Assembly (NCBI GenBank): GCA_964399295.1
Contig: CAYNQD010000002.1
Span: 104,358 to 168,357, forward strand
From: an uncultured Candidatus Saccharibacteria bacterium
GTDB lineage: Bacteria; Patescibacteriota; Minisyncoccia; Phycocordibacterales; UBA918
Length of the DNA: 64,000 bases
Direction of reading: 5' to 3'
How positions within the stretch are numbered: the stretch's first letter is position 1; the number at the start of each line of letters is the position of its first letter. Below the pieces are notes generated by a model. It had not been told where the DNA came from. It made no database searches and saw only the letters and a program-made list of their open reading frames with translations. The translations under genes were made by a program, and so were the position numbers. This document shows, in pieces, positions 1 through 64,000 of this stretch.

Positions 1-2
1 AT

Positions 3-164
3 GAAGATATGGCGGAAACTTTCATTTATTTTGTGCGCGAAGACAAGCCGCAAACCACCACCGTTCGCGACCGGAAAATTTTAGCTTTCTATCAAGAGCC
101 GGAATTGGTAGAAATCAGAACCCAAATAAGAAATAATTTAAGGATTTTGGGCGTGGGGTATTGA
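3..164 (+). CDS. 3' end of an upstream gene running off the window start; product unknown
   Basis: Frame 3 is open from the window edge to TGA at 162-164. Its translation (...EDMAETFIYFVREDKPQTTTVRDRKILAFYQEPELVEIRTQIRNNLRILGVGY) looks protein-like. Confidence 0.3.
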   Translation, partial: EDMAETFIYFVREDKPQTTTVRDRKILAFYQEPELVEIRTQIRNNLRILGVGY

Positions 165-182
165 GTTAGATTCAGGGTAATT

Positions 183-437
183 ATGGCTAGAGATACAGAA
201 GTACAAAATGAAGACGTAAAGATACTTTTTCAAGGGAGTTGGTCCGCCGGGGAGGTTGATGTTGATGAGGTGTCTTCTGCTCGGGCAATAGATAATGACC
301 TGGAAAAAACACTAATTTCCTCTTGGGATAACACCCTTCATACAGCAAACGAGCAAGGTAAAAAAATCTGGGATAGTGTTATTTATCGATTTGAAGATTG
401 TGAAATGTCTTCACAAAAACTACACCTGCATTGCTGA
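183..437 (+). CDS. hypothetical small acidic protein
   Basis: 84-aa ORF from the track with non-repetitive acidic composition. No recognisable motif. Confidence 0.25.
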   Translation: MARDTEVQNEDVKILFQGSWSAGEVDVDEVSSARAIDNDLEKTLISSWDNTLHTANEQGKKIWDSVIYRFEDCEMSSQKLHLHC

Positions 438-555
438 AAGAGAAGTTCTGGAAGAATATTGAAGGTTCTTTGATAATCTCGGGCGGCTTTTTTCCAGTAA
501 TCTTTGGGAGCAGGTCTACCGCCTCAGTCCTTGCCAAAAAAAGCTTTGTCGTGTA

Positions 556-575
556 TTGTTCGTAGGTACGAACAA
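556..575. promoter_or_regulatory. 9-2-9 inverted repeat TTGTTCGTA-GG-TACGAACAA abutting the regulator start codon; candidate DtxR/MntR-type operator
   Basis: Perfect 9-bp arms read directly. It ends at the A of the ATG at 575. DtxR/IdeR/MntR boxes are about 19-20 bp palindromes. Confidence 0.45.
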
Positions 576-1009
576 TGTCTAATACCATAAAACCAATTAA
601 CGCCACCAGAGAAGACTATGTCCGAGCGATTTACATATTGCAGGAATCGGCTCAGGATACTGGCGTTAAGCAGATTGCCGAACGTTTGAGTTTAAGCAAG
701 TCAACCGTATCTGAGCGACTAAAAGGTTTGGTAAAAGACGGTTTGGTAACGGCTGATTTGTATGCGCCAGCAAAGCTAACTAAAAAAGGTTTGGACGTGG
801 GAAGAAAATTAACATACAAACACCGCATCATTGAGGTTTTTTTGAGTCAGGTTCTCGATGTCCCGGCCAATCGTGTTCACGAGGAAGCGGAAAAGTTGGA
901 ACATGCTTGCAGCGATGATGTTATTAAGCGTATTGCTAAATTATTAAATTATCCAACTAGCGACCCGCACGGATCTATTATTCCCAAGGTCAAAAATTGG
1001 AATTGTTAA
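575..1009 (+). CDS. DtxR/MntR-family metal-dependent transcriptional repressor
   Basis: N-terminal wHTH (RAIYILQ...GVKQIAERLSLSKSTVSERLKGLVKDGLV) followed by a metal-binding/dimerisation region (HEEAEKLEHACSDD). Sits immediately upstream of a metal ABC importer. Confidence 0.85.
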   Translation: MSNTIKPINATREDYVRAIYILQESAQDTGVKQIAERLSLSKSTVSERLKGLVKDGLVTADLYAPAKLTKKGLDVGRKLTYKHRIIEVFLSQVLDVPANRVHEEAEKLEHACSDDVIKRIAKLLNYPTSDPHGSIIPKVKNWNC

Positions 1010-1032
1010 AAATTAAAAACTAAGATTTAAAT

Positions 1033-1956
1033 ATGAACAAAGTAATTATTATAGGTATTTTATTATTGGTGATTATCGGCGGCCTTTTCCTTTTGAATGG
1101 AAATTCTTCAGACAGGAATACTGAAAATAAAACTGATAAAATTATTGCTCTCAGCACTTTCACTATCATCGCTGATATGGTGAGTGAAGTGGGAGGAGAT
1201 AGGGTGGAGTCGATTTCACTAACGAAACCCGGAGCGGAAATTCATGGTTATGAACCAACTCCCGGAGATTTGGTCGGTGCTTCCAAAGCGGAAGTGATTT
1301 TTGAAAACGGCATGAATTTGGAATTGTGGACGACAAAATTAAAAGCCAGTCTTCCCAATGTGCCGGTCGTTACCATTAGTGAAGGCATAGAAGTGGTTTC
1401 AATCGTTGAAGGTACTTACGAAGGAAAGCCCAATCCTCACGCTTGGATGTCGCCAAAACAAGGGCTGGTGTACGTTGAGAACATCAGGAAAACTTTAACG
1501 GAATTAGCTCCCGAGCAGGCCGCTTATTTCCAGGCCAATGCCGATGATTATTCTGAAAAATTAAGACAGCTTGATGTTGAGTTGGCTGAGGCCTTGGCGG
1601 TTTTGTCTTTGGATCAGCGTTACCTGGTCACCTGTGAGGGAGCCTTTACTTATCTAACCAATGACTACAACCTAAGCGAGATATATTTGTGGGCAATCAA
1701 TGACGAGTCGGGTGGTTCGCCGCAACAGGTGGCCAAGGTTATCAATCTGGTAAAACAAAACCAAATCCCAACTGTCTTCTGTGAAAGTACCGTTGAGTCG
1801 GGCATTCAAAGAGAAGTGGCCAATGCTTCCGGCGCCAGTCTCGGCGGTGTGCTTTATGTGGACTCTTTGTCTGAAGCTGATGGCCCGGCTCCAACCTACT
1901 TGGCTTTACTTGAACATACTGTGAACACCATCATTGGCGGTTTGGTTAAGAATTAA
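1033..1956 (+). CDS. metal (Zn/Mn) ABC transporter substrate-binding protein, TroA/ZnuA family
   Basis: N-terminal TM/signal segment. Cluster 9 SBP motifs (ADMVSEVGGDRV, EIHGYEPTPGD, PHAWMSP, FTYL). Confidence 0.85.
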   Translation: MNKVIIIGILLLVIIGGLFLLNGNSSDRNTENKTDKIIALSTFTIIADMVSEVGGDRVESISLTKPGAEIHGYEPTPGDLVGASKAEVIFENGMNLELWTTKLKASLPNVPVVTISEGIEVVSIVEGTYEGKPNPHAWMSPKQGLVYVENIRKTLTELAPEQAAYFQANADDYSEKLRQLDVELAEALAVLSLDQRYLVTCEGAFTYLTNDYNLSEIYLWAINDESGGSPQQVAKVINLVKQNQIPTVFCESTVESGIQREVANASGASLGGVLYVDSLSEADGPAPTYLALLEHTVNTIIGGLVKN

Positions 1957-1962
1957 AATCGT

Positions 1963-2715
1963 ATGGAATCAACTAGTGATTACGCCATTAAAATAAATGA
2001 TGTCAGGGTGAGTTATGGCAGCACCTTGGCGCTTGATAATGCTTCTATCCAAATTCCTTATGGAACTTTCTCGGGTGTGATTGGTATGAACGGGGCGGGC
2101 AAGTCTACTTTGTTCAAGCTGATTATGGGTTTGGTGGAAGCGAAAAGCGGTGAAGTTTTAATCTGTGGCGATGAGCCAAAAGTCGCTCAAAAACACGGCC
2201 ACGTGGCTTACGTGCCGCAAACGGAATTAGTGGATTGGGATTTTCCGGTTTCTGTTTATGACGTGGTGATGATGGGTCGGCTGGGTTCGCAAAATATATT
2301 TAAGACCGCCAGCCAAGAAGACCATCAATTTGTCGAGGAAGCCTTGCAAAAAGTGAGCATGCTTGGCTTTGCTGACCGGCAGATCGGTGAATTGTCGGGC
2401 GGGCAAAAAAAGCGAGTCTTTGTGGCCAGAGCTTTGGCTCAGGGAGCTGATATATTTTTACTCGATGAACCTTTTGCCGGTCTCGATTCTGTCAGTGAAA
2501 AATCATTGACGGCTTTACTGGTGGCGCTCAAAGATGAGGGGAAGACAATTATTCTCGCCACTCATGACCTAATGTCTTTGTCCGACAATTGTGATCGAGT
2601 CGCCTTGATAAAGCATACTGTCTTGGCCTACGGCCCTACTAAAGAAGTCTTTACCAAGGATTTGGTGTCGCAGACCTTTGATGGCGTCGTGCACAACATT
2701 AAATTTAATGAATAA
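1963..2715 (+). CDS. metal ABC transporter ATP-binding protein
   Basis: Walker A GMNGAGKST, ABC signature LSGGQKKR, Walker B IFLLDEP, H-loop ATHD. Confidence 0.9.
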   Translation: MESTSDYAIKINDVRVSYGSTLALDNASIQIPYGTFSGVIGMNGAGKSTLFKLIMGLVEAKSGEVLICGDEPKVAQKHGHVAYVPQTELVDWDFPVSVYDVVMMGRLGSQNIFKTASQEDHQFVEEALQKVSMLGFADRQIGELSGGQKKRVFVARALAQGADIFLLDEPFAGLDSVSEKSLTALLVALKDEGKTIILATHDLMSLSDNCDRVALIKHTVLAYGPTKEVFTKDLVSQTFDGVVHNIKFNE

Positions 2716-2717
2716 GT

Positions 2718-3569
2718 ATGGATATTTTACAATTTATTTTAGAGCCATTGCAGTATGCGTTTATAGTGAAAGCACTCTGGGTTTCAATGGTGGTGGGCGC
2801 TACTTGCGCTATTCTTTCTTGTTTTATGATTTTGAAAGGCTGGTCGTTGCTTGGTGACGCTATCTCGCATGCGGTTTTGCCGGGGGTGGTAATAGCTTAT
2901 ATTATCGGTATTCCTTTTAGCCTGGGAGCTTTTGTTTTTGCGCTCTTGGCGGTGGCGTTGATTGGTTTGGTAAAAACCAACACCAAGATAAAAGAAGATG
3001 CCATCATGGGAATTGTTTTCACAACGCTCTTTGCTTTTGGTTTGATTTTGATTTCTCAGGTAAAAAGCACGGTAGACCTCACTCACGTATTGTTTGGTTA
3101 TGTGCTTGGGATTTCTGATGAGTCTGCCATTTACACGATTGGCGTGCTGGCTGTCGTAGCGGCTGTGATTTTGGTTTTTAGGAGAGTGTTTTTGGTTTTT
3201 AGTTTTGATGCCACGCATGCGGAGTCTATTGGCATGCCGGTCAAGCTCATTCAATATGCGCTTTTGGTGCTTTTGGCTATAACCATCACCAGCTCTTTGC
3301 AGACCGTGGGTATAATCCTTGTGATTGCCATGCTTATTACTCCCGGCTCGACAGCTTTTCTTTTGACTAAGAAATTTTCTTCGATGCTTTGGATTGCGGC
3401 ATTTGTCAGCGTACTAAGCTCGATAGTGGGTGTCTATGCCAGCTTCTATCTTGATATTTCAACCGGTGGCGCCATTGTGTTTACGCAAGGTTTGATTTTC
3501 TTGGGAGTGTTTGTTTATCACTTGGGGAAATTTGGCAGTGAGGTGAAAGTCGCGGTGAAGGGAAGTTAG
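2718..3569 (+). CDS. metal ABC transporter permease (ZnuB/MntB-like)
   Basis: 283-aa multi-TM protein. The start is 3 nt after the ATPase stop. ABC-3 permease-like sequence. Confidence 0.85.
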   Translation: MDILQFILEPLQYAFIVKALWVSMVVGATCAILSCFMILKGWSLLGDAISHAVLPGVVIAYIIGIPFSLGAFVFALLAVALIGLVKTNTKIKEDAIMGIVFTTLFAFGLILISQVKSTVDLTHVLFGYVLGISDESAIYTIGVLAVVAAVILVFRRVFLVFSFDATHAESIGMPVKLIQYALLVLLAITITSSLQTVGIILVIAMLITPGSTAFLLTKKFSSMLWIAAFVSVLSSIVGVYASFYLDISTGGAIVFTQGLIFLGVFVYHLGKFGSEVKVAVKGS

Positions 3570-3625
3570 GAACACAAAACAAAAGTGCCGCCAGCGAAGC
3601 TGGCGGCACTTTTGTTTTGTGTTCC
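3569..3625. terminator. bidirectional intrinsic terminator (about 25-bp perfect stem) between convergent znuB-like and rhodanese genes
   Basis: GGAACACAAAACAAAAGTGCCGCCAGC-GAA-GCTGGCGGCACTTTTGTTTTGTGTTCC, with U/A tracts in both directions. Confidence 0.8.
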
Positions 3626-3638
3626 AGTTATCTAATCA

Positions 3639-4250
3639 CTAACAACCAAACTCACTATTCTCACTGCAAGGACTGATGATGGTGTTTTCCAAGCTCGGTA
3701 CGCCTGGCTCATTTCCAGTGGTGGTAAAATCTTCAGCTTTCAAACCGTCTTCACCATTCCACATTGTCCAATAATATTTCCATTCATACCAACCGATATT
3801 GAGATGCTTGGTGGCAATTCCATTTTCAGAAAGAGCGAGGCCCACTTTTCGGCTAGCCATGCAGGCGGCACTGTAGCAGTAGGTAATAATGTCTTTATTT
3901 GGGTTGTCGGCTTTTAGTTCAGCAAAAGCGTTTACTATTCTTTCATTATTATCCTGTCCTGAAACCGCCGGGTCTATATAATTAGGAATGTTGATTGCGC
4001 TGGTGATGTGTTCGGCTTCATATTCAGCTGGAGTGCGAAGGTCTACCAAGACAAAAGAATCCTGTGTATTTCTTTGCAAGGCTGATTTAATATCGTAGGG
4101 ACTTACGGAAACCAAGTTTTCTATTTTGTAATATTCCGCGATGTGTTCCTCTTTAGTTTGATCAGAAAAGCTTGAGGTTGCGAGTACTCCCAAGCCACCA
4201 ATAACAACCCCCAGTATAAGGGCAACAATATGTGTATGTGTAATTTTCAT
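3639..4250 (-). CDS. membrane-anchored rhodanese-domain sulfurtransferase
   Basis: N-terminal TM helix. Rhodanese signature (VLVDLRTPAEYEAEHITSAINIP ... ITYCYSAAC catalytic Cys loop). Confidence 0.75.
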   Translation of the reverse strand: MKITHTHIVALILGVVIGGLGVLATSSFSDQTKEEHIAEYYKIENLVSVSPYDIKSALQRNTQDSFVLVDLRTPAEYEAEHITSAINIPNYIDPAVSGQDNNERIVNAFAELKADNPNKDIITYCYSAACMASRKVGLALSENGIATKHLNIGWYEWKYYWTMWNGEDGLKAEDFTTTGNEPGVPSLENTIISPCSENSEFGC

Positions 4251-4363
4251 ATAAGGAGAAGCATACCATTGTAGATAAATTATGAAAAGCAGTAGCTGGG
4301 CGAAAATTTGGAAAATAGGTAATTGTGTTGTATAATGAGGAGATGTTGGGGGTATTTCAAAAT

Positions 4364-6187
4364 ATGTTTCTCTTGTCGAGAAGCTTTATCTGTTTAGTGG
4401 CCGGCCTTGTGGCCGTGCCGGCTTTCTTCTTTGTGGCTACTGGTATGGCTTGGGCGCAAAGTGAAGGTTATCAAGTGGAGTTTAAGAGTACGGCTATTGA
4501 TTTAGGTCAAAGCGTGAAGGTGGAATGGCAAGCGCCGGCCGATCGTTTGAATGGCGCTTGGATCGGTATTTTCACGGAAGGTACCGGCAACAATAACTAT
4601 CGCACTTGGAAATATCTGCCCAAAGGAGTTACTTCCGGCGAAATGGATTTTGCCGTCAATGTGGCTGGTACTTATGAAGTGCGGTTGTTTTCTGATAGTG
4701 GTTATAACAAAGCGGCGGAGGGTTCTCATAAGCTGGTCATAACTAAAGCTGGCACTGTCGGCAGTGATACCGGTAATACCGGCAGTAGTGGCAGTGGTAG
4801 CAATAATGGAAATACCAACAACGGCAATAATAACAATTCTAATTCCGGTACCGGCAACAATTCTACCGGACAATATACTTTGTCCGCCAGTAAAAGCACT
4901 TATGAATTTGGAGAAACATTGCTGGTAAGCTTCACCACTCCTAGTCCCAGGACTAATGCCGACAGCGGGGCTTGGATCGGTATTTTCACGGAAGGTGCCA
5001 ATAATAATAATTACCGCACTTGGAAATACCTACCCAAAGGAGTCACGTCTGGCGAAATGGATTTTGCTGTAAGTGTGGCTGGTACTTATGAAGCCAGATT
5101 ATTTTCTGGTAGTTATACCAAGGTGACTGACTCAGATACTTTTTTAATCAAACCAAAAAGTAGCGTGGTCACACCACCACCAACCACACCACCACCAACT
5201 CAACCGCCAAGTGCTGACGAAAATTTTTCTTTAACTGTCAGTAGTCAGGCGATTGGCGTTGGTGGTTCGGTGACTGTGAGTTGGGAAGCTCCAACGGGAA
5301 TAGATCTGCGCAATGACTGGGTCGGTATTTATCGTACCGGAGCTTCAAATTTTTCTTACTTGAGTTATTTTTATACCAACGCCACCACCAACGGCAGCGC
5401 TACTTTTAGTATCACTGCGCCCGGTAGTTATGAGTTTCGTTATTTTCGCAATGGCTCATACACTCGGGTTTCTACTTCACCGGTGGTAAATGTCAGTGCC
5501 GATACCAGTAGTTTGCAGTGTAATTTATCCAACTCTACTTTGCAGAGTGTCACCAACTATCCGCCAAGTTCGGGGCCGATTATCGCTTTTGGTGATAGCT
5601 TGACGGCTGGGGTGGGAGCGACAGCGGGGCAGGATTATGTCAGTCAGTTGTCTCGCAAATCGGGAGTGCCAATAATCAACGCTGGTATTTCCGGCAACAC
5701 CACCCGCGATGCCGCGGCCCGTTTGCAGTCTGATGTCTTATCCAGAAATCCATCAGTGGTCATTGTGTGGCTGGGTGGAAATGATATTTTGCAACGCCAC
5801 TACGAAGGATTGTTTAATGGCGCCAATAATCCAAATCTCTACGAATCTTTGCGCCTGATTTTGCTGCGTGTCACCGGTAAAATTCCAGCGCCGCAAGGTA
5901 TTACCGAAGCTGAGACTTTCGCCAATCTGAAAGAAATTGTGGAAGATATTCAAGATCGGGGAGCTGTAACCATCGTGGTTGGTTTTAGCGGTGGAGTTTT
6001 TGACGCCAAACTGGAAGCTCTTTATAAAAAAGTGGCGGATGAAACCAACTCAATATACGTGCCAAACGCCATGAGCGGCATCATCGGCCGCGTGACTTTG
6101 ATGAGTGACTTGGTACACCCCAATAACGCCGGCTATGGCCTGGTAGCAGATAAGGTTTTACCATATTTGGTTTGTGTGGCGGGGTAG
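4364..6187 (+). CDS. secreted SGNH/GDSL-family hydrolase with three N-terminal ~100-aa beta-rich repeats and low-complexity Gly/Asn/Ser and Pro/Thr linkers
   Basis: Signal peptide starting at the Met at 4364 (the ORF is open from GTG 4325). Three repeats share AWIGIFTEG...YRTWKYLPKGVTSGEMDFAV.VAGTYE.RLFS. The C-terminus carries SGNH blocks (IIAFGDSLTAG, VVIVWLGGNDI, DLVHPN). Confidence 0.7.
   Translation: MFLLSRSFICLVAGLVAVPAFFFVATGMAWAQSEGYQVEFKSTAIDLGQSVKVEWQAPADRLNGAWIGIFTEGTGNNNYRTWKYLPKGVTSGEMDFAVNVAGTYEVRLFSDSGYNKAAEGSHKLVITKAGTVGSDTGNTGSSGSGSNNGNTNNGNNNNSNSGTGNNSTGQYTLSASKSTYEFGETLLVSFTTPSPRTNADSGAWIGIFTEGANNNNYRTWKYLPKGVTSGEMDFAVSVAGTYEARLFSGSYTKVTDSDTFLIKPKSSVVTPPPTTPPPTQPPSADENFSLTVSSQAIGVGGSVTVSWEAPTGIDLRNDWVGIYRTGASNFSYLSYFYTNATTNGSATFSITAPGSYEFRYFRNGSYTRVSTSPVVNVSADTSSLQCNLSNSTLQSVTNYPPSSGPIIAFGDSLTAGVGATAGQDYVSQLSRKSGVPIINAGISGNTTRDAAARLQSDVLSRNPSVVIVWLGGNDILQRHYEGLFNGANNPNLYESLRLILLRVTGKIPAPQGITEAETFANLKEIVEDIQDRGAVTIVVGFSGGVFDAKLEALYKKVADETNSIYVPNAMSGIIGRVTLMSDLVHPNNAGYGLVADKVLPYLVCVAG
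4553..4694 (+). repeat. intragenic tandem duplication, copy 1 (about 142 nt, about 85-90% identical to copy 2)
   Basis: The DNA stretch ggcgcttggatcggtattttcacggaagg...gaaatggattttgc...gctggtacttatgaag recurs at 4967-5108. Confidence 0.8.
4967..5108 (+). repeat. intragenic tandem duplication, copy 2
   Basis: See copy 1. Encodes the second AWIGIFTEG...GTYE repeat. Confidence 0.8.
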
Positions 6188-6560
6188 GTAAATGAATAGA
6201 TTTCTGTCAGGAAAGCTGTCAAAGCAGTTTCTAACATTCTGTTGATAATTTTACTTATGCAATAAATTTTTTCAGATTTGTGTCACGTGGTTTTGAGGAT
6301 CAAATATCTGTGCCAACTTCATAACGCCGTCTGACACTTCTAAATCAAGAATATCGTTTGAGTCTACGAAGCGTATTTCCATACATTCACGCGAAGGGGT
6401 GAAATCAAAATCAGCAACCTGACATTCATAAACTATTTATGCTGACGCGATAGAAGCAGTCGGATATTGCTAGTGATGTTTTTGTGGACATGGTACTTTG
6501 ATTGTATCATGTTTTTAGTACCCAATCGTAATTAAAGATTTATATAAAAGTAAACTGATT

Positions 6561-6590
6561 AAATAAAAAAAGCCACCTCGTAGGGTGGCT
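6561..6590 (-). terminator. intrinsic terminator oriented for the minus strand
   Basis: AGCCACC-TCGTA-GGGTGGCT, followed on the minus strand by a T9 tract (A-run 6561-6570 on plus). Lies inside the 3' part of the 77-aa minus ORF 6515-6748. Confidence 0.5.
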
Positions 6591-6872
6591 AAAGTTAAGT
6601 CTTTTTCCTGTTGCAGGTCGAGCCATTCACTAGCTATCCGTTGCCTGACTGTTTTTGTAACCTCGTGAATCTGGTGGTGTTTCAGGCTATTTTCAACCAG
6701 TCTTTTACAACCTTCTGCCATTTCGGCAAATACCAAATCCTTAGACAAAAGGAACTCGAATCACTTGGTCATAAGGTTTATCGTATTTAGTACACTCGGT
6801 GGTGGCATAATCATACACAAGAAATTAACTCACTGCTTGCGTACCTAGAGCAGCTCTAGATATAATAATATT

Positions 6873-7346
6873 ATGAAAAATCAAGACATTAGATTTGCAC
6901 GTAATTTAGTAAAAGGAAAGATTGCTGAAACGGTATTTGCACAAATGCTCCGCTCGACGGGGGCTTTCACCGTTCTCGAGTTTGGCTATGAGAAAATTAT
7001 TCCCGAACTAGTAGGGAGAGGAAGGGGTGGTGATAGCGAAATGGTGGAAACATTACGCACCGCACCAGACTTTGCGGTAATCAATAACACCACCAAAGAA
7101 GTACATTTGATTGAGGTTAAGTATCGAGCTAGGTTCACCAAGCAGAATGTTTTAAATATTGCCGAGAGAATGAGTAGGAACTGGAATCCTTCGTATCTAT
7201 TTTTAGCCAGTGAAGACGGATTCTATTTTGGAGAAGTAAAGACTTTGATAGAAAACGGAGGTGACATTCAATGTCTTGACCACCCCCAGATACCAATAGA
7301 GACTCAAACAGAGTTTTTAAAGATACTAAATGATTTTGAAGGCTAG
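6873..7346 (+). CDS. PD-(D/E)xK nuclease-fold protein (YraN/Hjc-like small nuclease)
   Basis: Core motif APDFAV...(14 aa)...HLIEVKYR, which is a PD...ExK pattern. N-terminal helix G.IAE..FAQML..G as in UPF0102/Hjc-type proteins. Confidence 0.5.
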   Translation: MKNQDIRFARNLVKGKIAETVFAQMLRSTGAFTVLEFGYEKIIPELVGRGRGGDSEMVETLRTAPDFAVINNTTKEVHLIEVKYRARFTKQNVLNIAERMSRNWNPSYLFLASEDGFYFGEVKTLIENGGDIQCLDHPQIPIETQTEFLKILNDFEG

Positions 7347-7415
7347 CTTACCTAGCTAAACAAAAACAACCTCGCAAGAGGCTGTTTTTGTACCCTTCTC
7401 GGGCTAGCTCTAAAA

Positions 7416-7490
7416 GGGGCGACTACTGGGAATCGAACCCAGATAACCGGTACCACAAACCGGAGTAATAGCCGTTATACGATAGCCGCC
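7416..7490 (-). tRNA. tRNA-His (anticodon GTG) with genomically encoded G-1 pairing the discriminator C73
   Basis: Cloverleaf folded by hand. G-1 plus acceptor GCGGCTA/TAGTCGC. U8. D-arm GTAT/TTAC. Anticodon stem CCGGT/ACCGG with loop TTGTGGT. T-arm CTGGG-TTCGATT-CCCAG. Confidence 0.8.
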
Positions 7491-7501
7491 ATTTTTTTTG
7501 A

Positions 7502-7544
7502 GAAGTGAAGGAGGGGCGCGCGAAGCGCGCCCCTCCTTCACTTC
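7502..7544. repeat. 20-bp perfect GC-rich palindrome (GAAGTGAAGGAGGGGCGCGC-GAA-GCGCGCCCCTCCTTCACTTC) flanked by T9 on plus, directly 5' of tRNA-His
   Basis: Read directly. Extreme GC in an AT-rich context. No U-tract follows it on either strand, so it is not a canonical terminator. Confidence 0.7.
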
Positions 7545-7567
7545 CATCCTACATTTATACCCATTTT

Positions 7568-7596
7568 TTGCAAAAAAGTCGAGAGAGGGTATAAAT
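7568..7596 (+). promoter_or_regulatory. sigma70-like promoter (-35 TTGCAA, 17-bp spacer, -10 ATAAAT) for the small TM-peptide/YibE-F transcription unit
   Basis: Hexamers and spacing read directly. Confidence 0.5.
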
Positions 7597-7639
7597 ATTC
7601 CTTGTTGTTGGTATTGGTTGGTGTTAAAGTTAAATCATT

Positions 7640-7729
7640 ATGGATCAAGAAGCGTTGATGGTTACGTTGTTTTTTACCTTTATTTTGGGGGCGGGGGTTG
7701 GTTTTTATGTCGCTCGCTTTTTGTTTTGA
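7640..7729 (+). CDS. 29-aa single-TM peptide resembling the N-terminal helix of the UPF0154/YneF family (possibly truncated)
   Basis: MDQEALMVTLFFTFILGAGVGFYVARFLF. The GxGxGFxxAR helix resembles YneF LAGVAGGFFIARKY. It stops right after the TM. Not in the ORF track because it is under 60 aa. Confidence 0.3.
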   Translation: MDQEALMVTLFFTFILGAGVGFYVARFLF

Positions 7730-7770
7730 GAAAGACGTGGATTTGTAATGGCTTAAAATATAATTATCAA

Positions 7771-8922
7771 ATGCTGATGACAAAATTTTTTACTACCAAT
7801 ATATTGCTGTTATTTTTACTCCCTTTTTTTGTTCAGGCGCAGGAAGTACATCAGGAATTTCAGGAGACAATAAAAGCGGAAGTGATTGAAGTAGTAACAG
7901 AATATGATCGTATTATTATGGGTACTGAGACCTTAACCACGGTGCAAGAGCTGCGGATTCAGCTGAAAGGGGGAGAAAAAAGCGGTGAAGTGGTGAAATT
8001 AGAAAACGACCTGATGGTACTGGCAGCCGGCGATAAGATTTTTGTTAATCGTTTGGTTTCTTTTGATGGCGTTGAGTATTATGTCTTCAAAGATGTGGAG
8101 AGAAGAATGCCACTTTTGATTATCGTCTTGGTGTTTGTGGCTTTGACTATTTGGCTTTCCGGTCGGCAGGGGGTGAGGGCCATTATTAGTTTGGGTATAA
8201 GTATCGCGGCGATTATTTTCTTGCTGATACCGGCGCTGTTGGCTGGCTATTCGCCAGCTTGGACGAGCTTGGGTATTTCCGGTTTGATTTTAAGTTTCAC
8301 TTTATTTTTTACTCACGGCATCAAACCCAGAGTAGTGATTACTTTTCTGGGGACTTTTTCTGCTGTATTCGTCACGTGTTTTATCGCCTGGATTTGGGTG
8401 GAGTGGATGAGATTTACCGGCTTCAGCGACGATGCTTCTGTCTATTTAAATTTTGCGACTGGCGGCACTCTTGATCTGACTGGACTGCTCCTCGGTAGTA
8501 TTATCATTGGTTTTCTTGGATTGCTTGATGATGTTTCCATTACGCAAGCCTCGGTTGTACAGCAGTTAAAGGGAGCCAATAGAGATTTTGGTTTTAAAGA
8601 ATTATATCTTAGGGCTATTAAGGTGGGGCGCGATCATGTTGGTTCTTTGGTTAATACGCTGGCTTTTGCTTACGTGGGTGCCGCCTTGCCGATGATACTG
8701 CTTTATTCTTATTCTGAATCCTCAATCATGACCATTATAAATCAAGAGGTAGTCGCGGCTGAAATCCTGAGAATTGTTGTCGGTAGTATTGGGTTGATTT
8801 TGGCCGTGCCTTTGACCACTGTTATGGCGGCTTGGTATTTTAGGAATAAGGAGCCACGGGAAGAGGATATTCATACCTGTGCCGATCATCAGGAAGGTGG
8901 AATTCACAATCATGGCCACTAA
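7771..8922 (+). CDS. YibE/F-family integral membrane protein
   Basis: Signal/TM start MLMTKFFTTNILLLFLLPFFVQA at ATG 7771. The tracked ORF begins at 7498 but its first 91 codons translate the GC palindrome and promoter. Multi-TM with a GLLDDVSITQASV motif typical of YibE/F. Confidence 0.7.
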   Translation: MLMTKFFTTNILLLFLLPFFVQAQEVHQEFQETIKAEVIEVVTEYDRIIMGTETLTTVQELRIQLKGGEKSGEVVKLENDLMVLAAGDKIFVNRLVSFDGVEYYVFKDVERRMPLLIIVLVFVALTIWLSGRQGVRAIISLGISIAAIIFLLIPALLAGYSPAWTSLGISGLILSFTLFFTHGIKPRVVITFLGTFSAVFVTCFIAWIWVEWMRFTGFSDDASVYLNFATGGTLDLTGLLLGSIIIGFLGLLDDVSITQASVVQQLKGANRDFGFKELYLRAIKVGRDHVGSLVNTLAFAYVGAALPMILLYSYSESSIMTIINQEVVAAEILRIVVGSIGLILAVPLTTVMAAWYFRNKEPREEDIHTCADHQEGGIHNHGH

Positions 8923-8967
8923 GCTAAAATGGTATTATTATAAAGCATTAGTTTAATTGGATTATTT

Positions 8968-9351
8968 ATGAAAAATTTCTTGAACGAGTTTAAGGCTTTT
9001 GCCATGAAAGGCAATGTTATTGATTTGGCGGTGGCGGTGGTGATTGGAGCGGCTTTTGGGAAGATTGTTTCTTCTTTGGTTGAAAATATCATTACTCCTC
9101 TTATTGGAATACTGGTCGGAGGAATTGATTTTACCAGTTATAGTTTTGTCTTTAAGGCTGCGGAAATAAAGTACGGGATGTTTTTGCAAAATGTTTTTGA
9201 TTTTGTGATTATTGCGTTCTCTATATTTATCGCGGTAAAAGCCCTAAAAACCCTACAGAGAAAGGAGGAGGAGAAAAAAGAAGAAAAACCAAAGGAGATA
9301 CCGGAGGATATTTTGTTGTTGCGGGAAATTAGGGATAGTTTGAAGAAGTAG
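8968..9351 (+). CDS. mscL: large-conductance mechanosensitive channel MscL
   Basis: [34 protein letters not shown]... is a canonical MscL N-terminus and TM1. Confidence 0.9.
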
Positions 9352-9675
9352 GTAAACCACAGAACATTTTTATCAGACCACAACTACCCAAGCCTAAAAA
9401 TTACTATCATAACTACAAAGTAACCAGTAGTTATCCACATTCCGTAACTGTTGATATCTAAAGAAAATCCTTTTTTATAGCCATTCCCCAAAAAGATATA
9501 ATTTTTCTGAAGATGGTATTATATAGGCACGCACGAATTCTACACCGTGTGTTTCTTATATAGAGTTATATTTTCACACGCAGTTTGTATCTTTCTTAAA
9601 CTTAATTGCGTCCTACATCAACACTTAAGTTTGTGAGAGATAAGGTTAAATTTTATTAGTTTTATTTATCAGAAG

Positions 9676-10998
9676 TTGTTATTTATGGAGATTAAGCACA
9701 TTCGTAAGAGAGATGGTTCAGTTCAGCCTTTTCACATGGTCAAGATTGAAAACGCCATCTTGAAAGCTCTTTTTGAGACTGGAGAAGGAGAGGTGGCTGA
9801 TGCCAAAAAAGTAGCTGACCTAGTACACCAAAAGACAATCGCTATGTGCGTCCAAGCAGCGACCGCTGATCCAAGCAGCGCCTTAGCGAAAAAATGTGTT
9901 GATGGCTATCCGGCGGTGGAAGAGATTCAAGACTTGGTAGAGCAGGCCCTGATGGAGCTGGATTACTTTGAAACCGCTAAAGCGTACATTATTTACCGCA
10001 ATGCTCGCAAAAAATTACGCGAGCGCGACATCTTCAAAAAACGAACCAACCTCAAGCCTTACGAATACCCGGAATTGTATGAGTATGTGAGTTCCATAAG
10101 GCATTCCTATTGGATTCATACTGAGTTCAATTTCACCAGTGACCTCAATGATTTTCATATCAATGTCACACCAGCTGAAAGAAACGCCATAAAAAACGCC
10201 ATGCTAGCCATTGCCCAGATTGAGGTAGCTGTAAAAACTTTCTGGGGCGATATCTACAAGAAAATGCCAAAGCCGGAAATTGGTGCTGTGGGCTTTACCT
10301 TTGCCGAAAGTGAAGTTAGGCACATGGACGCTTACTCGCACTTGGTAGAAATTCTCGGCCTTAATTCAGAATTTGAAAATATCACGAAAGTTCCAGTTAT
10401 TCAGCAGAGGATTGCCTACCTTGAAAAAACCGTCGCTCTAGCCAGGACTGAAGAGAATCGCCAGTACATGCACTCAGTAATGCTCTTTTCGCTATTTATT
10501 GAGCATGTGTCTCTATTTTCACAGTTTCTTATTATCATGTCCTTCAATAAGCACCGTAATCTGTTCAAGGGTATCAGCAACGCGGTGGAGGCGACATCAA
10601 AAGAAGAGCAAATTCACGGTATGTTTGGTATTGATATCATCAATATAATCAAGAAGGAACATCCGGAGTGGTTTGATGACAATTGCAAAAACATGATTAT
10701 CAAGGCCTGCGAGGAAGCTTATGAAGCGGAAAGCAAGGTGATTGATTGGATTTATGAGGCTGGGGAATTGGATTTTTTACCTTCTACCAACGTTAAGGAA
10801 TTTGTTAAGCATCGTTTCAACAATTCCTTGGTGGCGGTTGGTTTGCCTAGGATTTTTGATGTCAGTGAGGCTCTACTTGAAGAAACAGACTGGTTTGATA
10901 ATGAAGTGATTGCGACTAAGCACGTGGATTTTTTCCAGAAGCGTTCCATCAACTACAACAAACGCAGCGCCAGTGTTACCAGTGATGATTTATTTTAA
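9676..10998 (+). CDS. nrdB: class I ribonucleotide reductase beta subunit (R2) with an N-terminal ATP-cone
   Basis: N-terminal about 90 aa read as an ATP-cone (KRDGSVQPFHMVKIENAILKA). Ferritin-like di-metal ligands E...EVRH...Y with the E115/H118/Y122 spacing, E in FIEH, and EEQIH. Confidence 0.8.
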   Translation: MLFMEIKHIRKRDGSVQPFHMVKIENAILKALFETGEGEVADAKKVADLVHQKTIAMCVQAATADPSSALAKKCVDGYPAVEEIQDLVEQALMELDYFETAKAYIIYRNARKKLRERDIFKKRTNLKPYEYPELYEYVSSIRHSYWIHTEFNFTSDLNDFHINVTPAERNAIKNAMLAIAQIEVAVKTFWGDIYKKMPKPEIGAVGFTFAESEVRHMDAYSHLVEILGLNSEFENITKVPVIQQRIAYLEKTVALARTEENRQYMHSVMLFSLFIEHVSLFSQFLIIMSFNKHRNLFKGISNAVEATSKEEQIHGMFGIDIINIIKKEHPEWFDDNCKNMIIKACEEAYEAESKVIDWIYEAGELDFLPSTNVKEFVKHRFNNSLVAVGLPRIFDVSEALLEETDWFDNEVIATKHVDFFQKRSINYNKRSASVTSDDLF

Positions 10999-11022
10999 TT
11001 TGTAATAAGACATACAACGTAT

Positions 11023-12699
11023 ATGGAATCTTGGTATTGGTTGAACGAAAACAGTCGGAATTTTTTGGCCAGAGGTTATTTGGCCAAAGGTCAGACGGCG
11101 GAAGAGCGGATTCAAGTGATTGCGAAGACAGCAGGCAAATTTTTGAATCGCCCAGACTTCGCAGACAAATTTGTTGACTATATGAGCAAGGGTTGGATAT
11201 CTTTGGCTTCTCCCGTCTGGTCAAATTTTGGTATAGATAAAGGATTGCCGATTAGTTGTTTTGGCTCTTACGTGGACGACAACATGGGAAGCATTCTCTA
11301 CACCAATGCCGAGGTGGGAATGCAAAGCAAGTTTGGCGGCGGCTGCTCAGGCTATTTTGGCGATTTGCGCAGTCGGGGAGCGACGATTTCCGGTAATGGT
11401 CACTCCTCTGGATCAGTGCATTTCATGCAGTTGTTTGAGACTTTGGTTGATGTTGTTAGTCAGGGTTCTGTCAGACGGGGGCATTTTTCTCCTTATCTGC
11501 CGATTGAGCACGAAGATATAATGGAATTTTTGGATATTGGCACTGAGGGCAATCCCATCCAAAAGCTCACCCACGGCGTGACCGTGACCGATGAATGGAT
11601 GAAAAAAATGATTGACGGTGATGAGGAAAAAAGAGCTATTTGGGCCAGAGTCATCCAGCGGCGCGGGGAAATGGGTTATCCGTACATTATGTTTAAGGAT
11701 GCGGCTAACAAAAATACCGTGGATGTTTATAAGGATAAAAATCTCACCATTCATGCCAGCAACATGTGCAGTGAGATTATGTTACCTTCAAATGATGAAT
11801 GGTCATTTGTCTGCTGCTTGTCTTCCGTCAATCTGCTGCACTACGAAGCTTGGAAAGATACAGACCTGATCGAAACCATGATTGCTTTTCTCGATGCTGT
11901 GATGGAGGATTTTATTCAAAAACTTGAAGCCATGCGTGATAGTAAAGATAAAGAGAAACGCCTGGCTTTTGGCTTCATGGAGAGAGCGTTTAATTTTGCC
12001 AAAGCCAACCGCGCGTTGGGTCTGGGTGTTCTTGGTTGGCATTCGCTTTTGCAAGCCAGAAAACTTTCTTTCGAGAGCAAGGAGGCCGCAGTGCTAAATA
12101 TTGAAGTGTTCAAATACATCGACACCAAAGCACAATTGGCCACCAAAACTTTAGCTAAGGAGCTGGGTGAACCGGAAATCCTCAAGGGCTACGGCCGACG
12201 CAACACCACGCTCTTGGCTATTGCTCCCACTACTTCTTCTGCCTTTATTATGGGGCAGGTGTCGCAGGGTATTGAGCCAATCTGGTCAAATTGTTATACC
12301 AAAGACGTGGCCAAGCTAAAAGTCACTATCAAAAATCCAAATCTCAAAGAATTGTTGGAAGAAAAAGGCCAGGACACCAAAGAAGTGTGGGACAGCATTC
12401 GCGACCACGATGGTTCGGTTCAGCATTTGGATTTTTTGACGACAGCAGAAAGAGAAGTGTTCCGTACTTTCTCCGAGATCGACCAATCCGTAGTTATCAA
12501 GCAAGCAGCCGATCGACAAAAGTATATCGACCAAGGCCAGTCGCTAAATATTATGGTTGAGCCAGCCACTCCAGTCAAAGAAATCAATCAGCTCTATATT
12601 CAGGCTTGGAAGCAAGGGGTAAAGTCTCTTTACTATCAGCACTCCATGAACGCGGCCCAGCAAATGGTAAGAAAAAAGTTAACGGAAGGGAAGGGGTAG
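11023..12699 (+). CDS. nrdA: ribonucleotide reductase catalytic alpha subunit, short form without an ATP-cone
   Basis: Catalytic NxCxE motif (HASNMCSEIMLPSNDE). C-terminal YY (KSLYYQHS) but no terminal Cys pair. 558 aa. Confidence 0.8.
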   Translation: MESWYWLNENSRNFLARGYLAKGQTAEERIQVIAKTAGKFLNRPDFADKFVDYMSKGWISLASPVWSNFGIDKGLPISCFGSYVDDNMGSILYTNAEVGMQSKFGGGCSGYFGDLRSRGATISGNGHSSGSVHFMQLFETLVDVVSQGSVRRGHFSPYLPIEHEDIMEFLDIGTEGNPIQKLTHGVTVTDEWMKKMIDGDEEKRAIWARVIQRRGEMGYPYIMFKDAANKNTVDVYKDKNLTIHASNMCSEIMLPSNDEWSFVCCLSSVNLLHYEAWKDTDLIETMIAFLDAVMEDFIQKLEAMRDSKDKEKRLAFGFMERAFNFAKANRALGLGVLGWHSLLQARKLSFESKEAAVLNIEVFKYIDTKAQLATKTLAKELGEPEILKGYGRRNTTLLAIAPTTSSAFIMGQVSQGIEPIWSNCYTKDVAKLKVTIKNPNLKELLEEKGQDTKEVWDSIRDHDGSVQHLDFLTTAEREVFRTFSEIDQSVVIKQAADRQKYIDQGQSLNIMVEPATPVKEINQLYIQAWKQGVKSLYYQHSMNAAQQMVRKKLTEGKG

Positions 12700-12780
12700 A
12701 TGAATCTCTTGGTGAATTTGTTGTGAGTGGTATAGTTTAATCATAAAATAATCTTTGAATTTTAAACTAATAATACCCTT

Positions 12781-13242
12781 ATGAAATGGAAGCAAACACC
12801 TATAGCCAAAATCTACGAAGCTCTTGGTTGTGTGGCCGATGGGAGGGTTGAAGTATCTGGTGATACCTCCAAGGTCTTTTCTTCCAGTGGTGGAAAATTT
12901 TACACAGTCACTTACGATCCGGTATCGCAAGCGATTATGGTCAATGACAACGGATCGTTCTGGGGAGGATATTTGGGTTATCCGGCTGTGGCCTACTTGA
13001 TGATAGTGGGGGAGTTGTCGTACTCCCCCAAGATAGCCGCGGAGCTTAAGGGCATCGCTTGGAAAGATATAAACCAAAAATTCAAAAATGACTTTGATAA
13101 GGCTGTTGAATTTATCTTGAGCAGCAAGCCGCTGGAAATCAAAGAAGCCATCGAAGCAGAAGTGAATAAAATATACGGCCAATTAACGGCCAAGAGCTAT
13201 AATCTGCTTGGTAGGAAAATGCGACCGCCGGCTGGGTACTAG
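12781..13242 (+). CDS. hypothetical protein
   Basis: 153-aa ORF with non-repetitive, protein-like composition. Preferred over the overlapping minus ORF 12679-13182. Confidence 0.45.
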   Translation: MKWKQTPIAKIYEALGCVADGRVEVSGDTSKVFSSSGGKFYTVTYDPVSQAIMVNDNGSFWGGYLGYPAVAYLMIVGELSYSPKIAAELKGIAWKDINQKFKNDFDKAVEFILSSKPLEIKEAIEAEVNKIYGQLTAKSYNLLGRKMRPPAGY

Positions 13243-13347
13243 TACTTGCCGTCAAGGCCGTACACAGATTTGACATAAAAGCTTTATGGCGGTAATTTAC
13301 CGATGGTAGTTGAGGCAAATTCCATAAATTTAAAAAAGGAGGCTGGT

Positions 13348-13494
13348 ATGAATAAGATTGAAGAACCATTAGTTCCTGATGAGAGTCAAAAAGGGAGGAA
13401 GTTAAAGTTCGTTAGAAGGTTCTTTAGTCACTCCATAAGAAAAAAGTTCAGAAAAATACGCTGGAAATTGTTGCCGGCACATAGGAGAAAATAA
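13348..13494 (+). CDS. 48-aa protein with an acidic N-terminus and a very basic C-terminus (GRKLKFVRRFFSHSIRKKFRKIRWKLLPAHRRK)
   Basis: Perfect SD AGGAGG 6 nt upstream of ATG 13348. A candidate promoter upstream (-35 TTGACA 13270-13275, 17-bp spacer, -10 TAATTT 13293-13298). Its own terminator at 13513-13540. Confidence 0.45.
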   Translation: MNKIEEPLVPDESQKGRKLKFVRRFFSHSIRKKFRKIRWKLLPAHRRK

Positions 13495-13512
13495 ATTTTT
13501 TAGAGTTCCAAA

Positions 13513-13540
13513 GGCGATCGCAAGATCGCCTTTTCTTTTC
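13513..13540 (+). terminator. intrinsic terminator
   Basis: GGCGATC-GCAA-GATCGCC followed by TTTTCTTTTC. Confidence 0.8.
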
Positions 13541-13572
13541 TCCGCAAAAATTGGTATTATTTAAAAATCAAT

Positions 13573-14517
13573 ATGCGACAACTGCTTGTTTTTTCATTGC
13601 TATTTACTTTAATTTTTGGCACCAGCTATTGGTATACGAGCTCGGCCTATCTTTGTCCGATTCCCATTAAATATGGGGTTGGTGAGATTGATGACCGGTT
13701 TCTTATTACTAAAGAGGAAGTAAGAGATATTTTATTGGAAGCCGAGGCGGTTTGGGAAGGTCCAACCAACCGCGATTTATTTGTCTATGATAAAGAAGCT
13801 GCTTTTATGGTTAATTTTGTTTTTGACGAAAGGCAGCAGTTGGTCAGAACTGAAGAAGAGTGGCGAACAAATTTGGATGAACAGGAAAGGATTGGTTTGG
13901 AAATGGCGGCCAAGGTAAAAAATTTGAGTGAAGAATATAAAAGATTAGAGGCTGATTACCTGAAGCAACGGGCACTTTATGAAAGTCAGTTGGATATCTA
14001 CAACAAAAAAGTTGAATCCTACAACGAGCAAGGCGGCGTGCCAAGAGAAGTTTTTGCAGAGATGAAACAAGAACAGGATTATCTGTCTGGTTTGTTGTCA
14101 AAACTAGTTTCAGCGGAGCAAATTCTAAGCCAGACCGCCGATGATATAAATACCCAAGGCGAACAAAGCAACAAAATTATTGAAGACTACAATGCTGGCG
14201 TAGAGAGGTACAACGAAATTTTTGGCAGCCAATACACTTTTACGCAGGGAGATTTCAGGCGCGAAAGAATCAATATATATAAATTTACAGACAAAGCCGA
14301 GCTGGTCAGGGTGATGGCGCATGAGCTTGGACACGCTCTCGGTATATCTCATGTTGAAGAGGAGGAGTCGGTGATGTATTATTTAACTAAAGAACAGTTG
14401 GGGTCTACGGTATTGTCCATACAGGATTTAGAAGCCCTGGTGGACATTTGTGGCGATGGGACCGAACTTTCTCATAAATTAAGAAAAGCAATCCGCGTTT
14501 TATTATCAAAGTTTTAA
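13573..14517 (+). CDS. membrane-anchored metzincin (matrixin-like) zinc metalloprotease with a coiled-coil region
   Basis: N-terminal TM. HELGHALGISH plus a downstream Met-turn (SVMYY) match the HExxHxxGxxH metzincin signature. Confidence 0.65.
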   Translation: MRQLLVFSLLFTLIFGTSYWYTSSAYLCPIPIKYGVGEIDDRFLITKEEVRDILLEAEAVWEGPTNRDLFVYDKEAAFMVNFVFDERQQLVRTEEEWRTNLDEQERIGLEMAAKVKNLSEEYKRLEADYLKQRALYESQLDIYNKKVESYNEQGGVPREVFAEMKQEQDYLSGLLSKLVSAEQILSQTADDINTQGEQSNKIIEDYNAGVERYNEIFGSQYTFTQGDFRRERINIYKFTDKAELVRVMAHELGHALGISHVEEEESVMYYLTKEQLGSTVLSIQDLEALVDICGDGTELSHKLRKAIRVLLSKF

Positions 14518-14527
14518 TATTTTAATC

Positions 14528-15316
14528 ATGGAAAATACATTTTTTAGTTCTAAGAGCAACAGAAGTTTGGTAACTATTGTTTTGTTGTTTTTGATCGTAG
14601 CTTTGGCAGCTTATGCTTGCTACACAATAAAGCAAACGAAGTATCTATACACCGGGCCAACCACGATTTCGGTGACTGGAGTGGGTGAAGTGATGGCGGT
14701 GCCGGATATTGGACAGTTTAGTTTCTCGGTTGTCGCCACCGGTACCGACGCTACTTTGGCTCAGGAAGAATCAGGAAATAGAATAAACGCCATTCTCGCT
14801 TTCCTGAAAGAGGCCGGAGTGGAAGAAAAAGACATAAAGACTGAATCATACAACATGAATCCTCGATATCGTTATGAAACAGGGGATTGTCCGGTCAATG
14901 TTTTTTGTCCTGGTGTGCAGGTGCAAGATGGGTTTGAGGTTTATCAAAGTGTAAGGGTTAAGGTGCGAGATTTAAATAATTCCGGCCGACTTATTGCCGG
15001 TGTGGGGAATTTGGGCGCTACCAATATCACTAGTCTGCAATTCACTATCGACGATACTAATGTCTTGAAAGCAGAAGCTCGAACAAAAGCCATCAACGAC
15101 GCCAGAGCCAAGGCTGTGGTACTAAGTCGACAATTAGGTGTTAGATTTGTGAAGATGGTGGGCTACTATGAAAACGACGGTCAGCAAGTGCCATATTACG
15201 ATTACGCTAGAGCGGGAAACATGATGGAGATGTCAGACATGGCTAAAGGGCCGTCTTTGCCAACTGGTGAAAATACGGTAACAAGCCAGGTGACCATTAC
15301 CTACCAGACTCGGTAG
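14528..15316 (+). CDS. SIMPL-domain (DUF541, YggE-like) protein
   Basis: N-terminal TM followed by VPD.GQFSFSV...SYNM.PRY and a C-terminal GENTVTS..VTIT pattern typical of SIMPL/DUF541. Confidence 0.7.
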   Translation: MENTFFSSKSNRSLVTIVLLFLIVALAAYACYTIKQTKYLYTGPTTISVTGVGEVMAVPDIGQFSFSVVATGTDATLAQEESGNRINAILAFLKEAGVEEKDIKTESYNMNPRYRYETGDCPVNVFCPGVQVQDGFEVYQSVRVKVRDLNNSGRLIAGVGNLGATNITSLQFTIDDTNVLKAEARTKAINDARAKAVVLSRQLGVRFVKMVGYYENDGQQVPYYDYARAGNMMEMSDMAKGPSLPTGENTVTSQVTITYQTR

Positions 15317-15336
15317 TGGAGTATAGATTGACGTAA

Positions 15337-15377
15337 AGCTAAAAAGGGCGCCGGCGAAGCCGGCGCCCTTTTTAGCT
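15337..15377. terminator. bidirectional intrinsic terminator (19-bp arms)
   Basis: AGCTAAAAAGGGCGCCGGC-GAA-GCCGGCGCCCTTTTTAGCT. Confidence 0.8.
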
Positions 15378-15405
15378 TTGACATTATTTTAAATAAGCGT
15401 ACAAT
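15378..15405 (+). promoter_or_regulatory. sigma70-like promoter for secE-nusG (-35 TTGACA, 16-bp spacer, -10 TACAAT)
   Basis: Consensus hexamers read directly. A short hairpin plus U-run (CGCC-TCCAG-GGCG-TTTTTATTTT) lies in the predicted 5' UTR. Confidence 0.6.
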
Positions 15406-15456
15406 GGTAGGGACTCGCCTCCAGGGCGTTTTTATTTTGGTAAAACTATATTTATT

Positions 15457-15648
15457 ATGAGCAATTTTGGAAATTATTTGCGTGACACCGCCGCTGAGAT
15501 GAAGCAGGTGACTTGGCCGACACAAAAACAAGCTTTTTTGTATACGGTTTTAGTGATTGTTATTTCTGTTATCGTATCATTATTTTTAGGGCTGTTTGAC
15601 TATCTTTTTCAGATGGGCATTGATGCGATTGTAAATGGTCTTTACTAA
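15457..15648 (+). CDS. secE: preprotein translocase subunit SecE
   Basis: 63-aa protein with a single C-terminal TM, directly upstream of nusG. WPT..E motif (KQVTWPTQKQAF). Confidence 0.75.
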   Translation: MSNFGNYLRDTAAEMKQVTWPTQKQAFLYTVLVIVISVIVSLFLGLFDYLFQMGIDAIVNGLY

Positions 15649-15662
15649 TAAAATCTTATTAT

Positions 15663-16208
15663 ATGGCTAAACAAACAAACACAGGCGAAAGGCATTGGTA
15701 CGCTATCCATACTTACTCTGGATATGAAAATGCCGTCACTCGCAATCTAAAACAACGCATTGATTCGCTGGGCATGAGTGATAAAATCTTCAATGTGGTC
15801 GTACCTACAGAAAAGAAGATTAGGGTCAAGGGTGGCAAGCGCGTGATGGAAGAAGAGCGCATCTATCCTGGATATGTGCTGGTGGAGATGATTGTCGATG
15901 ATGAGTCCTGGTATGTGGTGCGCAACACTCCTCGAGTGACCGGTTTTGTCGGTAGTGGCACCCAGCCGGTACCTTTGACGGAAGAGGAATACAACGCGTT
16001 GATGAAGCAAATGTCTACCGACACCATCAAACATAAAGTTGATTTAACAGCGGGAGATATCGTGAGTATTGTGGACGGTCCCTTTAAAGACCTTGAAGGT
16101 CGTGTCGGTGAGATTGATGAAAAGAGCGGCAAGGTAAAAGTCTTGGTGCCAATGTTTGGTCGTGAGACTCCGGTAGAATTGGACTTTTTGCAGGTGAAGC
16201 GAGTGTAA
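15663..16208 (+). CDS. nusG: transcription termination/antitermination factor NusG
   Basis: NGN domain (WYAIHTYSGYENAV) and a C-terminal KOW (GDIVSIVDGPFKDLEGRVGEIDEKSGKVKVLV). Confidence 0.9.
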   Translation: MAKQTNTGERHWYAIHTYSGYENAVTRNLKQRIDSLGMSDKIFNVVVPTEKKIRVKGGKRVMEEERIYPGYVLVEMIVDDESWYVVRNTPRVTGFVGSGTQPVPLTEEEYNALMKQMSTDTIKHKVDLTAGDIVSIVDGPFKDLEGRVGEIDEKSGKVKVLVPMFGRETPVELDFLQVKRV

Positions 16209-16230
16209 TGTATTTCAAATTACCCGCTCA

Positions 16231-16297
16231 TATCCTATCAAAAGATTGAAATAATCCTATCATTTTGATAGGATTATTGATTATAAATGATAGGATT
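16231..16297. promoter_or_regulatory. operator-like array: four copies of ATCCTATCA/TGATAGGAT, including the 23-bp perfect palindrome AATCCTATCA-TTT-TGATAGGATT (16253-16275)
   Basis: Read directly. The last copy ends at the ATG of the Fic gene. Confidence 0.6.
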
Positions 16298-17344
16298 ATG
16301 ATTTCACTAAATATTAGACAAAAAGCTATTTTGGCTCACTACACCCAGATAGATGCCTTTACTCCTCAGCAGGCCAAAGAAGCTCTCGGGCTCACCGCTT
16401 CTTTGGTGACAGTGCGTCGTGATATACGAGCTTTGGTTGACTTTTCTTACTTGAAAGAAGATGGTGCGGGTCCAGCGTTGCGATATTTTAAAACTATTCT
16501 TGGTACACTACTTACTCCGATTGACGCTACGGAGTACCAGAATATTGATGTTGACAAGCGTGGTCAAAAAATCACTTTCAACCAAGCTCTTTTCCCACAA
16601 TTTCCCAAAAATATCTTTTCGTCTGAAGAGATGGAAAAACTAAATGGAGCTACCACGCGTTATAAAAAGAAGATAGAAAATCAGACACAAAATATTCACG
16701 CTAAAGAGCTTGAGCGTTTTGTTATTGAGCTGTCATGGAAGTCGTCAAGAATTGAGGGAAATACATACACGCTTTTGGACACAGAATTACTTTTAAAAGA
16801 AGGGACACCCGCGCTGGGAAAAACACCTGAAGAAACCACCATGATTCTAAATCATAAAACCGCTTTTACTTTTATCATGGAGCAACGACAGTTTTTACGG
16901 CAAGGCAATCTTATCCATTTTCTGGAAGAACTTCACCGGCTACTGACTGATAATCTGTCTATCGACCAAGGGATCCGTAAATCGCTAGTTGGTATTACCG
17001 GTACCAACTACGTACCTTTAGAAATTGGCTTTCAAATACAAGAAGCTCTTAATGATTTGTGTGAAAGTATAGAGCGAGCCTCCAGTGCCTACCAAAAAGC
17101 TCTTTTAGCCTTGGTGGGAGTTTCTTATATCCAACCTTTTGTTGATGGCAATAAGCGTACGGCACGATTGTTTGCCAATGCTTTTTTGATATCTGAAAAT
17201 TTGGCGCCACTATCGTACCGGAATGTTGACGAAAGAGATTATCGAGAAGCTATATTAGTCTTTTACGAACGTAACTCAATTTTGCCAATGAAGAATATAT
17301 TTATTGAGCAATATCTATTTTCTACCGAAAACTATACTCTGTAG
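16298..17344 (+). CDS. Fic/Doc-family protein with an N-terminal HTH domain
   Basis: Fic active-site motif variant QPFVDGNKRTAR (HPFx[DE]GNGR). N-terminal DeoR-like HTH (KAILAHYTQIDAFTPQQAKEALGLTASLVTVRRDIRAL). Start set at ATG 16298. The ORF is open from TTG 16265 through the operator repeats. Confidence 0.75.
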   Translation: MISLNIRQKAILAHYTQIDAFTPQQAKEALGLTASLVTVRRDIRALVDFSYLKEDGAGPALRYFKTILGTLLTPIDATEYQNIDVDKRGQKITFNQALFPQFPKNIFSSEEMEKLNGATTRYKKKIENQTQNIHAKELERFVIELSWKSSRIEGNTYTLLDTELLLKEGTPALGKTPEETTMILNHKTAFTFIMEQRQFLRQGNLIHFLEELHRLLTDNLSIDQGIRKSLVGITGTNYVPLEIGFQIQEALNDLCESIERASSAYQKALLALVGVSYIQPFVDGNKRTARLFANAFLISENLAPLSYRNVDERDYREAILVFYERNSILPMKNIFIEQYLFSTENYTL

Positions 17345-17412
17345 TTTTTGTGCTGTGCAACCTCTCTCCACAGGAAGCATGTGACCCCAAGACTAGTGTG
17401 TCGTACATAAGC

Positions 17413-17441
17413 TTGCAAAAACCTTGATTTTCTTGTACTAT
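17413..17441 (+). promoter_or_regulatory. sigma70-like promoter for rplK (-35 TTGCAA, 17-bp spacer, -10 TACTAT)
   Basis: Read directly. Confidence 0.55.
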
Positions 17442-17520
17442 GCGCAGGCTTCTATTGGGGGGTCTGGCTATGGAGCAGACAACTCAGACAAAAAATAATT
17501 CTTAAAATATACATAAAAAT

Positions 17521-17946
17521 ATGGCAAAAAAACTAGTAAAGAAGATTAAGGTGCAAGCTGTGGGAGGCAAAGCTACGCCAGCTCCACCTTTGGGGCCGGT
17601 CTTGGGTCAGGCGGGTATCAATATCGGTGAGTTTGTAAATCAGTTTAATGAACAGACTCGCGACCGCATGGGTGAGGTGGTACCGGTAGAGCTTTCAGTA
17701 TTTGATGACCGTACTTTTACTTTCATCACCAAAGTTTCCCCAATGTCACGTTTGATTTTGAAGAAGCTCGGCAAAGATAAGGGTGCGAGTAAGAATAAGG
17801 TATCGAAGGTCGGTACCTTGACCAAAATCCAAGTACGAGAAATCGCAGAAATGAAAATGCCCGATCTAAACGCCGCTTCAATCGAAGCCGCCATGAAGAC
17901 AGTTGCCGGCACGGCACGCTCGATGGGGGTACAGGTGGAGGAGTAG
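17521..17946 (+). CDS. rplK: 50S ribosomal protein L11
   Basis: MAKKLVKKIKVQAVGGKATPAPPLGPVLGQAGINIGEFVNQFN is canonical L11. Confidence 0.95.
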   Translation: MAKKLVKKIKVQAVGGKATPAPPLGPVLGQAGINIGEFVNQFNEQTRDRMGEVVPVELSVFDDRTFTFITKVSPMSRLILKKLGKDKGASKNKVSKVGTLTKIQVREIAEMKMPDLNAASIEAAMKTVAGTARSMGVQVEE

Positions 17947-17966
17947 TTTTTAGATAGAGAAAAGTA

Positions 17967-18003
17967 ACAAAACACCGGATTAAGTTCCGGTGTTTTGTTT
18001 TCT
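17967..18003 (+). terminator. intrinsic terminator after rplK
   Basis: ACAAAACACCGGA-TTAAGT-TCCGGTGTTTTGT followed by TTTCT. No rplA follows. Confidence 0.8.
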
Positions 18004-18138
18004 ATGGGAATCTCTAGTTAAGGTGCGCGTGTCGAAGGAGTCGAAGGCTTCCTCTCCGGCCAGCAACGAGCGTCCGACGACAGATGTCCTCGAAGCCCTT
18101 CGTCAGAAATGGGGCTCAAGATAGATTTTTAGTTTAAA

Positions 18139-18182
18139 GAGTGAAGCGTGTGCGTAAAATTGTACCGCTTCACTCCTTTTTT
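18139..18182 (+). terminator. second intrinsic terminator (10-bp stem GAGTGAAGCG/CGCTTCACTC, 17-nt loop, T6), about 135 nt downstream of the first
   Basis: Read directly. It would bound a short independent transcript covering 18004-18182. Confidence 0.6.
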
Positions 18183-18253
18183 ATATGATTATGGCATAAA
18201 ACCTCCCGCCTGTCTTTTTATAATTGACTGTTCTTTTGTATAATAAAACCACT

Positions 18254-18931
18254 ATGTCACACTACGAAATTGAAATAAAAAGTTTATTGGGTACAAAAGA
18301 AAAGGCCGAGGATTTGGTGGTGAGGATGTTGGATGTTGATCCCGATATAAGGGTGGTGGGTGAGAGTTGCCAGCTTACTCATTATTTTATTGGTGGTGAT
18401 ATTCACCATCTGTACAAAAAAGTGGAGTCTTTATTTTCCAGTGCTCAGCATGATAAATTCAAAATGATTGCTGAGAAAGGAAAAGAATTTTCCATTCGGT
18501 CTAGGCAAAAGGATGACGAGGTATTTCTTGTCATAAAAGCGTCTTTGAACGGCAGTGACAGCGTCAATGGTGTGTCGCGATTGGAGTTTGAAGAACCGGT
18601 TACTGCGCTTACTTTGGATGAATTGGACAAGTTGATTTTGGAAGCTGGCTATACCTACGAAGCCAAGTGGTCTCGCGATCGAATCGAATATGCTTGCAAA
18701 GACATAAATGTCTGTTTGGATAAAAACGCTGGTTATGGTTATTTGGCCGAGTTTGAAATTGTCACGGAAGACGAATCCACTTTGCAGGTGGCGAGAGAAA
18801 AGTTGGTGGCTTTGATGGAGGAATTGGAGGTAGAGGAATTACCACAGGATCGCTTGGCGCGAATGTTTGCTCACTATAATGCCAACTGGCCGGATTATTA
18901 CGGTACTGAGAAAACTTTTATTATTGAGTAA
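18254..18931 (+). CDS. CYTH-domain (triphosphate tunnel metalloenzyme) protein
   Basis: N-terminal ExExK signature (YEIEIKSLL) at the Met at 18254. The ORF is open from 18224. Confidence 0.6.
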   Translation: MSHYEIEIKSLLGTKEKAEDLVVRMLDVDPDIRVVGESCQLTHYFIGGDIHHLYKKVESLFSSAQHDKFKMIAEKGKEFSIRSRQKDDEVFLVIKASLNGSDSVNGVSRLEFEEPVTALTLDELDKLILEAGYTYEAKWSRDRIEYACKDINVCLDKNAGYGYLAEFEIVTEDESTLQVAREKLVALMEELEVEELPQDRLARMFAHYNANWPDYYGTEKTFIIE

Positions 18932-18940
18932 ACCAATTCT

Positions 18941-19486
18941 ATGTTTCTTTCTGATGTAGATATTAAAAAGGGAATCGAGAGCGGTGCGCTAATAATTGAG
19001 CCATTTAATAATGAGCAGCTCCAATTGGCCAGCTACGATGTGGTGCTGGGAAATGAATTTGAGGTGGTGGATAGACACATGATTGAAGCTTCAGATCCGG
19101 CCCGAAAAATATATCCCACTACCAGAAAACTGACCGTGGCCGATGACGAGGAATTTGTCCTGCATCCAGGAGAGAATGTGCTGGGAAAACAGCGGGAGTT
19201 TGTCGGAGTTGATAATGAACATTTAATTTTGTTGTCGGGAAAGAGTAGTTTGGCGCGAATTGGTCTGGTAGTACACAATACCGCTATGCTTTTCAATCCC
19301 GGCCATCGGTTTTATCCAACCTTTGAACTGGTAAATGCCAGCAACATTCCGATTATTCTTCGTCCGGGTATGACTATTGCCCAATTGCTATTTGCTCGTC
19401 TGACTTCACCAACCAGCAAGTCTTATGAAGAGGTGGGAAGGTACGACAGTGAAAATTCCAATCACTTTGCCGAACCAAAACAGTAA
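18941..19486 (+). CDS. dcd: dCTP deaminase
   Basis: MFLSDVDIKKGIESGALIIEPF...ASYDV.LG is a dCTP deaminase/dUTPase-superfamily N-terminus. 181 aa. Confidence 0.8.
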   Translation: MFLSDVDIKKGIESGALIIEPFNNEQLQLASYDVVLGNEFEVVDRHMIEASDPARKIYPTTRKLTVADDEEFVLHPGENVLGKQREFVGVDNEHLILLSGKSSLARIGLVVHNTAMLFNPGHRFYPTFELVNASNIPIILRPGMTIAQLLFARLTSPTSKSYEEVGRYDSENSNHFAEPKQ

Positions 19487-19509
19487 ATTTTCTTTAGTTA
19501 AATTTAGTT

Positions 19510-20865
19510 CTAGTCTTTCTTTTGGATATCATGTTCACCCCGCTTTACATCAAAGCGATCCATTTCCGGATCAAGGTGAATCACTAAACCTTCGTTTTTA
19601 AATTCAGCTTCAAGTAGTCGTGCCATTTCTGCCGCTTGGTGACGGAGGGTGGGGTGTACAAAGCGAGTTGCTCTTAGCTCTACCAGGTAGACAATGGCGG
19701 GGAGGTCGCCGGTGAAGTAGTTGCTGGTGTTGTATCCCATGGCTACATAATACTGAGTGTCCTCTGGCGACAGTGTCAGTCTACCGATGGCTTCCGCTTG
19801 AGTCGTGATGAGCGCTTCCGCTTCGGCTCGAAGAGTGTCGGACAATTCGTCGAGATACCAATTATTAAAGCCAAGCTCGGTGGTGAGTAGTGGCATGCGC
19901 TGGGTAATGGCACGGTGACGTTGGATATCTCGAAAAGATCCAAAATCAAGTTGGTAGGCGAAAGCCACATCACCGGCAGTACCGATCCATTTTGGTAGCT
20001 CTGTTTTAGCGGGGCGCGTTGCCAACAGATTTTTCATGGTCGCTAATTCGGCGCGGTTGATACCATTATGGACAAGTTTACATTTTGGCACGTTGGTATC
20101 GTGATAATAGTATGACCTCATGATCTGTGCGTTGTAGGTTTCGGTTGCCTCGTATCGCTTGTCAGTGAAAGAGCTGGGGAAAGCTTCAAGTAGGGCTTGT
20201 TCAATTGTTTCAGCAATTTCACGGACTTCAGATAATGGATGGTGACGAAGGAGCGCTAGCTTATCCGAAAACTGCCGCAAATTTCCATGCCAGGCAAGGT
20301 TGGTAGTGGCGCCGGCGGGGAGAAAACCACGAGTGGTATCAAACGCTCTGGCCGCGATAGCTTTTTCATACACCGTTTCCTTTTCCTCCGCGGCTCTCGG
20401 GTAGCGTTCTTTTAATACTTTCTTCATCTCTTCAACCGCTTTTAGATAGAATGTCCGCCAAGTCTCTTGCACGGTTTTACCTTCTACACCGCCCTTAGGA
20501 TTAAGAAAAATTTGATTGGTAAAATCAATGTAGCGGGTTGATGATTCTTGGCCGGAATACAGTTTCCAGTCTTGGATTGCTTTGGCGGCGAGCATGGATA
20601 CTCCTTCAATAAATAGAGTGGCACTTCCACAATCACCAATTGATTTATGTCCATAGCCCACATAATAGCTCGACATAAATTTTTCTGAGCCTCTTTCCGC
20701 CAGGACTTTGAGGTGTCCATCAATGCCTTCGGTTGAGCGCGAATGGAGCGCTTGAAGCATGGCTTCGCTTTCGGGGCTAATAATCGCACCAGTATCAAGG
20801 ACGACCACTTGTCCGCCGTCAGATAGTGATTTGCGAGTATGTTTAATTGAATCAATGGCACTCAT
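19510..20865 (-). CDS. thyX: long, tandem-duplicated flavin-dependent thymidylate synthase (ThyX-like)
   Basis: Two ThyX-like halves. The N-half carries HKSIGDCGSATLFIEGVSMLAAKAIQD but no RHR. The C-half carries FRDIQRHRAITQR. A NLRxF...LRxxxxxxEI block appears twice. Start set at ATG 20865. The tracked ORF runs on to 21174, overlapping tmk. Genomic context is dcd/tmk/dut/glyA. Confidence 0.55.
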   Translation of the reverse strand: MSAIDSIKHTRKSLSDGGQVVVLDTGAIISPESEAMLQALHSRSTEGIDGHLKVLAERGSEKFMSSYYVGYGHKSIGDCGSATLFIEGVSMLAAKAIQDWKLYSGQESSTRYIDFTNQIFLNPKGGVEGKTVQETWRTFYLKAVEEMKKVLKERYPRAAEEKETVYEKAIAARAFDTTRGFLPAGATTNLAWHGNLRQFSDKLALLRHHPLSEVREIAETIEQALLEAFPSSFTDKRYEATETYNAQIMRSYYYHDTNVPKCKLVHNGINRAELATMKNLLATRPAKTELPKWIGTAGDVAFAYQLDFGSFRDIQRHRAITQRMPLLTTELGFNNWYLDELSDTLRAEAEALITTQAEAIGRLTLSPEDTQYYVAMGYNTSNYFTGDLPAIVYLVELRATRFVHPTLRHQAAEMARLLEAEFKNEGLVIHLDPEMDRFDVKRGEHDIQKKD

Positions 20866-20980
20866 GGGTAGATTGATTAGAAATAATAGGTATTGTACAC
20901 TATTTCCAGCCCCAATATCTGCTTCCCGCAAACAGTGAGTTTGTTGCGAGGTGGTGGTATGGTGAGGTATTATAACGATC

Positions 20981-21661
20981 GTGAGAGGAAAATTAATTGT
21001 GATTGATGGTGGTGATGGGGCGGGAAAAGCGACGCAGGTGGCACTGCTGGTAAAGCGACTACAAGCAGACGGACACAAGGTCGAGACTCTTGATTTTCCA
21101 CAGTACACGCAAAATACTTTCGGGGCGTTGATTCGCGAATGTCTTGATGGGAAGCGAGGGGATTTTATGGCCATTGACGCGCGTATTGCATCGACACTTT
21201 ACGCGGCTGACCGTTTTGAAAGTAAATTTCATTTGGAACAGTGGCTTGAAGAAGGGAAGATCGTTGTTTTAGATCGTTACGTTAGCGCTAATATGATGCA
21301 TCAAGGAGCCAAGATCGATAATGAAGAAGCTCTGGAGTCATTCTTGAGTTGGCTTGATTATATGGAACATTCAATTTTTGGAGTACCAAGACCAGACCTT
21401 ATTTTGTATTTGGAAGTGCCTTTTGCCATTAGGATTAAATTAAAATCGGAGGCAGTAGCTGGGGCCAAGCATGGGAAAGACGTAAAGGTTGATGTGGCGG
21501 AAAGAAATATCGAGCACCAAGCCAAAACCGAGGACAGAGCGAGGAAAATAGTCGCTGCTAAAAATAGTTGGGCGACTATCAGTTGTGTTGAAGAGGGAAC
21601 TATTCGTTCCAGGGAATCAATTCATGAGGATATTTATTTGGCAGTAAAATTAATATTATAA
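20981..21661 (+). CDS. tmk: thymidylate (dTMP) kinase
   Basis: P-loop LIVIDGGDGAGKATQ, DRY motif (VLDRYVSANMMHQ) and a lid region. GTG start. Confidence 0.85.
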   Translation: MRGKLIVIDGGDGAGKATQVALLVKRLQADGHKVETLDFPQYTQNTFGALIRECLDGKRGDFMAIDARIASTLYAADRFESKFHLEQWLEEGKIVVLDRYVSANMMHQGAKIDNEEALESFLSWLDYMEHSIFGVPRPDLILYLEVPFAIRIKLKSEAVAGAKHGKDVKVDVAERNIEHQAKTEDRARKIVAAKNSWATISCVEEGTIRSRESIHEDIYLAVKLIL

Positions 21662-21665
21662 ATTT

Positions 21666-22088
21666 ATGCAACTCAAAATTAAAAAACTCCATCCAAGCGC
21701 GGTTGTACCAAGCTATGCTCATCATAATGATGCCGGAATGGATCTGTGTGCGGCGGCTGAAATCACAATTGCGGCTGGCGAGCGGGTACAGGTACCAACG
21801 GGGATTGCGATGCAGATTCCTGATGGCTACGTCGGATTGGTTTGGGATAAAAGCGGCGTGTCGCACAAGGGCGGCCTCAAGACGTTGGGCGGGGTGATTG
21901 ACGCGGGGTATCGGGGTGAGATATTGGTGGGAATGGTAAATACAAGCCATGAAGCCTTTACCTTCATGGTCGGTCAAAAAGTCGCGCAGCTGCTGATACA
22001 AAAAATTGAGCAGCCAGATATTGAGGTGGTCGATGAGCTCGACGACTCAGTACGCGGCACTAGTGCGTTTGGGAGCACAGGGAAGTAG
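21666..22088 (+). CDS. dut: dUTP diphosphatase
   Basis: dUTPase motifs (AGMDLCAA, GLVWDKSG, GVIDAGYRGEI). 140 aa. Confidence 0.9.
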   Translation: MQLKIKKLHPSAVVPSYAHHNDAGMDLCAAAEITIAAGERVQVPTGIAMQIPDGYVGLVWDKSGVSHKGGLKTLGGVIDAGYRGEILVGMVNTSHEAFTFMVGQKVAQLLIQKIEQPDIEVVDELDDSVRGTSAFGSTGK

Positions 22089-22229
22089 GGCTACTCTAAT
22101 AAGAGTGTTAGGCAAGAAAGAAGAACAAATATTGGTGTTATAATAAGCGCAATAAAACTTTCATCATGATTTAAATTCGTTCGTTCAATTTTAGATTCAG
22201 ACTTTAATTACTTTTTAACTATTTCTTTT

Positions 22230-23498
22230 ATGAACGAATATAAATTTATCAAAGACCAAGACGAAGAATTGTATGCGGCGCTCGTGGGCGAGGAGGAGCG
22301 GGAGCGAAAAGGAGTTGAGCTGATTCCCAGTGAAAATTATGTGTCGCGAGCCGTTCGCGAAGCGAACGGCTCCATTTTTACCAACAAGTATTCCGAAGGT
22401 TATCCCGGCCGGCGATATTATGGCGGGCAGGAATTTACCGACCAAGTGGAAATTATCGCCGTTGAGAGAGCTAAGCAGTTATTTAAAGCCAAGTACGCCA
22501 ACGTCCAGCCTTTGGGCGGAGCCAATGCCAACGTGGCGATGTACTTTGCGCTGATGCAGCCGGGCGATACAGTACTGGGAATGGACTTGAGTCATGGTGG
22601 ACACCTGACGCATGGTCATCCGACCACGGCCATCAATCAAGTTTTCAACTTTGTCCGCTACAAAATGAAGAACGTTGATACCGGAGCCATTGATTATGAC
22701 GAATTGCGAGCGGTCGCTTTGCGAGAAAAACCAAAAATCATTTTAGCCGGTTTTTCCGCTTATAGCCGTGAGCTTGATTATTCTAAATTTGCCGCCATTG
22801 CCAAGGAGGTGGGAGCTTATACTGTGGCTGACGTGGCACACATTGCCGGTTTGATTGCTGGCGGAGTTGCTAAAAATCCTTTTAATTTTGATTTTGACGT
22901 CATGACCACCACGACGCACAAGACTTTGCGCGGCCCGCGCGGCGGAATGATTTTGGTGCGAGAAGACGCTGATATTGCCAAGCGTATCAACAAAGCAGTT
23001 TTTCCCGGCATGCAGGGCGGTCCGCACATGCACATTATTGCCGCCAAGGCTGTAGCTTTTGGTGAAGCTCTTTCGCCAGCTTTCAAAATCTACGCCAGTC
23101 AAATATTAAAAAACGCCAAGGCCATGGAAGTGGTTTTCAAGCAAGCCGGAATCCGGCTTTTGGGTGGTGGTACCGACAATCATCTTTTGTTGGCAGATGT
23201 TTATGGTTCACTTGGTATTACCGGACAGGAAGCGGAGACTGTCTTAGATGAAGTGGGAATTACTCTTAATAAAAACATGATCGCCGACGAGACTCGTACC
23301 GCTCTTGATCCTTCCGGTATTCGTTTTGGCACACCGGCCATGACTACTCGCAAGATGAAAGAGAAAGAAGCCACGTGCTTGGCTGAAATAATGATAGCAG
23401 CCATGCACGCCAAAAATGACTCCATCAAAAAACAACAACTACAAAAAGAGGTAGAGGAGTTGTGCGAAGCTTTTCCGGTACCGGAGCGGTTTGTCTAA
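22230..23498 (+). CDS. glyA: serine hydroxymethyltransferase
   Basis: ELIPSENYVSRAVREANGS.FTNKYSEGYPGRRYYGG. PLP lysine motif TTTTHKTLRGPRGG. Confidence 0.95.
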   Translation: MNEYKFIKDQDEELYAALVGEEERERKGVELIPSENYVSRAVREANGSIFTNKYSEGYPGRRYYGGQEFTDQVEIIAVERAKQLFKAKYANVQPLGGANANVAMYFALMQPGDTVLGMDLSHGGHLTHGHPTTAINQVFNFVRYKMKNVDTGAIDYDELRAVALREKPKIILAGFSAYSRELDYSKFAAIAKEVGAYTVADVAHIAGLIAGGVAKNPFNFDFDVMTTTTHKTLRGPRGGMILVREDADIAKRINKAVFPGMQGGPHMHIIAAKAVAFGEALSPAFKIYASQILKNAKAMEVVFKQAGIRLLGGGTDNHLLLADVYGSLGITGQEAETVLDEVGITLNKNMIADETRTALDPSGIRFGTPAMTTRKMKEKEATCLAEIMIAAMHAKNDSIKKQQLQKEVEELCEAFPVPERFV

Positions 23499-23657
23499 CA
23501 ATTTTACAGCTCACAATGTTATATTGTAAAATATAGGAAAATGTGTCATACCGATTCAGGCCAAACCTGAGTCAAGGCATCAAGCAGGTGGTTGTATTTT
23601 TTAATGAATATGCTATTTTACTCTCAGATTGACCTTAGGACCGTTAATCGACTTTAA

Positions 23658-23688
23658 GCGCCTCTTGTAGCCAGAGGCGCTTTTTTTT
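23658..23688 (+). terminator. intrinsic terminator after glyA
   Basis: GCGCCTCT-TGTAGCC-AGAGGCGC followed by T8. Confidence 0.8.
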
Positions 23689-23743
23689 ATTTATTAAATA
23701 CAGAGGCTTTTATCCTGGTAAATAAAATCATACAATTAAGCTT

Positions 23744-24832
23744 GTGAATGATAATTACGCCCCATCAAATTTTTTTGTTTCTTTTATAAAGAAGCATTGG
23801 CTGACACTATCTTTTTTGTTGGGGTTTGTTACTGATTTTTTATTGCTTAATCGGGTTGATGACAGATTGGATAATCTGGTTTTGCTTTTTCACGTCACTC
23901 TAGCTACTAGCTCGATTCTGCTTTTCTACGTTGGGGTGGCAGAAAGGGGTGGTGAATGGTGGTCGGCTAAATTGCGTCATTTAATGCCGGTTTTCATGCA
24001 ATATTCTTTCGGCGGTATTCTTTCGGGAATGCTGATATTTTATGGGCGCAGTGGTGATTTTTTTGCCAGTGCGCCGTTTTTTGTTTTGATAATTTCGGTG
24101 ATTGCCGTTAATGAATTGGTAAAAAAACAATCAAACAGACTGATTTATAATCTGGCGGTTTATTTTGTCGGTTTGTTTTCGTACTGCGTGTTGGTGGTGC
24201 CGGTGGTGATTGGGGATATGGGCGACATAATTTTTATTGGCAGCGGAATATTGGCTCTGCTGATACTGATTTTGGTGGTCAAAATTTTGTCTGTCATTAT
24301 TCCAAATTTTATTGCCCTGCAAAAACGAACTCTGGTTTTTGTGGTTGGCGTGTTGTATGTGTTATTTAACGGTTTTTATTTTTTTAATATTATTCCGCCG
24401 ATTCCGCTGTCGCTAACTGAGCTTAGTATTTATCAATCGGTGGAAAAAATTGGCAGCAATTATCACATCATCAAAGAGGAAACTTCGTGGTTTAAGCGGT
24501 TGTCTTTGGCGCCAATTACTTTTCATCCCCAAGCTGGACAGGGAGCCTCGTGTTTTGCCAGAGTCTACGCTCCCACAAAAATAACCGCCAATATTACCCA
24601 GCGCTGGGAGTATCTTGACAGCGACGGCAACTGGAATGAACACTACAAACAGGCTTATCGAATTACCGGCGAAAATAAAAACGGCTATCGTGGTTATACT
24701 AAAATCACCAGTATTCATAATGGAAAGTGGCGGTGCAGTGTCGAAAATGCTCGCGGGCAGGTTTTGGGGCGGAAGACTTTTATTGTTGACGATACCAGGC
24801 CACCGGAAGAACTAGTGACAATCGTTGAATAA
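23744..24832 (+). CDS. polytopic membrane protein with a C-terminal soluble domain; function unknown
   Basis: At least six predicted TM helices, then a Trp/Tyr-rich C-terminal domain (RWEYLDSDGNWNEHYKQAYRITGENKNGYRGY). Confidence 0.5.
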   Translation: MNDNYAPSNFFVSFIKKHWLTLSFLLGFVTDFLLLNRVDDRLDNLVLLFHVTLATSSILLFYVGVAERGGEWWSAKLRHLMPVFMQYSFGGILSGMLIFYGRSGDFFASAPFFVLIISVIAVNELVKKQSNRLIYNLAVYFVGLFSYCVLVVPVVIGDMGDIIFIGSGILALLILILVVKILSVIIPNFIALQKRTLVFVVGVLYVLFNGFYFFNIIPPIPLSLTELSIYQSVEKIGSNYHIIKEETSWFKRLSLAPITFHPQAGQGASCFARVYAPTKITANITQRWEYLDSDGNWNEHYKQAYRITGENKNGYRGYTKITSIHNGKWRCSVENARGQVLGRKTFIVDDTRPPEELVTIVE

Positions 24833-24849
24833 TTGGTTATTGTACGAAC

Positions 24850-26535
24850 ATGAAAACGGTGATTAGAACAGCTATTGATGAGGTTTTGGCGGAGCAAGGT
24901 TTTGCTGAGGTGAATTTTACCATTGAACATCCGGCTGATATTTCCCATGGTGATTATGCTTGCAACGTGGCTATGGTGCTGGCGCGGAGGGTGGGTAAAG
25001 CGCCGCGGCAAGTTGCGGAGCAACTTGCCGCGGCGCTCGCCGACCAAATCGAATACGTAGACCGCATTGAAATTGCCGGCCCCGGTTTTATAAATTTCTA
25101 TTTAGCTCGTGATTTTTTTGTCGGTGAAATAAGCCGCGCAAATGTAGAAAAAGAGTTCTGGGGGAGAAATGATTCTTGGACAGGAAAGAAAGTGTTGGTT
25201 GAATACACAGACCCGAATCCATTTAAGGAAATTCACATTGGACATCTCTTCACCAATACTGTCGGTGAAAGTATCGCTCGTCTTTTCATGATGAATGGTG
25301 CCGATACAAAGAGAATAAACTACCAAGGAGATGTTGGTCTGCATGTAGCTCATGCTATTTGGGGAATGAAGCAACTTGGGCTTTCAGTCGAGGATAACCT
25401 GACAGCTTCTGATCTTGGTAAAGCGTATGCTTTTGGTGCGACTGCTTATAAAAAAGATGAAGTGGCGCAGAGCGAAATACGTGCTCTCAATAAAATCATC
25501 TATGAAAGAACTGATGAAGAGATAAACACTATTTATGATAAGGGTCGGAAGATTTCATTGGACTACTTTGAAACAGTTTACAAACTCATTGATACTCAGT
25601 TTGACGAATATTTTTTTGAAAGTGAATCCGGACCAAAGGGAAAAAAATTAGTGCTTGATAACCCAGAGGTTTTTGTGGAAAGCAAAGGCGCATATATTTT
25701 TGAGGGAGAGAAATATGGTCTGCATACTCGTGTTTTCTTAAATAAGGAGGGCTTGCCGACTTATGAGGCAAAGGAGTTGGCTCTGGCAAAGATGAAGGAA
25801 GATAGATTTGGTCAATACGATTGGTCTGTTGTATCGACAGCTAATGAAGTAAATGAATATTTCAAAGTTTTGAAAAAAGCGATGAGTTTCATTTATCCGG
25901 AACTTGAAGCAAAAACCGAGCATGTTGGCCATGGAACGGTCAGGTTGACGACAGGAAAGATGTCATCAAGAACTGGTGATGTGATCCGGGCTTTAGATTT
26001 TATTGATGAAGTGTCCGCTATGGCGGCTGCTAAGATGGATGAAGGAGGGAAGGTTGTTCCGGATGATGCTTTGGCAAAGGACGTAGCTATTGCTGCCATC
26101 AAGTATGCGACTCTGAGAGGAAGTATTAAACAGGATTCAATTTTCGACAAAGAAAAATCGTTATCTTTTGAAGGTAATTCCGGTCCGTATTTGCAATACA
26201 CTCACGCTCGAATTGGTTCGGTGCTGGAAAAAGCCAAGCAAGCGGGATTGGTGGGGGACATCAAATCTGCTCCCGAAACTTCTTACGAGATAGAGCGATT
26301 GATTTATCAGTTTCCTGAGGTGATCGAGGCTGCGCTGGCAGAACGAGCGCCTCACAAGGTGGTGTGGTATTTGACGGAATTGGCCGGAGCTTTTAATTCT
26401 TTCTACGGACAAGAAAAAATCGCCGACGCAACTGACCCCCACGCTCCCTACAAGATGATGATAGCCAAAGCCGTACAAACAACACTCAAAAATGGTCTAT
26501 GGGTGCTAGGTATCAAAGCTCCGGAGCGGATGTAA
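24850..26535 (+). CDS. argS: arginyl-tRNA synthetase
   Basis: Class I HIGH variant (IHIGHLF). An Arg-RS N-terminal add-on domain. 561 aa. Confidence 0.9.
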   Translation: MKTVIRTAIDEVLAEQGFAEVNFTIEHPADISHGDYACNVAMVLARRVGKAPRQVAEQLAAALADQIEYVDRIEIAGPGFINFYLARDFFVGEISRANVEKEFWGRNDSWTGKKVLVEYTDPNPFKEIHIGHLFTNTVGESIARLFMMNGADTKRINYQGDVGLHVAHAIWGMKQLGLSVEDNLTASDLGKAYAFGATAYKKDEVAQSEIRALNKIIYERTDEEINTIYDKGRKISLDYFETVYKLIDTQFDEYFFESESGPKGKKLVLDNPEVFVESKGAYIFEGEKYGLHTRVFLNKEGLPTYEAKELALAKMKEDRFGQYDWSVVSTANEVNEYFKVLKKAMSFIYPELEAKTEHVGHGTVRLTTGKMSSRTGDVIRALDFIDEVSAMAAAKMDEGGKVVPDDALAKDVAIAAIKYATLRGSIKQDSIFDKEKSLSFEGNSGPYLQYTHARIGSVLEKAKQAGLVGDIKSAPETSYEIERLIYQFPEVIEAALAERAPHKVVWYLTELAGAFNSFYGQEKIADATDPHAPYKMMIAKAVQTTLKNGLWVLGIKAPERM

Positions 26536-26750
26536 AATGAGCCAACGAGCGAAGCGACTATGGCGAATTTTGTTCCCGATTTGCCCTTCTCCGGGCAAAT
26601 CGCTGGAACTCGCGGTTTATAATTATTATGAAATCTAAATAGCAGTGTTTCGCCAGTAATTTTTCCTCCCAGAAAAATTATCGGCGCATTACCACTCTGA
26701 TATCAAAACCACTTTCTCATAGTAACCATAGCGAATTAAACAAAATAAAA

Positions 26751-26785
26751 CCCCGCAATACATCGCGGGGCTACTTCTTTTTTGT
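26751..26785 (+). terminator. weak terminator-like hairpin (CCCCGC/GCGGGG plus a T-rich run) inside the 650-nt non-coding spacer after argS
   Basis: Read directly. No plus-strand gene precedes it, so it may be the 3' end of an unannotated small transcript. Confidence 0.3.
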
Positions 26786-27271
26786 CTCACCGCCTTTTTC
26801 TATTCCAAGACGGAGTAACAATATTATTTTTCTTCCTATCCAACCGAAGCTTTAAATTTGCGTCGACTGGAAACAAACTTATTAAAGATAAAAACTTAAC
26901 TTTAATTTGTTGCAATATGTCTATAAATAAACCCATGATATTTTTCCTCGTCTATTTGAAAAATGTAACTTGCCCTTCCCCTTATAACATAAAATTATCC
27001 AATCGGACAGTCTCAATTTGCACGGTCCGTTTTTTGTGTTAAACTAAGCCACATGTCTTTGAGAAAGATTGCTACTAATATTTGGTTTATTTTCTTTATT
27101 TTTACTCCTCGGGAGAAGGTTTTTGCTGTTTAGATTTTCAGAACAAGAAAGTAAAAGCCTCCTCCCAGGGAGGTTTTTGTTTTGGAGAATGTTTTTAAAT
27201 TATTGAAAATATTCTCCAGGATAAAATATAAAATCCTGGACGGTGGTTCTTTTAAATTTTTTGGAGACTCC

Positions 27272-28264
27272 AAAATGATTACGCAAAAAGAGTTTGGACC
27301 TTGGCAGTTGAATATCTCAGACGAGATAGAAATTGTATCCGGACACATTAAGGAAGATATAGAGAGGTTTATAAACCACGAATATCTTTCTGTAGCAATG
27401 AGTGACTATAAAAAAGATTATCCTTGTCATAATTTTGCTATGACCAAATGGGGTGTGCCGGCTCCAGTCATCAGGCTGGATATGGCTCCGTGTTCTGATG
27501 GTGAAGAGGTGTCTATCTATGAAGTCGAAGCCAACATAGCGGGGCCGGGGATTATGAAGAAATTTTTCCCGGAAAGTAATTTTTCCCGCGAAGTGGGTAA
27601 GGCTTTGTTGAATTTGGGTATATCAAAAGTAGGATATACAACCACGCCTTGTCGAAAAGAACAGTGGATGGACTTATCTATCCTGATGTCCTCTTTGAGA
27701 GAAGAGGGGATAGAGACTAAAAATGTGAATATCTACAATGGGGAGTCTGATGATTTTCCTCTTTGGCTCCGTTCGGGGCAAGAGGATATTGAGTTGATAT
27801 CTCCTCTTATGAACAGGTGTTTACTTTTGCATCATCATGGTGGTGGGCATAAGAATTATCTTCGGTCTCTATCGGGAGCCTTCCTGCTTTCAGAATTTTC
27901 ATCAGTTGATGAAGTTTTTGATCGCTTTCCGGATGGCTTTGTTCTAAAACCTTTTGGTGGCTGGGGAACCCGTGATGTTTATATTTGGGCAACTCGGCGG
28001 CCTTGGCGGGAAAAGTCCAGAACCAAAACCAGTCTTAACAAAAAAATTGGTTGCATATTTGAATCAAATTTAGGGATGGATTGGTTGGTGCAACCATTTA
28101 ATCCACCTCGTTTTGTTAACGGTATGTTTCGGATCTGGCGTTTATTTGCCGTCTGGGATGGGTCTGAATTTAAAATCATAGACTCTTTCTGGTCGGAAAG
28201 AAACTCTCTCCTAAACCACGGAGCTTCCGATACGGTTATTGGAAGCTTGAGGGTTGAGGTTTAG
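27272..28264 (+). CDS. ATP-grasp-like enzyme, function unknown
   Basis: ATP-grasp hallmarks (FVLKPFGGWGTRDVYIW, WLVQPFNPPRFVNGMFRIWRLFAVWDG, ...N...GAS). The ORF is open from TTG 27182. ATG 27272 has GGAG 8 nt upstream. Confidence 0.5.
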   Translation, partial: KMITQKEFGPWQLNISDEIEIVSGHIKEDIERFINHEYLSVAMSDYKKDYPCHNFAMTKWGVPAPVIRLDMAPCSDGEEVSIYEVEANIAGPGIMKKFFPESNFSREVGKALLNLGISKVGYTTTPCRKEQWMDLSILMSSLREEGIETKNVNIYNGESDDFPLWLRSGQEDIELISPLMNRCLLLHHHGGGHKNYLRSLSGAFLLSEFSSVDEVFDRFPDGFVLKPFGGWGTRDVYIWATRRPWREKSRTKTSLNKKIGCIFESNLGMDWLVQPFNPPRFVNGMFRIWRLFAVWDGSEFKIIDSFWSERNSLLNHGASDTVIGSLRVEV

Positions 28265-28350
28265 AGCCTAAGTCGAAGTTTTTTATCTAATACCTCCCTA
28301 ATTTTTTTGGGAGGTATTTTTTTAATTTTGTATTATACTGTTTTGTACGT

Positions 28351-29265
28351 ATGAAATATTCACTGATGATACATGGTGGCGCCGGACTTATTAAAGATGA
28401 CACCGGTGTTTTAGAAGGTATAAAAAGAATTATGGTTGTGGGTGAGGAGAGACTGCTCGCAGGTGAAAGTGCTCTTGACGTGGTGGAGGGGTGTGTCAGT
28501 TTGTTGGAAAATGATGAGCATTTTAATGCTGGGCGCGGTGCGGTACTTAATAGTGAAGGAAAGGTTGAACTCGACGCTCTTATTATAGATGGCACCAATT
28601 TGGAAGCGGGAGCCGTAGCCGGAGTTAAAAATATTAAAAATCCCATAACCTTGGCTAGAAAAGTCATGGAAGAGAGTGAACACGTATTTTTGATTGGCGA
28701 AGGTGCTATGGTGTTTGCCAAGCAGGTAGGAGTAGAGCTTGAGTCGGAAGATTATTTTATTATTGAGAACCGAAAACTGCAGTGGGAAGAAGCCAAGAAA
28801 GCGGGCAAGGTAGTCTTGGATCATAGTGATCTGTCTGATAAAGGTTTAGAAAAAAAATACGGAACAGTGGGAGCAGTTGCTATGGATATGAAAGGCAATC
28901 TAGCTTCAGCGACTTCCACTGGCGGGATTGTAAATAAGAAGTTTGGTCGGGTGGGTGATACGCCGGTGGTTGGCGCCGGCGGTTTTGCCGATAATGAATC
29001 TTGCGCCGTATCGGCTACCGGATACGGAGAGCAAATGCTCAGGTTTTCTCTGGCAAAAACTATTAGTGATATTATTATTTATGAAAAGGTCGAGGCTCAA
29101 GAGGCAGCTGACAAGGCTATGGCTTTGTTTGTAAAAAAAGTGAATGGTTTGGGTGGGGTGATTGTAATTGACCGATTTGGTAACTGTGGCGTGTCTTATT
29201 CAACGAAAGGTATTATTTACGGACAAGTCCAGCAAGGTCAGGAGATAATAGTTGCTTTGAAATAA
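28351..29265 (+). CDS. isoaspartyl peptidase / L-asparaginase (Ntn-hydrolase, plant-type)
   Basis: MIHGGAG. Autoprocessing site GTVGAVAMD (Thr nucleophile). GAGGFADNE. Confidence 0.85.
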   Translation: MKYSLMIHGGAGLIKDDTGVLEGIKRIMVVGEERLLAGESALDVVEGCVSLLENDEHFNAGRGAVLNSEGKVELDALIIDGTNLEAGAVAGVKNIKNPITLARKVMEESEHVFLIGEGAMVFAKQVGVELESEDYFIIENRKLQWEEAKKAGKVVLDHSDLSDKGLEKKYGTVGAVAMDMKGNLASATSTGGIVNKKFGRVGDTPVVGAGGFADNESCAVSATGYGEQMLRFSLAKTISDIIIYEKVEAQEAADKAMALFVKKVNGLGGVIVIDRFGNCGVSYSTKGIIYGQVQQGQEIIVALK

Positions 29266-29354
29266 GGTAGGGGCGGGTTTAAAATTGGTAATAAAAGTCG
29301 GAAGCTGGTCTTATCCCTGTTCAAAAAAAATACTCGTGGTAATATGAAAAAGCC

Positions 29355-29392
29355 TGTCTGATATGCAGGTTTATTATTATGTCTGATATACA
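29355..29392 (+). repeat. two direct copies of TGTCTGATAT(G/A)CA, 25 bp apart, in the ileS 5' region
   Basis: Read directly at 29355-29367 and 29380-29392. Confidence 0.4.
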
Positions 29393-29404
29393 TATTATAT
29401 TTTT

Positions 29405-32400
29405 ATGTCTAAAAAATTAATTAGAGAAAAAGAGAATAAGAAGGGGGATTATGAGGTGAAAGAGGTTGTTCTTGGGCAGGACTTGGCTGTGGTGCCATTG
29501 GTGGAAAAGAGTGAGGTTGCTAAGCGAGAGGAGAGGGTGCAGGCCTTTTGGCAGGCGGAAGATATTTTTAATAAAAGCGTGTCTAAGCCGGCCGGTGATG
29601 AGCCAAAAGGTGATTTTATATTTTATGACGGGCCGCCGTTTGCTACCGGATTGCCTCACTATGGGCATATTTTGGCCGGTACTATGAAGGATGCCATTCC
29701 TAGGTTTTGGACAATGAATGGTTTTCGGGTGCGTCGGCGCTGGGGCTGGGACTGTCATGGCTTGCCGCTTGAAAATCTGATTGAGAAAAAACTTGGTTTG
29801 GCCAACAAAAAGGATATTGAAGAATTTGGTATTAAGAATTTTAACGAAGAGGCTCGAGAAGCCGTTTTGGAGTATCGTGATGATTGGCAGAAAATTATTC
29901 CGCGTCTGGGGCGTTTTGTGGACATGGACAATGACTACAAAACCATGGACAGTCCCTACACCGAAAGTGTGTGGTGGGTGTTTAAGCAGCTGCATGAAAA
30001 AGGGTTGGTCTATGAAGGCTTCAAGAGTATGCACATGTGTCCGCGTTGTGGCACTACCTTGTCCAATTTTGAGGTCAACTTAGGATACAAAGACGTAAAG
30101 GATATCGCTGTCACGGTACGTCTGCCACTCTTGGATAATGAAGGTAACGTGACCGACACCAGTCTTTTGGTATGGACGACCACTCCTTGGACGCTGCCGG
30201 GCAATATGGCGGCGGCGGTGCATCGTAATTTGGATTATGTAAAAGTAAAAGTGGAAACTGGGGGTGGGGCTGAGCTTATGATTTTGGCCAAGGGTCGTTT
30301 GGCGCAGTTGGGCGATTTGGTTTATGAATTAGTGGAAGAAATAAAAGGTGCGGATTTAATCGGACGTTCTTATCTGCCGCCATTTAACTACTTTGTCGAC
30401 CAAGATATCAAAGGTAAAGAAAACGCTTGGAAAATTTATCACGGTGATTTTGTGGAAGTGGGCGAGGAGGGTACTGGTGCGGTGCATATCGCACCAGCCT
30501 ATGGTGAAGACGATATGAACTTGGCCAAGGAAAATAATGTTCCCATTGCTCATCATGTGGATTTTGAGGGGCGGTTTATGCCGCTGGTGACTGATTTTGC
30601 GGGGATGTTGGTAAAACCAAAAGATGATGATGTGACTGGCGTATCGCACCTTGATGCTGACATTAAGGTTCTTAAATACCTGCAAGAAAGCGGTCGGGTT
30701 TTTAAGAAAGAAAATATCACCCACAGCTATCCGCATTGTTGGCGTGATGATACGCCTTTGCTCAATTACGCGACTACTTCTTGGTTTGTTAATGTGCCAA
30801 AAATCAAGGACGATTTAGTGGCCGCCAATAATAAAGTGAAGTGGGTGCCAGGTCATGTCGGCAGCAATCGCTTTGGGAATTGGCTGGAAGGCGCGCGTGA
30901 TTGGGCGATATCTAGGCAGCGTTATTGGGGCGCGCCGCTACCGATTTGGCGAAATAAAAAAACTGGCGAGTATAAGGTTTTTGGTTCGTTGGCGCAAATG
31001 CAAGAATACGTGCCTAAGAGTGGCAATACTTATTTTTTGATTCGGCATGGGGAATCTCAGTCTAATGTCGATCATATTTTGAACGGCCGTGTCGGGGTAG
31101 AAAATCCTTTGACCAATCTGGGAAAAGATCAGGTTATAAAAGCCGCCAAGGATATGCTTGGTGATATTGATTATATTTTTTATTCACCGTTGCAAAGAAC
31201 CAAAGAAACAGCCTTCATTATGGCCGAGACTCTTGGTTTATCAGAAGAACAGATCATAGAAGATGATCGCATCAGGGAATCCGGCATGGGTACTTTTGAA
31301 GGCCGGCCCAGCGCGGACAAAGAAAAGGAATTCAATCACCCTCAAGATGAATTTACTGAGACTGTCGGAGGAATGGAAACCTTGCTTGAGGTCAAGTCTC
31401 GCTTGGCGGAATTTATAAAGGACATTGATGCAAAATATAAAGGTAAGAAAATTGCCGTCGTTTCTCATGGAGATCCGCTGTGGATGTTGGAAGCTTTCTT
31501 GCAGGGGGCAACAATCGAGGAAGCGATTAAGCTTGAAGAAAATTATCCCAAAAACGCTGAAATAAGAAAACACACCTATACCTCTTTTCCGCACAATGAC
31601 AATTATGAATTGGATTATCACCGGCCTTATATCGACGAGATTGAGCTGTATGAAAATGGGGAAAAGCTGGAGCGAGTACCGGATGTTTTTGACTGCTGGT
31701 TTGAAAGCGGCTCGATGCCTTATGGTCAGAATCATTATCCGTTTGCCAACGAAGATGATTTTGAGCAAGAACGGTTTCCGGCAAAATTTATAGCGGAAGG
31801 ACTCGACCAAACTCGGGGGTGGTTTTATTCGATGTTGGTTTTGGGGGTAGCGCTTTTTGGCAAAAGCCCTTATGAGAACGTGATGGTCAATGGGCTCGTC
31901 TTGGCTGAAGACGGTAAAAAGATGAGTAAGTCTTTGCAGAATTATCCTGACCCGATGGAGTTGGTAAATCGCTTGGGAGCCGACGCGGTGCGCTTTTATC
32001 TATTGTCTTCACCGGCGGTGCGCGGGGAAGATTTGAATTTTTCTGAGAAGGAAGTCTTGGAATTGCAGCGTAAAAATATCGGCCGTTTGCACAATGTGTT
32101 GGCGATGTATGAGATGTTTGCACAGGAGGGGGGTGGGGTAAAGACGCGCCACGATTCCAATAATGTTTTGGATAAATGGATCGTGGCGCGTCTCAACCAG
32201 CTCATTACCGAAACTACCAACGGCTACAAATCCTACGAACTCGATAAAGCCACGCGTCCACTAACGGACTTCATTGATGATTTGTCGGTGTGGTATTTAC
32301 GGCGTTCGCGCGAGCGTTTGAAGGGTGATGATGAGGAAGACAAAGAGCTGGCTCTTGGTACTTTGCGCTTCGCGCTTTGTGGATTGGCCAAAGTGATGGC

Positions 32401-32989
32401 GCCGGCCATGCCTTTTTACGCCGAATATTTATATCGCGCTTTGCGCGCGGAAGATGAGCCCGAAAGCGTTCATCTCACGAGGTGGCCGGAAGGCGGCGTA
32501 GTCGATGAAGTTTTGCTTGAGGATATGAAAAAAACCAGAGAATTTGTCTCCATGTCGCTCGAGGCTCGCGCTAAGGCTGGTATAAAAGTGCGCCAGCCAC
32601 TGAAAACCATCTCGATTAACGAGTGTCTCAATCCCGAATTTCTTGCTGTTGTCGCCGAAGAAGTAAATGTGAAAACTGTAAAAGTAAATGAGAATCAGGC
32701 TGAGGCGGTGATTTTGGATACCGATATTACCCCCGAGTTAAAAATGGAGGGCGATGCCCGTGAACTAATCAGGACAATTCAAGATTTACGCAAGGAAGCT
32801 AACCTAAAACCTCAGGATGCAATTGTTCTAACGCTAGATACTTCTAAAGCTGGAAAGGAGACCGTCATGACTTTGTCGGAGATGATAAGAAAAGTCGTCG
32901 GCGCGCAGGAAATTGTTTTTACTCAGACCGAAGGCAAGGAAATAAAAATTGGAGACAATTCCTTTATTATTTCTATCCGAAAAATCTAA
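29405..32989 (+). CDS. ileS: isoleucyl-tRNA synthetase (type 2) carrying an inserted histidine-phosphatase (PGAM-family) domain
   Basis: HIGH variant GPPFATGLPHYGHIL. KMSKS. CP1/editing region. An in-frame insertion YFLIRHGESQSN...YSPLQRTKETA...ESGMGTFEG...VVSHGDPL (about nt 31031-31550) between the PIWRNKKTGE and DYHRPYIDE...DCWFESGSMPY blocks. 1194 aa. Confidence 0.9.
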   Translation: MSKKLIREKENKKGDYEVKEVVLGQDLAVVPLVEKSEVAKREERVQAFWQAEDIFNKSVSKPAGDEPKGDFIFYDGPPFATGLPHYGHILAGTMKDAIPRFWTMNGFRVRRRWGWDCHGLPLENLIEKKLGLANKKDIEEFGIKNFNEEAREAVLEYRDDWQKIIPRLGRFVDMDNDYKTMDSPYTESVWWVFKQLHEKGLVYEGFKSMHMCPRCGTTLSNFEVNLGYKDVKDIAVTVRLPLLDNEGNVTDTSLLVWTTTPWTLPGNMAAAVHRNLDYVKVKVETGGGAELMILAKGRLAQLGDLVYELVEEIKGADLIGRSYLPPFNYFVDQDIKGKENAWKIYHGDFVEVGEEGTGAVHIAPAYGEDDMNLAKENNVPIAHHVDFEGRFMPLVTDFAGMLVKPKDDDVTGVSHLDADIKVLKYLQESGRVFKKENITHSYPHCWRDDTPLLNYATTSWFVNVPKIKDDLVAANNKVKWVPGHVGSNRFGNWLEGARDWAISRQRYWGAPLPIWRNKKTGEYKVFGSLAQMQEYVPKSGNTYFLIRHGESQSNVDHILNGRVGVENPLTNLGKDQVIKAAKDMLGDIDYIFYSPLQRTKETAFIMAETLGLSEEQIIEDDRIRESGMGTFEGRPSADKEKEFNHPQDEFTETVGGMETLLEVKSRLAEFIKDIDAKYKGKKIAVVSHGDPLWMLEAFLQGATIEEAIKLEENYPKNAEIRKHTYTSFPHNDNYELDYHRPYIDEIELYENGEKLERVPDVFDCWFESGSMPYGQNHYPFANEDDFEQERFPAKFIAEGLDQTRGWFYSMLVLGVALFGKSPYENVMVNGLVLAEDGKKMSKSLQNYPDPMELVNRLGADAVRFYLLSSPAVRGEDLNFSEKEVLELQRKNIGRLHNVLAMYEMFAQEGGGVKTRHDSNNVLDKWIVARLNQLITETTNGYKSYELDKATRPLTDFIDDLSVWYLRRSRERLKGDDEEDKELALGTLRFALCGLAKVMAPAMPFYAEYLYRALRAEDEPESVHLTRWPEGGVVDEVLLEDMKKTREFVSMSLEARAKAGIKVRQPLKTISINECLNPEFLAVVAEEVNVKTVKVNENQAEAVILDTDITPELKMEGDARELIRTIQDLRKEANLKPQDAIVLTLDTSKAGKETVMTLSEMIRKVVGAQEIVFTQTEGKEIKIGDNSFIISIRKI

Positions 32990-33571
32990 ATGTCCTACCA
33001 AACCTACATCACTGAGGCTCTGGTGTGTGGAAGTTTTTTGCACAATACCGCTGATAAGGTGTTTGTGTTGTTTACCCGCGAGGCCGGAATGCTCTACGCT
33101 ACCGCCAGAAGCGTGCGCGAAGAAAGGTCAAAACAGCGTCAGTCCATGCAGGAATTTTCTTTGGTGCGCGTGTCTCTAATCAAAGGCAAGCAGGGATGGA
33201 GAGTGGGCAGCGTGGAAGCCGGCCCTAATTATTTTGCTTTAACTCAAAGTCGTGAGGCTCGCGGTAGTGTGGTCTTGGTTTTCAAAACCCTGAGACGTTT
33301 TATTCATGGGGAAGACCCGCATGCCGATTTATTTGATTTTTGTATTTGGTCTTTGCAGAGATTAGTCGCTGAAATTGAAGATAGAAAATTCATGGAGTTG
33401 CTGATCCAGCTCAAGCTTATGATTGAGCTGGGATATGTTGATGAAAGTCTGGTGCCTAAGAATTTCAAGATAAATCTCTCGTCAGTCGATGTCATCCAAT
33501 ATAAAAACGAACTGTCGGCGGAAAAAATAGAAAAATTGCTCAAAAAAGCAGTTGAGAATAGCCATCTATAG
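32990..33571 (+). CDS. recO: RecO-like DNA repair protein (short form)
   Basis: ATG immediately after the ileS stop. The N-terminal OB-fold-like region resembles RecO. Only 193 aa. Confidence 0.4.
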   Translation: MSYQTYITEALVCGSFLHNTADKVFVLFTREAGMLYATARSVREERSKQRQSMQEFSLVRVSLIKGKQGWRVGSVEAGPNYFALTQSREARGSVVLVFKTLRRFIHGEDPHADLFDFCIWSLQRLVAEIEDRKFMELLIQLKLMIELGYVDESLVPKNFKINLSSVDVIQYKNELSAEKIEKLLKKAVENSHL

Positions 33572-33606
33572 TATCTCGCGTATAATGCTATAATTATCAG
33601 CGAGTT

Positions 33607-35580
33607 ATGTCAGGAATAAAAGATCAAGAAAATATTGATGAGCTTAGGAAGCGTCTTTATGACCGTGGCTGGGAAGAGAGTGGGATGAAAAGACACGAAC
33701 TAACCAAGGCGGCCTTTGACGTGGCTAGAGGCTGGGGCGATAATACCAACAAACCCAAGCCGGAACCAATTTCCGAGTTCACGCAATCTTTGGAGGTGGT
33801 TTCTGATATTCCAGCTAAAAATGATTTTCCTATAGTTGATCCGGCTCCACTAGTGATAAAACCCAAAGGAAAAAGCCGATCCTACCGCAAAATAATTTTG
33901 CTGTTTAGCCTGGGTATATTTATTTTATCTTGTCTGTTTTCTATATTTCATCTCTTTTTCGGTGGCAACCAAATTTCCGCCAGCAACATAGACATCTCCA
34001 TAAACGCTCCTTTCGCGGTGGCGGGTGGTGACGTTGTTCCCATTCAGGTTGGTATTACCAATCAAAATTCAGTACCGATTGAGTCGGCTACTTTGATTGT
34101 AAATTACCCGACGGGAACAAAATCAGTTGAAGAAGGGGGGCGTGATTTGTATGAAGAAAGATTGTCGCTTAACGATATTGAAGCCGGTGGGGTGATAAAT
34201 TTGCCGATACAGGTAATTTTATTTGGTGAAGAAAATGAAGACAAGGAGATAAAGGCTACAATTGAATATCGGGTCAGTAATTCCAACGGCACTTTCTTCA
34301 AAGAAGCCGCTCCGGTAACGGTAAAAATAAATTCATCACCGCTGGTGATAAGGACTGAGTCGGTCGATAAAATCTCTTCCGGGCAAGACTTAGAAATAAC
34401 TTTAACCCTGATATCAAACGCGCAAAACCCGATGCGCAATGTCTTGGTGCAGGCAAATTATCCGAACAGTTTTTCTTTTATTAGTTCTGATCCACAGACA
34501 TCGGGCGGACAAAATACCTGGATATTTGATGAGATTTTACCCAACAAAGCCTACACCATAAAGCTAAAAGGCCTAGTGACAGGCTTGACCAACGAAACCT
34601 ATGAAATGCAGTTTAAAGCCGGCAATCCAAGGGCGGACAACCAATCAGAAATGGGTTCAACTTTAACTCAGACCAAAATAAATTACATAATAGAAAGGCC
34701 GTTTATAGACGTGGTGGTTGGTATAAATGGTGATCGAGACGGTTCTGCGATTTTAAATTCCGGAGTCGAAGCCAATGTGGTGGTCTTGGTGAAGAATACC
34801 TTAGATGAAGCTGTGTATGACATGCGGGTGGAATTAGTTCCAAATGGCAATCTCATCAATGATAATCGGTTATCCATAAAAAGTGGTTTTTATGATTCCG
34901 CAACAAAAAGAATCAACTGGGAAATTGCCGGCATGCCTTCACTGCAACAGGTTAGACCAGGTGAGAGTAGGGAGTTCGCTTTTTCTATTTCACCGGATGT
35001 TGGCCAGAGTACCGGCTCCTTTGATGTTTCAGCTAAGGTTTTCGCGCGCCGCGTGAATGAAGCTAGTGCCAGTGAAAGTTTGATTGGAACAGCCATTGCT
35101 GAGGCTAAGTATTCTTCGGTAATAAATCTGTCCGGTGAGGTTGGTCGCGACAACTCAGCTAGCGGCCCGATTCCGCCGATTGCCGGACAAACTACCAATT
35201 ATACAATTATCTTGGTTGCCAATGCTGGCGTGAATGATATTTCCGGCGGCGTGGTGACGACTTCACTACCACAGCATGTTAATTGGCTAAATATGACCAA
35301 CGGTGATGGCGTTATTGAGTATAATCCGGTTTCAAAACAAATAAGATGGGATGTGGGCAGTATTTCTGCTCGTGAAAGCAAGCAAATAAAGATGCAAGTT
35401 GGCCTCTTGCCAAGTGTCACGCATATTGGTAGAACATTAGTGTTGCTTGAATCACAGGATTTCACGGCAACAGACCGATTTACGGGGGTATCTTTAAGAG
35501 CAGGTAATACTAGGTTTGATAATAAATTATCCGGAGAATTAGGTTTTTCTGAAGATAACGGAATAGTTCGAGCTGAGTAA
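33607..35580 (+). CDS. single-pass membrane protein with a large extracytoplasmic, repeat-rich beta domain; function unknown
   Basis: Cytoplasmic N-terminus, one TM (IILLFSLGIFILSCLF), then about 540 aa that are Ser/Thr/Asn/Gly/Val-rich with Ig-like periodicity. Confidence 0.5.
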   Translation: MSGIKDQENIDELRKRLYDRGWEESGMKRHELTKAAFDVARGWGDNTNKPKPEPISEFTQSLEVVSDIPAKNDFPIVDPAPLVIKPKGKSRSYRKIILLFSLGIFILSCLFSIFHLFFGGNQISASNIDISINAPFAVAGGDVVPIQVGITNQNSVPIESATLIVNYPTGTKSVEEGGRDLYEERLSLNDIEAGGVINLPIQVILFGEENEDKEIKATIEYRVSNSNGTFFKEAAPVTVKINSSPLVIRTESVDKISSGQDLEITLTLISNAQNPMRNVLVQANYPNSFSFISSDPQTSGGQNTWIFDEILPNKAYTIKLKGLVTGLTNETYEMQFKAGNPRADNQSEMGSTLTQTKINYIIERPFIDVVVGINGDRDGSAILNSGVEANVVVLVKNTLDEAVYDMRVELVPNGNLINDNRLSIKSGFYDSATKRINWEIAGMPSLQQVRPGESREFAFSISPDVGQSTGSFDVSAKVFARRVNEASASESLIGTAIAEAKYSSVINLSGEVGRDNSASGPIPPIAGQTTNYTIILVANAGVNDISGGVVTTSLPQHVNWLNMTNGDGVIEYNPVSKQIRWDVGSISARESKQIKMQVGLLPSVTHIGRTLVLLESQDFTATDRFTGVSLRAGNTRFDNKLSGELGFSEDNGIVRAE

Positions 35581-35598
35581 GGTTAATTTCTAAATAAT

Positions 35599-36984
35599 AT
35601 GAAAAACGATAAAATGGACAAAATTGTCTCGCTTTGTAAGCGTCGAGGGTTTGTGTTCCCGGGGAGTGAGATTTATGGTGGATTTGTCGGGTCTTTTGAT
35701 TTTGGTCCTTATGGCGTGGAGCTGGCCAACAATATCAAAAATGCTTGGTGGCAGGCGATGGTACAGCGGGAAAAAAATATCGTGGGACTGGATTCAGCTA
35801 TTGTCACTCACCCAAAGGTTTGGGAGGCCTCAGGACATGTCGGCGGTTTTTCTGATCCATTAGTGGAATGTCGAGAGTGCAATACGCGCTCACGAGCTGA
35901 CCACTTGCTGGAAGAAGTAGGCGCTTTTGCTGATGAAAAAATGACCGTGGAAGAAATTAACCAAATTTTTGATGACAAGCGTGATGAACTAAAATGTCCG
36001 CAGTGTGGCGCGCAAAACTTCGGTGCTGTACGCAAATTCAATCTCCTAGCACAAACCAATCTCGGCAATTTTTCCGAAGATTGGACTAAAGAACCAACCT
36101 ATTTGCGAGGCGAGACTTGCCAAGGCATTTATCTTAATTTTAAAAATGTCTTAGCCAGCACCAGAGTAAAGGTTCCGTTTGGTATCGCGCAGATTGGTAA
36201 GGCTTTTCGTAACGAAATTGCACCGCGCCAATACATTTTCCGCAAACGGGAGTTTGAGCAAATGGAGATGCAGATGTTTGTCAGTCCGGAGGAGGAAATG
36301 TCCGCTTACGAAACTTGGAAGCAAAAGCGCTGGCAGTATTATTTGGACTTAGGTTTTAAAGCGGAAAATATCCGTTGGCACGAGCATGAAAACTTAGTGT
36401 TTTATGCTAAAGCCGCTTTTGACATTGAGTATAATTTTCCGTTTGGCTTTAAGGAACTGGAAGGAGTGCATGCGCGTGGCAATTATGATTTATCACAGCA
36501 CCAAAAATTCTCCGGCGTGGATATGGAATACACCGACCCGTACACCAACGAAAAATACATCCCGCACGTGGTCGAGACTTCAGTTGGTTTGGACCGTACT
36601 TTCTTGGCGGTGATGACTGAGTTTTATGATGAGGATGAATTGGGCGGGGAAACTCGGACGGTAATGCGCTTTCCCAAGAAGTTGGCACCAATCAAGGCGG
36701 CAGTTTTTCCGCTTCTAAAAAACAAGCCGGTATTGGTGGAAAAAGCCGAAGCTGTTTTTGCGCTGGTCTGCCAACACTTGCGAGCCGAATTTGACGACAA
36801 CGGCAACATTGGCAAACGCTATCGTCGGCAGGATGAGATTGGTACGCCTTATTGCGTGGTGATAGATTTTGAAACTCTAGGTGAAGAAAAACCGGAATTA
36901 AAAGATACAGTCACGGTGCGCGACCGCGACACCGGCGAGCAGGTACGAGTGCCGATTGCGGAGTTGGTAGAGTATTTGCGGTAG
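35599..36984 (+). CDS. glyQS: glycyl-tRNA synthetase (dimeric class II type)
   Basis: KIVSLCKRRGFVFPGSEIYGG... Class II motifs. C-terminal anticodon-binding domain. 461 aa. Confidence 0.9.
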   Translation: MKNDKMDKIVSLCKRRGFVFPGSEIYGGFVGSFDFGPYGVELANNIKNAWWQAMVQREKNIVGLDSAIVTHPKVWEASGHVGGFSDPLVECRECNTRSRADHLLEEVGAFADEKMTVEEINQIFDDKRDELKCPQCGAQNFGAVRKFNLLAQTNLGNFSEDWTKEPTYLRGETCQGIYLNFKNVLASTRVKVPFGIAQIGKAFRNEIAPRQYIFRKREFEQMEMQMFVSPEEEMSAYETWKQKRWQYYLDLGFKAENIRWHEHENLVFYAKAAFDIEYNFPFGFKELEGVHARGNYDLSQHQKFSGVDMEYTDPYTNEKYIPHVVETSVGLDRTFLAVMTEFYDEDELGGETRTVMRFPKKLAPIKAAVFPLLKNKPVLVEKAEAVFALVCQHLRAEFDDNGNIGKRYRRQDEIGTPYCVVIDFETLGEEKPELKDTVTVRDRDTGEQVRVPIAELVEYLR

Positions 36985-36994
36985 GGATGGGTAG

Positions 36995-37038
36995 GGTTGA
37001 GAAAGCCCGGTGCCGTAGGCACCGGGCTTTCTCAACCT
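36995..37038 (+). terminator. 20-bp perfect hairpin after glyQS (GGTTGAGAAAGCCCGGTGCC-GTAG-GGCACCGGGCTTTCTCAACC) with a weak U-tract
   Basis: Read directly. Confidence 0.5.
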
Positions 37039-37063
37039 CAGGATTTTGTGCTAAAGTACCATT

Positions 37064-38500
37064 ATGTCAAACCAAAAAGCCAGATACATTACTACCACTT
37101 TGCCGTATGTAAACAACAGTCCGCATTTGGGACACGCCCTGGAATTTGTTCAGGCTGATACCTTGTCTCGCCACTATCGAGCTTTGGGACAGGAAGTTTT
37201 TTTTAATGTCGGCGTGGACGAACATGGTCAAAAAATCGCCAGGGTTGCTGATGAAAAAGGAATCGACAGACAAGCTTATGTTGACAAATACGCGGCTGAA
37301 TTTAACAAGCTAAAAGAAGCACTTGATTTAAGTTACGATAGTTTTGTTCGGACTTCCAGTCCGGCTCACAAAAAAGCGGCTCAGGAGATGTGGCAAAGGT
37401 GTGAAGCCAATGGTGATATTTATAAAAAAGCCTACAAGGGCTGGTATTGTGTCGGTTGTGAAGCTTTCAAAACCGAGTCAGACTTGGAAGACGGCAAGTG
37501 TCCCATTCACTTGACGACACCAGAATTGGTGGAAGAAGAAAATTACTTCTTCCGTTTGTCTAAGTATCAGAATTATTTAGAAGAGTATTTGGCCAAGGAG
37601 GAAGCCACGATACCGGATTGGCGCCGTTTGGAGTTATTGAATTTTGTTAAAAATGGTTTGGCGGATTTGAGTATTTCGCGAGAAAAATCGCGCATGGATT
37701 GGGGTATAGCGGTACCAAATGATGAGGAGCATGTCATGTACGTTTGGTTTGATGCTTTGACCAACTACATTTCTTGTTTGGGTTGGCCGAGTGATGAAGC
37801 GGGACAATATAAAAAATTTTGGGAGCAAGGTCAGACTTTGCAATTGGCCGGCAAAGACCAGTTGCGATTCCAGTCGGTTATCTGGCAGGCCATGCTCAAA
37901 AGCGCCGGTTTGCCGGCGACGGATATCATTTTTTATCACGGCTTTATCAATAGCGGTGGCCAAAAAATGAGCAAGAGTCTCGGTAACGTAATCTCCCCGT
38001 ATGATTTGGTAGAAAAATATGGGACTGATGCCGTTCGATATATTTTCCTTCGTCACGTGCATCCGGTTGATGATTCGGATTTGACTTGGGAAAAAATGGA
38101 CGAGTATTACACCGCTAATTTAGTAAATGGTCTGGGTAATTTGGTGGCGCGAGTGATGAAGATGTCGGAAACGCATTTGCCGGAGCCAATTGGTGTGCCG
38201 GAGTCAACCGACTCGCCAGCAGAATATCTTCAAGCCTTCGCCGAATTTAATTTCCAAACAGCGACGGACATTGTTTGGAAAAAAATTGGCGACCTCGACG
38301 AGTACATAGCTGAAACCGAGCCGTTTAAGTTGATAAAGACGGATAAAGAAAAGGGGATTGATTCTATAAAACATTTAGTGAATGAGTTGCTTGTCATTGG
38401 TCAGTTGCTCAGTCCATTTTTGCCAAATACCAGTCAGATCATTATTGAGGCGGTAAAACAAAACCAAAAACCGGATAATATTTTTCAGCGTTTGAGTTAA
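37064..38500 (+). CDS. metG: methionyl-tRNA synthetase (short form)
   Basis: HIGH variant (SPHLGHAL), KMSKS, and the Met-RS connective peptide CxxC...C (CVGCEAF...KCPIH). Confidence 0.9.
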   Translation: MSNQKARYITTTLPYVNNSPHLGHALEFVQADTLSRHYRALGQEVFFNVGVDEHGQKIARVADEKGIDRQAYVDKYAAEFNKLKEALDLSYDSFVRTSSPAHKKAAQEMWQRCEANGDIYKKAYKGWYCVGCEAFKTESDLEDGKCPIHLTTPELVEEENYFFRLSKYQNYLEEYLAKEEATIPDWRRLELLNFVKNGLADLSISREKSRMDWGIAVPNDEEHVMYVWFDALTNYISCLGWPSDEAGQYKKFWEQGQTLQLAGKDQLRFQSVIWQAMLKSAGLPATDIIFYHGFINSGGQKMSKSLGNVISPYDLVEKYGTDAVRYIFLRHVHPVDDSDLTWEKMDEYYTANLVNGLGNLVARVMKMSETHLPEPIGVPESTDSPAEYLQAFAEFNFQTATDIVWKKIGDLDEYIAETEPFKLIKTDKEKGIDSIKHLVNELLVIGQLLSPFLPNTSQIIIEAVKQNQKPDNIFQRLS

Positions 38501-38513
38501 TATTTCATGAATT

Positions 38514-39104
38514 GTGGCTTTGGCTGAAGGCCGAGTCGGTAAGGTTGGAGATAAGGAAAAAATAATTGCTAGTGAAGCTAGAGAGATTATTAAAACTCCT
38601 TGGGCGGACTTAACCTTTTCTGATAGAGGCTGGGAGATAAGCGCGGGGGTTGATGAATCAAACGCGGAGGAGGGCCTAATTCTCATGCCCAAAAATCCTT
38701 TTTTATCAGCTGAAATTATAAGAAATCAGATTAAGGAGTATTTTGGCCTAAAAAAGGTTGGAGTTATCATTAGCGATACTAAAAGTGTACCGCTTAGGGT
38801 GGGGACGGTTGGTCGTGCTGTCGGCTGTGCCGGTTTTGAGCCGATAAAAAGTTACATTGGGAAAGAAGATTTATTTGGTCGCAAAAGTCGGATCACGGTT
38901 GGCAATACTGCCGATGCTCTGGCGGCCTCGGCTGTTTTGGTAATGGGCGAGGGTAACGAACAGGCACCTTTAGCTGTAATTCGGCAAGCACCAGTGGTTT
39001 TTGTTGACCGAGCTTTGACTGCTAAAGATAGGGAAATGCAGATTTTGCCTAAAGACGATATCTTCTCCTATATTTTTGCTAAGTATTTTTCCGATAAAAA
39101 ATAA
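38514..39104 (+). CDS. CofE-like (coenzyme F420-0:gamma-glutamyl ligase family) protein, N-terminally short
   Basis: Strong collinear similarity to CofE (ALAEGR ~ ISKAEGR; GLILMPKNP...KVGVIISDTKSVPLRVGTVGRAVGCAGF...IGKEDLFGR...VGNTADALAASAVLVMGEGNEQAPLAVIR). GTG start with an in-frame stop immediately upstream. Confidence 0.6.
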   Translation: MALAEGRVGKVGDKEKIIASEAREIIKTPWADLTFSDRGWEISAGVDESNAEEGLILMPKNPFLSAEIIRNQIKEYFGLKKVGVIISDTKSVPLRVGTVGRAVGCAGFEPIKSYIGKEDLFGRKSRITVGNTADALAASAVLVMGEGNEQAPLAVIRQAPVVFVDRALTAKDREMQILPKDDIFSYIFAKYFSDKK

Positions 39105-39105
39105 A

Positions 39106-39134
39106 AGCTGGAGTTTTCTCCAGCTTTTTTTTTA
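39106..39134. terminator. bidirectional intrinsic terminator between convergent genes
   Basis: AGCTGGAG-TTTT-CTCCAGCT flanked by A- and T-runs. Confidence 0.8.
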
Positions 39135-39141
39135 ATGAGTA

Positions 39142-40173
39142 CTACTTATTATTACATAATTTCTCCATGTGCTTTAATACTTTTCGGTATAGGGCTTTAA
39201 CTATCTGGACTTGTTCCTTCCCAAGTTTGACGTAGTTGTCCAAGCCCGGCGCAGCGTTGATTTCCAATATCCAGTAGTTTTTAGGTTTATCAGCGATATC
39301 GCCGTCAATTATCAGGTCAACTCCACATAGACGCAAATTCATGTCTCGGGTCAGGTTTATCGCCAGTTTTTTAAACTTAGGATGAACCTTTTTTGTGACA
39401 TCAACAGAGTCTCCACCGGAGGAAAGGTTGGCGTTATCAAGTAAATAAATAACTTCTGCCTTATTCGGTATGGAATCCAAAGTCAGACCTCGGTGTTTTA
39501 ACTTATTTTTAATTCGGACATCGTCGATTTTAATAACGGTGTCCCGACTAATGGCGACAAACTGTTGCTGTTTTTTCTCTAAGAGTTGCCGGATGGTTGA
39601 TTTTCCGTTGCCAACAACATTGAGTGGAATCCGTCTGTACGCGGAAATAACTTTGTTGTCTAAAACTACAACCCTATAATCATTGCCGGTGATGTGTGGT
39701 TGCACAATCGCAATGCGGTCAACTCTAAAGATGGCCCGCATGGCGAAATAAAACTCTTTTTTGTTGTGAACCAATGTCACTCCCGAACCCTGGCTACCGC
39801 TATTGGGTTTGACAATCACCGGGAAAGTTAATTGCTGAGCATAAGCGTAAGCCATATCAATGTTGCGTTCCGGCTCACCAATCGCCTTACCCCAAGCGGG
39901 AGAAAAGAAGGTGTTATTGGAAATAGTTTTATAGCCCATGCTTTGCATAAAAAATGAGGCAAATCCCTTATCTTTAGCAATATCAGAGGCTCCCATTGGA
40001 TTTAAGTCCAGGGAGTTATATCTGAAATATGACCCACTGCCATTTTTAAAAGTAATTTGTCCGGCAATTTTCCATTCCGGCTCCATTAGTATGCTGGCAC
40101 CTATCTCAGCGGCAATTTCCGCAAATGTTTGTCCAAGCACTAAGGATTCACCTTTTTTAGATTTATTACTCAT
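39142..40173 (-). CDS. RimK/CofF/MptN-like ATP-grasp amino-acid ligase
   Basis: VIVKPNSGSQGSGV, RVVVLD, EINAAPGL and N..GGD, the ATP-grasp glutamate-ligase hallmarks. Confidence 0.75.
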   Translation of the reverse strand: MSNKSKKGESLVLGQTFAEIAAEIGASILMEPEWKIAGQITFKNGSGSYFRYNSLDLNPMGASDIAKDKGFASFFMQSMGYKTISNNTFFSPAWGKAIGEPERNIDMAYAYAQQLTFPVIVKPNSGSQGSGVTLVHNKKEFYFAMRAIFRVDRIAIVQPHITGNDYRVVVLDNKVISAYRRIPLNVVGNGKSTIRQLLEKKQQQFVAISRDTVIKIDDVRIKNKLKHRGLTLDSIPNKAEVIYLLDNANLSSGGDSVDVTKKVHPKFKKLAINLTRDMNLRLCGVDLIIDGDIADKPKNYWILEINAAPGLDNYVKLGKEQVQIVKALYRKVLKHMEKLCNNK

Positions 40174-40289
40174 GGTTATCCCTGTAGTTTTGTCTTAAGA
40201 ATTAAAACAAAGCTACATGTTAGGAGAGGGTCTGTCAATTAGACCAGGCTTATCAATAGTGTTATTCTTTAATGGAGATTTATTTACTT

Positions 40290-41186
40290 ATGAAATACAC
40301 CCACATCGACACCCATACCCACCTCAATCTCTCGGCTTTTAAGGAAGACCGCGAGGCGGTTTTGGTGCGGACTCGTGAGGCGGGGGTGGCGCATATAAAT
40401 GTCGGCACCAAGGAAAGTACTAGCCAAAAAGCGGTGGAGATAGCGAGGGGCAGTGATGGAGCCTGGGCGATTGTTGGTCTGCACCCGATTCAGACGACGC
40501 CGGATTTTCATGATGAAGAAGTAGTGGGCGAGGGTGGTCAGCCGTTTGCTTCCAGGGGCGAAGAATTTAATCCTGATTTCTACCGGCAGCTGGCCAGGAG
40601 TAAAAAAGTAGTGGGAATCGGTGAATGTGGTTTTGATTATTTTCATTCCGGCGGAGCAACTGCGGCGGAAACGCACATCAAGCAAGAAACGGCTTTTATT
40701 GCGCAGATAGAATTGGCCAACGAACTGCAACTACCACTAATGATTCACACACGTGATCCCAAGCCAGGCAATGTCAGTCCGACAGGGCAAAGTGCCTACG
40801 AAGATGTCTATCAGATTTTGCGACAATACGCCAAGGTTCGGGGCAATATTCACTTTTATGCCGGCACCTACGAGCAGGCCAAGAAATTCTTTGAGCTTGG
40901 CTTCACGGTGTCTTTTACCGGCGTGATTACTTTTGCCGCTGTCTATGAGGAGGTGGTGCGAGCAGTGCCTTTGGAGCTGATGCATGCCGAGACAGATAGT
41001 CCTTACGTCAGTCCGGTGCCGTACCGCGGACAAAGATGCGAGCCAAGGTACGTGAAAGAGGTGGTGAAAAAAATCGCTGCTATTAAAAATTTGCCGCTGG
41101 AAGCGGTTGAGTGGCAATTGCTAAAAAACGCGGAGGAGCTGTATGGGATTGAATTGTTGAAACAACCTCTTAGTCAAAAATCTTAA
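40290..41186 (+). CDS. TatD-family metal-dependent hydrolase/DNase
   Basis: HIDTHTHL start motif and downstream TatD His/Glu/Asp ligands (MIHTRD, HFYAG, ETDSPY). The ORF is open from 40272. Confidence 0.8.
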   Translation: MKYTHIDTHTHLNLSAFKEDREAVLVRTREAGVAHINVGTKESTSQKAVEIARGSDGAWAIVGLHPIQTTPDFHDEEVVGEGGQPFASRGEEFNPDFYRQLARSKKVVGIGECGFDYFHSGGATAAETHIKQETAFIAQIELANELQLPLMIHTRDPKPGNVSPTGQSAYEDVYQILRQYAKVRGNIHFYAGTYEQAKKFFELGFTVSFTGVITFAAVYEEVVRAVPLELMHAETDSPYVSPVPYRGQRCEPRYVKEVVKKIAAIKNLPLEAVEWQLLKNAEELYGIELLKQPLSQKS

Positions 41187-42120
41187 TCAAATACTCATCA
41201 ATTCGTCTTTGTTCCCAATCATAAAAACTGTCGCCGCTACGGTCTAAGTCTCTGGCCAAATCAACTCCCACAAAACGCCAGTGCCAAGGCTCAAAGACAT
41301 AAAACTGATTGCCCTCTGGATAAGAAAGTATAAAACCATACCTATGAGCGTTGTTTTTGAGCCACTTGTAGGCGTCGGTGCTGGCAAAGGTGGGTGAGGT
41401 GGTCTGGGTATTGGTATCGACTATATCAACCGCCGTTCCCAGCTGGTGTTCGGAGTAGCCTTGGTCGGCCGAAAAAGCATTAGCGCCGCCGCCATAGACT
41501 TGGGTAAATTGACCTTTGAGCTCTTGCTGCTCGTCGAAAGAACGATAGGCGGAAATAATTTTTATATTATGGCCGGCGCGGCTGGCATCATCAAGCAATC
41601 TTTCTAAAAAACTGATGGCATCACCATGAAAATACTGATCTTTTTTGCCTGGCATGATGTATTTATTGCTGATTTGGGAAAGTTTTAGAGGAACAAAATT
41701 TTCATTTAGAAAATAAGTTCGGGAATACTTTTGCAATAGTTCGCGGTCGGTACGGGACAGTTTGTCCAAGTCTCGTACTGTTCCGGACAAAGAACGAATC
41801 TGATTCTCAAAATCGTCGTTTATATTTCTCTCTCGTCGCAAATCATCTTCGATATTTTCCAATCGCTCCTTATTTAGAAGCAATTTTTCGGACAGGTCAT
41901 TTATGGTCATGTCGGCTTGGCGGATGTCGTTTTCCAACCGTTCCTTGGTTTGAGCTAGTTCAAGCTGCAATTGTTTTTTTTCAATTTCCAAAGATGATAT
42001 CGCGCTGGCTTTTTGGCTGGCATCAAAAAAAAGATACAAAACCAATGATGCCAACAGCAAAACGATTATTATAAGAATAATCTTGAGAGAATTTGACTGA
42101 GGACTTTTTTCGGGCGACAT
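41170..42120 (-). CDS. membrane-anchored VanY/M15B-family D,D-carboxypeptidase with a coiled-coil linker
   Basis: N-terminal TM, coiled coil, then SAYRSFDEQ, SEHQLGTAVD and EPWHWRF, the M15B zinc-peptidase motifs. Confidence 0.75.
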   Translation of the reverse strand: MSPEKSPQSNSLKIILIIIVLLLASLVLYLFFDASQKASAISSLEIEKKQLQLELAQTKERLENDIRQADMTINDLSEKLLLNKERLENIEDDLRRERNINDDFENQIRSLSGTVRDLDKLSRTDRELLQKYSRTYFLNENFVPLKLSQISNKYIMPGKKDQYFHGDAISFLERLLDDASRAGHNIKIISAYRSFDEQQELKGQFTQVYGGGANAFSADQGYSEHQLGTAVDIVDTNTQTTSPTFASTDAYKWLKNNAHRYGFILSYPEGNQFYVFEPWHWRFVGVDLARDLDRSGDSFYDWEQRRIDEYLIKIFD

Positions 42121-42357
42121 GGCAGTTTAATTTTAACACAGATTTTATAACTTTTGTTCCCTACATGCTCACCGAGAGTCATATCGGAGGTCATTGTCCT
42201 TGTGGTTTTTTATTTGTTTATATTAGACAGCGAGATTGAAAAAACTCTCCTAGCATAATTTACTTGAGGCAGTTATTTGATTGACGATAACACGCTGTTG
42301 AATAGCTTGGATTTGTGTGGTAAGGTGTAGCTGTTATTAGGTTAAGTTCTGTAATAA

Positions 42358-42888
42358 ATGTCAGAAACAAAAATGCCGGCAACTGAAGCAAGTCAGGCTG
42401 ATGAGCGCGAGCTTGTCAGCTACGAATTTGCTTTCCACGTACTTCCAACAGTTGCTGAAGGGGAAGTAACCAAGATTTTTGATGAAATCAAAAATCAAAT
42501 TACTAAAGTCGGAGGCGAGTTGACGGGAGAAGAGTCTCCAAAAAGGTTTGACTTGGCGTATGAAATCGTCAAGCACTTGGAGGGTAAAAATCGAAAGTTT
42601 GGTAGCGCTTATTTTGGCTGGGTACGTTTTCGCGCGGAGTCTGCACAAATGGATTCTCTAAAGGAAACTTTTGACGCTACCAAAGAATTATTGCGTTTCA
42701 TTTTGATTAAGCTTTCTAAGGTTGAAGAACAAACTCCTTTTCGTTTTCATGACTCGATTGTAAACAAGCAAGTGCGGGTGATTGAAGGTGAAGATTCGGT
42801 AGTTGAGGAGGTAGTTGCCGAAGTAGAATCCAAGGAAGAAGTTGTCGCGGAGGCTGAGGATGACAAAGAGGAGAAAGAAGCAGTATAA
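42358..42888 (+). CDS. rpsF: 30S ribosomal protein S6 with an acidic C-terminal tail
   Basis: S6-like core (YEFAFHVLP...RFDLAYEI...GWVRF) in rpsF-ssb-rpsR order. Glu-rich tail. Confidence 0.7.
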   Translation: MSETKMPATEASQADERELVSYEFAFHVLPTVAEGEVTKIFDEIKNQITKVGGELTGEESPKRFDLAYEIVKHLEGKNRKFGSAYFGWVRFRAESAQMDSLKETFDATKELLRFILIKLSKVEEQTPFRFHDSIVNKQVRVIEGEDSVVEEVVAEVESKEEVVAEAEDDKEEKEAV

Positions 42889-42920
42889 TTAGTTTCTAAT
42901 TAGTCTAATCTACACAAAAT

Positions 42921-43358
42921 ATGTATCTCAACAAAGCAATGGTTTTTGGCAACCTAACCCGCGATCCGGAATTGAAGGCTTTGCCTAGCGGAATGCAGGT
43001 TTGCTCATTTTCATTGGCGACCAATCGTGTCTACAATGATCGTGACGGCAAGAAGCAAGAATCAACCGACTACCACAATATCGTGGTCTTTGGCAAGCAG
43101 GCCGAAAACAGTGCTAAGTATTTGACAAAAGGCAACAGCGCTTATGTTGAGGGGAGAATGCAGACCAGGAGCTGGGATAAAGACGGACAAAAGCAATACC
43201 GCACGGAAATAGTGGCCGACAGAGTACAGTTTGGTCCAAAAGGCGGCGGTAGCGGTGCTCCAAGCAATACCGACAAGCCGGGAAACAGCGAAGATAATCG
43301 TTCAGCTCTGCCTGATTATCCGGAAGAAGAAATCAATCCTGAGGACATTCCTTTTTAA
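42921..43358 (+). CDS. ssb: single-stranded DNA-binding protein
   Basis: OB fold (NKAMVFGNLTRDPEL...) and the C-terminal acidic tip DIPF. Confidence 0.9.
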   Translation: MYLNKAMVFGNLTRDPELKALPSGMQVCSFSLATNRVYNDRDGKKQESTDYHNIVVFGKQAENSAKYLTKGNSAYVEGRMQTRSWDKDGQKQYRTEIVADRVQFGPKGGGSGAPSNTDKPGNSEDNRSALPDYPEEEINPEDIPF

Positions 43359-43376
43359 TTTATTAGCTTAATTACA

Positions 43377-43589
43377 TTGAAAGATATGGAACAACACAAT
43401 CTACACAAGAAGACAGCTATCGAGCATATCGACTACAAAGACATCACTCGTCTTGGTGCTTACGTAAATCCGCACGCTAGAATGTTGAATCGTCGCCGAA
43501 CCGGCTTTTCTGCCAAGTCACAGCGTGATTTTGCCAGAGCTATCAAGCGCGCCAGGTTCATGGCTTTGATGCCTTACATCCAGCACTAA
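43377..43589 (+). CDS. rpsR: 30S ribosomal protein S18
   Basis: IDYKDITRLGAYV...RRRTGFSAKSQRDFARAIKRARFMALMPY. Confidence 0.9.
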   Translation: MKDMEQHNLHKKTAIEHIDYKDITRLGAYVNPHARMLNRRRTGFSAKSQRDFARAIKRARFMALMPYIQH

Positions 43590-43604
43590 TTTGGTGTGAA
43601 AAAA

Positions 43605-43644
43605 CCAAGCCCGCTACCAACAGGTAGGCGGGCTTGGTTTTTTA
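43605..43644 (+). terminator. intrinsic terminator after rpsR
   Basis: CCAAGCCCGCTACC...GGTAGGCGGGCTTGG followed by TTTTTT. No rplI follows. Confidence 0.75.
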
Positions 43645-43708
43645 TAAAAGTGTACTATAATGAAAGCTGAAGTTTTTTCTAAAAATTTTCTTTAAAAAGG
43701 AGAAAAAG

Positions 43709-43831
43709 ATGAAAAAGTTTTTTCGCCGGATTAAATCCGGATTTAAGTGGTTTTTTAGCCTCGAAACCTGGGTCTCTAGTGACCCCTGGTATGATGAGGC
43801 GGACGAAGAACTCAGGAATAAGGGTCTGTGA
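43709..43831 (+). CDS. 40-aa Trp/Phe-rich peptide, unknown function
   Basis: AAGGAG 7 nt upstream of ATG 43709. Sequence MKKFFRRIKSGFKWFFSLETWVSSDPWYDEADEELRNKGL. Not in the ORF track because it is under 60 aa. Confidence 0.3.
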   Translation: MKKFFRRIKSGFKWFFSLETWVSSDPWYDEADEELRNKGL

Positions 43832-43906
43832 ATGACTTTTATTCCTACAAAGAAGCCCGTAACATTATATGTTGCGGGCTTATTTAATTATATGTAGAAA
43901 CGAAGA

Positions 43907-44482
43907 CTAAGCTTTCTCAGATCGTTCTGAATATTCTCCGGTTTCGGTATTGATGGAAATGATATCGCCTTCATTTATAAACATCGGCACCATAATGGTA
44001 GCGCCAGTCTCCAGAGTAACCTCTTTTTGTGCGCCGGAAGAGGTGTTGCCTTTGACTGCCTCCATGGCTTCCTTGACCTTGAGTTCAATTTTAATCGGTA
44101 TTTTTACCCCAATCACTTCATCGTCGTAGACTAGAGCATCCAGTTCGGAGCGTTCCTTGATAAATTTTCCCTGATCGCCTATCAATTCCGCAGATAGGGA
44201 AAATCGCTCGCCTGGCTTGCCGGCAATATGAAACCAGTATTCATTATCCTTGCGGTATATGAAAGTAATCTTACGATTTTCCAAATCAGCCTCCTCGGCG
44301 GTTTCGTTTACGTGGAAAGTATTTTCCATGGCGCGACCGGATTTTAGGCCTTTTAATTTGGTTATGTTGACCGGTTTACGTTGTTGTTTTCTAAAAACGT
44401 GATAAGAAAGAACCAAGCAAGGCTCGTCGTTGAAGAGGATAACCTTTTTGGGCGTGATTTCGTTGTATGATAAGACAGCCAT
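43907..44482 (-). CDS. efp: elongation factor P
   Basis: Three-domain EF-P. C-terminal ETGATIMVPMFINEGDIISINTETGEY. Confidence 0.85.
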   Translation of the reverse strand: MAVLSYNEITPKKVILFNDEPCLVLSYHVFRKQQRKPVNITKLKGLKSGRAMENTFHVNETAEEADLENRKITFIYRKDNEYWFHIAGKPGERFSLSAELIGDQGKFIKERSELDALVYDDEVIGVKIPIKIELKVKEAMEAVKGNTSSGAQKEVTLETGATIMVPMFINEGDIISINTETGEYSERSEKA

Positions 44483-44609
44483 ATTAAGAATTTAAAATAA
44501 TACACTATAAGAAGCAAGAAGATACTACCATATATGCGACATCTATACTAATCAACCTAGTCATATTTTCACAACACTGGTAAAACTACTTCGTGAAAAA
44601 ATATAATTC

Positions 44610-46343
44610 ATGATAAAATATTTTGCAATGTCAATAGAACGAGGTGTGCGTCAAGACGATACATGGATAACAGTAGATTCCGTGGTTGGTTGTGCAAAAA
44701 GTTGTGGCTATTGTTTCTTACAGGGATACGATAAAACACTTAAGCCGGGCATGCCAATTATGTCGGCGGATAAAGCAATAGATAACGTATTGTCATTCGA
44801 AAATTATAGAATTGATAGTCCTATAATGGTTGGTAGTGAGACCGATGCTTTTATGAACCGCTCTAACATAAATTACTTTACTGAATTCTTTAGAATTTAC
44901 TCCGAACGTGAGCTGCCCAACCCCCTTGTGTTTTCAACAAAATGTAAAATTCCTAATGAGTTTATTGAGTTAGTAAGAAGTAACGAAGCAGTAAAGACTG
45001 TTTTTTATTTAAGCTTCTCTGGATTACCGCAAACAATTGAGCCCACAATAAAAGGCGAACATATTAGGGGTAACTTTGAACGATTGAGTGAGGCAGAAAT
45101 TCCAACAATTCACTATTGGCGTCCATTCTTGCCTCAAAATGCACAACGAGAGAAAATTAGAGAAATAATTGATTATGTTGCAAAGCTGGCTACCTGTAGT
45201 GTTGCTGTAGGTTTGAAAACTAATGATGAAATAATTAAACATCTACTCGCAGCGTGGCCGGAACTAGGTAATAATACAGAAGAGGCAAAGGCTGCGGCTG
45301 ACGTATGGCCAGAGGGTGTAAAAGATTATATTGAGGAATACACCAGTATAAAATTTCCGGAGTATCCACTTTTTTGGGTTAATTCATGCGCCCTAGCGTA
45401 CGCGCTACAAAAACCAGATTTTAATGCAATGTTTAAGGGAACTGCCTGCGATGCCAATCATTGCCCGCCCGACCAACGTGAACGGTGCGCGATAAATCTA
45501 TTAGGTTACAAACCATCTCCAGACAGCATTCGTGAAGCTTTGACGCAAATGGGTTTAGAAGATTGTAAGTTTGAAATTGATGAAAAGGAGAGAGTTGTTT
45601 CTGTGCAAGGTGATGTTACACATGGTCAACTTATTTACTTGAGGCAGAAGTTGAATTATCCAATCAAAGTACGAGGGGAGTTCTTGAGTACAAATGAATG
45701 GTCGGGACACGCGACAAACAAAGAGTCTATGCACTTACCATACGCAACCGAAAACTTCGATATTGATGTTATTTGGGAACGAGCTCAATATACTCGAAAT
45801 TTATTTCGTTCAGTAGAAAGAGTTGAATGGGGCGCGGAGCAGTACGCGCTTGAGTTGATGGTGCAAGTAGGACATCTATCAGACTTAGTACTAAGACAAG
45901 AACATAAACTAAATCGTCGCACAGAAGAAGAAAATGCTGATGCAATTGCTGATGAGATAAGTGACGTTGTTTTAAATATCTTTTCTATTGCGGATGCTTT
46001 TACTATTTCTGTTCCAACTCTAGTTAGAGAGAAATTAGGTATCTACTGGAGCGATATTGTTGATAGTAGAAAACTTATTGAAGACCTTGAATCAAGTCAT
46101 CCAACGAGCGATCAAATCGGTTTGGCCATGCTTGAATTATCAAAACAATCTGCATTGCTTGCAAGTATGGTTATTTCAGTTGGAAAAGAGGATATTGGAC
46201 AGAAGGAATTAAGTCAAGCGTTACTAGATTCCCTTCGTGCATGTTTTTCTGTACTGAATTTCTACAACGTCAATTTACATAAAGCATTTGACAAAATGAT
46301 CCTCGAATCTGAAGCATTTGTCGAAAAAAATAAACTCGCATAA
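44610..46343 (+). CDS. fusion protein: SplB-like radical-SAM domain plus C-terminal tandem MazG-like NTP-pyrophosphohydrolase domains
   Basis: CxxxCxxC as GCAKSCGYCFLQ, the COG1533/SplB-type context. C-terminal E-rich helices RRTEEENADAIADEISDVVLNIFSIA and ...LLDSLRACFSVLNFYNVNL match the MazG EExxE...DE.GD.L pattern twice. Confidence 0.6.
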   Translation: MIKYFAMSIERGVRQDDTWITVDSVVGCAKSCGYCFLQGYDKTLKPGMPIMSADKAIDNVLSFENYRIDSPIMVGSETDAFMNRSNINYFTEFFRIYSERELPNPLVFSTKCKIPNEFIELVRSNEAVKTVFYLSFSGLPQTIEPTIKGEHIRGNFERLSEAEIPTIHYWRPFLPQNAQREKIREIIDYVAKLATCSVAVGLKTNDEIIKHLLAAWPELGNNTEEAKAAADVWPEGVKDYIEEYTSIKFPEYPLFWVNSCALAYALQKPDFNAMFKGTACDANHCPPDQRERCAINLLGYKPSPDSIREALTQMGLEDCKFEIDEKERVVSVQGDVTHGQLIYLRQKLNYPIKVRGEFLSTNEWSGHATNKESMHLPYATENFDIDVIWERAQYTRNLFRSVERVEWGAEQYALELMVQVGHLSDLVLRQEHKLNRRTEEENADAIADEISDVVLNIFSIADAFTISVPTLVREKLGIYWSDIVDSRKLIEDLESSHPTSDQIGLAMLELSKQSALLASMVISVGKEDIGQKELSQALLDSLRACFSVLNFYNVNLHKAFDKMILESEAFVEKNKLA

Positions 46344-46354
46344 TTATTTCATAC

Positions 46355-46999
46355 ATGAAAGAAGAAATACTTCCAATTTACGACGCGTTTAACAAGTCAG
46401 CGGGAACGGCAAGTCGGTCAGAAATTCATACTAAAGGACTTTGGCATAGGTCTGTTAATTTTATCGTCCTCGATCCTAAAAAAAGAACTGTGATTTTTCA
46501 AGACTCAAATACCCTTGATACGTACGATGTTGAAAAATTCTTTGTAAAAATGAATGGCGGGCATGTTCAGGGCGATAATATGATTCAAGAAATGTCTCGT
46601 GAGCTTAATGAAGAGCTGGGTTTAAAAATTGATAAGGCCGATGACGTTCATTTTTTAGGTGTGTATCAAATTTCATTTGAGCCAACAAAGGACTTTATAA
46701 ATCATGAGTTTATGTATTTTTACTTGGTAGCTTTTTCTAATGCTTTTGAAAAAATAAATATGGACGGCACGGAAGTTAAATCTATTTTTGAAATAAAAAT
46801 AGATGAAGCTGTTGATTTACTAATTAGCGAGAGAAACATGGTCCAAGTTACCGCTAGGGATGTAGGAGGAAAAAACATAACTCTTAACTTCACCAAGCAA
46901 TCCTTTAAAAATTTCACTGACGATTCTTTATACTTAAGAATCTTCCTTGCTTTACAAGACTTTTGTAACGGAAGAAACAAAAAATATATAGTGATTTAA
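46355..46999 (+). CDS. Nudix hydrolase
   Basis: Nudix box GGHVQGDNMIQEMSRELNEELGL (Gx5[E/D]x7REUxEExGU). Confidence 0.7.
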   Translation: MKEEILPIYDAFNKSAGTASRSEIHTKGLWHRSVNFIVLDPKKRTVIFQDSNTLDTYDVEKFFVKMNGGHVQGDNMIQEMSRELNEELGLKIDKADDVHFLGVYQISFEPTKDFINHEFMYFYLVAFSNAFEKINMDGTEVKSIFEIKIDEAVDLLISERNMVQVTARDVGGKNITLNFTKQSFKNFTDDSLYLRIFLALQDFCNGRNKKYIVI

Positions 47000-47042
47000 A
47001 AGCACCCTTACCAGTTTTGGTTGAGGGTGCTTGTGGTCATAC

Positions 47043-47462
47043 TTAGAACAAAGACATAACTCGCTCTTTTGAGAAGAAAATCACTGCTTCTCTGAAAAAT
47101 TGGTCGAAGTTTTCACTTGAGTGAGCAAGATTGTGGGCAATGTCGCAACCCATGTTCCTTATTGTGCCTGGAAGACTGAGTTTCGGCTCGTTGATACCAA
47201 CCAGAGCATTGAGCTGGTCTATAGCACGACGTCCTGAAACAATTACTCCATGACAGTCACCAGAGGTCATGTGGCGACACAAATCATCGAAATAGTGTTC
47301 AAAACGACATTGATGATAGAACAGACGAGCTTCAGCAGGACTGAACGATCTCCGGTCCTGCATGATAATTTCAAGACCTTGGTCGACTATCATCTGTATA
47401 CAATGTTCAACCAATTGACGTTCAACACAATCTGGCTTGAGTAAGCAAAATGAGTAAATCAT
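47043..47462 (-). CDS. ndk: nucleoside diphosphate kinase (short form)
   Basis: LLKPD, LPGTIR and N..H.S active-site His context. 139 aa. Confidence 0.7.
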   Translation of the reverse strand: MIYSFCLLKPDCVERQLVEHCIQMIVDQGLEIIMQDRRSFSPAEARLFYHQCRFEHYFDDLCRHMTSGDCHGVIVSGRRAIDQLNALVGINEPKLSLPGTIRNMGCDIAHNLAHSSENFDQFFREAVIFFSKERVMSLF

Positions 47463-47616
47463 GATAAGAACCTCCTAATATTAATCTGAAAACAGAATAG
47501 TACACCTGGTAGTTGATAGTCAAGTACGGACAAGGTTCCATTACACATAATTGGAGAGAGGGCTTCCTGAGATTTGATATTGTGTTGATTAGTACAAGGG
47601 TCGCAGAAGCTTACTT

Positions 47617-48693
47617 TTAAGCCTTGCCGGACTCCTCCTTTAGAGCTTTGCGAATATGCCCCAGTATTTCTTTCAGCAGCTTAGGATCGGCCTTTAGAGT
47701 GGTACGGGCAGCATCGTAGCCGCGACCAAGCTTGATTTCGGTGCTTTCGTCACCTCCTGGTGGAATATAAGTATATGAGGCTCCGGATTTTTTAATAAAT
47801 TTATATTTCTCACCCAAAGCCAACATTTCACCCTCGCGAGAAATACCCTCGCCGTAGATCAGGTCAAACTCAGTGGTGCGGAAAGGGGAGGCGACTTTGT
47901 TTTTTACCACTTTTACGCGGTGACGACCACCGACAACTTCCTCACCTTTTTTGATTTGCGCTATGCGGCGGATATCAAGCCGCACTGAAGTGTAAAACTT
48001 AAGCGCCTTACCGCCAGGGGTGGTTTCCGGATTGCCAAACATCACACCCACCTGCATGCGGATTTGATTGATAAAGATAACAACCGTTTTTGATTTAGCG
48101 ACGATACCGGTCAATTTTCGCAAAGCCTGGCTCATTAGCCGAGCTTGCTTGCCTACGTGATGCGCTCCCATCTCGCCTTCAATTTCATCCCGCGGGGTAA
48201 GGGCAGCTACAGAGTCAATAACAATAATGTCAATTTTGCCGGATCGGACTAAAGATTCAACGATCTCCAGAGCTTGCTCGCCATTATCCGGCTGCGAAAT
48301 GAGCAATTCTTCCAGCTTCACGCCGATATTTTTGGCGTACTCTGGGTCCATAGCGTGCTCGGCATCGATAAAGGCGCAAATACCACCCATTTTTTGCGCT
48401 TCCGCCACGGCGTGCAGGGAAAGGGTGGTCTTGCCGGAAGATTCCGGTCCAAAGATTTCAATGATGCGGCCGCGCGGAAAACCGCCAATGCCAAGAGCGT
48501 CATCAAGCCCAATCGAGCCGCTGGGAATAGCATCAATGTCCACTTTCTTGCTTTCGTCTAAAGTCATGATGGCTTCGTCGCCAAATTTAGTCTTAATTGC
48601 GCGCAGGGTTTCGGCGATGCTGGAAATGCCTTGCTCTTTATTTTCACTGGATTCAATTGTTTTCTTTGTCTTAGTGGCTTTTTTCTTTAACAT
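47617..48693 (-). CDS. recA: recombinase RecA
   Basis: Walker [11 protein letters not shown]1/L2 loops, IVIDSVAAL. Confidence 0.95.
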
Positions 48694-48702
48694 ATTTTTT
48701 TA

Positions 48703-49074
48703 TTATTTAATAATTGACGCAGGTACATAAACAAACGATCTCACCAATTTTGTCTCTCGGCCATATCTGTCTTTGGCTCTAAGGGTAGTCAGGGTATAGC
48801 CATTTTCCAACACTAGATTTTCGGTAAAATTGCCATTCTCGTCGGTAAAAATAGGACGGTCATTTAGCCAAAGATGGGTAATGTTGGTGGTGGCACCTTT
48901 CAATTCTACCACTCTGGAGTTATGTTTTGTAGCTGGTTCTTCAGCTAAGACAATCTGAGGGCCGATAATAACAAATCTAGCTTGAAAAATTACATAGACG
49001 CTGAAAAGCAAGATTATGGTGATGATACCAATCAATTTCAAAATATTTCTTAATTCAAAAGTAATTGGTGACAT
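48703..49074 (-). CDS. small membrane-anchored protein, unknown function (operonic between ftsK and recA)
   Basis: N-terminal TM. 10-nt gaps to both neighbours. Confidence 0.5.
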   Translation of the reverse strand: MSPITFELRNILKLIGIITIILLFSVYVIFQARFVIIGPQIVLAEEPATKHNSRVVELKGATTNITHLWLNDRPIFTDENGNFTENLVLENGYTLTTLRAKDRYGRETKLVRSFVYVPASIIK

Positions 49075-49082
49075 ATTATTTG

Positions 49083-51296
49083 TTATTCACGATTTTCCTC
49101 GGAGTCGGAATCCTCAGTAGTTTTATTTTTACCAATTAAGACCTCACGCGGTCTGGAGCCGTCCGCTGGTCCGACGATTCCTTGTTCTTCCAGTATATCA
49201 ACCAATCTGGCCGCCCTGGAATAACCGATGCGCAATCGGCGTTGCAAATAGGAGGTGGAGGCTTTGCCACTTTCCATGACAATTTGTTTGGCTTCTTCAA
49301 ATAATTCATCCTCGTCCCCACCGCTTTCGCCGTCGATTGAAGCCATAAAGGAATTGGCATTGCCATCTTTTGATTCTTCAAAATCAATTGTATCTAGCAT
49401 ATCGGCATCTTGAGCTTTGAGGTAACTCACCACTTTTTTGATTTCTTCACCGGAAATGTATGCCGATTGGATGCGAGTCAGGCGAGGGCTGTCGGAAGAT
49501 AAATAAAGCATATCGCCTTGGCCTAGGAGTTTTTCCGCCCCCATTTGGTCAATGATGGTGCGGGAATCAATCTGTGAAGCCACATTGAGGGCGATGCGGG
49601 TAGGGACGTTGGCTTTGATGGTACCGGTAATAACATTTACGGATGGCCTTTGCGTGGCCAAGAGCAAATGAATACCCACTGCGCGGCTCATTTGCGCCAA
49701 GCGAACAATCAAAGCTTCCAGTTCTCGTGGATAGGCTTGCATCAGGTCATTAAGCTCGTCAAGGATAATGACAATATATGGCAGTGGTTCGGGCAGGTTC
49801 TCTCTCTCCTCTTCTGGTGAACCTTTAGCCTCCCATTCCTTTTTAGCCGGATGGTAGACGTTGCCGTGATAAAGGTCTATGCCTTGTATGCCTTCGGCTT
49901 GCAGAATGTCGTATCGTCTGGCCATTTCCTTAACCGCCCAACTAAGTGATTTGAGGGCTTTTTTCGGTTCGGTGATTACCGGAGTGAGGAGGTGGGGAAT
50001 GCCGTTGTACAGGGTAAGTTCTACTCGCTTGGGGTCAACGAGAATGAAGCGTAGCTGGTCGGGAGAATTACGAAACAAAAGAGAAATAATAATATTATGT
50101 ATGGTCACAGACTTGCCGGAGCCGGTGGTACCGGCAATGAGGGCGTGGGGCATGCGGGCGATATTGGCAAAATGCACCCCACCAGCCACGTCTCTTCCCA
50201 GTGCTACCAGCAGTGGTCGCGGAGAGTCTGTGTACTCAGGATTTCGCAAAATCGAGGCCAAGCCCACGGTGGAGCGGATGGCGTTTGGTACCTCAATACC
50301 CACCAATGACTTACCCGGAATCGGCGCTTCAATACGAATGGTGCTGGCTTTGAGGGCGAGCTGGAGCTCTTGTTGCAAGGCGACAATTCTCGATATACGT
50401 ACGCCTTGCGCCGGCTTGAGTGAGTAACGCGTAATCGCCGGCCCGCTTTCAACGGCGTCCATTTCCACATTGATGCCGAATTCCTTAAGTGTGCGTTTGA
50501 TGGTCAGGGAATTTGCCTTGACGTCACCGGCCACGGCCTTGCCTTTGTCACGGTTTAGGAGATTTAGAGAAGGGGGGATGTATGGACCACTGAAGTGCTT
50601 GATGGTGATGTCGCTGTCATTTTTAACGGCAGTCAGAGTTTCTTTGACCTTGCTGGTGATGGCCTGAAGCGGTCTTTTTGGTTCGGTTGTTTCTTCTGTT
50701 TCGCCCTCTTTTTCAAATTTTTCATCTACAAGGTCTGGAATATCTAAGTCCGCAATATCAAAATCGTCGTCAATATTTTCCAAATCCTCGTCGATTGATT
50801 TTTTAAATTTAGGCAGAGCTAAGCCGGTGTTGAAAGTAAGGAAAATGCCAATCAGAACAAAACCAGATAAGAGGATACCTGTGACCATATTGCCAAAAAG
50901 GTAGGCGAGAGGGAAGGTGAGAGACAGTCCTGCCCAGCCACCCAAGCCGGCTTGATAAAGCTCAAGTAGCGCAAGGAGAGAGAGAAATACCATGGAGATG
51001 CCAATGACCTTGGAAGTACTAACCCGCTCATCTTCACGCGGCCGCAGCAATGCGAAAACATAAAAAACGGAGGCAATCGGGGCTAGCCAAGCTCCTGTGC
51101 CAAAAAGTCTGGTTAGTGCCATTTCGGTATATCCACCTACTCTTCCAGCGTAGCCAAGTAGTGAAAGCAGGAAAAAAATACCTAAGATACCAATGACAAC
51201 CGCACCAATAGCTTGCTTGGCCTGTGGTGACAAATCATCAAACATAGGCACTTTTTCTTTTTCGATAGTAACCCCGCTTTTCTTTTTTTTGGACAT
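49083..51296 (-). CDS. ftsK: DNA translocase FtsK
   Basis: N-terminal TM helices. Motor domain with Walker A GTTGSGKS. C-terminal gamma wHTH domain. Confidence 0.9.
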   Translation of the reverse strand: MSKKKKSGVTIEKEKVPMFDDLSPQAKQAIGAVVIGILGIFFLLSLLGYAGRVGGYTEMALTRLFGTGAWLAPIASVFYVFALLRPREDERVSTSKVIGISMVFLSLLALLELYQAGLGGWAGLSLTFPLAYLFGNMVTGILLSGFVLIGIFLTFNTGLALPKFKKSIDEDLENIDDDFDIADLDIPDLVDEKFEKEGETEETTEPKRPLQAITSKVKETLTAVKNDSDITIKHFSGPYIPPSLNLLNRDKGKAVAGDVKANSLTIKRTLKEFGINVEMDAVESGPAITRYSLKPAQGVRISRIVALQQELQLALKASTIRIEAPIPGKSLVGIEVPNAIRSTVGLASILRNPEYTDSPRPLLVALGRDVAGGVHFANIARMPHALIAGTTGSGKSVTIHNIIISLLFRNSPDQLRFILVDPKRVELTLYNGIPHLLTPVITEPKKALKSLSWAVKEMARRYDILQAEGIQGIDLYHGNVYHPAKKEWEAKGSPEEERENLPEPLPYIVIILDELNDLMQAYPRELEALIVRLAQMSRAVGIHLLLATQRPSVNVITGTIKANVPTRIALNVASQIDSRTIIDQMGAEKLLGQGDMLYLSSDSPRLTRIQSAYISGEEIKKVVSYLKAQDADMLDTIDFEESKDGNANSFMASIDGESGGDEDELFEEAKQIVMESGKASTSYLQRRLRIGYSRAARLVDILEEQGIVGPADGSRPREVLIGKNKTTEDSDSEENRE

Positions 51297-51559
51297 AACA
51301 AAATAACTGAAACTTTAGAATACGCCAATAATACCATGGATATTGAGTTAAAAAACCAGTGGATTAAGACCAACGAGAAGAAAAGATATCTTTCATTCTC
51401 CACCAAAGTACCAGACACGAATCTTTCTTAAGGACAGAATAAACCCTTGCAAATAAACAAAATGTCTTTATAGTAAGGAGAGATTTTTGAAAGAGACAAA
51501 AACAGGGAAGGCAAGACTATCAGACATTATAAAAGACCAAAGAGACTGTAATAGACAAT

Positions 51560-52291
51560 ATGGAAAAAGACAATATCTACGCAATAAAAAGACTATCTAG
51601 TAATAATGAATACTACAGTAATGTTTTTAAAAAGACAGAAAGAACAATTTCTGTTGTCTTCTATATATTGTCTTATATTGATAAAAATGAACACTCCGAA
51701 TTTCACATAAAGACCATGAGTGAAAAAGCCATGCAGGTCCATGAGGCTTCATTGGCGACACTGTCTTTATACGAATACGAAGCTAGGGAAAAGATTTTTC
51801 CTTTCCAGCAGTCTTTGGTCGCTTTGGAGGGTGTCTTAAGAATCGCCAACGCCGCCAGGGTTCTGACGGACGAGGTGTTGACATTGCTTTTGAGTGAAGT
51901 TGATTTAGTGCAGCGTTATTTGAAGAACCATTTTATGAGTGAAAGTCCAATGGTAATAAAAGAGGAAAATTACGCTACTTTATCACCTGAACCGGTTTTG
52001 TCTTTGGGTCACAAAAAGCCCTCTATCTCCCCGCGATCGTCGCGAGTAAATATCCCCAAGGGGGATATAAGTTCGGATGCCCACTTTGTGTACAGCCAAT
52101 TGGTAGATAGAGCCACGCGCATAAAGACAGTCCTTGAAGCCAAGCCGGAAGCCACCATAAAAGACATTGCAGAAATAATCACCGACGTAAGCGAAAAGAC
52201 AATCCAACGTGAACTCAATGGTCTGATAGAAAAAGGACAAGTAATCAGACAGGGCGAAAGGCGGTGGTCTAAATACTCAATAGCAAAATAA
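51560..52291 (+). CDS. hypothetical protein with a C-terminal winged-HTH
   Basis: C-terminal IKDIAEIITDVSEKTIQRELNGLIEKGQVIRQGERRWSKY. Confidence 0.5.
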   Translation: MEKDNIYAIKRLSSNNEYYSNVFKKTERTISVVFYILSYIDKNEHSEFHIKTMSEKAMQVHEASLATLSLYEYEAREKIFPFQQSLVALEGVLRIANAARVLTDEVLTLLLSEVDLVQRYLKNHFMSESPMVIKEENYATLSPEPVLSLGHKKPSISPRSSRVNIPKGDISSDAHFVYSQLVDRATRIKTVLEAKPEATIKDIAEIITDVSEKTIQRELNGLIEKGQVIRQGERRWSKYSIAK

Positions 52292-52998
52292 AAGACAGAA
52301 ATTTAAGCGTTGTTATTATAACTATTTTATATAGGACAAGAATATAAAACTGTCTAATAATCACTTTAGTTACAAATACACCCCGTTGTCCTCTATTGCT
52401 TTTTTAGAATTTTATTTTTTAATATTTTTTAGCAGTAAGAATGCCGGTATCGCCTCGTCATCACAGGCAGATAGAAGAGTTCAGTAGCATTGACGTTTTT
52501 TGTACTTTCACGTATCGTGTCGGTTACAGTGCTTTTGGTAAGTTGTTGTTATTTATATACGCCTACTCGTTGCTTATTTATCCTAAATAGGGAACAAGAG
52601 ATGGAGTGAATAATCCACACACTTAATATCCAAAGACTGTAGCAAAGTATAAGAACCTGCTATACTGTTCTTGTGCGCTCGTGCGCTTTTTTATTAAGGT
52701 TTGTTGTCTGTGTTGTGTAAGCCACAATTTCAGTTGAATCTTTTTACTAAAAAAGTGACACGAGGTATGAACGTTCTTTGATAAACATGCCAACCAAACT
52801 TCCTGTGTCTAAGCGACATGAGTTTTGTTGACAGGGTTGTGTAGAATGCTACACGATTTTCATATCTTACTTACCGCGTCTTGATGGCTGCCCTGCAAAG
52901 GGTAGATACAATATAATTGTTTCATCAAGTTCGCTTCCTGTTTGACCTTGTCCCGTTTCTATCCGCTTGTCCGCTTTCAGACCTTATACGCAGCTAAC

Positions 52999-53073
52999 CT
53001 GTATTCTCAAACGAAAAATTCGTCTGAGAATACAGTTAGTGATATTGCGTAGTTGGCGTGATAAACCAACTAC
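52999..53073. promoter_or_regulatory. two inverted repeats in the 885-nt leader of the surface-protein gene: CTGTATTCTCA-N15-TGAGAATACAG and GTAGTTGG-N9-CCAACTAC
   Basis: Read directly. Confidence 0.5.
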
Positions 53074-53176
53074 GAAATATGAATTAATTCATATTATCAG
53101 CCGTTATCAAATTTAACCGCTCAATTATATTGAGTATGCGTGTTAATCCCACGTAAAAAATTATTTAATTATATTT

Positions 53177-55153
53177 ATGACTATTGCAAAAGATTTTGTT
53201 GCAAAAGCTCTCGTAGCTTTTGTGGCTCTTGCGATGATCTTCACTACTTACACCCCTGCGGCGCAGGCTCAGTCAGCTGAAGATTTGCAAGCGATGATTA
53301 ATCAACTGCTAGCGCAGATTACTTCTCTCCAATCACAAGTTGGACAAGGTTCTGCTACAGCTTCAGGCTACACTTGGACTCGTGATCTTTCACAAGGTTC
53401 AACTGGTGCCGATGTAAGGGAACTACAAAAGTTCTTGAACTCAGATCCTGACACTCGCGTAGCTGCTACCGGTGTTGGCTCTGCTGGAATGGAAACTGAG
53501 TATTACGGACCGGCTACAGCAGCTGCCGTATCAAAGTTCCAAGTTAAGTACCGAGCGGATATTCTTTCTCCGTCTGGTCTTGTAAATCCAACTGGATACT
53601 TTGGTCCTAGCTCACGAGCTAAGGCTAACGCACAAAACACACCAGTGGTTGTGATTCCTGTTGATCCAAATGATGGAAATGATGATGACAATAATGGAGG
53701 TAGTACTCCAGGATTGAGTAGTTCAGAAGCAGAACTTAAGAGCTTCAATCTTCGCGCCGGTGATTACACCGAAGTAGAAGAGGGACGCGCTGACGTTGCT
53801 GTTGCTGAAGTAGAATTTGACGTAGAAGATGGTGATGCTCGCGTTGACCGTCTTGATGTTTGGTTTGACCGATCACAAGTTACTGGTAGCGCTGACGAAG
53901 ACCCATGGCGTGTCTTCCGTGAAGTATCTATCTGGGTAGATGGCGAGAAGGTAGCTTCAAAGCGTGTTGACAGTCGAAATGACTGGTCACGTAATGTTGA
54001 AACTGATCGTGATCGTATCCGCTTCACCGGTCTAGACATTGTCTACCGAGAAGATGACCGTGCTGAAATCATTATCGCTGTTACTTCACAGACATCAGTT
54101 CAGGACCCGGTTAATGCCAAGTGGCAAGTTATCGTTCCTAATGATGGTATCCGTGCTCGTGATGGTGCTGGTATCGACCAAACTATCGGTGATACTGCAC
54201 AGAACGTACAGTTTACTATCGCTCGCGATGGTAAGGACGATGAAGTTCGCGTTCGCAAGGCTTCATCAGATCCAGCTGCTACAGTACTTGAACTTGAAGA
54301 TGACAAGACTTCAAATTACCTAACAGTGTTTGCTTTCGAGCTTGACACTCGTGACAGTACTTCAGATATTGAAATCAACAAGTTGACTCTTAACGCTCAA
54401 GTAAGTTCATCTACTCTAAAGGACTTGGCTTCAGACATTCGTTTGCGAGCTGATGGCCGAACTTACTCACGTTCTAGTACAACTGCTAACGTTGTTGACT
54501 TCAACTTCAATGACGGTGAGCTTGTGATTGACCGTGGTGGTCGAGTAGTAGTGGAAGTCCTTGTTCGCTTCAATGCTTTGAAGCCAGGTGACGCCGGTAC
54601 AACTCTATCTATGAGTCTTAACTCAAATGGTATTACAGCTGAAGGTGCACGTACTCTACAGTCTAACGACATCTCAGGTGGCGCAACTGGTGAGACACAC
54701 ACCCTTATCACTGAAGGTCTACGATTCGTGAAGAAGTCACTTACATCTACTCGTATTCCTGGTTCTGGTAATAATCCAGTAGACAGTGCTGAATTCACAC
54801 TTGTAGTTGATGTTACTGCCGTTGGTGAGCAGTTCTTTATTGAGGATGATGCCGCCGCTTTCGCAGCGACTGTACTTCGAAATGGAACTACCACTGGTGT
54901 ATCTGGTGCTTCAACCACAAAGACCATGACTTCAAATGCGAACAAGGAGCAAAACCGCTTCCGTATTGATGAAGGTCAGACTCGTACCTTCACTCTAAAG
55001 GTCACTTACCGACCTTCAGGTGATGCTATGAACTTCCGAACCCAGTTTAACAGCTTGACATTCTACGATGCTCCAGCTGCTGGTACTTCAAAGACACAGA
55101 CCTTCACTCCAATTTCCGAGTACCGATCAGATGATGTAACTATCATTAACTAA
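53177..55153 (+). CDS. secreted surface (S-layer-like) protein with a PG_binding_1-like domain and a long Cys-free acidic beta-rich region
   Basis: Signal peptide ending AAQA-QSA. A putative peptidoglycan-binding domain (GSTGADVRELQKFLN...GPATAAAVSKFQ). About 480 aa rich in Thr/Asp/Val/Gly/Ser with no Cys. Codon choice is strongly biased (CGT, GGT, GCT, ACT, GAC, TTC) like rplL, unlike neighbouring genes. Confidence 0.65.
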   Translation: MTIAKDFVAKALVAFVALAMIFTTYTPAAQAQSAEDLQAMINQLLAQITSLQSQVGQGSATASGYTWTRDLSQGSTGADVRELQKFLNSDPDTRVAATGVGSAGMETEYYGPATAAAVSKFQVKYRADILSPSGLVNPTGYFGPSSRAKANAQNTPVVVIPVDPNDGNDDDNNGGSTPGLSSSEAELKSFNLRAGDYTEVEEGRADVAVAEVEFDVEDGDARVDRLDVWFDRSQVTGSADEDPWRVFREVSIWVDGEKVASKRVDSRNDWSRNVETDRDRIRFTGLDIVYREDDRAEIIIAVTSQTSVQDPVNAKWQVIVPNDGIRARDGAGIDQTIGDTAQNVQFTIARDGKDDEVRVRKASSDPAATVLELEDDKTSNYLTVFAFELDTRDSTSDIEINKLTLNAQVSSSTLKDLASDIRLRADGRTYSRSSTTANVVDFNFNDGELVIDRGGRVVVEVLVRFNALKPGDAGTTLSMSLNSNGITAEGARTLQSNDISGGATGETHTLITEGLRFVKKSLTSTRIPGSGNNPVDSAEFTLVVDVTAVGEQFFIEDDAAAFAATVLRNGTTTGVSGASTTKTMTSNANKEQNRFRIDEGQTRTFTLKVTYRPSGDAMNFRTQFNSLTFYDAPAAGTSKTQTFTPISEYRSDDVTIIN

Positions 55154-55204
55154 TAAGTTAGGATAAGTTCTTCTTCTCTTCGTAAAAGAGAAAGGTGAAA
55201 AGAA

Positions 55205-55230
55205 AAACCCCGCTTCGGCGGGGTTTTTCT
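55205..55230 (+). terminator. intrinsic terminator
   Basis: AAACCCCGC-TTCG-GCGGGGTTT followed by TTCT. Confidence 0.85.
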
Positions 55231-55293
55231 GTGTATTGATTGAGCGGGGAATTTGATAATTGTTTGCTATAATGTATTCAATTTAGTTAATCT

Positions 55294-56253
55294 ATGTTTT
55301 GGTTCTTCAGTATTCCTATTTTGTTACTCTCAAGCATTTTGCTTTACATAGCGGGCGAGTTGATTGTGGCTAGCTTGTTGCGGTTGTCTCGTTATTTCAA
55401 GATGACGGAGTTTGTGGTGGCGTTTTTTGTGATGGCTTTTGCCGCCACTTTACCAAATTTGTTTGTCGGCATTACTTCGGCTTTGCAAGGTATTCCCGAA
55501 TTATCCTTTGGAGATATCATGGGCAACAATATCATAGCTCTCACTTTGGCGGTGGCGGCCGGAGTTTTCTTTGCCCCTAAGCGTGAGTTGCCGCTGGAAA
55601 ATCAAACCATTCAGGACACTACTTTTCTCACCGCCATCGCCGCCATCTTGCCACTTATCCTTATTTCCGACGGTGGTATTTCTCGAAGTGACGGCTTGGT
55701 TTTGCTTTTATTTTTCTTTGGTTATGTTTATTGGATGTTCTCAAAAAAAGAGAGATTTACAAAAGTGTTTGAGGAGGAGAGAGTCGATATCACTCGGGCA
55801 CAGGCTTTGCGCGAGCTTGTCCAGCTGGTCGGCGGTGTGATTTTATTATCGGTTGCGGCGCAGGGGATTGTTTATGGAGCTGAGTTGATTGCTTCTGGTC
55901 TTGGATTGTCTTTGCTGTTGGTGGGTATATTTATAATTGGCTTTGGCGGCGCTTTACCGGAAGTGTACTTTACCATCATTTCAGCCAAGCGCGATGAAGT
56001 GGGTCTGATTATAGGAAATTTGATGGGGGCAGTAATTATTCCGGCTACTTTTGTTTTGGGGATAGTGGCGATGATACACCCGATTGTAAATGATTCCTTG
56101 CAATTTCCGACGATAGCCAGAGTCTTTCTTGTTTTAGTTGCTCTTTTCTTTTTATATGTGTCGCAAACGAGAAATGTTATAACCACGCGTGAAGCAACAA
56201 TTTTAGTAATTAGCTATGTCGCCTTTTTACTAGCGTTTATTTTGTTGGTTTAG
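55294..56253 (+). CDS. CaCA-family sodium/calcium exchanger (YrbG-like)
   Basis: Two alpha-repeat regions (GELIVAS...FVVAFFVMAFAATLPNLFV and GLIIGNLMGAVII). Confidence 0.8.
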   Translation: MFWFFSIPILLLSSILLYIAGELIVASLLRLSRYFKMTEFVVAFFVMAFAATLPNLFVGITSALQGIPELSFGDIMGNNIIALTLAVAAGVFFAPKRELPLENQTIQDTTFLTAIAAILPLILISDGGISRSDGLVLLLFFFGYVYWMFSKKERFTKVFEEERVDITRAQALRELVQLVGGVILLSVAAQGIVYGAELIASGLGLSLLLVGIFIIGFGGALPEVYFTIISAKRDEVGLIIGNLMGAVIIPATFVLGIVAMIHPIVNDSLQFPTIARVFLVLVALFFLYVSQTRNVITTREATILVISYVAFLLAFILLV

Positions 56254-56401
56254 AAAGAAAACTTATTTACTAAATGTTACAATATTACGGATATGTTCAA
56301 TAAAACATTCTATAAGTTTTTGATAAGTTTTACGGCGGTAGTTGCTGGTACTTTGTTTTTTATTTTAGTTATAGGCGCTCGTGTGTAGTATATTTATTAA
56401 G

Positions 56402-56436
56402 AAAAATAGGGGCGGCCGTAGGCCGCCCCTATTTTA
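56402..56436. terminator. bidirectional intrinsic terminator
   Basis: AAAAATAGGGGCGGCC-GTA-GGCCGCCCCTATTTT. Confidence 0.85.
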
Positions 56437-56461
56437 ATCTTTATGCTTGATATGTACCAAA

Positions 56462-57481
56462 CTACCAAATTTTGCGTACCGCTCGCCAGCCAAATCTCAA
56501 AATCATTATTGCTATGAGCGCGTACAGAGTAAATTTGAAAACCTGAAAGACCACAATCAGCAAGCCAATCGTCAATTCCTGTATAATGTTGTTAATGGAA
56601 TTGATAAATGATCGAACCTCACGTTTCCAGGAATTAGCCAGAGCTTTTCCATCGAAGTATTTTAATTCCTGGATGTGTACTGAGAAGTAAGTGTTGTTTA
56701 GACGGTCTTCTTGGTCAGCCAAGGCACGATTGAGGACGTCAATTTCCTGCCTGGTTTGTTCCCGTCGTTGCTTGAGGTCGTCTATCAGCCTGATTTTTTC
56801 GCGTATAGCCGTGGCTAGGGAGGTAGCATCCTGTGCCGTCACTGCAAATTCTTGCAGCCGGTCGTAGTCGAGTATGGCTTCTTCTAGGATTTGTTCAGTT
56901 GATTTGAGGTTTTGACTGAGAATATCTCGTCGGTTCAGATTGTTTTCCAGCTGCTTTTTAATGTTTAATATTTTTTCTTGAAAAGATTTAGGATCTTTGG
57001 CTTTAAGAATGGCAATAATATTTTCAGCCTCGGAGTTGGCGGCCTTAAAATTGAAGTAGCAGGAGTTGGTACTTTTATTGGAAGACAAAAAGAGTACTCC
57101 CGATTGAGATTTGAAAGTTTCAATTTCACTACAAGTTCGGTCTAAGCTTCTGGTTTCTAAATGTATCAAATAATCACGAGTTTCAAAATTTTCTGCTGTC
57201 GGGGCCGGAGCCGCGGTGTTGTACGAAAACTCCTCTTGACCAACACCGCCACTAACTGCTCTCTGTTGCACGCTGGGGGCGAAATTATCATAAGAAGAGT
57301 TACTTAGACCAACACCGGAATAACGAATACCATTAAGACTGGCCAGAACAACAAAACCTAAAAATAAAATTACCAATAAGCCAGTAATGCCGACTAAGAC
57401 TTTTTTGCCTAAAGAAAAATTTTGCCAATACCGTTGTATTTTTTGCAGATAATTTACTTTTGTTTCTTCATTATTTTTCAT
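56462..57481 (-). CDS. DUF4349-like protein (N- and C-terminal TM helices flanking a coiled-coil domain)
   Basis: Architecture and coiled-coil heptads. The C-terminal TM is LLIVVFQVFKFTLYALIAIMIL. Confidence 0.5.
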   Translation of the reverse strand: MKNNEETKVNYLQKIQRYWQNFSLGKKVLVGITGLLVILFLGFVVLASLNGIRYSGVGLSNSSYDNFAPSVQQRAVSGGVGQEEFSYNTAAPAPTAENFETRDYLIHLETRSLDRTCSEIETFKSQSGVLFLSSNKSTNSCYFNFKAANSEAENIIAILKAKDPKSFQEKILNIKKQLENNLNRRDILSQNLKSTEQILEEAILDYDRLQEFAVTAQDATSLATAIREKIRLIDDLKQRREQTRQEIDVLNRALADQEDRLNNTYFSVHIQELKYFDGKALANSWKREVRSFINSINNIIQELTIGLLIVVFQVFKFTLYALIAIMILRFGWRAVRKIW

Positions 57482-57521
57482 ATTTATTTATAATATTAAA
57501 AGTTTTGCTAATAAACCTATG

Positions 57522-57592
57522 TCGGGATAGCCGGAATCGAACCGGCGCCACACCCACCCCATGGGCGCACACTACCACTATGCTATACCCCG
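57522..57592 (-). tRNA. tRNA-Pro (anticodon GGG)
   Basis: Cloverleaf folded by hand. Acceptor CGGGGTA/TATCCCG. Anticodon stem CGCCC/GGGTG with loop ATGGGGT. T-arm GCCGG-TTCGATT-CCGGC. No CCA is encoded. Confidence 0.7.
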
Positions 57593-57882
57593 AATTGTCG
57601 CCCTCTTACAGTATTGTGTATTGTACTAGAAAATTTAGAAAAGGGGAGAGGTCGGCTACAAACACTTGGCACCCCGCTGATATTTCCAAGTCATATTTGA
57701 CAATTTAGAAAATATGTATTTGAACTACAGCTGGGGATTGCATAAAATTTTAATTGGTCTATACTACAGACAGTTCATTTAGTTCATTCATTTTTTAAAT
57801 TTTTTGGTTTCTGAAACCATAATTTCTTCCGAAAACCTACTTAATATTATTAAGTGGGATTTTTTATTTTTCATACATAATT

Positions 57883-57911
57883 TTGACGCCTTCTCTTTTT
57901 TCTGATAGTAT
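57883..57911 (+). promoter_or_regulatory. sigma70-like promoter for rplJ-rplL (-35 TTGACG, 17-bp spacer, -10 TAGTAT), followed by a leader of about 150 nt (putative L10 autoregulatory leader)
   Basis: Hexamers read directly. Leader length is typical of the rplJ leader. Confidence 0.5.
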
Positions 57912-58066
57912 CCTCGGCAACAGGCTCGTGACAGTCGGTCGCACCACAAGTGCGGTAATTGATACAGTTGGTATCAGCCGGCCGAGGTCCAACTATTTTG
58001 GTTTGGGGTCGAAGCCTATGCGTGATTTAAAATCATGCCTGGCCTGTTTTATTAGATTAGTTATTT

Positions 58067-58561
58067 TTGAGTTTTATGGCCATTTCTAAAGCCAAGAAGC
58101 AAGACATTCTAGCCAAGCTGGAAACCGTGAGGGACAACTCCGAGTCTATTGTCTTTGTTCACTACAAGGGTCTGTCGGTAGCGGATACTACCGCTATGCG
58201 TCGTGGTTTGCGCGAGAAGGGAGTTGGTTATTTTGTCGCCAAAAAGACTTTGATGAAGCGCGCTTTCGGTGATACTTTTACCGGCGAAATGCCCGTGCTT
58301 GACGGCGAGATTGCTGTTGCCTACAGCGAGGACGCGATTGCGCCGGCGCAAAATGTCAAAGAATTTTCAGAAAAATTCAGCAAGAATCTAGCGATTGTGG
58401 GCGGAGTTTTTCAGGGTGTATATAAAAACCAGACAGAAATGACTGAAATTGCTTCCATTCCACCGCTGCAAACTTTGCGGGGTATGTTTGTCAATATCAT
58501 CAATTCACCGATTCAAGGTCTGGTTATCGCTCTTGACGCGATTGCCGCTAAGAAGGCTTAG
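58067..58561 (+). CDS. rplJ: 50S ribosomal protein L10
   Basis: ISKAKKQDILAKLE...ESIVFVHYKGLSVADTTAMRRGLRE. TTG at 58067, alternative ATG at 58076. Confidence 0.9.
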   Translation: MSFMAISKAKKQDILAKLETVRDNSESIVFVHYKGLSVADTTAMRRGLREKGVGYFVAKKTLMKRAFGDTFTGEMPVLDGEIAVAYSEDAIAPAQNVKEFSEKFSKNLAIVGGVFQGVYKNQTEMTEIASIPPLQTLRGMFVNIINSPIQGLVIALDAIAAKKA

Positions 58562-58717
58562 TTTTTAAGTCAATTTAGATTATTAAAATAAACACTAAAA
58601 TATATCAGAAGATAAATGAAGAAAGGAGCGCAAGCGACTATTCTGAATTTAGTTCCGAATTTGCTCATTCCTAGAGCAAATTCCTGGAACACACTGGTAT
58701 AAAATTAAACAATAAAT

Positions 58718-59200
58718 ATGTCAGAAGAAACAAATGTAGTTGAAGAAACTGTAGCTACTACTCCAGAAGTAGCGGAAACAGCCGAAGTGGCGACCGCCAC
58801 CACCACAAATGGCGTTGATGAATCAGTTGAAGTACCGGCTGAATTCAAGGCTTTGGTAGAGCAAGTGGAGAAGATGAGTGTGTTGGAACTACACTCTTTG
58901 GTAAAATTGCTGGAGAAGCGTTTTGGCGTATCAGCGCAGGCGGTAGCGGTAGCTGGCCCAGCGGCTGGCGGCGCGGCAGCTGAAGAGCAGTCAGAATTTA
59001 CCGTTGAACTTACCGAGGCTGGCGCGCAGAAGATTGCCGTGATTAAGGTGGTCAAGGAGGTGCTAAGTCTAGGTCTAAAGGAGGCTAAGGACATGGTAGA
59101 CGGCGCTCCAGCGGTAGTGAAGGAAGGTATGAAGAAAGAAGACGCTGAAGCTCTAAAGGCTAAGCTTGAAGAGGCTGGCGCGAAAGTAACGCTTAAGTAA
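58718..59200 (+). CDS. rplL: 50S ribosomal protein L7/L12
   Basis: N-terminal dimerisation domain, Ala/Glu hinge, and a C-terminal domain ([22 protein letters not shown]...). Confidence 0.95.
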
Positions 59201-59241
59201 TATAAGAGAAAACGATTCTTATTTCAGAATCTAGAAAAAAC

Positions 59242-59278
59242 AAAAGAGCGGCCCCTTCGGGGCCGCTCTTTTGTTTTT
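59242..59278 (+). terminator. intrinsic terminator after rplL
   Basis: GAGCGGCCCC-TTCG-GGGGCCGCTC followed by TTTTGTTTTTCT. No rpoB follows. Confidence 0.85.
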
Positions 59279-59332
59279 CTTATGAAGTGGGTTTTCCTGT
59301 TGATAAAAGTTTTGTGTTAGTATGTACAAATT

Positions 59333-60535
59333 ATGGATGATACAGCAGTAGACAAAAGTTGGTTTGAGTCTTATTCGCAGTATGGATTTGATGATATTGA
59401 TTACTTAAATTTTGATCAAGCGCATCTAAGTAAACAGAAGGAAAAATTCTTTAAAAATGAATTAGATAACCTCGACCTTGAATACAATATCAATTTGTCT
59501 ATTTTAGAAAAATATAAAACCGGTTTGTTGGGACTTCAGGCTGAAATTGAGTCCAGCCAATCTAGCCAGCCCGTCGTCAAAAAAGCCTATCTTTTAAAAT
59601 TAACTGAACAGCTAAATAAAATAAACTTATTGGAAGCTGTGTCTAAAAAAGACGACAGCTTAGTGCGCTTTTACTCCAGTCAGATTTATGGCGTACCCAA
59701 TAAAGAACTTATGAGGCGGGCAGTTTCGGCCATTCTCTATGTGGCTGAATACAAGCAATTTCCGCTTAGTCCCATTTGGCAAGACTTGGCTGAATATTTT
59801 GGCGCGAAAAGTGACGGCACGGACATCTCTTATTTTGACGGTGCTAATAACCAAGATTTTTTAAATACTCAGCAGTTGGTAGCTTTGTTTGAAAAAGCTT
59901 TAAGTGAAAAGAATATACCGTGGCAGGTTAGTGTTAGTTCCAGTCATTTGGCTGTAGCACTGAGTTATAAAGATTGGACAGTCTACATACCACAAGGCCG
60001 ACAAGTAACGGTCACTGAAGCCAAAGCGCTGATCGAACATGAAATAAACGTACACCTGCAAAGACATATCAACGGATTAAATAGTCGTCTGCTTCTTTTA
60101 TCATCTGGACTGAACGCTTATTTGTCTGGTGAAGAGGGTTTGGCGACGTACAAACAAGTTCTTGTCGATAAAAATAATATTCCGGGTTTAACAAACTATT
60201 TGTCGGTTGGATTGCTGAGTGGTTTGCATAGAGGTCGAGCTTGGAATTTTCAGCAACTATTTGCTTTGATAGAAGAATATCTGCTTCTGTCCGGTTTGGC
60301 GGCGGATAAGGTTTCCGAAACGGCCTGGAAGCGTACTTTGCGGGCTTTTCGGGGTTCGACCGGACAACTATCCGGTAATGTTTATACCAGAGGCATTATT
60401 TATTTTGGGGGCTATTTGAATATAAAAAATTTGGTTGAAAGAGGAGATAGTGAAACAGAGCGTCTTTTTGTAGGGAAATATGACCCTTTAAATTCAGACC
60501 ATATTGATATCTTGAATATTTTGGAAATCAAATAA
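59333..60535 (+). CDS. DUF1704/MATCAP-like putative metallopeptidase (QEGLA-motif family)
   Basis: HEINVH (HExxxH) and SGEEGLATYKQ, which resembles the QEGLA motif. About 400 aa. Confidence 0.4.
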   Translation: MDDTAVDKSWFESYSQYGFDDIDYLNFDQAHLSKQKEKFFKNELDNLDLEYNINLSILEKYKTGLLGLQAEIESSQSSQPVVKKAYLLKLTEQLNKINLLEAVSKKDDSLVRFYSSQIYGVPNKELMRRAVSAILYVAEYKQFPLSPIWQDLAEYFGAKSDGTDISYFDGANNQDFLNTQQLVALFEKALSEKNIPWQVSVSSSHLAVALSYKDWTVYIPQGRQVTVTEAKALIEHEINVHLQRHINGLNSRLLLLSSGLNAYLSGEEGLATYKQVLVDKNNIPGLTNYLSVGLLSGLHRGRAWNFQQLFALIEEYLLLSGLAADKVSETAWKRTLRAFRGSTGQLSGNVYTRGIIYFGGYLNIKNLVERGDSETERLFVGKYDPLNSDHIDILNILEIK

Positions 60536-60595
60536 ACTTAAAGATTTTGCTTCATGTTTCTAGGGCTTTGTCCAGATTTGTCTGAGGCGGGTTTG

Positions 60596-60604
60596 TGCTA
60601 TAAT
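60596..60604 (+). promoter_or_regulatory. extended -10 element TGCTATAAT with an upstream TTGTCT
   Basis: Read directly, 18 nt upstream of ATG 60622. Confidence 0.45.
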
Positions 60605-60621
60605 CTGGCAACTCATACATT

Positions 60622-61257
60622 ATGTCAGACCCACTTTCGATTCTGTTTGGTAGCACGGCGCGCGTTAAACTTTTGCGTTTTTTTCTGTTTAATCCGTCCA
60701 AGGAGTTCACTTTTGATGATATGTGCAAGCGGGCGCGCTTGGTGCGGCGCACGGCCCGGACGGAGATTTCAGCTTTGGAAAGAGCTGGGGTGATTTGTTC
60801 TCGCATCACGCCGATGGTTTTGCCGGGAAAAACCAAAAAAACCAAAGTCTTGAGTTATGGTTTAAATAAAAAATTTCCTGAGCTGCAAGCCCTGCAAACT
60901 TTCCTATTTGAAACGGCGCCGATTGATGGCAAAAATCTGCTGGCGCATTTACGCAAGGCCGGGCCGGTTGATTTTGTGGTGGTGTCTGGGGTGTTTGTGC
61001 GCGAGTTTGAGCAACGCTTGGATTTGTTGCTGGCGATGAAAAAATTATCACAAACCAAGGTGGAAAGCGCTGTGCGTTCTTTTGAAGCGGAGATTGGAAT
61101 TGAAATTCGTTTTGCCACCATGACTTCTGAAGATTTGCTTTATCGGGTCGGCATGTACGACAAGCTCACTCGCGATGTCTTTGACTATAAGCATCAAATA
61201 TTGGTAGACAAAATCGGCGTTCGTGATGAATTGCATACCGGGTCTTATCGAGGCTAG
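60622..61257 (+). CDS. hypothetical protein with an N-terminal winged-HTH
   Basis: 211-aa ORF. N-terminal wHTH-like region (ARVKLLRFFLFNPSKEFTFDDMCKRARLVRRTARTEISALERAGVI). Confidence 0.5.
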   Translation: MSDPLSILFGSTARVKLLRFFLFNPSKEFTFDDMCKRARLVRRTARTEISALERAGVICSRITPMVLPGKTKKTKVLSYGLNKKFPELQALQTFLFETAPIDGKNLLAHLRKAGPVDFVVVSGVFVREFEQRLDLLLAMKKLSQTKVESAVRSFEAEIGIEIRFATMTSEDLLYRVGMYDKLTRDVFDYKHQILVDKIGVRDELHTGSYRG

Positions 61258-61313
61258 AGTGTGTTATCATAAATATTGTATTCATTATACGTTTAATCGT
61301 TTAATAAAAATTT

Positions 61314-61991
61314 ATGAGAGAATATTCAATATTAGATTCACTACAGGTAGCTTTTAATAGTATGTGGGTGCAAGTAGGGAATTTTCTGCCGACTCTGGTC
61401 GTGGCTCTGGTTGTCTTGATCGCGGGGGTAATCATAGCCTCTTCATTGAAAAAGATTGTTCAAGGTCTGGCTGGGAGAGTAGGCTTGAATGAGGCTTTAC
61501 GCAACGCCGGTGCCGAAGAATTGACCAATCGTGCCGGCTTGAAGCTGGATGTCGGTGTCTTCATCGGTACTTTGGTCAAGTGGTTTGTCTTACTAGTCTT
61601 CCTGGTGGTAGTCTTTGATATTTTGCGCTTGTATGAGGTAAATACTTTCTTGCGTGAAATTGTTATCGGCTATTTACCCAATGTAATTGTCGCGGTGGTC
61701 ATTCTTATTGCGGCGGTTGTGATTGCCAGTGCGGTCAGACGCGCAGTGATTGCTTCAGCGGAATTGGCTAAGGTGGCGCGTCCGGCATTTTTCGGTAAGG
61801 TGGCTTACATGGCGATTTTGACGGTAGCGGTATTGGCTGCTCTTAATCAACTCAAAGTGGCTTCTGAGCTTATCCAGCCATTGTTTATGGGTGTTGTTTT
61901 CGCTGTTTCTTTGGCTTTAGGCTTGGCTTTTGGTCTTGGTGGCAAGGACGCGGCGGCTAGATTGATTGATTCTATTGCCAACAAGCGGTAG
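61314..61991 (+). CDS. membrane protein with conserved TM-helix repeats (MscS-associated TM_helix type)
   Basis: Four hydrophobic helices of the LPxLVVALVVLIAGVIIAS type separated by short charged loops. Confidence 0.55.
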   Translation: MREYSILDSLQVAFNSMWVQVGNFLPTLVVALVVLIAGVIIASSLKKIVQGLAGRVGLNEALRNAGAEELTNRAGLKLDVGVFIGTLVKWFVLLVFLVVVFDILRLYEVNTFLREIVIGYLPNVIVAVVILIAAVVIASAVRRAVIASAELAKVARPAFFGKVAYMAILTVAVLAALNQLKVASELIQPLFMGVVFAVSLALGLAFGLGGKDAAARLIDSIANKR

Positions 61992-62050
61992 TTGAATGTT
62001 GATGATTGAGTCGCAAATTGCGTGATTTGCGCGGAAATAAAAACAAAAAT

Positions 62051-62086
62051 AAAGCCGCGGCCCGAAGGGCCGTGGCTTTATTTTTT
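62051..62086 (+). terminator. intrinsic terminator
   Basis: AAAGCCGCGGCCC-GAA-GGGCCGTGGCTTT followed by ATTTTTTGTTT. Confidence 0.8.
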
Positions 62087-62232
62087 GTTTACGCCACATT
62101 TAATAGGCTAATCTTTAATTAAAATAATGATTATCAAAATCCAAAACCCTTGTTAAATAACCCTATAAATCCCTGTGTATAAAAGTGTGCATAAAAGGGA
62201 GATAACTAAAGGTTTTTGACCACAACTTACGC

Positions 62233-62260
62233 TTGACTTTATTTTTCATTCGTATACAAT
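62233..62260 (+). promoter_or_regulatory. sigma70-like promoter upstream of the 23S rRNA (-35 TTGACT, 16-bp spacer, -10 TACAAT)
   Basis: Read directly, about 500 nt upstream of the 23S 5' end. Confidence 0.55.
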
Positions 62261-62330
62261 GGCGCTCACGTATTTATGAGTTTTGGAAAAAAGAAAAGCT
62301 AGCCGCGCGAAATTCGTTTACGATTTTCAG

Positions 62331-62578
62331 CCGCGGTCACGCGGCCTTTTCTTTAAGACTCAGGGAGGATACGCGATCATTGACAGATCCGGCGACGGCC
62401 GCGTGAAAATGAAAAACTTTTCATTTTCACGCGGCCGAACAAAGTCGGAGTTGTATGACACCGGTCATGCAATCGCATATTCTTAAGGAACCGATTTGAT
62501 AAGGTCGGTTCCGAAAAATCCACGCGTGTTCGACGCACGCGTGGTAATGGCGTGAAAATTGCTTCGCAATTTTCACGC
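62331..62578. repeat. cluster of perfect palindromes in the rRNA leader, two of them sharing the half-site GCGTGAAAAT
   Basis: 62397-62436 GGCCGCGTGAAAATGAAAA-AC-TTTTCATTTTCACGCGGCC. 62550-62578 GCGTGAAAATTGC-TTC-GCAATTTTCACGC. 62520-62544 CCACGCGTG-N7-CACGCGTGG. 62487-62512 GGAACCGA-N10-TCGGTTCC. 62331-62347 GCCGCG-GTCA-CGCGGC. Confidence 0.75.
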
Positions 62579-62764
62579 TGTAGGTAAAATCGGTTTGTTG
62601 GGTAAAGACAATTGCCGCAAGGCGGGTCTTTTCGTCCCCAGCAAACCAAAACACAAGTCTAGTTCTGATTACTGTATTTTTCAGAGACTAGACAACACTC
62701 AAAAAATTGTGCAGCGGTGCACGACATTTACGTGAGAGAACAAAGTACACCAGATTTGGTATAT

Positions 62765-64000
<1,236 letters not shown>

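Follow-up and report, generated by a model that had tools for sequence, protein, structure and literature searches.

A class Id ribonucleotide reductase (RNR) encoded in the window (the whole stretch of DNA analysed, 64 000 nt) lacks the C-terminal cysteine pair through which the catalytic α subunit of class I enzymes is normally re-reduced, and this loss of the α shuttle is genuine, clade-wide and recurrent. The β subunit, which generates the radical, carries in its ATP-cone an insertion with a new, invariant cysteine pair; the underlying class Id type was already known, including its basic architecture with the ATP-cone on NrdB (Rozman Grinberg 2018). Our leading hypothesis is that the active-site disulfide is re-reduced without an α tail and that the dithiol formed by C55 and C71 of the β cone takes part as the best candidate, a proposal that we regard as possible rather than probable. 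We read the locus as a functional class Id (NrdAi/NrdBi) RNR operon of a Patescibacteria (Paceibacteria) bacterium, with function assigned by homology, and our confidence in this complete explanation, the re-reduction step included, is a little short of even.

A class Id operon with the ATP-cone on NrdB

The two genes lie on the + strand with β before α, as the first-pass annotation had described. The nrdB gene (9685..10998, stop codon included) encodes a 437-aa class Id (NrdBi) R2 protein with an N-terminal ATP-cone, as judged from its Pfam matches, its match to PDB entry 5OLK and the lengths of its homologues. Its start had been placed at a TTG at 9676, giving 440 aa; we set it at the ATG at 9685 because, with few exceptions, the 120 closest homologues have a length of 437 aa. 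The nrdA gene (11023..12699) encodes a 558-aa minimal class Id (NrdAi) α that scores 746 bits against the NrdE-prime/NrdAi model TIGR02510 (cutoff 602) and has the class Id α subunits 6DQX (E = 1.3e-209) and 6DQW (E = 3.7e-186) as its top PDB matches. Together with the full-length match of β to Leeuwenhoekiella blandensis NrdB (5OLK; 63% identity, E = 3.5e-172), these scores bear out the membership of the NrdAi/NrdBi subclass that had been proposed from the letters of the sequence. The arrangement had also been called rare. It is indeed the known NrdAi/NrdBi type, but it is not very rare, with at least 582 species-level genome matches. Class Ib (NrdEF) was considered as an alternative and rejected, the scores being 141 for TIGR04170 (cutoff 750) and 50 for TIGR04171 (cutoff 355), with no nrdH or nrdI nearby.

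The β subunit has a match to the ATP-cone family (PF03477; residues 8-113, E = 1.7e-20) and one to Ribonuc_red_sm (PF00268; residues 123-396, E = 1.3e-58), both numbered on the 440-aa TTG version. The PF03477 score of 73.8 bits lies well over the cutoff of 25.8, so the N-terminal segment is an ATP-cone, as had been suspected. The PF00268 match and an E-x2-H-x3-Y motif (ESEVRHMDAY) likewise confirm a complete R2 core with the Glu/His/Tyr triad. In this ferritin-like core (10042..10863, + strand), the key columns are invariant in alignment A1. Residues E180, K184, W187, E210, H213, Y217, E273, T304, E308 and H311 of β correspond to E170, K174, W177, E200, H203, Y207, E263, T294, E298 and H301 of L. 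blandensis NrdB, for which the ligand identities have been reported (PMC6754362). The metal ligands are thus four Glu and two His (E180, E210, H213, E273, E308 and H311), invariant in A1, and the N-terminal-most is Glu, not Asp. The NrdBi signatures are also present, namely the conserved NrdBi-specific Trp (W187), the Lys typical of the subgroup close to the first ligand (K184) and a Tyr still occupying the radical site (Y217), with T304 in the place of L. blandensis T294.

The ATP-cone domain (β residues 5-110; 9697..10014, + strand) is a predicted dATP/ATP on/off switch. The nucleotide-binding KRDG hairpin (K8, R9, D10) and the residues of the L. blandensis cone-cone interface (D83, E86, M90, K99, I102, I103 and R105) are invariant in A1; the roles of the hairpin and of the tetramer interface in L. 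blandensis are described in PMC5794259. The AF2 model of the domain has pLDDT values of 84-94. No glutaredoxin (Grx) domain was matched on β in Pfam or NCBIfam, and the protein opens directly with the cone at residue 5.

Pfam matches Ribonuc_red_lgN and lgC in α, where it reports no ATP-cone. The catalytic set consists of the N247-M-C249-S-E251 motif with the thiyl C249, the redox pair C79/C264 and the radical-transfer pair Y537-Y538, in agreement with the first-pass description of a 558-aa subunit with an NxCxE motif and a YY pair. Each of the 232 sequences aligned retains the catalytic Cys, and the catalytic residues are invariant across many genomes at 80-90% overall identity, which indicates strong purifying selection on the encoded protein.

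The closest characterized system is L. blandensis NrdAi/NrdBi (5OLK, 6SF4; eLife 2018, PMC5794259), which shares the β-α gene order, the N-terminal cone on NrdB and the absence of a cone on α. Identity is 63% for β and about 66% for α, and the Mn ligands, the Lys and Trp signatures, the Tyr site and the cone-cone interface are identical. From this close homology, β would assemble a dimanganese cofactor and so initiate the radical; a Mn2(IV,III) cofactor made with superoxide is predicted solely from the 63% identity of β. The β cone would act as the dATP/ATP master switch through dATP-driven tetramerisation of β, as in L. blandensis, and α would be a minimal catalytic barrel that reduces NDPs by way of the C249 thiyl radical and the C79/C264 reducing pair. 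[quoted passage not shown] The β subunits of these two species (6CWO and related entries), in contrast, align only to the R2 core of the window β (residues 117-440) and apparently have no ATP-cone.

The catalytic subunit has no C-terminal redox cysteines

After the YY pair, α ends in the Lys/Glu-rich stretch YYQHSMNAAQQMVRKKLTEGKG (12631..12696, + strand), which has no Cys and no CxxCE[GA] shuttle motif. The C-terminal Cys pair of class I enzymes is likewise missing from 120/120 of the closest homologues. In L. blandensis, by contrast, α (locus L053) ends in ...KKECVSCEA, with a CxxC shuttle. The absence of a C-terminal CxxC had been noticed in the first pass, which also advised checking for a truncation at 12699. 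Unusual C-termini in metagenome assemblies often turn out to be errors, and on that general prior one could suppose a sequencing or assembly truncation, a frameshift or a decaying, non-functional gene. That explanation is effectively refuted: the identical 558-aa α occurs on six contigs in NCBI and Logan, the Cys-free tail is common to 215 distinct 90%-identity clusters, neither of the other reading frames offers a Cys-containing extension past 12699, and the catalytic residues stay invariant at 80-90% identity.

A relocated cysteine within α was also considered. C108 (GGGCSG) and M248 (NMCSE) occur only in the main subclade, and they do not account for the loss of the tail because the tail-less loci L001, L010 and L012 carry T108 and two of these, L010 and L012, have Leu beside the thiyl Cys.

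The neighbouring genes are free of redoxins by Pfam, and the thioredoxin, glutaredoxin and NrdH motifs WCGPC, CPYC and C[VMI]QC occur in no frame of the 64-kb window; the earlier statement that no nrdH, nrdI or glutaredoxin gene is adjacent therefore stands. The question of how the active site is re-reduced, which had been raised in passing, proved to be the interesting part of the locus, the Cys-pair loss being shared across the clade and repeated within it.

A conserved cysteine pair interrupts the β ATP-cone

Between cone helices 2 and 3, β carries the clade-specific stretch MCVQAATADPSSALAKKCVDGYP (9844..9912, + strand), 13 residues longer than the corresponding part of L. blandensis NrdB. 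It contains C55 (9847-9849) and C71 (9895-9897), which lie 16 residues apart (C-x15-C). The insertion with its two invariant cysteines is not present in the L. blandensis cone or in any Flavobacteriales locus compared. Both cysteines are kept in 121/121 sequences, although the stretch between them is variable, and sister lineages have a Cys pair at other spacings (C-x8-C, C-x9-C and C-x3-C). This invariance amid variable residues, together with the pairs in the sister lineages, lends support to the dithiol itself. In the AF2 model the insertion is well ordered (pLDDT ∼90), with C55 within an extended helix 2, C71 at the base of the loop and no flexible arm. It lies directly N-terminal to cone helix 3, the start of which, by alignment to the E. 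coli cone, would supply nucleotide-contacting residues. The first-pass annotation had overlooked this conserved insertion.

Distribution of the tail and the insertion

Among 150 NrdAi representatives (50% identity), the C-terminal Cys pair is missing from only three, leaving out a few fragments that break off within the protein; one of the three is a complete gene with its tail split off, and the other two are apparent exceptions. These aside, the complete NrdAi examined outside the clade, a set that excludes the extreme C-termini of the 6DQW and 6DQX chains, all carry the Cys pair. The pair is retained in ∼60 Flavobacteriales loci and in six loci without the insertion (five from Patescibacteria and one labelled gammaproteobacterial), and nearly all of these end in CxxCE[GA].

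Every tail-less locus in which both genes were readable (13 loci) combined the tail-less α with the C-x15-C insertion in β. The tail and the insertion occur together in four loci, and the tail occurs with a variant β Cys pair in three more. No locus with both genes readable had a tail-less α and a β lacking the Cys pair. Since the pair coexisted with the tail in basal lineages (L011, L083, L084 and L088), its original role was something other than replacement of the tail.

Fitch parsimony gave 6-11 changes in tail state and Dollo parsimony 13-22 losses (40 bootstraps). All of the losses fall inside the insertion clade, a single clade of Paceibacteria. The tail motif decays in place, from ICRACEG to ITRAEEN, ITRQNES or LTRSEEN. 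The association between tail and insertion is confounded by phylogeny: a single clade carries the insertion, and some other genomic trait could have made the tail dispensable.

How the active site could be re-reduced

Placed on a flexibly tethered ATP-cone, C55 and C71 could form a built-in redox relay, by analogy with the function of the glutaredoxin fused to NrdB in Facklamia ignava. Several points count against such a relay. The active-site disulfide of a class I α is normally accessible solely to the disordered tail, the insertion is predicted to be ordered rather than a flexible arm, the β pair was already present beside the α tail in basal lineages, and its association with tail loss is confounded by phylogeny. 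For the relay, we counted the precedent that a Grx domain on NrdBi reduces RNR (PMC6187632) and the geometry of the L. blandensis enzyme, in which the ATP-cone comes within about 10 Å of the C-terminal region of α (PMC8350387). The F. ignava Grx::ATP-cone::NrdB protein (JBC 2018, PMC6187632) belongs to the same NrdBi subclass and likewise has a redox dithiol module on the N-terminal side, beside the ATP-cone. It has, however, a full CxxC glutaredoxin domain, whereas the window β has just two cysteines in the cone, no Grx and no α tail as a target; the same paper states of class I in general that the redoxin acts on the C-terminal cysteines of α. That the shuttling dithiol has moved outright from the α tail to the β ATP-cone, so that one tethered domain would both switch and re-reduce the enzyme across a large Paceibacteria clade, is in our view rather unlikely.

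The main rival to participation of the β dithiol is that a small-molecule thiol or dithiol, or else a dedicated redoxin whose gene lies elsewhere, reduces the active site directly, with C55 and C71 uninvolved in turnover. In that case the two cysteines would clamp the structure, form a metal half-site, or modulate the ATP-cone switch through redox state or nucleotide binding. The ordered state of the insertion and its place immediately before cone helix 3, where nucleotide contacts would lie, would suit such a role, and the β Cys pair is older than the loss of the tail. Tail mutants of the E. coli enzyme are still active with DTT (PMC4078304), and the same idea has been put forward for RNRs of class II that have no cysteines at the C-terminus (bioRxiv 10.1101/2022.04.23.489257). 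Direct reduction leaves unexplained, however, why at least six independent losses are confined to the insertion clade, with none among the remaining Patescibacteria or over 200 further NrdAi, and no redoxin gene is adjacent or elsewhere in the 64-kb window. We treat it as a serious candidate that still falls short of being probable. The shuttle cysteines might instead come in trans from a small stand-alone protein that imitates the α tail, its gene lying at another place in the genome. On a phage-like contig (L089), a distant NrdAi ends in LYYLLSSKIR* and is overlapped by a 72-aa ORF ending in ...PCSACEG*, which demonstrates that an α tail can exist as a separate ORF. Against this, neither the window nor any of 12 tail-less loci contains an ORF with a CxxCE[GA]-like end, and the in-place decay from ICRACEG to ITRAEEN is the mark of point loss, not of gene fission, so that a tail in trans appears improbable.

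The C-terminal pair of class I α subunits has been termed universal or almost exclusive (PMC6187632, PMC9669993). Set against this rule of reviews and primary papers, an abundant uncultivated lineage has dropped the pair several times while keeping its catalytic residues. Class III RNRs are reduced directly by thioredoxin or formate, and some class II enzymes have no C-terminal cysteines (PMC9669993, 10.1101/2022.04.23.489257). Like the window enzyme, these tail-less RNRs have no C-terminal shuttle and must receive reducing equivalents directly at the active site, but they belong to other classes with other means of radical generation. The clade is thus a natural system for asking what the α tail truly does and what can replace it. 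On the reading that the shuttling dithiol has moved to β, it would hold the first class I RNR to turn over without α C-terminal cysteines. If the β-cone dithiol is the replacement, a domain known just for sensing nucleotides would gain a redox role, and the F. ignava Grx fusion would be joined by a second means for the radical-generating subunit to supply reducing power. The locus also bears on dNTP synthesis in the minimal-genome, host-dependent Patescibacteria.

Gene neighbourhood and putative transcription signals

The neighbours of nrdB-nrdA named by Pfam are YibE_F, MscL, Peptidase_M10 and SIMPL, and there is an orphan 153-aa ORF. Related loci show the order YibE_F-mscL-nrdB-nrdA-(variable)-M10-SIMPL-secE-nusG, with no redoxin within it. 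The 153-aa ORF (12781-13242), downstream of nrdA, had no match in Pfam or NCBIfam, only a marginal one in PHROGs and none in the PDB that improved on E = 0.5; it stands alone in its cluster and has no conserved counterpart in related loci.

Scans of the window for promoters and terminators gave match counts not above those in shuffled controls, and the individual signals are tentative. A terminator-like hairpin with a 10-bp stem and a T-run (13510..13533, + strand), recognized by consensus match only, would end an nrdB-nrdA-orf153 unit. No NrdR box was found upstream of nrdB, and the two matches with three mismatches in other parts of the window are no more than chance would give; Rfam 15 gave no riboswitch or other known RNA in the nrdB leader or in five related loci. 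The extended -10-like box TGGTATTAT (9514..9522, + strand) is a probable, still tentative, nrdB promoter. The same 9-mer also stands before mscL (8930) and before the Peptidase_M10 gene (13552), and TGGTAAGAT, TGGTAATAT and TGGTATAGT occupy the matching place in loci L002, L003, L009 and L007. About 250 nt upstream of nrdB lies the sole perfect DnaA box of the window, TTATCCACA (9431..9439, + strand), with a role that is tentative; DnaA-box-like 9-mers are found upstream of nrdB in many related loci.

A class Id ribonucleotide reductase with the ATP-cone on the radical-generating subunit

The nrdB gene (9685-10998, + strand) and nrdA (11023-12699, same direction) are separated by 24 nt and encode the radical-generating (beta) and catalytic (alpha) subunits of a ribonucleotide reductase (RNR). 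The start of nrdB was placed at the ATG at 9685, rather than at the TTG at 9676 chosen in the first-pass annotation, because the resulting length of 437 residues is that of nearly all of the 120 closest beta homologues. Homologues are named in their sources as Nomurabacteria, Kaiserbacteria, Paceibacterota and Parcubacteria, and the window is accordingly assigned to the Patescibacteria. The first-pass annotation had also proposed an NrdAi/NrdBi enzyme with an ATP-cone on beta, and this is borne out by domain matches, structural homologues and conserved residues. The N-terminus of beta matches the Pfam ATP-cone (PF03477; 73.8 bits, E = 1.7e-20) and is followed by Ribonuc_red_sm (Pfam, E = 1.3e-58); over its full length, beta matches the ATP-cone-bearing NrdB of L. 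blandensis (PDB 5OLK, E = 3.5e-172). For alpha, Pfam reports Ribonuc_red_lgN and lgC but no ATP-cone, and the score against NCBIfam TIGR02510 ('NrdE-prime') is 746 bits, above the cutoff of 602. Its PDB matches include two class Id alphas, 6DQX from A. ureae (E = 1.3e-209) and 6DQW from F. johnsoniae (E = 3.7e-186).

The Mn ligands of L. blandensis NrdB (E170, E200, H203, E263, E298 and H301; PMC6754362) correspond to E180, E210, H213, E273, E308 and H311, and its NrdBi signature Lys174, conserved Trp, Tyr207 and the Thr294 that holds this Tyr (PMC6754362) to K184, W187, Y217 and T304. The dATP-dependent cone-cone interface (D73, E76 or D77, M80, K89, I92, I93 and R95; PMC5794259) is represented by D83, E86, M90, K99, I102, I103 and R105. 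All of these positions are invariant in the alignment of beta sequences. All 232 aligned alpha sequences keep the redox pair C79/C264 and the thiyl C249, and the window's alpha also has N247, E251 and Y537-Y538. Since ligand, signature, interface and catalytic residues are all conserved, the enzyme is a genuine class Id RNR of the NrdAi/NrdBi type whose master switch lies on beta, and we have high confidence that it is functional as such. The architecture has been published and is not new; nor is it as rare as first annotated, since scanning a single genome of each GTDB species for the pattern gave at least 582 confirmed matches, making it less of a rarity than in 2018.

Loss of the alpha cysteine tail and its pairing with an insertion in beta

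Alpha ends in YYQHSMNAAQQMVRKKLTEGKG*, lacking the CxxC pair after the YY pair. The first-pass annotation had noted this absence and raised possible truncation at 12699, and the absence proved real. Past the stop, the other two frames read KVNGREGVDESLGEFVVSGIV* and an immediate stop, with no cysteine in either; the identical 558-aa alpha is found on six contigs (NCBI and Logan); and in 120/120 of the closest alpha clusters (80-100% identity) the tail is Cys-free and Lys/Glu-rich, running for 20-34 residues from the YY pair. An artefact or pseudogene as the cause was thus excluded.

The pair is the rule elsewhere. It has been called universal in class I (PMC6187632), or 'almost exclusively' present there (PMC9669993), with CXXC in 1737/2022 sequences (PMC9531940), and no description of tail-less class I enzymes or of Patescibacteria RNRs was found in the literature searched. 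From a search of 1.84 billion representatives, the best 150 (35-65% identical to alpha) all close with a Cys pair, nearly always CxxC[EHSQ][GAS], except for three and for a few fragments that stop inside the protein. Two of the three end a few residues beyond the YY pair. The other, P0368, is a complete gene at locus L089 (2501-4383), on a phage-like contig encoding a Dam methylase and an RRXRR protein; this distant NrdAi (38% identity) ends LYYLLSSKIR*, and an overlapping 72-aa ORF ends ...NAPCSACEG*, so that the redox tail is a separate ORF or has been set apart by a frameshift. The RRXRR-domain gene there lies between nrdB and nrdA. The tail pair is also retained in ~60 Flavobacteriales loci (the L. 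blandensis alpha ends ...KKECVSCEA), in five other Patescibacteria loci and in one locus labelled gammaproteobacterial. Many of the NrdAi relatives numbered P0241-P0390 have 650-1650 aa and two to four separate matched stretches, consistent with one to three inteins at recurrent sites close to query residues 145-148 and 247-250; the alpha of the window is free of them.

Compared with that of L. blandensis, the ATP-cone of the window's beta is 13 residues longer between helices 2 and 3, the insertion lying within the stretch MCVQAATADPSSALAKKCVDGYP (residues 54-76). Its C55 and C71 are kept in 121/121 sequences, with variable residues between them. In an AF2 model of beta (65-sequence alignment, mean pLDDT 77) the cone, insertion included, has pLDDT 84-94, and the cone-core linker (residues 111-128) is of low confidence. 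In the model, helix 2 runs to residue 60 and contains C55, and C71 lies in a short strand right before helix 3.

Beta and alpha were both read from 88 related loci. A tail-less alpha occurs with the C-x15-C insertion at 13 loci (the window, L001-L004, L006, L008-L010, L012 and L085-L087), and a CxxC-tailed alpha with the same insertion at four (L011, L083, L084 and L088). Three further CxxC-tailed loci have a variant pair in the same loop (C-x8-C in L082, C-x9-C in L062, C-x3-C in L081), and a Cys-pair tail accompanies a beta without the pair in L014, L022, L027, L030, L031 and L034 and in all the Flavobacteriales loci. Among the 88 loci no tail-less alpha accompanies a beta lacking the Cys pair. 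Paceibacteria-type or related nrdBA also occurs on MAGs labelled Flavobacteriales (L005), Saccharibacteria (L006, L022) and Gammaproteobacteria (L031), probably through binning or labelling noise.

In a neighbour-joining tree of the alpha and beta cores, with tail and cone left out, the insertion clade has a bootstrap of 1.0, and the tail-bearing L011 is nested among tail-less lineages. With 261 alphas and 40 bootstraps, parsimony gave 6-11 tail changes (median 9), or 13-22 losses if regain is disallowed, all of them falling inside the insertion clade. The tail decays in place, from ...QKICRACEG to ...QKITRAEENNAE, ...QKITRQNES or ...QKLTRSEEN.... From this distribution, the tree and the in-place decay, it follows that the Cys-pair insertion arose first and that the alpha Cys pair was lost repeatedly afterwards. 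Recurrent, clade-wide tail loss coupled to a Cys-pair insertion in the beta cone appears to be undescribed, and it poses a concrete, testable mechanistic question.

[quoted passage not shown]

We have high confidence that the alpha tail is dispensable in the insertion-bearing clade, and therefore that C79/C264 is re-reduced there without it. Our leading hypothesis, held tentatively, is that the cone dithiol C55/C71 would participate in this re-reduction. The strict nesting of the tail losses within the insertion clade favours it, and the invariance of C55/C71, together with the other spacings in sister lineages, suggests that the dithiol itself may be the selected trait. F. ignava, with a redox module on NrdBi, offers a precedent, and cryo-EM of the L. 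blandensis enzyme places the cone within about 10 Å of the alpha C-terminal region and shows the active sites of alpha turned towards beta (PMC8350387). However, the model predicts an ordered insertion and not an arm, basal lineages have the Cys pair and the tail together, phylogeny confounds the association, and no donor is known for C55/C71.

The main rival, to which we give about the same weight, is that the active site receives its electrons straight from a small thiol or a redoxin, and that the role of the Cys pair is in the cone switch, as a clamp, metal half-site or redox gate. Aligned to the E. coli cone, the insertion sits immediately before the beginning of helix 3, which would contact the nucleotide. 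A tail mimic acting in trans has a precedent in the split tail of L089, but neither the window nor any of 12 tail-less loci contains such an ORF, and this route is quite unlikely.

Upstream region, operon and neighbouring genes

Upstream of nrdB there is no NrdR box and no Rfam family match, and Rfam 15 does not match the relatives' leader either. The only perfect DnaA box in the 64-kb window, TTATCCACA (9431-9439, +), lies ~250 nt before the nrdB start. DnaA-box-like 9-mers occupy the equivalent site in nine related loci (L002, L003, L006, L008, L009, L010, L014, L062 and L082) and occur reversed in four (L007, L012, L030 and L084). The pattern suggests that RNR expression may be under DnaA-linked control, as for E. 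coli nrdAB.

An extended -10-like 9-mer, TGGTATTAT, occurs three times on the + strand (8930-8938, 9514-9522 and 13552-13560), each copy closely preceding the start of mscL, nrdB or a Peptidase_M10 gene, and is probably the organism's -10 consensus; the position of the copy before nrdB is conserved in relatives. These copies and a terminator-like hairpin (13510-13533, +) suggest a transcription unit nrdB-nrdA-orf153. Between the -10 box and nrdB, relatives have a conserved leader (~190 nt) that is structured and shows compensatory changes (L002:5757-5940; equivalents in L003-L007, L009 and L010; about 9523-9684 in the window). It contains four CACACG/CGTGTG-type segments, for which alternative pairings are possible, an invariant GGAGGTAAGAC loop, and a second domain, GATTGCG..AGACCTAATTG..hairpin..CTCTTCCACCAATTA.GTCT..CGCAAT, with eight pairs showing compensatory changes (seven sequences). 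The window has a divergent version; its stems are AAACTTAA/TTAAGTTT and ATCTTTC/GAGAGAT, and TTTGTGAGAGA is common to it and L001. In Paceibacteria the leader may possibly be a hitherto undescribed RNA that regulates nrdBA in cis.

Right after nrdA, many Patescibacteria class Id operons, tail-bearing and tail-less, carry a PNPOx_N gene (PF01243, FMN-binding split-barrel; 123-133 aa), as at L083:4768-5160, L084:5125-5496, L081:4184-4576, L086:4185-4586 and L087:4205-4585, and by tblastn in L002, L003, L006, L009, L010, L022, L027 and L034. Class Id requires superoxide (PMC6754362), and the product could be an accessory flavoprotein, for example one that supplies superoxide to activate the Mn2 cofactor, or an electron donor. 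The gene is absent from the window, where the slot holds an orphan 153-aa ORF (12781-13242, +). This forms a cluster of one, on four contigs, was not found in related loci, and has no Pfam or NCBIfam match, a marginal PHROGs match only and nothing in the PDB below E = 0.5.

Two alpha residues beside conserved motifs are substitutions peculiar to the window's subclade: C108 (11344-11346; GGG-C108-SG, with Thr in 96/112 other NrdAi) and M248 (11764-11766; N-M248-C-S-E, with Leu elsewhere), the latter adjoining the thiyl Cys. Each is found in 120/120 sequences of that subclade and is absent from other tail-less lineages. At 2718-3569 (+), ~6 kb before this Mn-dependent RNR, is a permease gene of the ABC-3 family (PF00950, Mn/Zn-type ABC transporter), and the adjacent ORFs at 1033-1956 and 1963-2715 are its probable partners. 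A Fic/DOC-domain protein gene (16265-17344, +) lies immediately 3' of nusG.

What the first reader, a model, noticed from the sequence alone, without database searches (positions are those of the whole stretch)
16209..18223. HTH-Fic gene with a palindromic operator array inserted between nusG and rplK; rplK is followed by terminators, not rplA
The universally conserved secE-nusG-rplK-rplA-rplJ-rplL block is broken twice here. A Fic/Doc-family gene (QPFVDGNKRTAR) with an N-terminal HTH sits between nusG and rplK. It is preceded by four copies of ATCCTATCA/TGATAGGAT, including a 23-bp perfect palindrome that ends at its start codon, which looks like autoregulation. rplK has its own consensus promoter and is followed by a terminator, then no L1 gene. 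rplJ-rplL are 40 kb away, with their own promoter and leader, and are not followed by rpoB. Loss of L1 is a reported trait of a Parcubacteria subgroup. A Fic AMP-transferase lodged inside this operon is unusual and may target a translation or transcription factor.
Basis: partly seen in the sequence, partly recalled or inferred. Interest (0 to 1): 0.5.

Follow-up and report, generated by a model that had tools for sequence, protein, structure and literature searches.

The report
Self-repressed HTH–Fic cassette beside rplK
A stand-alone gene for a DNA-binding Fic-like protein, carrying a four-site operator built into its own promoter, has landed in a variable gap between nusG and rplK of an L1-less Parcubacterium; the placement is incidental, but the gene belongs to a large, uncharacterised family whose Fic active site lacks the catalytic histidine.

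Summary
The order is secE-nusG, a 348-aa winged-helix + Fic-fold gene (16298-17344), then rplK. Four ATCCTATCA/TGATAGGAT boxes lie upstream, two terminators follow rplK, there is no rplA in 64 kb, and rplJ-rplL sit 40 kb away.

The autoregulation idea is strongly supported. The same → → ← ← box array, with 22-bp spacing and overlapping the promoter, precedes homologues 40-72% identical in unrelated contexts across Patescibacteria and Bacteroidota. The box sequence changes together with the first residues of the recognition helix.

The "AMP-transferase lodged in the operon" idea is not supported:
- The motif is QPFxDGNKRxxR in every homologue with a recognisable motif: Gln replaces the catalytic His and a Doc-like Lys replaces the second Gly.
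- No neighbouring gene is conserved.
- Five close relatives keep the same synteny, but their nusG-rplK slot is empty or holds other small ORFs.
- rplK has its own conserved promoter.
- All five also lack rplA after rplK, so the L1-related break is a known lineage trait (OD1-L1) unrelated to the Fic gene.

Best reading: an accessory, self-repressed single-gene cassette. The closest characterised analogue is CccR. It is a new variant of a known kind, and its biochemical activity is unknown.

The parts
15457..15648 (+). secE
   Evidence: PF00584, E 3.2e-19
15663..16208 (+). nusG
   Evidence: PF02357, E 5e-29, plus KOW. 92-97% identical in syntenic relatives.
16232..16296 (.). Four-box operator array: box 1 16232-16240 (→), box 2 16254-16262 (→), box 3 16266-16274 (←), box 4 16288-16296 (←). 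Spacing is 22/12/22 bp, symmetric about 16264.
   Evidence: The same array lies at the same offsets from the ATG in homologues.
16246..16274 (+). Predicted promoter of the Fic gene: -35 TTGAAA (16246-16251), 17-nt spacer filled by box 2, and an extended -10 TGaTAGGAT that is box 3 itself.
   Evidence: 9 of 12 positions, with TG. TTG at the -35 position in 22 of 25 loci that have the central palindrome; -10 is TA[CG]GAT. The transcription start site is inferred, not measured.
16298..17344 (+). wHTH-Fic-like protein, 348 aa. wHTH is residues 1-66 (nt 16298-16495). The inhibitory-helix motif SSRIEGN lies within residues 146-157 (nt 16733-16768). The Fic loop QPFVDGNKRTAR is residues 279-290 (nt 17132-17167).
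17345..17412 (+). Right-hand end of the inserted segment. It has no homology to relatives and no terminator-like structure.
   Evidence: Alignment A2; fold z -0.34; no blastn hit
17413..17520 (+). Native rplK promoter (TTGCAA 17413-17418, TACTAT 17436-17441) and its 5' leader of roughly 70-80 nt
   Evidence: Conserved in six related genomes
17521..17946 (+). rplK (L11)
   Evidence: PF03946 + PF00298
17967..18005 (+). Intrinsic terminator 1 after rplK (bidirectional)
   Evidence: -24.8 kcal/mol, z -6.5
18139..18183 (+). Intrinsic terminator 2
   Evidence: -23.3 kcal/mol, z -4.5, followed by UUUUUU
58076..59200 (+). rplJ (58076-58561) and rplL (58718-59200). They are detached from rplK and have their own promoter at 57883-57911.

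Best explanation
The segment from about 16209 to 17412 is an accessory single-gene cassette. It has been inserted into a naturally variable gap between two separate transcription units, secE-nusG and rplK, of an L1-less Paceibacteria-type genome.

Proposed mechanism:
1. The gene encodes an N-terminal winged-helix domain fused to a class-II-type Fic fold. [Shown.]
2. The winged helix binds the four 9-bp boxes. Box 2 fills the -35/-10 spacer, box 3 is the extended -10 itself, box 4 covers the start-site/5'-UTR region and abuts the ATG, and box 1 lies two helical turns upstream. An oligomer on one face of the DNA therefore blocks RNA polymerase, and the gene represses itself. [Binding is inferred from comparative evidence. 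The layout is shown.]
3. The Fic-like domain is not a canonical AMPylase. The catalytic His is Gln and the anion-hole Gly is Lys (Doc-like NKR). The flap, the rest of the loop, the second Arg and the inhibitory SxxxEGN helix are invariant. [Shown.]
4. I infer that the domain still binds a nucleotide or phosphate ligand. I take it to be the 'payload' of the cassette: a latent effector or toxin-like activity with non-canonical chemistry. It would be kept low by tight autorepression and by the in-cis inhibitory helix, like a single-chain toxin-antitoxin or defence module. CccR of Yersinia is the precedent. [Inferred, moderate confidence.]

Its position next to rplK has no demonstrated functional meaning. 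There is one side effect: no terminator separates it from rplK, so derepressed Fic transcription would read into rplK. [Inferred.]
For: Cassette and insertion:
- Five relatives with L11 89-94% and NusG 92-97% identical keep the synteny RNR-M10-SIMPL-secE-nusG-[slot]-rplK-[slot]-CYTH-DCD (DHFR before CYTH in all but one locus).
- Their nusG-rplK slot is empty or holds unrelated 104-aa or 170-aa ORFs.
- Homology to relatives resumes at the rplK promoter.
- The Fic gene has GC3 of 0.35, against 0.51-0.52 for nusG and rplK.
- None of the 80 loci from species-representative genomes has nusG or rplK beside the homologue.
- No recurrent neighbour was found among 267 flanking ORFs.
- The closest homologues sit after fusA, next to PemK/Phd genes, or upstream of rplJ. 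One family member is on a Bacteroides plasmid.

Operator:
- The boxes lie at -66/-44/-32/-10 from the ATG, and the same array precedes homologues 62-72% identical.
- An ATCGTATCA variant sits at the same offsets in many Patescibacteria.
- 43 of 83 loci have at least 3 copies of a 7-mer plus its reverse complement in -100..-1. The rate is 6% in shuffles and 4% in random windows.
- Box type tracks the start of helix 3: SLVT with ATC[CG]TATCA, SYAT with AGCTCA, S[DE]xT with AATCGG, SERT with TTCGTG, TR[FM][ST] with TGCAAC.
- The -35 TTG and the -10 TA[CG]GAT are embedded in the palindrome in 22 of 25 loci.
- In Bacteroidota-type loci the TAnnTTTG promoter element directly precedes the last box in 32 of 43.

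Protein:
- wHTH fold and profile matches.
- Fic fold, pLDDT 90, best matches FICD, BtFic, SoFic and CccR.
- Q and K align to FICD H363 and G370.
- QPFxDGNKRxxR in 120 of 120 close homologues, and in 112 of the 114 representatives at 50% identity that have a recognisable motif (36 further representatives, probably fragments, gave no motif match). None has His.

Precedent:
- CccR is a Fic+HTH protein. It autorepresses through inverted repeats at its -35/-10 (PMC9755527).
Against: - No experiment exists on any family member. DNA binding, oligomeric state and the transcription start site are all inferred.
- The toxin or effector role of the Fic-like domain is conjecture. A Gln at the catalytic position may mean no transferase activity at all, which would make it a pure sensor domain.
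- Three of the four closest homologue loci lie within 0-4 kb of translation genes (rplJ, fusA, rpsL/rpsG). A non-random association with that genome region is therefore not excluded.
- The window's GC difference is modest (gene GC is 1.3 SD below the window mean).
- The source genome outside the 64 kb could not be inspected.
Confidence: 0.68

Rival explanations
1. The protein is an active Fic AMP-transferase whose placement inside the nusG-rplK cluster reflects a functional link, such as modification of EF-Tu, NusG, L11 or another translation or transcription factor.
For: - Class II Fic fold with a conserved target-docking flap and an inhibitory helix.
- Some Fic and Doc enzymes do target EF-Tu. 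Doc does (my own knowledge: Castro-Roa 2013). So does SoFic (bioRxiv 10.64898/2026.07.09.737422, listed).
- Close homologues lie next to rplJ, fusA and rpsL/rpsG.
- There is no terminator between Fic and rplK.
Against: - The catalytic His is replaced by Gln and GNG by GNK throughout the family.
- NCBIfam adenylyltransferase and Doc models score far below their cut-offs.
- The gene is absent from the same slot in five syntenic relatives.
- No homologue in 80 species-representative genomes neighbours nusG or rplK.
- No conserved neighbour exists.
- The insertion site is a boundary between two transcription units, not the inside of an operon.
Confidence: 0.07
2. The protein is a one-component transcription factor. 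Its Fic-like domain is a catalytically dead ligand sensor (a pseudoenzyme) that tunes DNA binding. It controls itself and possibly distant targets, and has no toxin or effector activity.
For: - Loss of the catalytic His.
- Invariant ligand-contacting residues and an invariant inhibitory Glu are compatible with regulated nucleotide binding.
- In CbFic2, DNA binding and Fic activity are allosterically coupled (PMC10628234), which shows that the two domains can communicate.
Against: - No second target site is visible in 64 kb. There are only four exact boxes, all at its own promoter.
- No conserved regulated neighbour in 83 loci. A regulator that regulates only itself needs another function.
- The target-docking flap residues (R227, G232, G235, Y238, P240) are invariant.
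- The patchy, accessory distribution is atypical for a housekeeping regulator.
Confidence: 0.22
3. The nested palindromes act at the RNA level, as a terminator or insulator hairpin after nusG or as a translational occluder, rather than as a protein-binding operator.
For: - As RNA, 16205-16305 folds into a nested hairpin of -31.2 kcal/mol (z -5.7) that buries the ATG.
- The symmetric C→G change in both arms between clades would also preserve an RNA stem.
- The reverse strand is flagged as terminator-like.
Against: - The predicted promoter lies inside the array, so the gene's own mRNA would contain only box 4.
- The box sequence itself, not just complementarity, is conserved within clades and tracks recognition-helix residues.
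- The 22-bp (two-turn) direct spacing is preserved, and in Bacteroidota-type loci the inner spacing is about 21 bp instead of 12, which keeps the same DNA face.
- Bacteroidota boxes are only 6-7 nt long and about 14 nt apart, which would make poor stems.
- No U-tract follows on the + strand.
Confidence: 0.05
4. The Fic gene was not recently inserted. It is an old resident of the rplKAJL-rpoBC-str super-cluster in this Parcubacteria subclade, dispersed by rearrangement and lost from the sampled relatives.
For: - The four closest loci are beside nusG/rplK, beside rplJ-rplL, beside fusA, and 4 kb from rpsL-rpsG.
- Fic identity (72%) is similar to L10 identity (75%) between the window and L091.
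Against: - The nearest relatives by L11 and NusG (89-97% identical) lack it at this site, which would require repeated loss.
- In L091 the cassette is bracketed by a 99-nt direct duplication, a mark of insertion or recombination.
- In L089 it sits among PemK/Phd modules.
- Translation genes make up a large share of these ~1-Mb genomes.
Confidence: 0.12

Closest known systems
CccR of Yersinia pseudotuberculosis (PDB 7XUX; PMC9755527)
   Same: One polypeptide combines a class II Fic fold, an in-cis inhibitory helix (SxxxEG) and an HTH DNA-binding domain. It represses its own promoter by binding inverted repeats at the -35/-10 region. 7XUX is recovered by both the sequence search and the fold search.
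   Different: - CccR has its HTH at the C terminus.
- It has a canonical HPFxxGNGR motif with a catalytic His192 and AMPylates FtsZ.
- Its operator is two half-sites 26 bp apart, not four boxes.
- It is a T6SS-secreted effector.
CbFic2 of Coxiella burnetii (PDB 8CIL; PMC10628234)
   Same: A class II Fic with a DeoR-type winged HTH. DNA binding drives dimerisation and switches Fic activity. Its HTH region weakly matches the N-terminal profile used here (E 0.72).
   Different: The HTH is C-terminal, the motif is canonical HPFDDGNGRIGR, DNA binding is largely non-specific, and the target is a eukaryotic histone.
Doc of the Phd/Doc toxin-antitoxin system
   Same: An NKR in place of NGR in the active-site loop, and an autorepressed module.
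   Different: - Doc keeps the catalytic His.
- It is a small single domain without a flap or an in-cis inhibitory helix.
- DNA binding resides in a separate antitoxin.
- TIGR01550 scores 14.6 bits against a cut-off of 38.65.
Motif class Qx[F|Y]x[D|E][G|V]NKR ('clade D2') of Khater & Mohanty 2015 (PMC4454073)
   Same: The same active-site motif, with Gln for His. The authors noted it as conserved and of unknown function.
   Different: It was described in silico from 45 sequences as 'usually single-domain' Doc-like proteins. No HTH, operator or autoregulation was described. Whether D2 is the same clade as this family was not tested.
Class II Fic enzymes: FICD/HYPE, SoFic, BtFic (3CUC), CdFic
   Same: Best structural matches (Foldseek E 3e-9 to 1e-5, TM about 0.55-0.6). 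The position of the inhibitory helix and the flap are shared. The PADLOC SoFic model matches at 1.4e-17.
   Different: All have HxFx(D/E)GNGRxxR. None has an N-terminal winged helix. Sequence identity is 17-21%.
OD1-L1 Parcubacteria lacking ribosomal protein L1 (Brown et al. 2015, as cited in PMC5220378 and bioRxiv 10.1101/2022.01.07.475337)
   Same: rplK is not followed by rplA in the window or in five relatives, and rplJ-rplL are detached.
   Different: Whole-genome absence of rplA could not be checked from a 64-kb window.

Membership tests
Fic/Fido superfamily (Pfam PF02661) | Significant match to the Fic domain profile, and a Fic fold | tested here: met
   PF02661, E 3.7e-13, 50.6 bits against a cut-off of 24. 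Foldseek to FICD, BtFic and SoFic, E down to 2.6e-9.
Canonical AMPylating Fic enzymes | Active-site motif HxFx(D/E)GNGRxxR with a catalytic His and a second Gly | tested here: not met
   The motif is QPFVDGNKRTAR. Q279 aligns to FICD H363 and K286 to the second Gly. The change is conserved in all 120 close homologues and in 112 of 114 motif-bearing representatives.
Class II Fic proteins | Inhibitory helix motif (S/T)xxxE(G/N) N-terminal to the Fic core in the same chain | tested here: met
   SSRIEG, invariant E153, aligned to FICD TVAIEGN.
Doc (death-on-curing) toxins | HxFx(D/N)(A/G)NKR motif, a small single domain, and a score above the TIGR01550 cut-off | tested here: not met
   NKR is present but His is absent. 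TIGR01550 gives 14.6 bits against a cut-off of 38.65. The protein has a flap and an inhibitory helix, like class II Fic.
[quoted passage not shown] | α1-α2-α3-β-β topology and similarity to known wHTH repressors | tested here: met
   AF2 pLDDT 89; H6-14, H23-30, H36-48, E52-55, E62-65. Foldseek to AspA, MarR, TubR and AdcR, TM 0.70-0.75. Profile hits to HrcA 3e-5 and Fur 3e-4.
Autoregulated repressor with a promoter-embedded operator | Cognate repeated sites overlap the protein's own -35/-10, and the protein binds them | tested here: inconclusive
   The overlap of sites with the promoter, and covariation of sites with the recognition helix, are shown comparatively. Physical binding and repression cannot be tested with these tools.
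Type II toxin-antitoxin module | Two adjacent co-transcribed genes, a toxin and a DNA-binding antitoxin | tested here: not met
   It is a single gene. No recurrent neighbour was found among 267 flanking ORFs of 83 loci.
SoFic anti-phage defence system (PADLOC) | Full-length match to the SoFic model, and a demonstrated defence phenotype | tested here: inconclusive
   Partial match, 62 bits, profile positions 9-218 of 361. This is generic Fic similarity. The phenotype is not testable here.
L1-less Parcubacteria (OD1-L1) | No rplA anywhere in the genome | not testable with these tools
   No rplA in the 64-kb window, and none next to rplK in five relatives.
Conserved secE-nusG-rplKAJL cluster | Contiguous secE-nusG-rplK-rplA-rplJ-rplL | tested here: not met
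   The Fic gene lies between nusG and rplK. rplA is absent and rplJL are 40 kb away. The rplK/rplJ split is shared by relatives; the Fic gene is not.

The most novel reading that the evidence does not exclude
wHTH-Fic(Q/NKR) proteins form a large, uncharacterised class: at least 634 clusters at 50% identity, across Patescibacteria and Bacteroidota, with scattered members in other phyla. They would be single-chain, self-repressing modules in which a Fic fold without the catalytic histidine performs a new function. That function could be a non-canonical transfer reaction using a Doc-like inverted nucleotide, or nucleotide sensing that gates DNA binding. The co-evolving four-box operator would give a ready-made protein-DNA recognition code.
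Probability: 0.3. Interest if true: 0.65.

Novelty: new variant of a known kind. Interest (0 to 1): 0.45.

Why it matters
For this window, the result removes a tempting story. The Fic gene is not part of ribosomal-operon biology. It is an accessory cassette in a variable gap, and the missing rplA is a known lineage trait.

What remains of interest is the family:
- It is widespread and unnamed. A Fic fold with an invariant Gln in place of the catalytic His and a Doc-like Lys is fused to an N-terminal winged helix.
- It always carries a four-box operator built into its own promoter, in two phyla with different promoter architectures.
- This gives a directly testable case of autoregulation by a Fic protein beyond CccR.
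- The natural covariation between recognition helix and operator could be used to work out specificity.
- It poses a clear biochemical question: what does a histidine-less but otherwise invariant Fic active site do?
- Members in cultivable Bacteroidota make the experiments feasible.

Tried and rejected
- Rfam on the whole window at gathering threshold, and at E ≤ 1 on 16150-18300 and 57600-58750. No L10 or L11 leader and no other RNA family; only chance-level hits.
- The conserved rplK leader as a structured RNA. RNAalifold gave -8.5 kcal/mol with no compensatory pairs, so there is no support.
- A terminator between the Fic gene and rplK. None found (z -0.34).
- Flanking direct repeats or target-site duplication around the window cassette. 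None found; only L091 has a 99-nt duplication.
- The palindromes as transposon terminal inverted repeats. Rejected, because all four boxes lie upstream of the gene and none lies downstream.
- A conserved partner gene (antitoxin or target). None among 267 neighbours.
- Phage origin. Only distant partial hits of under 32% identity to canonical Fic genes. Plasmids: one family member at 44% identity on a Bacteroides finegoldii plasmid near an integrase, the rest around 30%.
- Identifying the source organism by exact cluster look-up. No names were returned. The lineage was inferred only from L11 homologues labelled Paceibacterota, Pacebacteria or Nomurabacteria.
- The near-box TGATAGTAT at the rplJ promoter as a second target. 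Rejected as evidence. Single one-mismatch sites are at chance frequency, and the box itself resembles an extended -10 element.
- Literature searches for an N-terminal wHTH-Fic or for the QPFEDGNKR motif. Nothing beyond the in-silico D2 motif class.
Full report
**1. What is in the sequence**

The + strand carries the following genes:
- secE, 15457-15648
- nusG, 15663-16208
- a 348-aa ORF, 16298-17344
- rplK, 17521-17946
- a CYTH-domain gene and a dCTP deaminase further downstream

The ORF matches Pfam Fic/DOC (PF02661, E 3.7e-13).

The 9-mer ATCCTATCA occurs exactly four times in the 64-kb window, all in the 89-bp nusG-ORF spacer. Two copies are on the + strand (16232, 16254) and two on the - strand (16266, 16288). 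The array is symmetric about 16264, with start-to-start spacings of 22, 12 and 22 bp.

The central palindrome is 16250-16278. The fourth box is the one that abuts the ATG at 16298.

Other points of the observation also hold:
- rplK is followed by two strong terminator hairpins.
- There is no rplA in the window.
- rplJ-rplL lie at 58076-59200 with their own promoter. They are followed by a terminator and a MATCAP-like ORF rather than rpoB.

**2. The protein**

An AlphaFold model built with 45 homologues has pLDDT 90.

- Residues 1-66 form a winged helix (α-α-α-β-β).
  - A model of residues 1-78 alone matches AspA, MarR, TubR and AdcR at TM 0.70-0.75.
  - A profile of the N-termini hits the DNA-binding domains of HrcA, Fur, TubR, ArgR and MecI.
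- The rest is a class II Fic fold. The best matches are FICD, BtFic 3CUC, SoFic, CdFic and CccR 7XUX.
- The inhibitory-helix motif SSRIEGN aligns with FICD TVAIEGN.
- The active-site loop is QPFVDGNKRTAR. Gln aligns with the catalytic His363 of FICD, and Lys with the second Gly of GNG.
- This is not a local degeneration.
  - All 120 closest homologues have QxFxDGNKRxxR.
  - Of the 150 best representatives at 50% identity, 112 have the Q/K motif, 2 have another variant, and 36 (probably fragments) gave no motif match. None has His.
  - The flap residues, the inhibitory helix and the remaining loop residues are invariant.
- NCBIfam models for adenylyltransferase Fic and for Doc score far below their cut-offs.

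Calling it a 'Fic AMP-transferase' is therefore not justified. Khater & Mohanty (PMC4454073) listed this motif class in silico (Qx[F|Y]x[D|E][G|V]NKR, 'D2') without assigning a function.

**3. The operator belongs to the gene, not to the locus**

The same four boxes lie upstream of the closest homologues (62-72% identical), which sit in unrelated contexts:
- L087, after fusA
- L089, among PemK/Phd genes
- L091, just upstream of rplJ-rplL
- L094

In these loci the array keeps the same internal spacing, and its distance to the ATG matches the window or differs by 5-6 nt.

More distant Patescibacteria homologues (43-51% identical) carry ATCGTATCA/TGATACGAT at -44/-32/-10. Other clades have different boxes in the same → → ← ← layout:
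- TTCGTG[CA]CA
- TGCAAC
- AGCTCA in Bacteroidota
- AATCGG[GC] in Prevotella-like genomes

Across 83 loci, 52% have at least three copies of a 7-mer plus its reverse complement within 100 nt of the start. The rate is 6% in shuffles and 4% in random windows.

Box type tracks the first residues of the recognition helix:

| Helix-3 residues | Box |
|---|---|
| SLVT | ATC[CG]TATCA |
| SYAT | AGCTCA |
| S[DE]xT | AATCGG |
| SERT | TTCGTG |
| TR[FM][ST] | TGCAAC |

This is what direct readout by the protein's own winged helix predicts.

**4. Promoter geometry**

In 25 loci aligned on the central palindrome:
- A TTG sits at the -35 position in 22 of them.
- Box 2 fills the 17-nt spacer.
- Box 3 (TGaTA[CG]GAT) is an extended -10.
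- Box 4 lies 22 bp downstream, and the ATG comes at +34 from the palindrome centre in 15 of 25 loci.

In Bacteroidota-type loci, the phylum-specific -7 element TAnnTTTG directly precedes the last box in 32 of 43. That this motif is the Bacteroidetes promoter element is my own knowledge.

The operator therefore overlaps the core promoter in two phyla with different promoter types. This is the signature of autorepression by promoter occlusion. The 22-bp periodicity puts all sites on one face of the DNA. In Bacteroidota the inner spacing is about one helical turn longer, which preserves that face.

An RNA-level role is a by-product at most. The nusG read-through transcript would fold into a -31 kcal/mol nested hairpin that buries the ATG. 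The gene's own mRNA, however, would contain only box 4.

**5. Why it sits between nusG and rplK**

L11 homologues 89-94% identical come from genomes labelled Paceibacterota, Pacebacteria or Nomurabacteria. Five such loci, including the complete genome CP060227.1, share this synteny:

RNR – M10 peptidase – SIMPL – secE – nusG – [slot] – rplK – [slot] – CYTH – DCD (with DHFR before CYTH in all but one locus)

- The nusG-rplK slot is empty in three of them and holds unrelated 104-aa or 170-aa ORFs in the others.
- The slot after rplK is also variable.
- None has the Fic gene, and none has rplA after rplK.
- Homology between the window and these relatives resumes exactly at a conserved rplK promoter and leader, CTTGCAAAAaCC…TTTTCTTGTAC[GT]AT…GCAGGCTTC…TATGGAaCA. 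rplK is therefore its own transcription unit, and the insertion lies between units.
- In the relatives a terminator precedes that promoter. In the window none follows the Fic gene, so Fic transcription could read into rplK.
- The Fic gene has lower GC3 (0.35) than its neighbours (0.51-0.52).
- None of the 80 homologue loci from species-representative genomes has nusG, rplK or secE nearby.
- No neighbour family recurs.

**6. The L1 question**

The absence of rplA from its canonical position is shared by all sampled relatives. It matches the published OD1-L1 group of Parcubacteria (PMC5220378; bioRxiv 10.1101/2022.01.07.475337). It is a known trait and is independent of the Fic insertion. Genome-wide absence cannot be shown from this window.

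**7. What it most likely does**

Well supported: this is an accessory, self-repressed single-gene cassette. The closest characterised analogue is CccR of Yersinia. CccR is a class II Fic with a C-terminal HTH that represses its own promoter through inverted repeats at -35/-10 and AMPylates FtsZ (PMC9755527). CbFic2 shows that DNA binding can gate Fic activity (PMC10628234).

The family differs from both in three ways: domain order (N-terminal wHTH), a four-box operator, and above all a histidine-less, Doc-like active site.

I take the Fic-like domain to be the payload, for these reasons:
- A regulator with only a self-site needs another function.
- The flap and the loop are invariant.
- The gene is patchily distributed and sits in variable regions, sometimes among toxin-antitoxin genes.

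Its chemistry is unknown. A pure sensor pseudoenzyme is the main rival.

One caveat remains. The closest subclade recurs near translation genes (rplK, rplJ, fusA, rpsL/G). This may reflect old residence in that genome region rather than chance.

**8. Verdict**

- Autoregulation is strongly supported.
- The AMPylase and operon-function reading is not supported.
- L1 loss is already known.
- The family is a new variant of a known kind (an autoregulated HTH-Fic protein) and has no published characterisation that I could find.

Noticed in passing
L091 165-263 and 1403-1501: In the locus of the closest homologue (72% identical), the Fic cassette lies directly upstream of rplJ-rplL. It is bracketed by a 99-nt direct repeat (89% identical). 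Each copy encodes a 31-aa hydrophobic mini-ORF, which looks like an insertion or recombination scar.
   Followed up: partly
window 17413-17520: The rplK promoter and its 5' leader of roughly 70-80 nt are conserved in six related genomes of a lineage that appears to lack L1, the usual translational repressor of this operon. There is no Rfam match and no compensatory base pairs.
   Followed up: partly
window 18000-18130: A GC-rich (53%) ~130-nt stretch sits between two strong terminators downstream of rplK. It has no homologue in the relatives' loci, no Rfam hit and no fold signal (z +1.0). It holds only a 44-aa ORF.
   Followed up: partly
window 57903-57911: TGATAGTAT, one mismatch from the operator box, forms the extended -10 of the rplJ promoter (TTGACG-17-TAGTAT). 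A single site like this is at chance frequency, but the box itself resembles an extended -10 element.
   Followed up: partly
window 19510-20865 (- strand): The window encodes ThyX (PF02511) where the syntenic relatives carry ThyA, in most cases with DHFR. This looks like a non-orthologous replacement of thymidylate synthase in the same neighbourhood.
   Followed up: no
window 60622-64000: The 23S rRNA gene starts at 62773. It is preceded by protein-coding ORFs, and no 16S rRNA gene lies anywhere in the 62 kb upstream, so the rRNA genes appear unlinked.
   Followed up: no
L095-L100, positions about 5150-6000 and 6430-8300: The gaps on both sides of rplK are variable among close relatives. Depending on the genome, they hold small membrane-like ORFs, an F420-ligase-like gene, a C39 peptidase cluster or an rve transposase.
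   Followed up: partly
window 59333-60535: The gene after rplL, where rpoB would normally be, is a 400-aa protein matching Pfam MATCAP (a microtubule-associated tyrosine carboxypeptidase-like metallopeptidase family), E 1.3e-19.
   Followed up: no
L087 8001-8033 and window 16265-16297: Gene callers extend some family members by 11 codons (MIGLL.. from TTG) straight through boxes 3 and 4. The N-terminal alignment shows that the ATG after box 4 is the real start.
   Followed up: yes

Follow-up and report, generated by a model that had tools for sequence, protein, structure and literature searches.

The isoleucyl-tRNA synthetase (IleRS) encoded in the window, the 64,000-nucleotide stretch of DNA analyzed here, carries a complete histidine phosphatase domain nested in its catalytic core. 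Comparison with the sequences of related genomes suggests that this phosphatase is a dedicated accessory, functionally coupled to the synthetase, and not a passenger; we favor this reading with some reserve. The identity and the architecture of the gene, here termed ileS::hp, are practically certain. The gene and its parts are as follows:

29405 to 32989, plus strand, stop codon included: ileS::hp, type-2 IleRS with nested histidine phosphatase, 1194 amino acids (open reading frame, TIGR00392, Pfam)
29405 to 31009, plus strand: IleRS residues 1-535, with the first Rossmann half, the CP1 editing domain and the 'YWGAPLPIW' strand (Pfam, alignment, invariant columns)
29657 to 29668, plus strand: HYGH motif of the first Rossmann half, residue 85
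within residues 1-535, plus strand: CP1 editing domain with the motifs WTTTPWT and GTGAVHIAP
30950 to 31009, plus strand: N-terminal half of the former Zn-knuckle hairpin, residues 516-535, cysteines lost
31010 to 31612, plus strand: entire insert, residues 536-736, consisting of N-linker (VPKSGN), phosphatase domain and C-linker (F.P.PHNDNYEL) (alignment gap)
31034 to 31540, plus strand: His_Phos_1 (PF00300) core, residues 544-712 (Pfam)
31043 to 31048 (R547-H548), 31196 to 31198 (R598), 31277 to 31279 (E625) and 31466 to 31468 (H688), plus strand: catalytic residues, to which N554 also belongs
31613 to 32986, plus strand: IleRS residues 737-1194, with the C-terminal half of the hairpin (DYHRPYIDEIELYENGEKLERVPDV), the second Rossmann half (DCWFESGSMPY), the anticodon-binding domain and DUF5915 (Pfam, alignment to solved IleRS, motif scan)
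31919 to 31933, plus strand: KMSKS motif, residue 839

A preliminary description of this DNA had reported a continuous ileS reading frame of 1194 codons with intact IleRS motifs. Both observations hold, since the reading frame from 29405 to 32989 on the plus strand is single and uninterrupted, and HYGH at residue 85, KMSKS at residue 839 and the editing motifs were all found. The protein scores 877.1 bits against the NCBIfam ileS model TIGR00392 (cut-off 621.4) and stays under every cut-off of the valS, leuS and metG models. Pfam detects tRNA-synt_1 in two pieces (residues 45-534 and a C-terminal piece), Anticodon_1 at residues 923-1068 and PF19302 (DUF5915), a type-2 C-terminal domain without zinc motif, at residues 1075-1193. 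Type-2 bacterial IleRSs are the eukaryote-like, mupirocin-resistant type of the enzyme. The solved structures used for comparison were those of Priestia megaterium IleRS2 (PDB 8C8U/8C8V), Thermus thermophilus IleRS (1ILE) and the yeast and human cytoplasmic enzymes. Searches with phmmer relate ileS::hp to solved IleRSs with E-values of 1e-194 to 1e-213, and the core, CP1 editing, anticodon-binding and zinc-free C-terminal domains are common to ileS::hp and solved type-2 IleRS. The AF2 model of the full-length protein (pLDDT 83.2) matched only synthetases in Foldseek, the insert-only model being searched separately; target-normalised TM-scores to solved IleRSs were 0.79-0.86 (0.79 for 8C8V and 0.86 for 1ILE). 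Assignment to the MupA/MupB resistance enzymes was rejected, as ileS::hp reaches 668-682 bits against a cut-off of 1900.

The insert lies between the 'YWGAPLPIW' strand and 'DVFDCWFESG'. Alignment to the solved enzymes pairs residues 39-535 of the query with residues 13-491 of human IleRS and resumes at query residue 737 and human residue 498, so that about 200 extra residues stand where the human enzyme, like that of yeast, has about 6. T. thermophilus IleRS has a short Zn knuckle at this connective-peptide hairpin, and the phosphatase had been described as standing in place of such a knuckle. The loss of the CxxC...CxxC cysteines is real, as no cysteine occurs between residues 445 and 764. 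The replacement is not: the domain is nested inside the hairpin, the non-cysteine portions of which are still present in the window protein, and 15 of 21 distant insert-bearing IleRSs keep both halves of the motif, with 'PIWxCxxC' before the insert and 'CxxC' behind it. To judge from these sequences, the four knuckle cysteines were lost in the sub-clade of the window, later than the insertion. Eukaryotic cytoplasmic IleRSs likewise lack the knuckle cysteines.

Misassembly can be excluded, as independent assemblies agree and the architecture is spread over a whole clade. A chimeric assembly had already been argued against from the lack of flanking repeats and from the codon usage of the insert, and each of these points was borne out. 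The protein encoded in an independent Logan assembly (P0001) has the same architecture and is identical at 1189 of 1194 positions (99.6%). No flanking repeats were found around the insert beyond a single 12-nt chance pair, and the relative synonymous codon usage of insert and remaining gene correlates with r = 0.52, a value that equal-sized control pieces also give (0.35-0.68). The sole pointer to a chimera, a frameshifted gene pair or a pseudogene is the slightly lower GC3 of the insert (0.418 versus 0.495 in the rest of the gene). Against such an artefact, the probability of which we put close to nil, stand the data above, the unbroken reading frame and the occurrence of the same architecture in hundreds of NCBI, JGI, ENA and Logan homologues, some of them on 0.6-1.1 Mb contigs. 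We also rejected the idea of a mobile or selfish element, because flanking repeats are absent and the catalytic residues are under selection.

The phosphatase segment, first placed at 31031-31550 on account of histidine-phosphatase hallmarks, was recovered by the profile search as a PF00300 match at residues 544-712, nucleotides 31034-31540 (E = 6.4e-31; 108 bits, cut-off 21.7; profile positions 2-171 of 194). In the full-length model this region forms a confidently folded domain with pLDDT values of 89-98 over residues 510-760, insert linkers included. The motifs RHGES at 547, LQRTKET at 596, ESGMGTFEG at 625 and SHGDP at 687 provide the complete catalytic set of branch-1 histidine phosphatases (Arg-His...Asn...Arg...Glu...His), and the insert adopts the alpha/beta fold with a cap. 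With HIGH, KMSKS, editing site and phosphatase set all intact, ileS::hp is predicted to have three catalytic centres, for aminoacylation, editing and phosphoryl transfer. The closest folds of the insert are the small-molecule phosphomonoesterases PspA (phosphoserine phosphatase, 4IJ5), PhoE (1H2E), GpgP (glucosyl-3-phosphoglycerate phosphatase, 6S2Q), CobC (alpha-ribazole-5'-phosphate phosphatase, 6E4B) and a riboflavin-pathway HFP (9MMH). By its model, the insert belongs to the small capped branch-1 phosphomonoesterases of about 170 amino acids resembling PspA, PhoE, CobC and GpgP. What sets the present phosphatase apart from these relatives is its place within a class Ia synthetase or in a gene next to one.

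Membership in the named families was rejected in each case. The domain reaches 65.8-70.9 bits for CobC (TIGR03162, cut-off 162.9) and 48.5-53.8 bits for PspA (NF045917, cut-off 350), and high fold resemblance to these two enzymes does not identify the substrate. Among the models for dPGM the best, NF038349 (dPGM_arch), gives 84.9-86.8 bits against 225, and the GpmA and GpmB models remain far under their cut-offs. The motifs specific for dPGM are RHG.S.WN, ERHYG and HGNS; in their places the insert has RHGESQSN, ESGMG and SHGDP. SixA was dismissed as well, since the TIGR00249 cut-off is not reached and the fold is not the compact, cap-less one.

The search among relatives, which the preliminary description had called for, returned the PF00300-in-IleRS architecture in all 120 closest homologues. 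A GTDB scan with an 11-sequence insert alignment as query found insert-bearing IleRSs in at least 119 species genomes of Parcubacteria/Paceibacteria, a lower bound that also understates the taxonomic breadth. In the 120 homologues the insert measures 197-211 amino acids, and its mean identity is only 39-42% compared with about 80% in the Rossmann core. R547, H548, N554, R598, E625, R666 and H688 are nevertheless invariant in 120 of 120, which points to selection on catalysis. About 73 of 80 GTDB loci retain the whole catalytic set of six (R, H, N, R, E, H). Invariant too in these homologues are the IleRS motif columns W257-T263, G356-H361, D370 and D763-G769 and the linker residues N541, P729, N731 and L736. 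Conserved and confidently modelled as they are, the linkers appear to mount the phosphatase rigidly and not floppily.

The neighborhood of ileS::hp in the window contains the following genes:

24829 to 26532 (stop-to-stop ORF limits), plus strand: argS, arginyl-tRNA synthetase (Pfam Arg_tRNA_synt_N, tRNA-synt_1d, DALR_1)
27182 to 28264: unknown ORF between argS and ileS
28351 to 29265: Asparaginase_2 gene between argS and ileS
32990 to 33571, plus strand: recO-like gene directly 3' of ileS (Pfam RecO_N, 33.7 bits)
33607 to 35580, plus strand: DUF11/CLIPPER-repeat protein, a further member of the frame (Pfam DUF11)

In the window, argS and ileS::hp are set apart by two inserted genes. The order ileS-recO recurs in the loci L081, L085, L091 and L094, and in L081, L085 and L094 a CLIPPER gene of 558-615 amino acids then follows recO. 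Because the argS...ileS-recO-DUF11 frame is the same as that around the insert-less ileS of sister lineages, ileS::hp can be identified from its sequence context as the orthologous, housekeeping type-2 IleRS gene of a bacterium of the Parcubacteria/Paceibacteria (CPR).

The strongest evidence for coupling had been overlooked in the preliminary description: a stand-alone phosphatase gene (hp) beside ileS, insertion into valyl-tRNA synthetase (ValRS), and multi-copy forms. Sister lineages have a separate gene of about 190 codons for this phosphatase family, the closest stand-alone form, between argS and an insert-less ileS, in the order argS-hp-ileS-(x)-recO-DUF11 with a spacer of 1-7 nt or a 19-nt overlap. 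The gene lies just downstream of argS in 8 of 8 sampled relatives, and the insert-less ileS is adjacent or at most 3 kb away at all six stand-alone loci with a visible downstream side. At a Portnoybacteria insert-less ileS, picked without regard to the phosphatase, hp overlaps the ileS start codon. Insert-bearing loci have argS upstream in 52 of 60 informative cases (33 of these with a gap of up to 600 nt), and none of the 60 has a separate hp gene. The lineage of the window follows this pattern, argS...ileS::hp-recO, with the domain inside ileS and no separate hp gene. The nested domain and the adjacent gene thus seem to make up a Rosetta-stone pair, and the position of hp beside ileS in sister lineages indicates that synthetase and phosphatase are probably working partners. 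In a best-hit analysis, the stand-alone copies are intermingled with the nested ones. The partnership has exceptions, as no hp gene was found near some insert-less IleRS genes (P0510) or within 7 kb of two insert-less ValRS loci, translation with code 25 included; the Rosetta-stone pattern accordingly applies to IleRS only.

In ValRSs of Gracilibacteria/Peregrinibacteria a phosphatase occupies the homologous site behind 'WG..IP' in 71 of 120 relatives. Some synthetases contain 2-4 copies at up to three sites, the extra ones at the CP2 site in ValRS and at the junction of SC-fold and anticodon-binding domain in IleRS. Copies inside one protein are only 26-36% identical to each other and must have diverged anciently, which rules out recent intragenic duplication as their origin. 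As far as the sequences extend, the six catalytic residues are kept in all copies of the multi-domain proteins but one. These forms bear on a non-catalytic role, in which the domain would brace the structure, mediate dimerisation or sense a phosphorylated metabolite allosterically, standing in for the stabilisation lost with the zinc. Histidine phosphatases commonly dimerise, so tandem copies could form intramolecular pseudo-dimers, and the sub-clade of the window kept the insert and lost all four knuckle cysteines. We nevertheless judge this role very improbable: the catalytic constellation is complete in nearly every copy although the rest has diverged to about 30-40% identity, and zinc ligands and insert coexist in many relatives.

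A weightier alternative sees in the domain a common housekeeping phosphatase for small molecules (acting, for example, on phosphoserine, on sugar phosphates or in a cofactor pathway) with no mechanistic tie to aminoacylation. In streamlined CPR genomes it would have entered a constitutive argS-hp-ileS operon first and would then have been absorbed by a protruding, insertion-tolerant hairpin, its expression being guaranteed. The metabolic nature of the nearest structural relatives suits such an origin, which we consider a minority reading to be taken seriously. It has to contend with several observations. No fusion examined is terminal: all sit within the catalytic core, and such nesting, the harder event, has come about at three core-proximal sites in two paralogous synthetases. 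The linkers are well conserved and modelled with confidence, and the adjacency of hp and ileS, with 1-nt spacers or overlaps, persists beside quite divergent IleRS clades of 31-50% identity.

If the phosphatase is coupled to aminoacylation, the conserved linkers would fix it rigidly at the rim of the aminoacylation cleft, as expected from the general topology of Rossmann-fold connective peptides, and it would act on a ligand bound in, or departing from, this cleft. A phospho-His548 intermediate would form, with E625 as acid/base, and a terminal phosphomonoester would be hydrolysed. As substrate class we prefer adenosine nucleotides, or nucleotide ends, that carry an added phosphate, for example AMP-type inhibitors or by-products with a 2'/3' phosphate, or a tRNA whose A76 is 3'-(pyro)phosphorylated. 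Such a clearing or end-healing step would keep the site or the tRNA end chargeable. This specific choice of substrate is doubtful. The nearest structural relatives of the modelled insert are metabolic small-molecule phosphatases, and the phosphatase domain of the window is mildly acidic (pI 4.8 and net charge -12, with a family median pI of about 6) and thus does not look like an RNA-binding module. A tRNA-end or nucleotide-clearing role also leaves unexplained why only IleRS (in other lineages ValRS) is the host and why up to four diverged copies are retained. The preliminary description had suggested, as possible roles, phosphoesterase chemistry on adenylate analogues, Ap4A-type products or tRNA 3' ends, or a regulatory function. 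Detoxification of antibiotics that mimic aminoacyl-adenylates, by analogy with GNAT/MccE, was rejected, as these are phosphodiesters, phosphoramidate diesters or sulfamoyl compounds and not terminal phosphomonoesters. A role as pyrophosphatase or Ap4A hydrolase is unsupported, and we know of no branch-1 histidine phosphatase with such a role.

Phosphorylation of the KMSKS loop by HipA/HipT-type kinases inactivates GltX and TrpS. A phosphatase acting in cis could counter such toxin kinases, or eukaryote-like ones, and strip an inhibitory phosphate from the synthetase (for example from a serine of the KMSKS loop) or from a bound translation factor; we regard this as unlikely. On the broadest version of the coupled reading, which we offer tentatively and think possible though not probable, class Ia synthetases of a major bacterial radiation would have a third, so far unrecognised catalytic activity, a phosphatase at the mouth of the aminoacylation site that is required for charging. 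Whether built into the catalytic core or made from a partner gene under translational coupling, it would have arisen more than once in IleRS and ValRS, and it could act on a blocked tRNA 3' end, on a phosphorylated adenosine-nucleotide inhibitor or by-product, or on the enzyme's own phosphorylated KMSKS loop.

The preliminary description knew of no aminoacyl-tRNA synthetase with a fused PGAM/SixA-like phosphatase, and our literature search gave no match either: in the searchable literature, no description of a synthetase-histidine phosphatase fusion or of a synthetase-phosphatase gene pairing was found. Compared by model only, the NCBIfam family NF040702 ('ileS_w_GNAT') is a precedent for a bacterial IleRS with an added catalytic domain that modifies small molecules. 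Its extra domain is a GNAT and not a histidine phosphatase, and ileS::hp, matching it through the common IleRS part, is not a member (324 bits, cut-off 1999). In the Rv2228c-type RNase H/acid phosphatases (NF005567, PRK07238) a CobC-like branch-1 phosphatase is fused to a nucleic-acid enzyme. NF005567 is the second-best NCBIfam match of the insert (76 bits, far under the cut-off of 326), but there the fusion is terminal and the partner is another one, whereas the phosphatase of ileS::hp is nested. The CCA-adding enzyme of E. coli contains an HD-domain phosphatase/2',3'-cyclic phosphodiesterase that is thought to heal phosphorylated tRNA ends. As a tRNA 3'-end enzyme with its own phosphoesterase it is a conceptual analogue of the model we prefer; its HD fold is unrelated to histidine phosphatases, and the phosphoesterase resides in another host enzyme.

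Few enzymes have been catalogued as well as the aminoacyl-tRNA synthetases, and their extra domains for editing, tRNA binding or signalling each opened new biology. Here, a phosphatase with intact catalytic residues sits inside the core of IleRS, and elsewhere of ValRS, in a large share of the Parcubacteria/Gracilibacteria portion of the CPR. If it is coupled to the synthetase, ultra-small, host-dependent bacteria would have a translation requirement not known so far, and class I synthetases would gain a new accessory chemistry; with a third activity required for charging, clearing or repair would join synthesis and editing in the repertoire of these enzymes. If it is uncoupled, the family would be an unusually clean natural case of repeated nested insertion into an essential enzyme, still of value to protein engineering and to the study of genome streamlining. 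In the NCBI pipeline, proteins with the insert receive only the name 'class I tRNA ligase family protein', and their relatives without it are called isoleucine--tRNA ligase; under the generic name, ileS and valS could be overlooked in CPR annotations.

The ileS gene of the window (here ileS::hp) encodes a type-2 isoleucyl-tRNA synthetase (IleRS). Pfam searches located a histidine phosphatase domain within it, as the preliminary description had proposed.

Gene and Pfam domains of the window IleRS
29405-32989, + strand: ileS::hp, single unbroken ORF, 1194 aa
Residues 45-534 plus a C-terminal part: tRNA-synt_1, class I catalytic domain, split in two
Residues 544-712: His_Phos_1 (PF00300), E = 6.4e-31, 108 bits (gathering score 21.7)
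Residues 923-1068: Anticodon_1
Residues 1075-1193: DUF5915, the type-2 C-terminal domain

The reading frame is uninterrupted and its motifs were found where expected, with HYGH starting at residue 85, RHGES at 547, LQRTKET at 596, ESGMGTFEG at 625, SHGDP at 687 and KMSKS at 839. The protein scores 877 bits against the NCBIfam ileS equivalog TIGR00392 (cut-off 621), and no other NCBIfam synthetase model scored above its own cut-off. The polypeptide carries intact aminoacylation, editing and phosphatase centres. When it was aligned to solved IleRS, residues 39-535 corresponded to residues 13-491 of the human enzyme and residue 737 onward to 498 onward, showing that about 200 residues (the insert, residues 536-736) occupy the place of about six in human and yeast IleRS. 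The AlphaFold2 model of the full protein (mean pLDDT 83.2, pTM 0.71) shows a confidently folded insert region (residues 510-760 at 89-98), the sole ill-defined internal segment being the mobile KMSKS loop (residues 832-844). Compared with the type-2 IleRS structures 8C8V, 8WND and 1ILE, the model reaches target-normalised TM scores of 0.79-0.86.

An artefact is excluded as the source of ileS::hp. An independent assembly from another source encodes a protein (P0001) of unchanged architecture that shares 1189 of the 1194 residues, and PF00300 lies within the synthetase in all of the best 120 database homologues (63-72% identity, 1156-1226 aa), which were drawn from NCBI, JGI, ENA and Logan, several on contigs of 0.4-1.1 Mb. 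Earlier statements that the insert lacks flanking repeats and shares the codon usage of its gene also held: no repeats were found at its edges, and its synonymous codon usage correlates with the remainder of ileS at r = 0.52 (control pieces 0.35-0.68), with a slightly lower GC3 (0.418 vs 0.495). Four of the five differences between the window protein and P0001 fall inside the 201-residue insert (positions 646, 653, 674 and 685), consistent with faster evolution of the insert than of the synthetase.

The insertion site was located in an alignment of the window protein, seven close homologues and 21 diverse full-length insert-bearing IleRS (50%-identity cluster representatives). In the nomenclature used for P. 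megaterium IleRS2 (PMC10485003), this region forms the end of the connective peptide, after which the catalytic (HUP) core continues. Insert-less relatives have an intact four-cysteine zinc knuckle here, with about 53 residues from the strand to the WF.SG motif, and comparison with them places the entry point after a short helix (GSL.EL..) and before (L)D.HRPYID. Both knuckle halves are kept in 15 of the 21 distant insert-bearing IleRS, PIWxCxxC before the insert and CxxC after it, the latter just before R.P.V.D.WF.SG. The preliminary description had placed the phosphatase "in place of" the knuckle. It was right that the cysteines are absent from the window protein (none occurs between residues 445 and 764), but the retained halves and the entry within the hairpin show that the domain is nested in the knuckle and was not substituted for it. 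The four cysteines were lost secondarily in the window's sub-clade; eukaryotic cytoplasmic IleRS likewise lack them. The other IleRS zinc site, in the CP1 hinge (nt ~30038-30748), keeps three cysteines in the window (C212, C215 and C445). Its fourth ligand position is occupied by Asp (D448) in the window; the 120 homologues divide into 64 with Cys and 56 with Asp.

The insert measures 197-211 aa across the 120 homologues and is on average 39-42% identical to the query, compared with about 80% for the Rossmann core. Nevertheless, R547, H548, N554, R598, E625, R666 and H688 are invariant (120/120). Invariant catalytic residues in an otherwise divergent insert indicate selection for catalysis rather than for a scaffold, which makes a non-catalytic brace or sensor a very improbable reading. 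Modelled alone (pLDDT 91.7), the insert is nearest to capped small-molecule phosphomonoesterases.

Structural relatives of the insert model (structure comparison score)
PspA, 4IJ5: 21.9
Glucosyl-3-phosphoglycerate phosphatase, 6S2Q: 21.2
PhoE, 1H2E: 20.9
Riboflavin-pathway histidine-family phosphatase, 9MMH: 20.7
CobC, 6E4B: 19.5
SixA, protein phosphatase: 15.3
PGAM5, protein phosphatase: 14.4
Sts-2, protein phosphatase: 13.6

All curated NCBIfam functional models (dPGM, GpmB, CobC, PspA and SixA) stayed below cut-off, so the insert belongs to the superfamily but lies outside every characterised subfamily. Part of the cap (profile positions ~90-121) is missing from the phosphatase domain of two Zambryskibacteria/Paceibacterota IleRS (L043:4555-7818 and L064:4534-7863), and the stand-alone protein P0188 is shortened in the same way.

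The same family also occurs as a stand-alone gene (hp). All eight stand-alone relatives whose loci were looked up lie directly downstream of argS, and an insert-less type-2 ileS follows hp in all six loci with a visible downstream side.

Position of ileS relative to hp
P0196: same strand, spacer 1 nt
P0223: same strand, spacer 1 nt
P0195: same strand, spacer 7 nt
P0149 and P0211: opposite strand, directly adjoining
P0398: 3 kb away

Beyond ileS these loci continue, contig permitting, with a small ORF and recO, and in two of them (L081 and L085) with a DUF11/CLIPPER protein. Two insert-less ileS genes were picked blind to the phosphatase. The one from Portnoybacteria lies in the order argS-hp-ileS-recO-DUF11, with hp overlapping the start of ileS by 19 nt; the locus of the other (P0510) reads rpsL-rpsG-fusA-ileS-cysS and has no hp. 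Where the insert is present, argS lies upstream on the same strand in 52 of 60 informative loci, in 33 of them with a gap of at most 600 nt, which leaves no room for a separate hp gene, and no second phosphatase ORF was found at any of 80 insert-bearing loci. The window has the same frame.

Neighbours of ileS::hp in the window
24829-26532: argS
27182-28264: unknown ORF, 360 aa, TTG start, no Pfam match
28351-29265: Asparaginase_2/isoaspartyl peptidase
32990-33571: recO
33607-35580: DUF11 protein

The common argS...ileS-recO-DUF11 frame shows that ileS::hp is, judged by gene order, the orthologous housekeeping ileS. One phosphatase family thus occurs in two states, encoded next to ileS as a translationally coupled neighbour or built into the synthetase as a domain, and such alternation is the classical mark of proteins linked in function (a Rosetta-stone pair). 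Two genes are interpolated between argS and ileS in the window, whereas relatives have nothing or a stand-alone phosphatase gene there.

A search with the insert against 1.84 billion representative proteins gave 10,887 matches at E <= 1e-3, of which 990 reached E <= 1e-10. About 97 of the best 150 have IleRS-like flanks, and about 45 are true stand-alone proteins (160-260 aa, 32-42% identical to the insert) that start with Met and end just past the domain. Scanning one genome per species, we found insert-bearing IleRS in at least 119 GTDB species, a few bins among them probably mislabelled, named Parcubacteria/Paceibacterota and including Taylor-, Zambryski-, Adler-, Nomura-, Colwell-, Wolfe- and Yanofskybacteria and Minisyncoccia. 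The best named homologues of the window IleRS are from Candidatus Nomurabacteria. The window has a GC content of 0.43 and carries tRNA-His and tRNA-Pro; a bacterial 23S rRNA gene begins at 62773 and runs past the window end (64000). In the 62 kb ahead of it Rfam detected no 16S rRNA gene, so the rRNA genes may be unlinked.

One match with IleRS-like flanks, P0126, is actually a valyl-tRNA synthetase (ValRS; 381-411 bits with valS models, 199 with ileS) and contains at least four phosphatase domains. On T. thermophilus ValRS (1GAX), one of these maps to the CP2 region, between residues 363 and 377, and the others after residue 418 (IPAWYCE), homologous to the IleRS knuckle site. The domain is present in 71 of the best 120 relatives of P0126 (P0126 and P0271-P0389), as a single copy in 58, as two copies in 11, and as three and four copies in one protein each. 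It usually stands immediately after the W.ISRQ..WG..IP strand, some proteins having a CP2-site copy. The domain-bearing ValRS are from sources named Gracilibacteria and Peregrinibacteria, and a Nomurabacteria ValRS lacks it. Some IleRS also have several copies: P0164, P0173, P0175 and P0232 have tandem doublets at the knuckle, and P0221, P0257, P0259 and P0263 (~1380-1420 aa) a second copy where the SC-fold meets the anticodon-binding domain (flanked by query residues ~907 and 918-922). As far as the sequences extend, all copies but one in multi-copy proteins have the catalytic R-H-N-R-E-H set. Copies inside one protein are only 26-36% identical, which rejects recent duplication as their origin; second-position copies across proteins share 42-45%, and together these values point to old, vertically inherited architectures. 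ValRS copies group with each other, and stand-alone and IleRS-nested copies interleave, leaving the adjacent-nested transition without polarity. The ValRS relatives P0294, P0329 and P0303 contain other extra Pfam domains (PF04480, DUF559, endonuclease-like; PF00216, HU-type DNA-binding), which suggests that these CPR synthetases are general hot spots for domain gain.

The phenomenon is real, robust and much wider than the single IleRS first described. Host and guest are standard, a type-2 IleRS and a branch-1 histidine phosphatase; new are their combination and its anatomy, nested in the zinc knuckle of the catalytic core, in two paralogous synthetases at three sites, in single to quadruple copies and with a matching adjacent-gene state in sister lineages. 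Partial precedents are an IleRS carrying a GNAT domain (NF040702) and the Rv2228c RNase H/CobC-like phosphatase fusion (NF005567); the window protein falls outside both families. Full-text searches of the literature turned up no account of a fusion between a synthetase and a histidine phosphatase. Insert-bearing sequences are already public with automatic Pfam labels. At NCBI such IleRS and ValRS have no more specific name than "class I tRNA ligase family protein", whereas their insert-less relatives are called isoleucine--tRNA ligase. Surveys of metabolism or genome completeness in CPR bacteria could thus overlook ileS or valS.

Branch-1 histidine phosphatases hydrolyse terminal phosphomonoesters via a phospho-histidine intermediate, with a conserved Glu as acid/base, and the connective peptides of class I synthetases cluster round the active-site mouth. 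Our comparisons tie the phosphatase consistently to ileS (or valS), as neighbour or insert, and show it mounted by conserved linkers at loops leaving the C-terminal edge of the Rossmann sheet. We infer that the domain serves the synthetase as an accessory and would remove phosphate from something bound in, or emerging from, the aminoacylation cleft. As substrate class we tentatively favour phosphorylated adenosine nucleotides or nucleotide ends, for example 2'/3'-phospho-AMP-type compounds or 3'-(pyro)phosphorylated tRNA A76; the E. coli CCA-adding enzyme, with its HD-domain phosphoesterase, offers an analogous logic. Against this proposal, the domain has an acidic pI (4.8 in the window protein; median of the family ~6), the nearest structural relatives of the insert are metabolic enzymes, and neither the restriction to IleRS or ValRS hosts nor the keeping of up to four diverged copies is explained. 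The main rival, a possible though doubtful one, is a metabolic housekeeping phosphatase merely riding on a constitutive translation gene. A cis-acting protein phosphatase undoing Hip-type phosphorylation of the KMSKS loop is improbable. Since a natural separated pair (hp and ileS) and a natural fused form both exist, function is directly testable. At one locus (L083:6001-8543) the stand-alone phosphatase is followed by genes for a single-domain response-regulator receiver and a hemerythrin and then by ileS, a weak hint of a phospho-relay connection.
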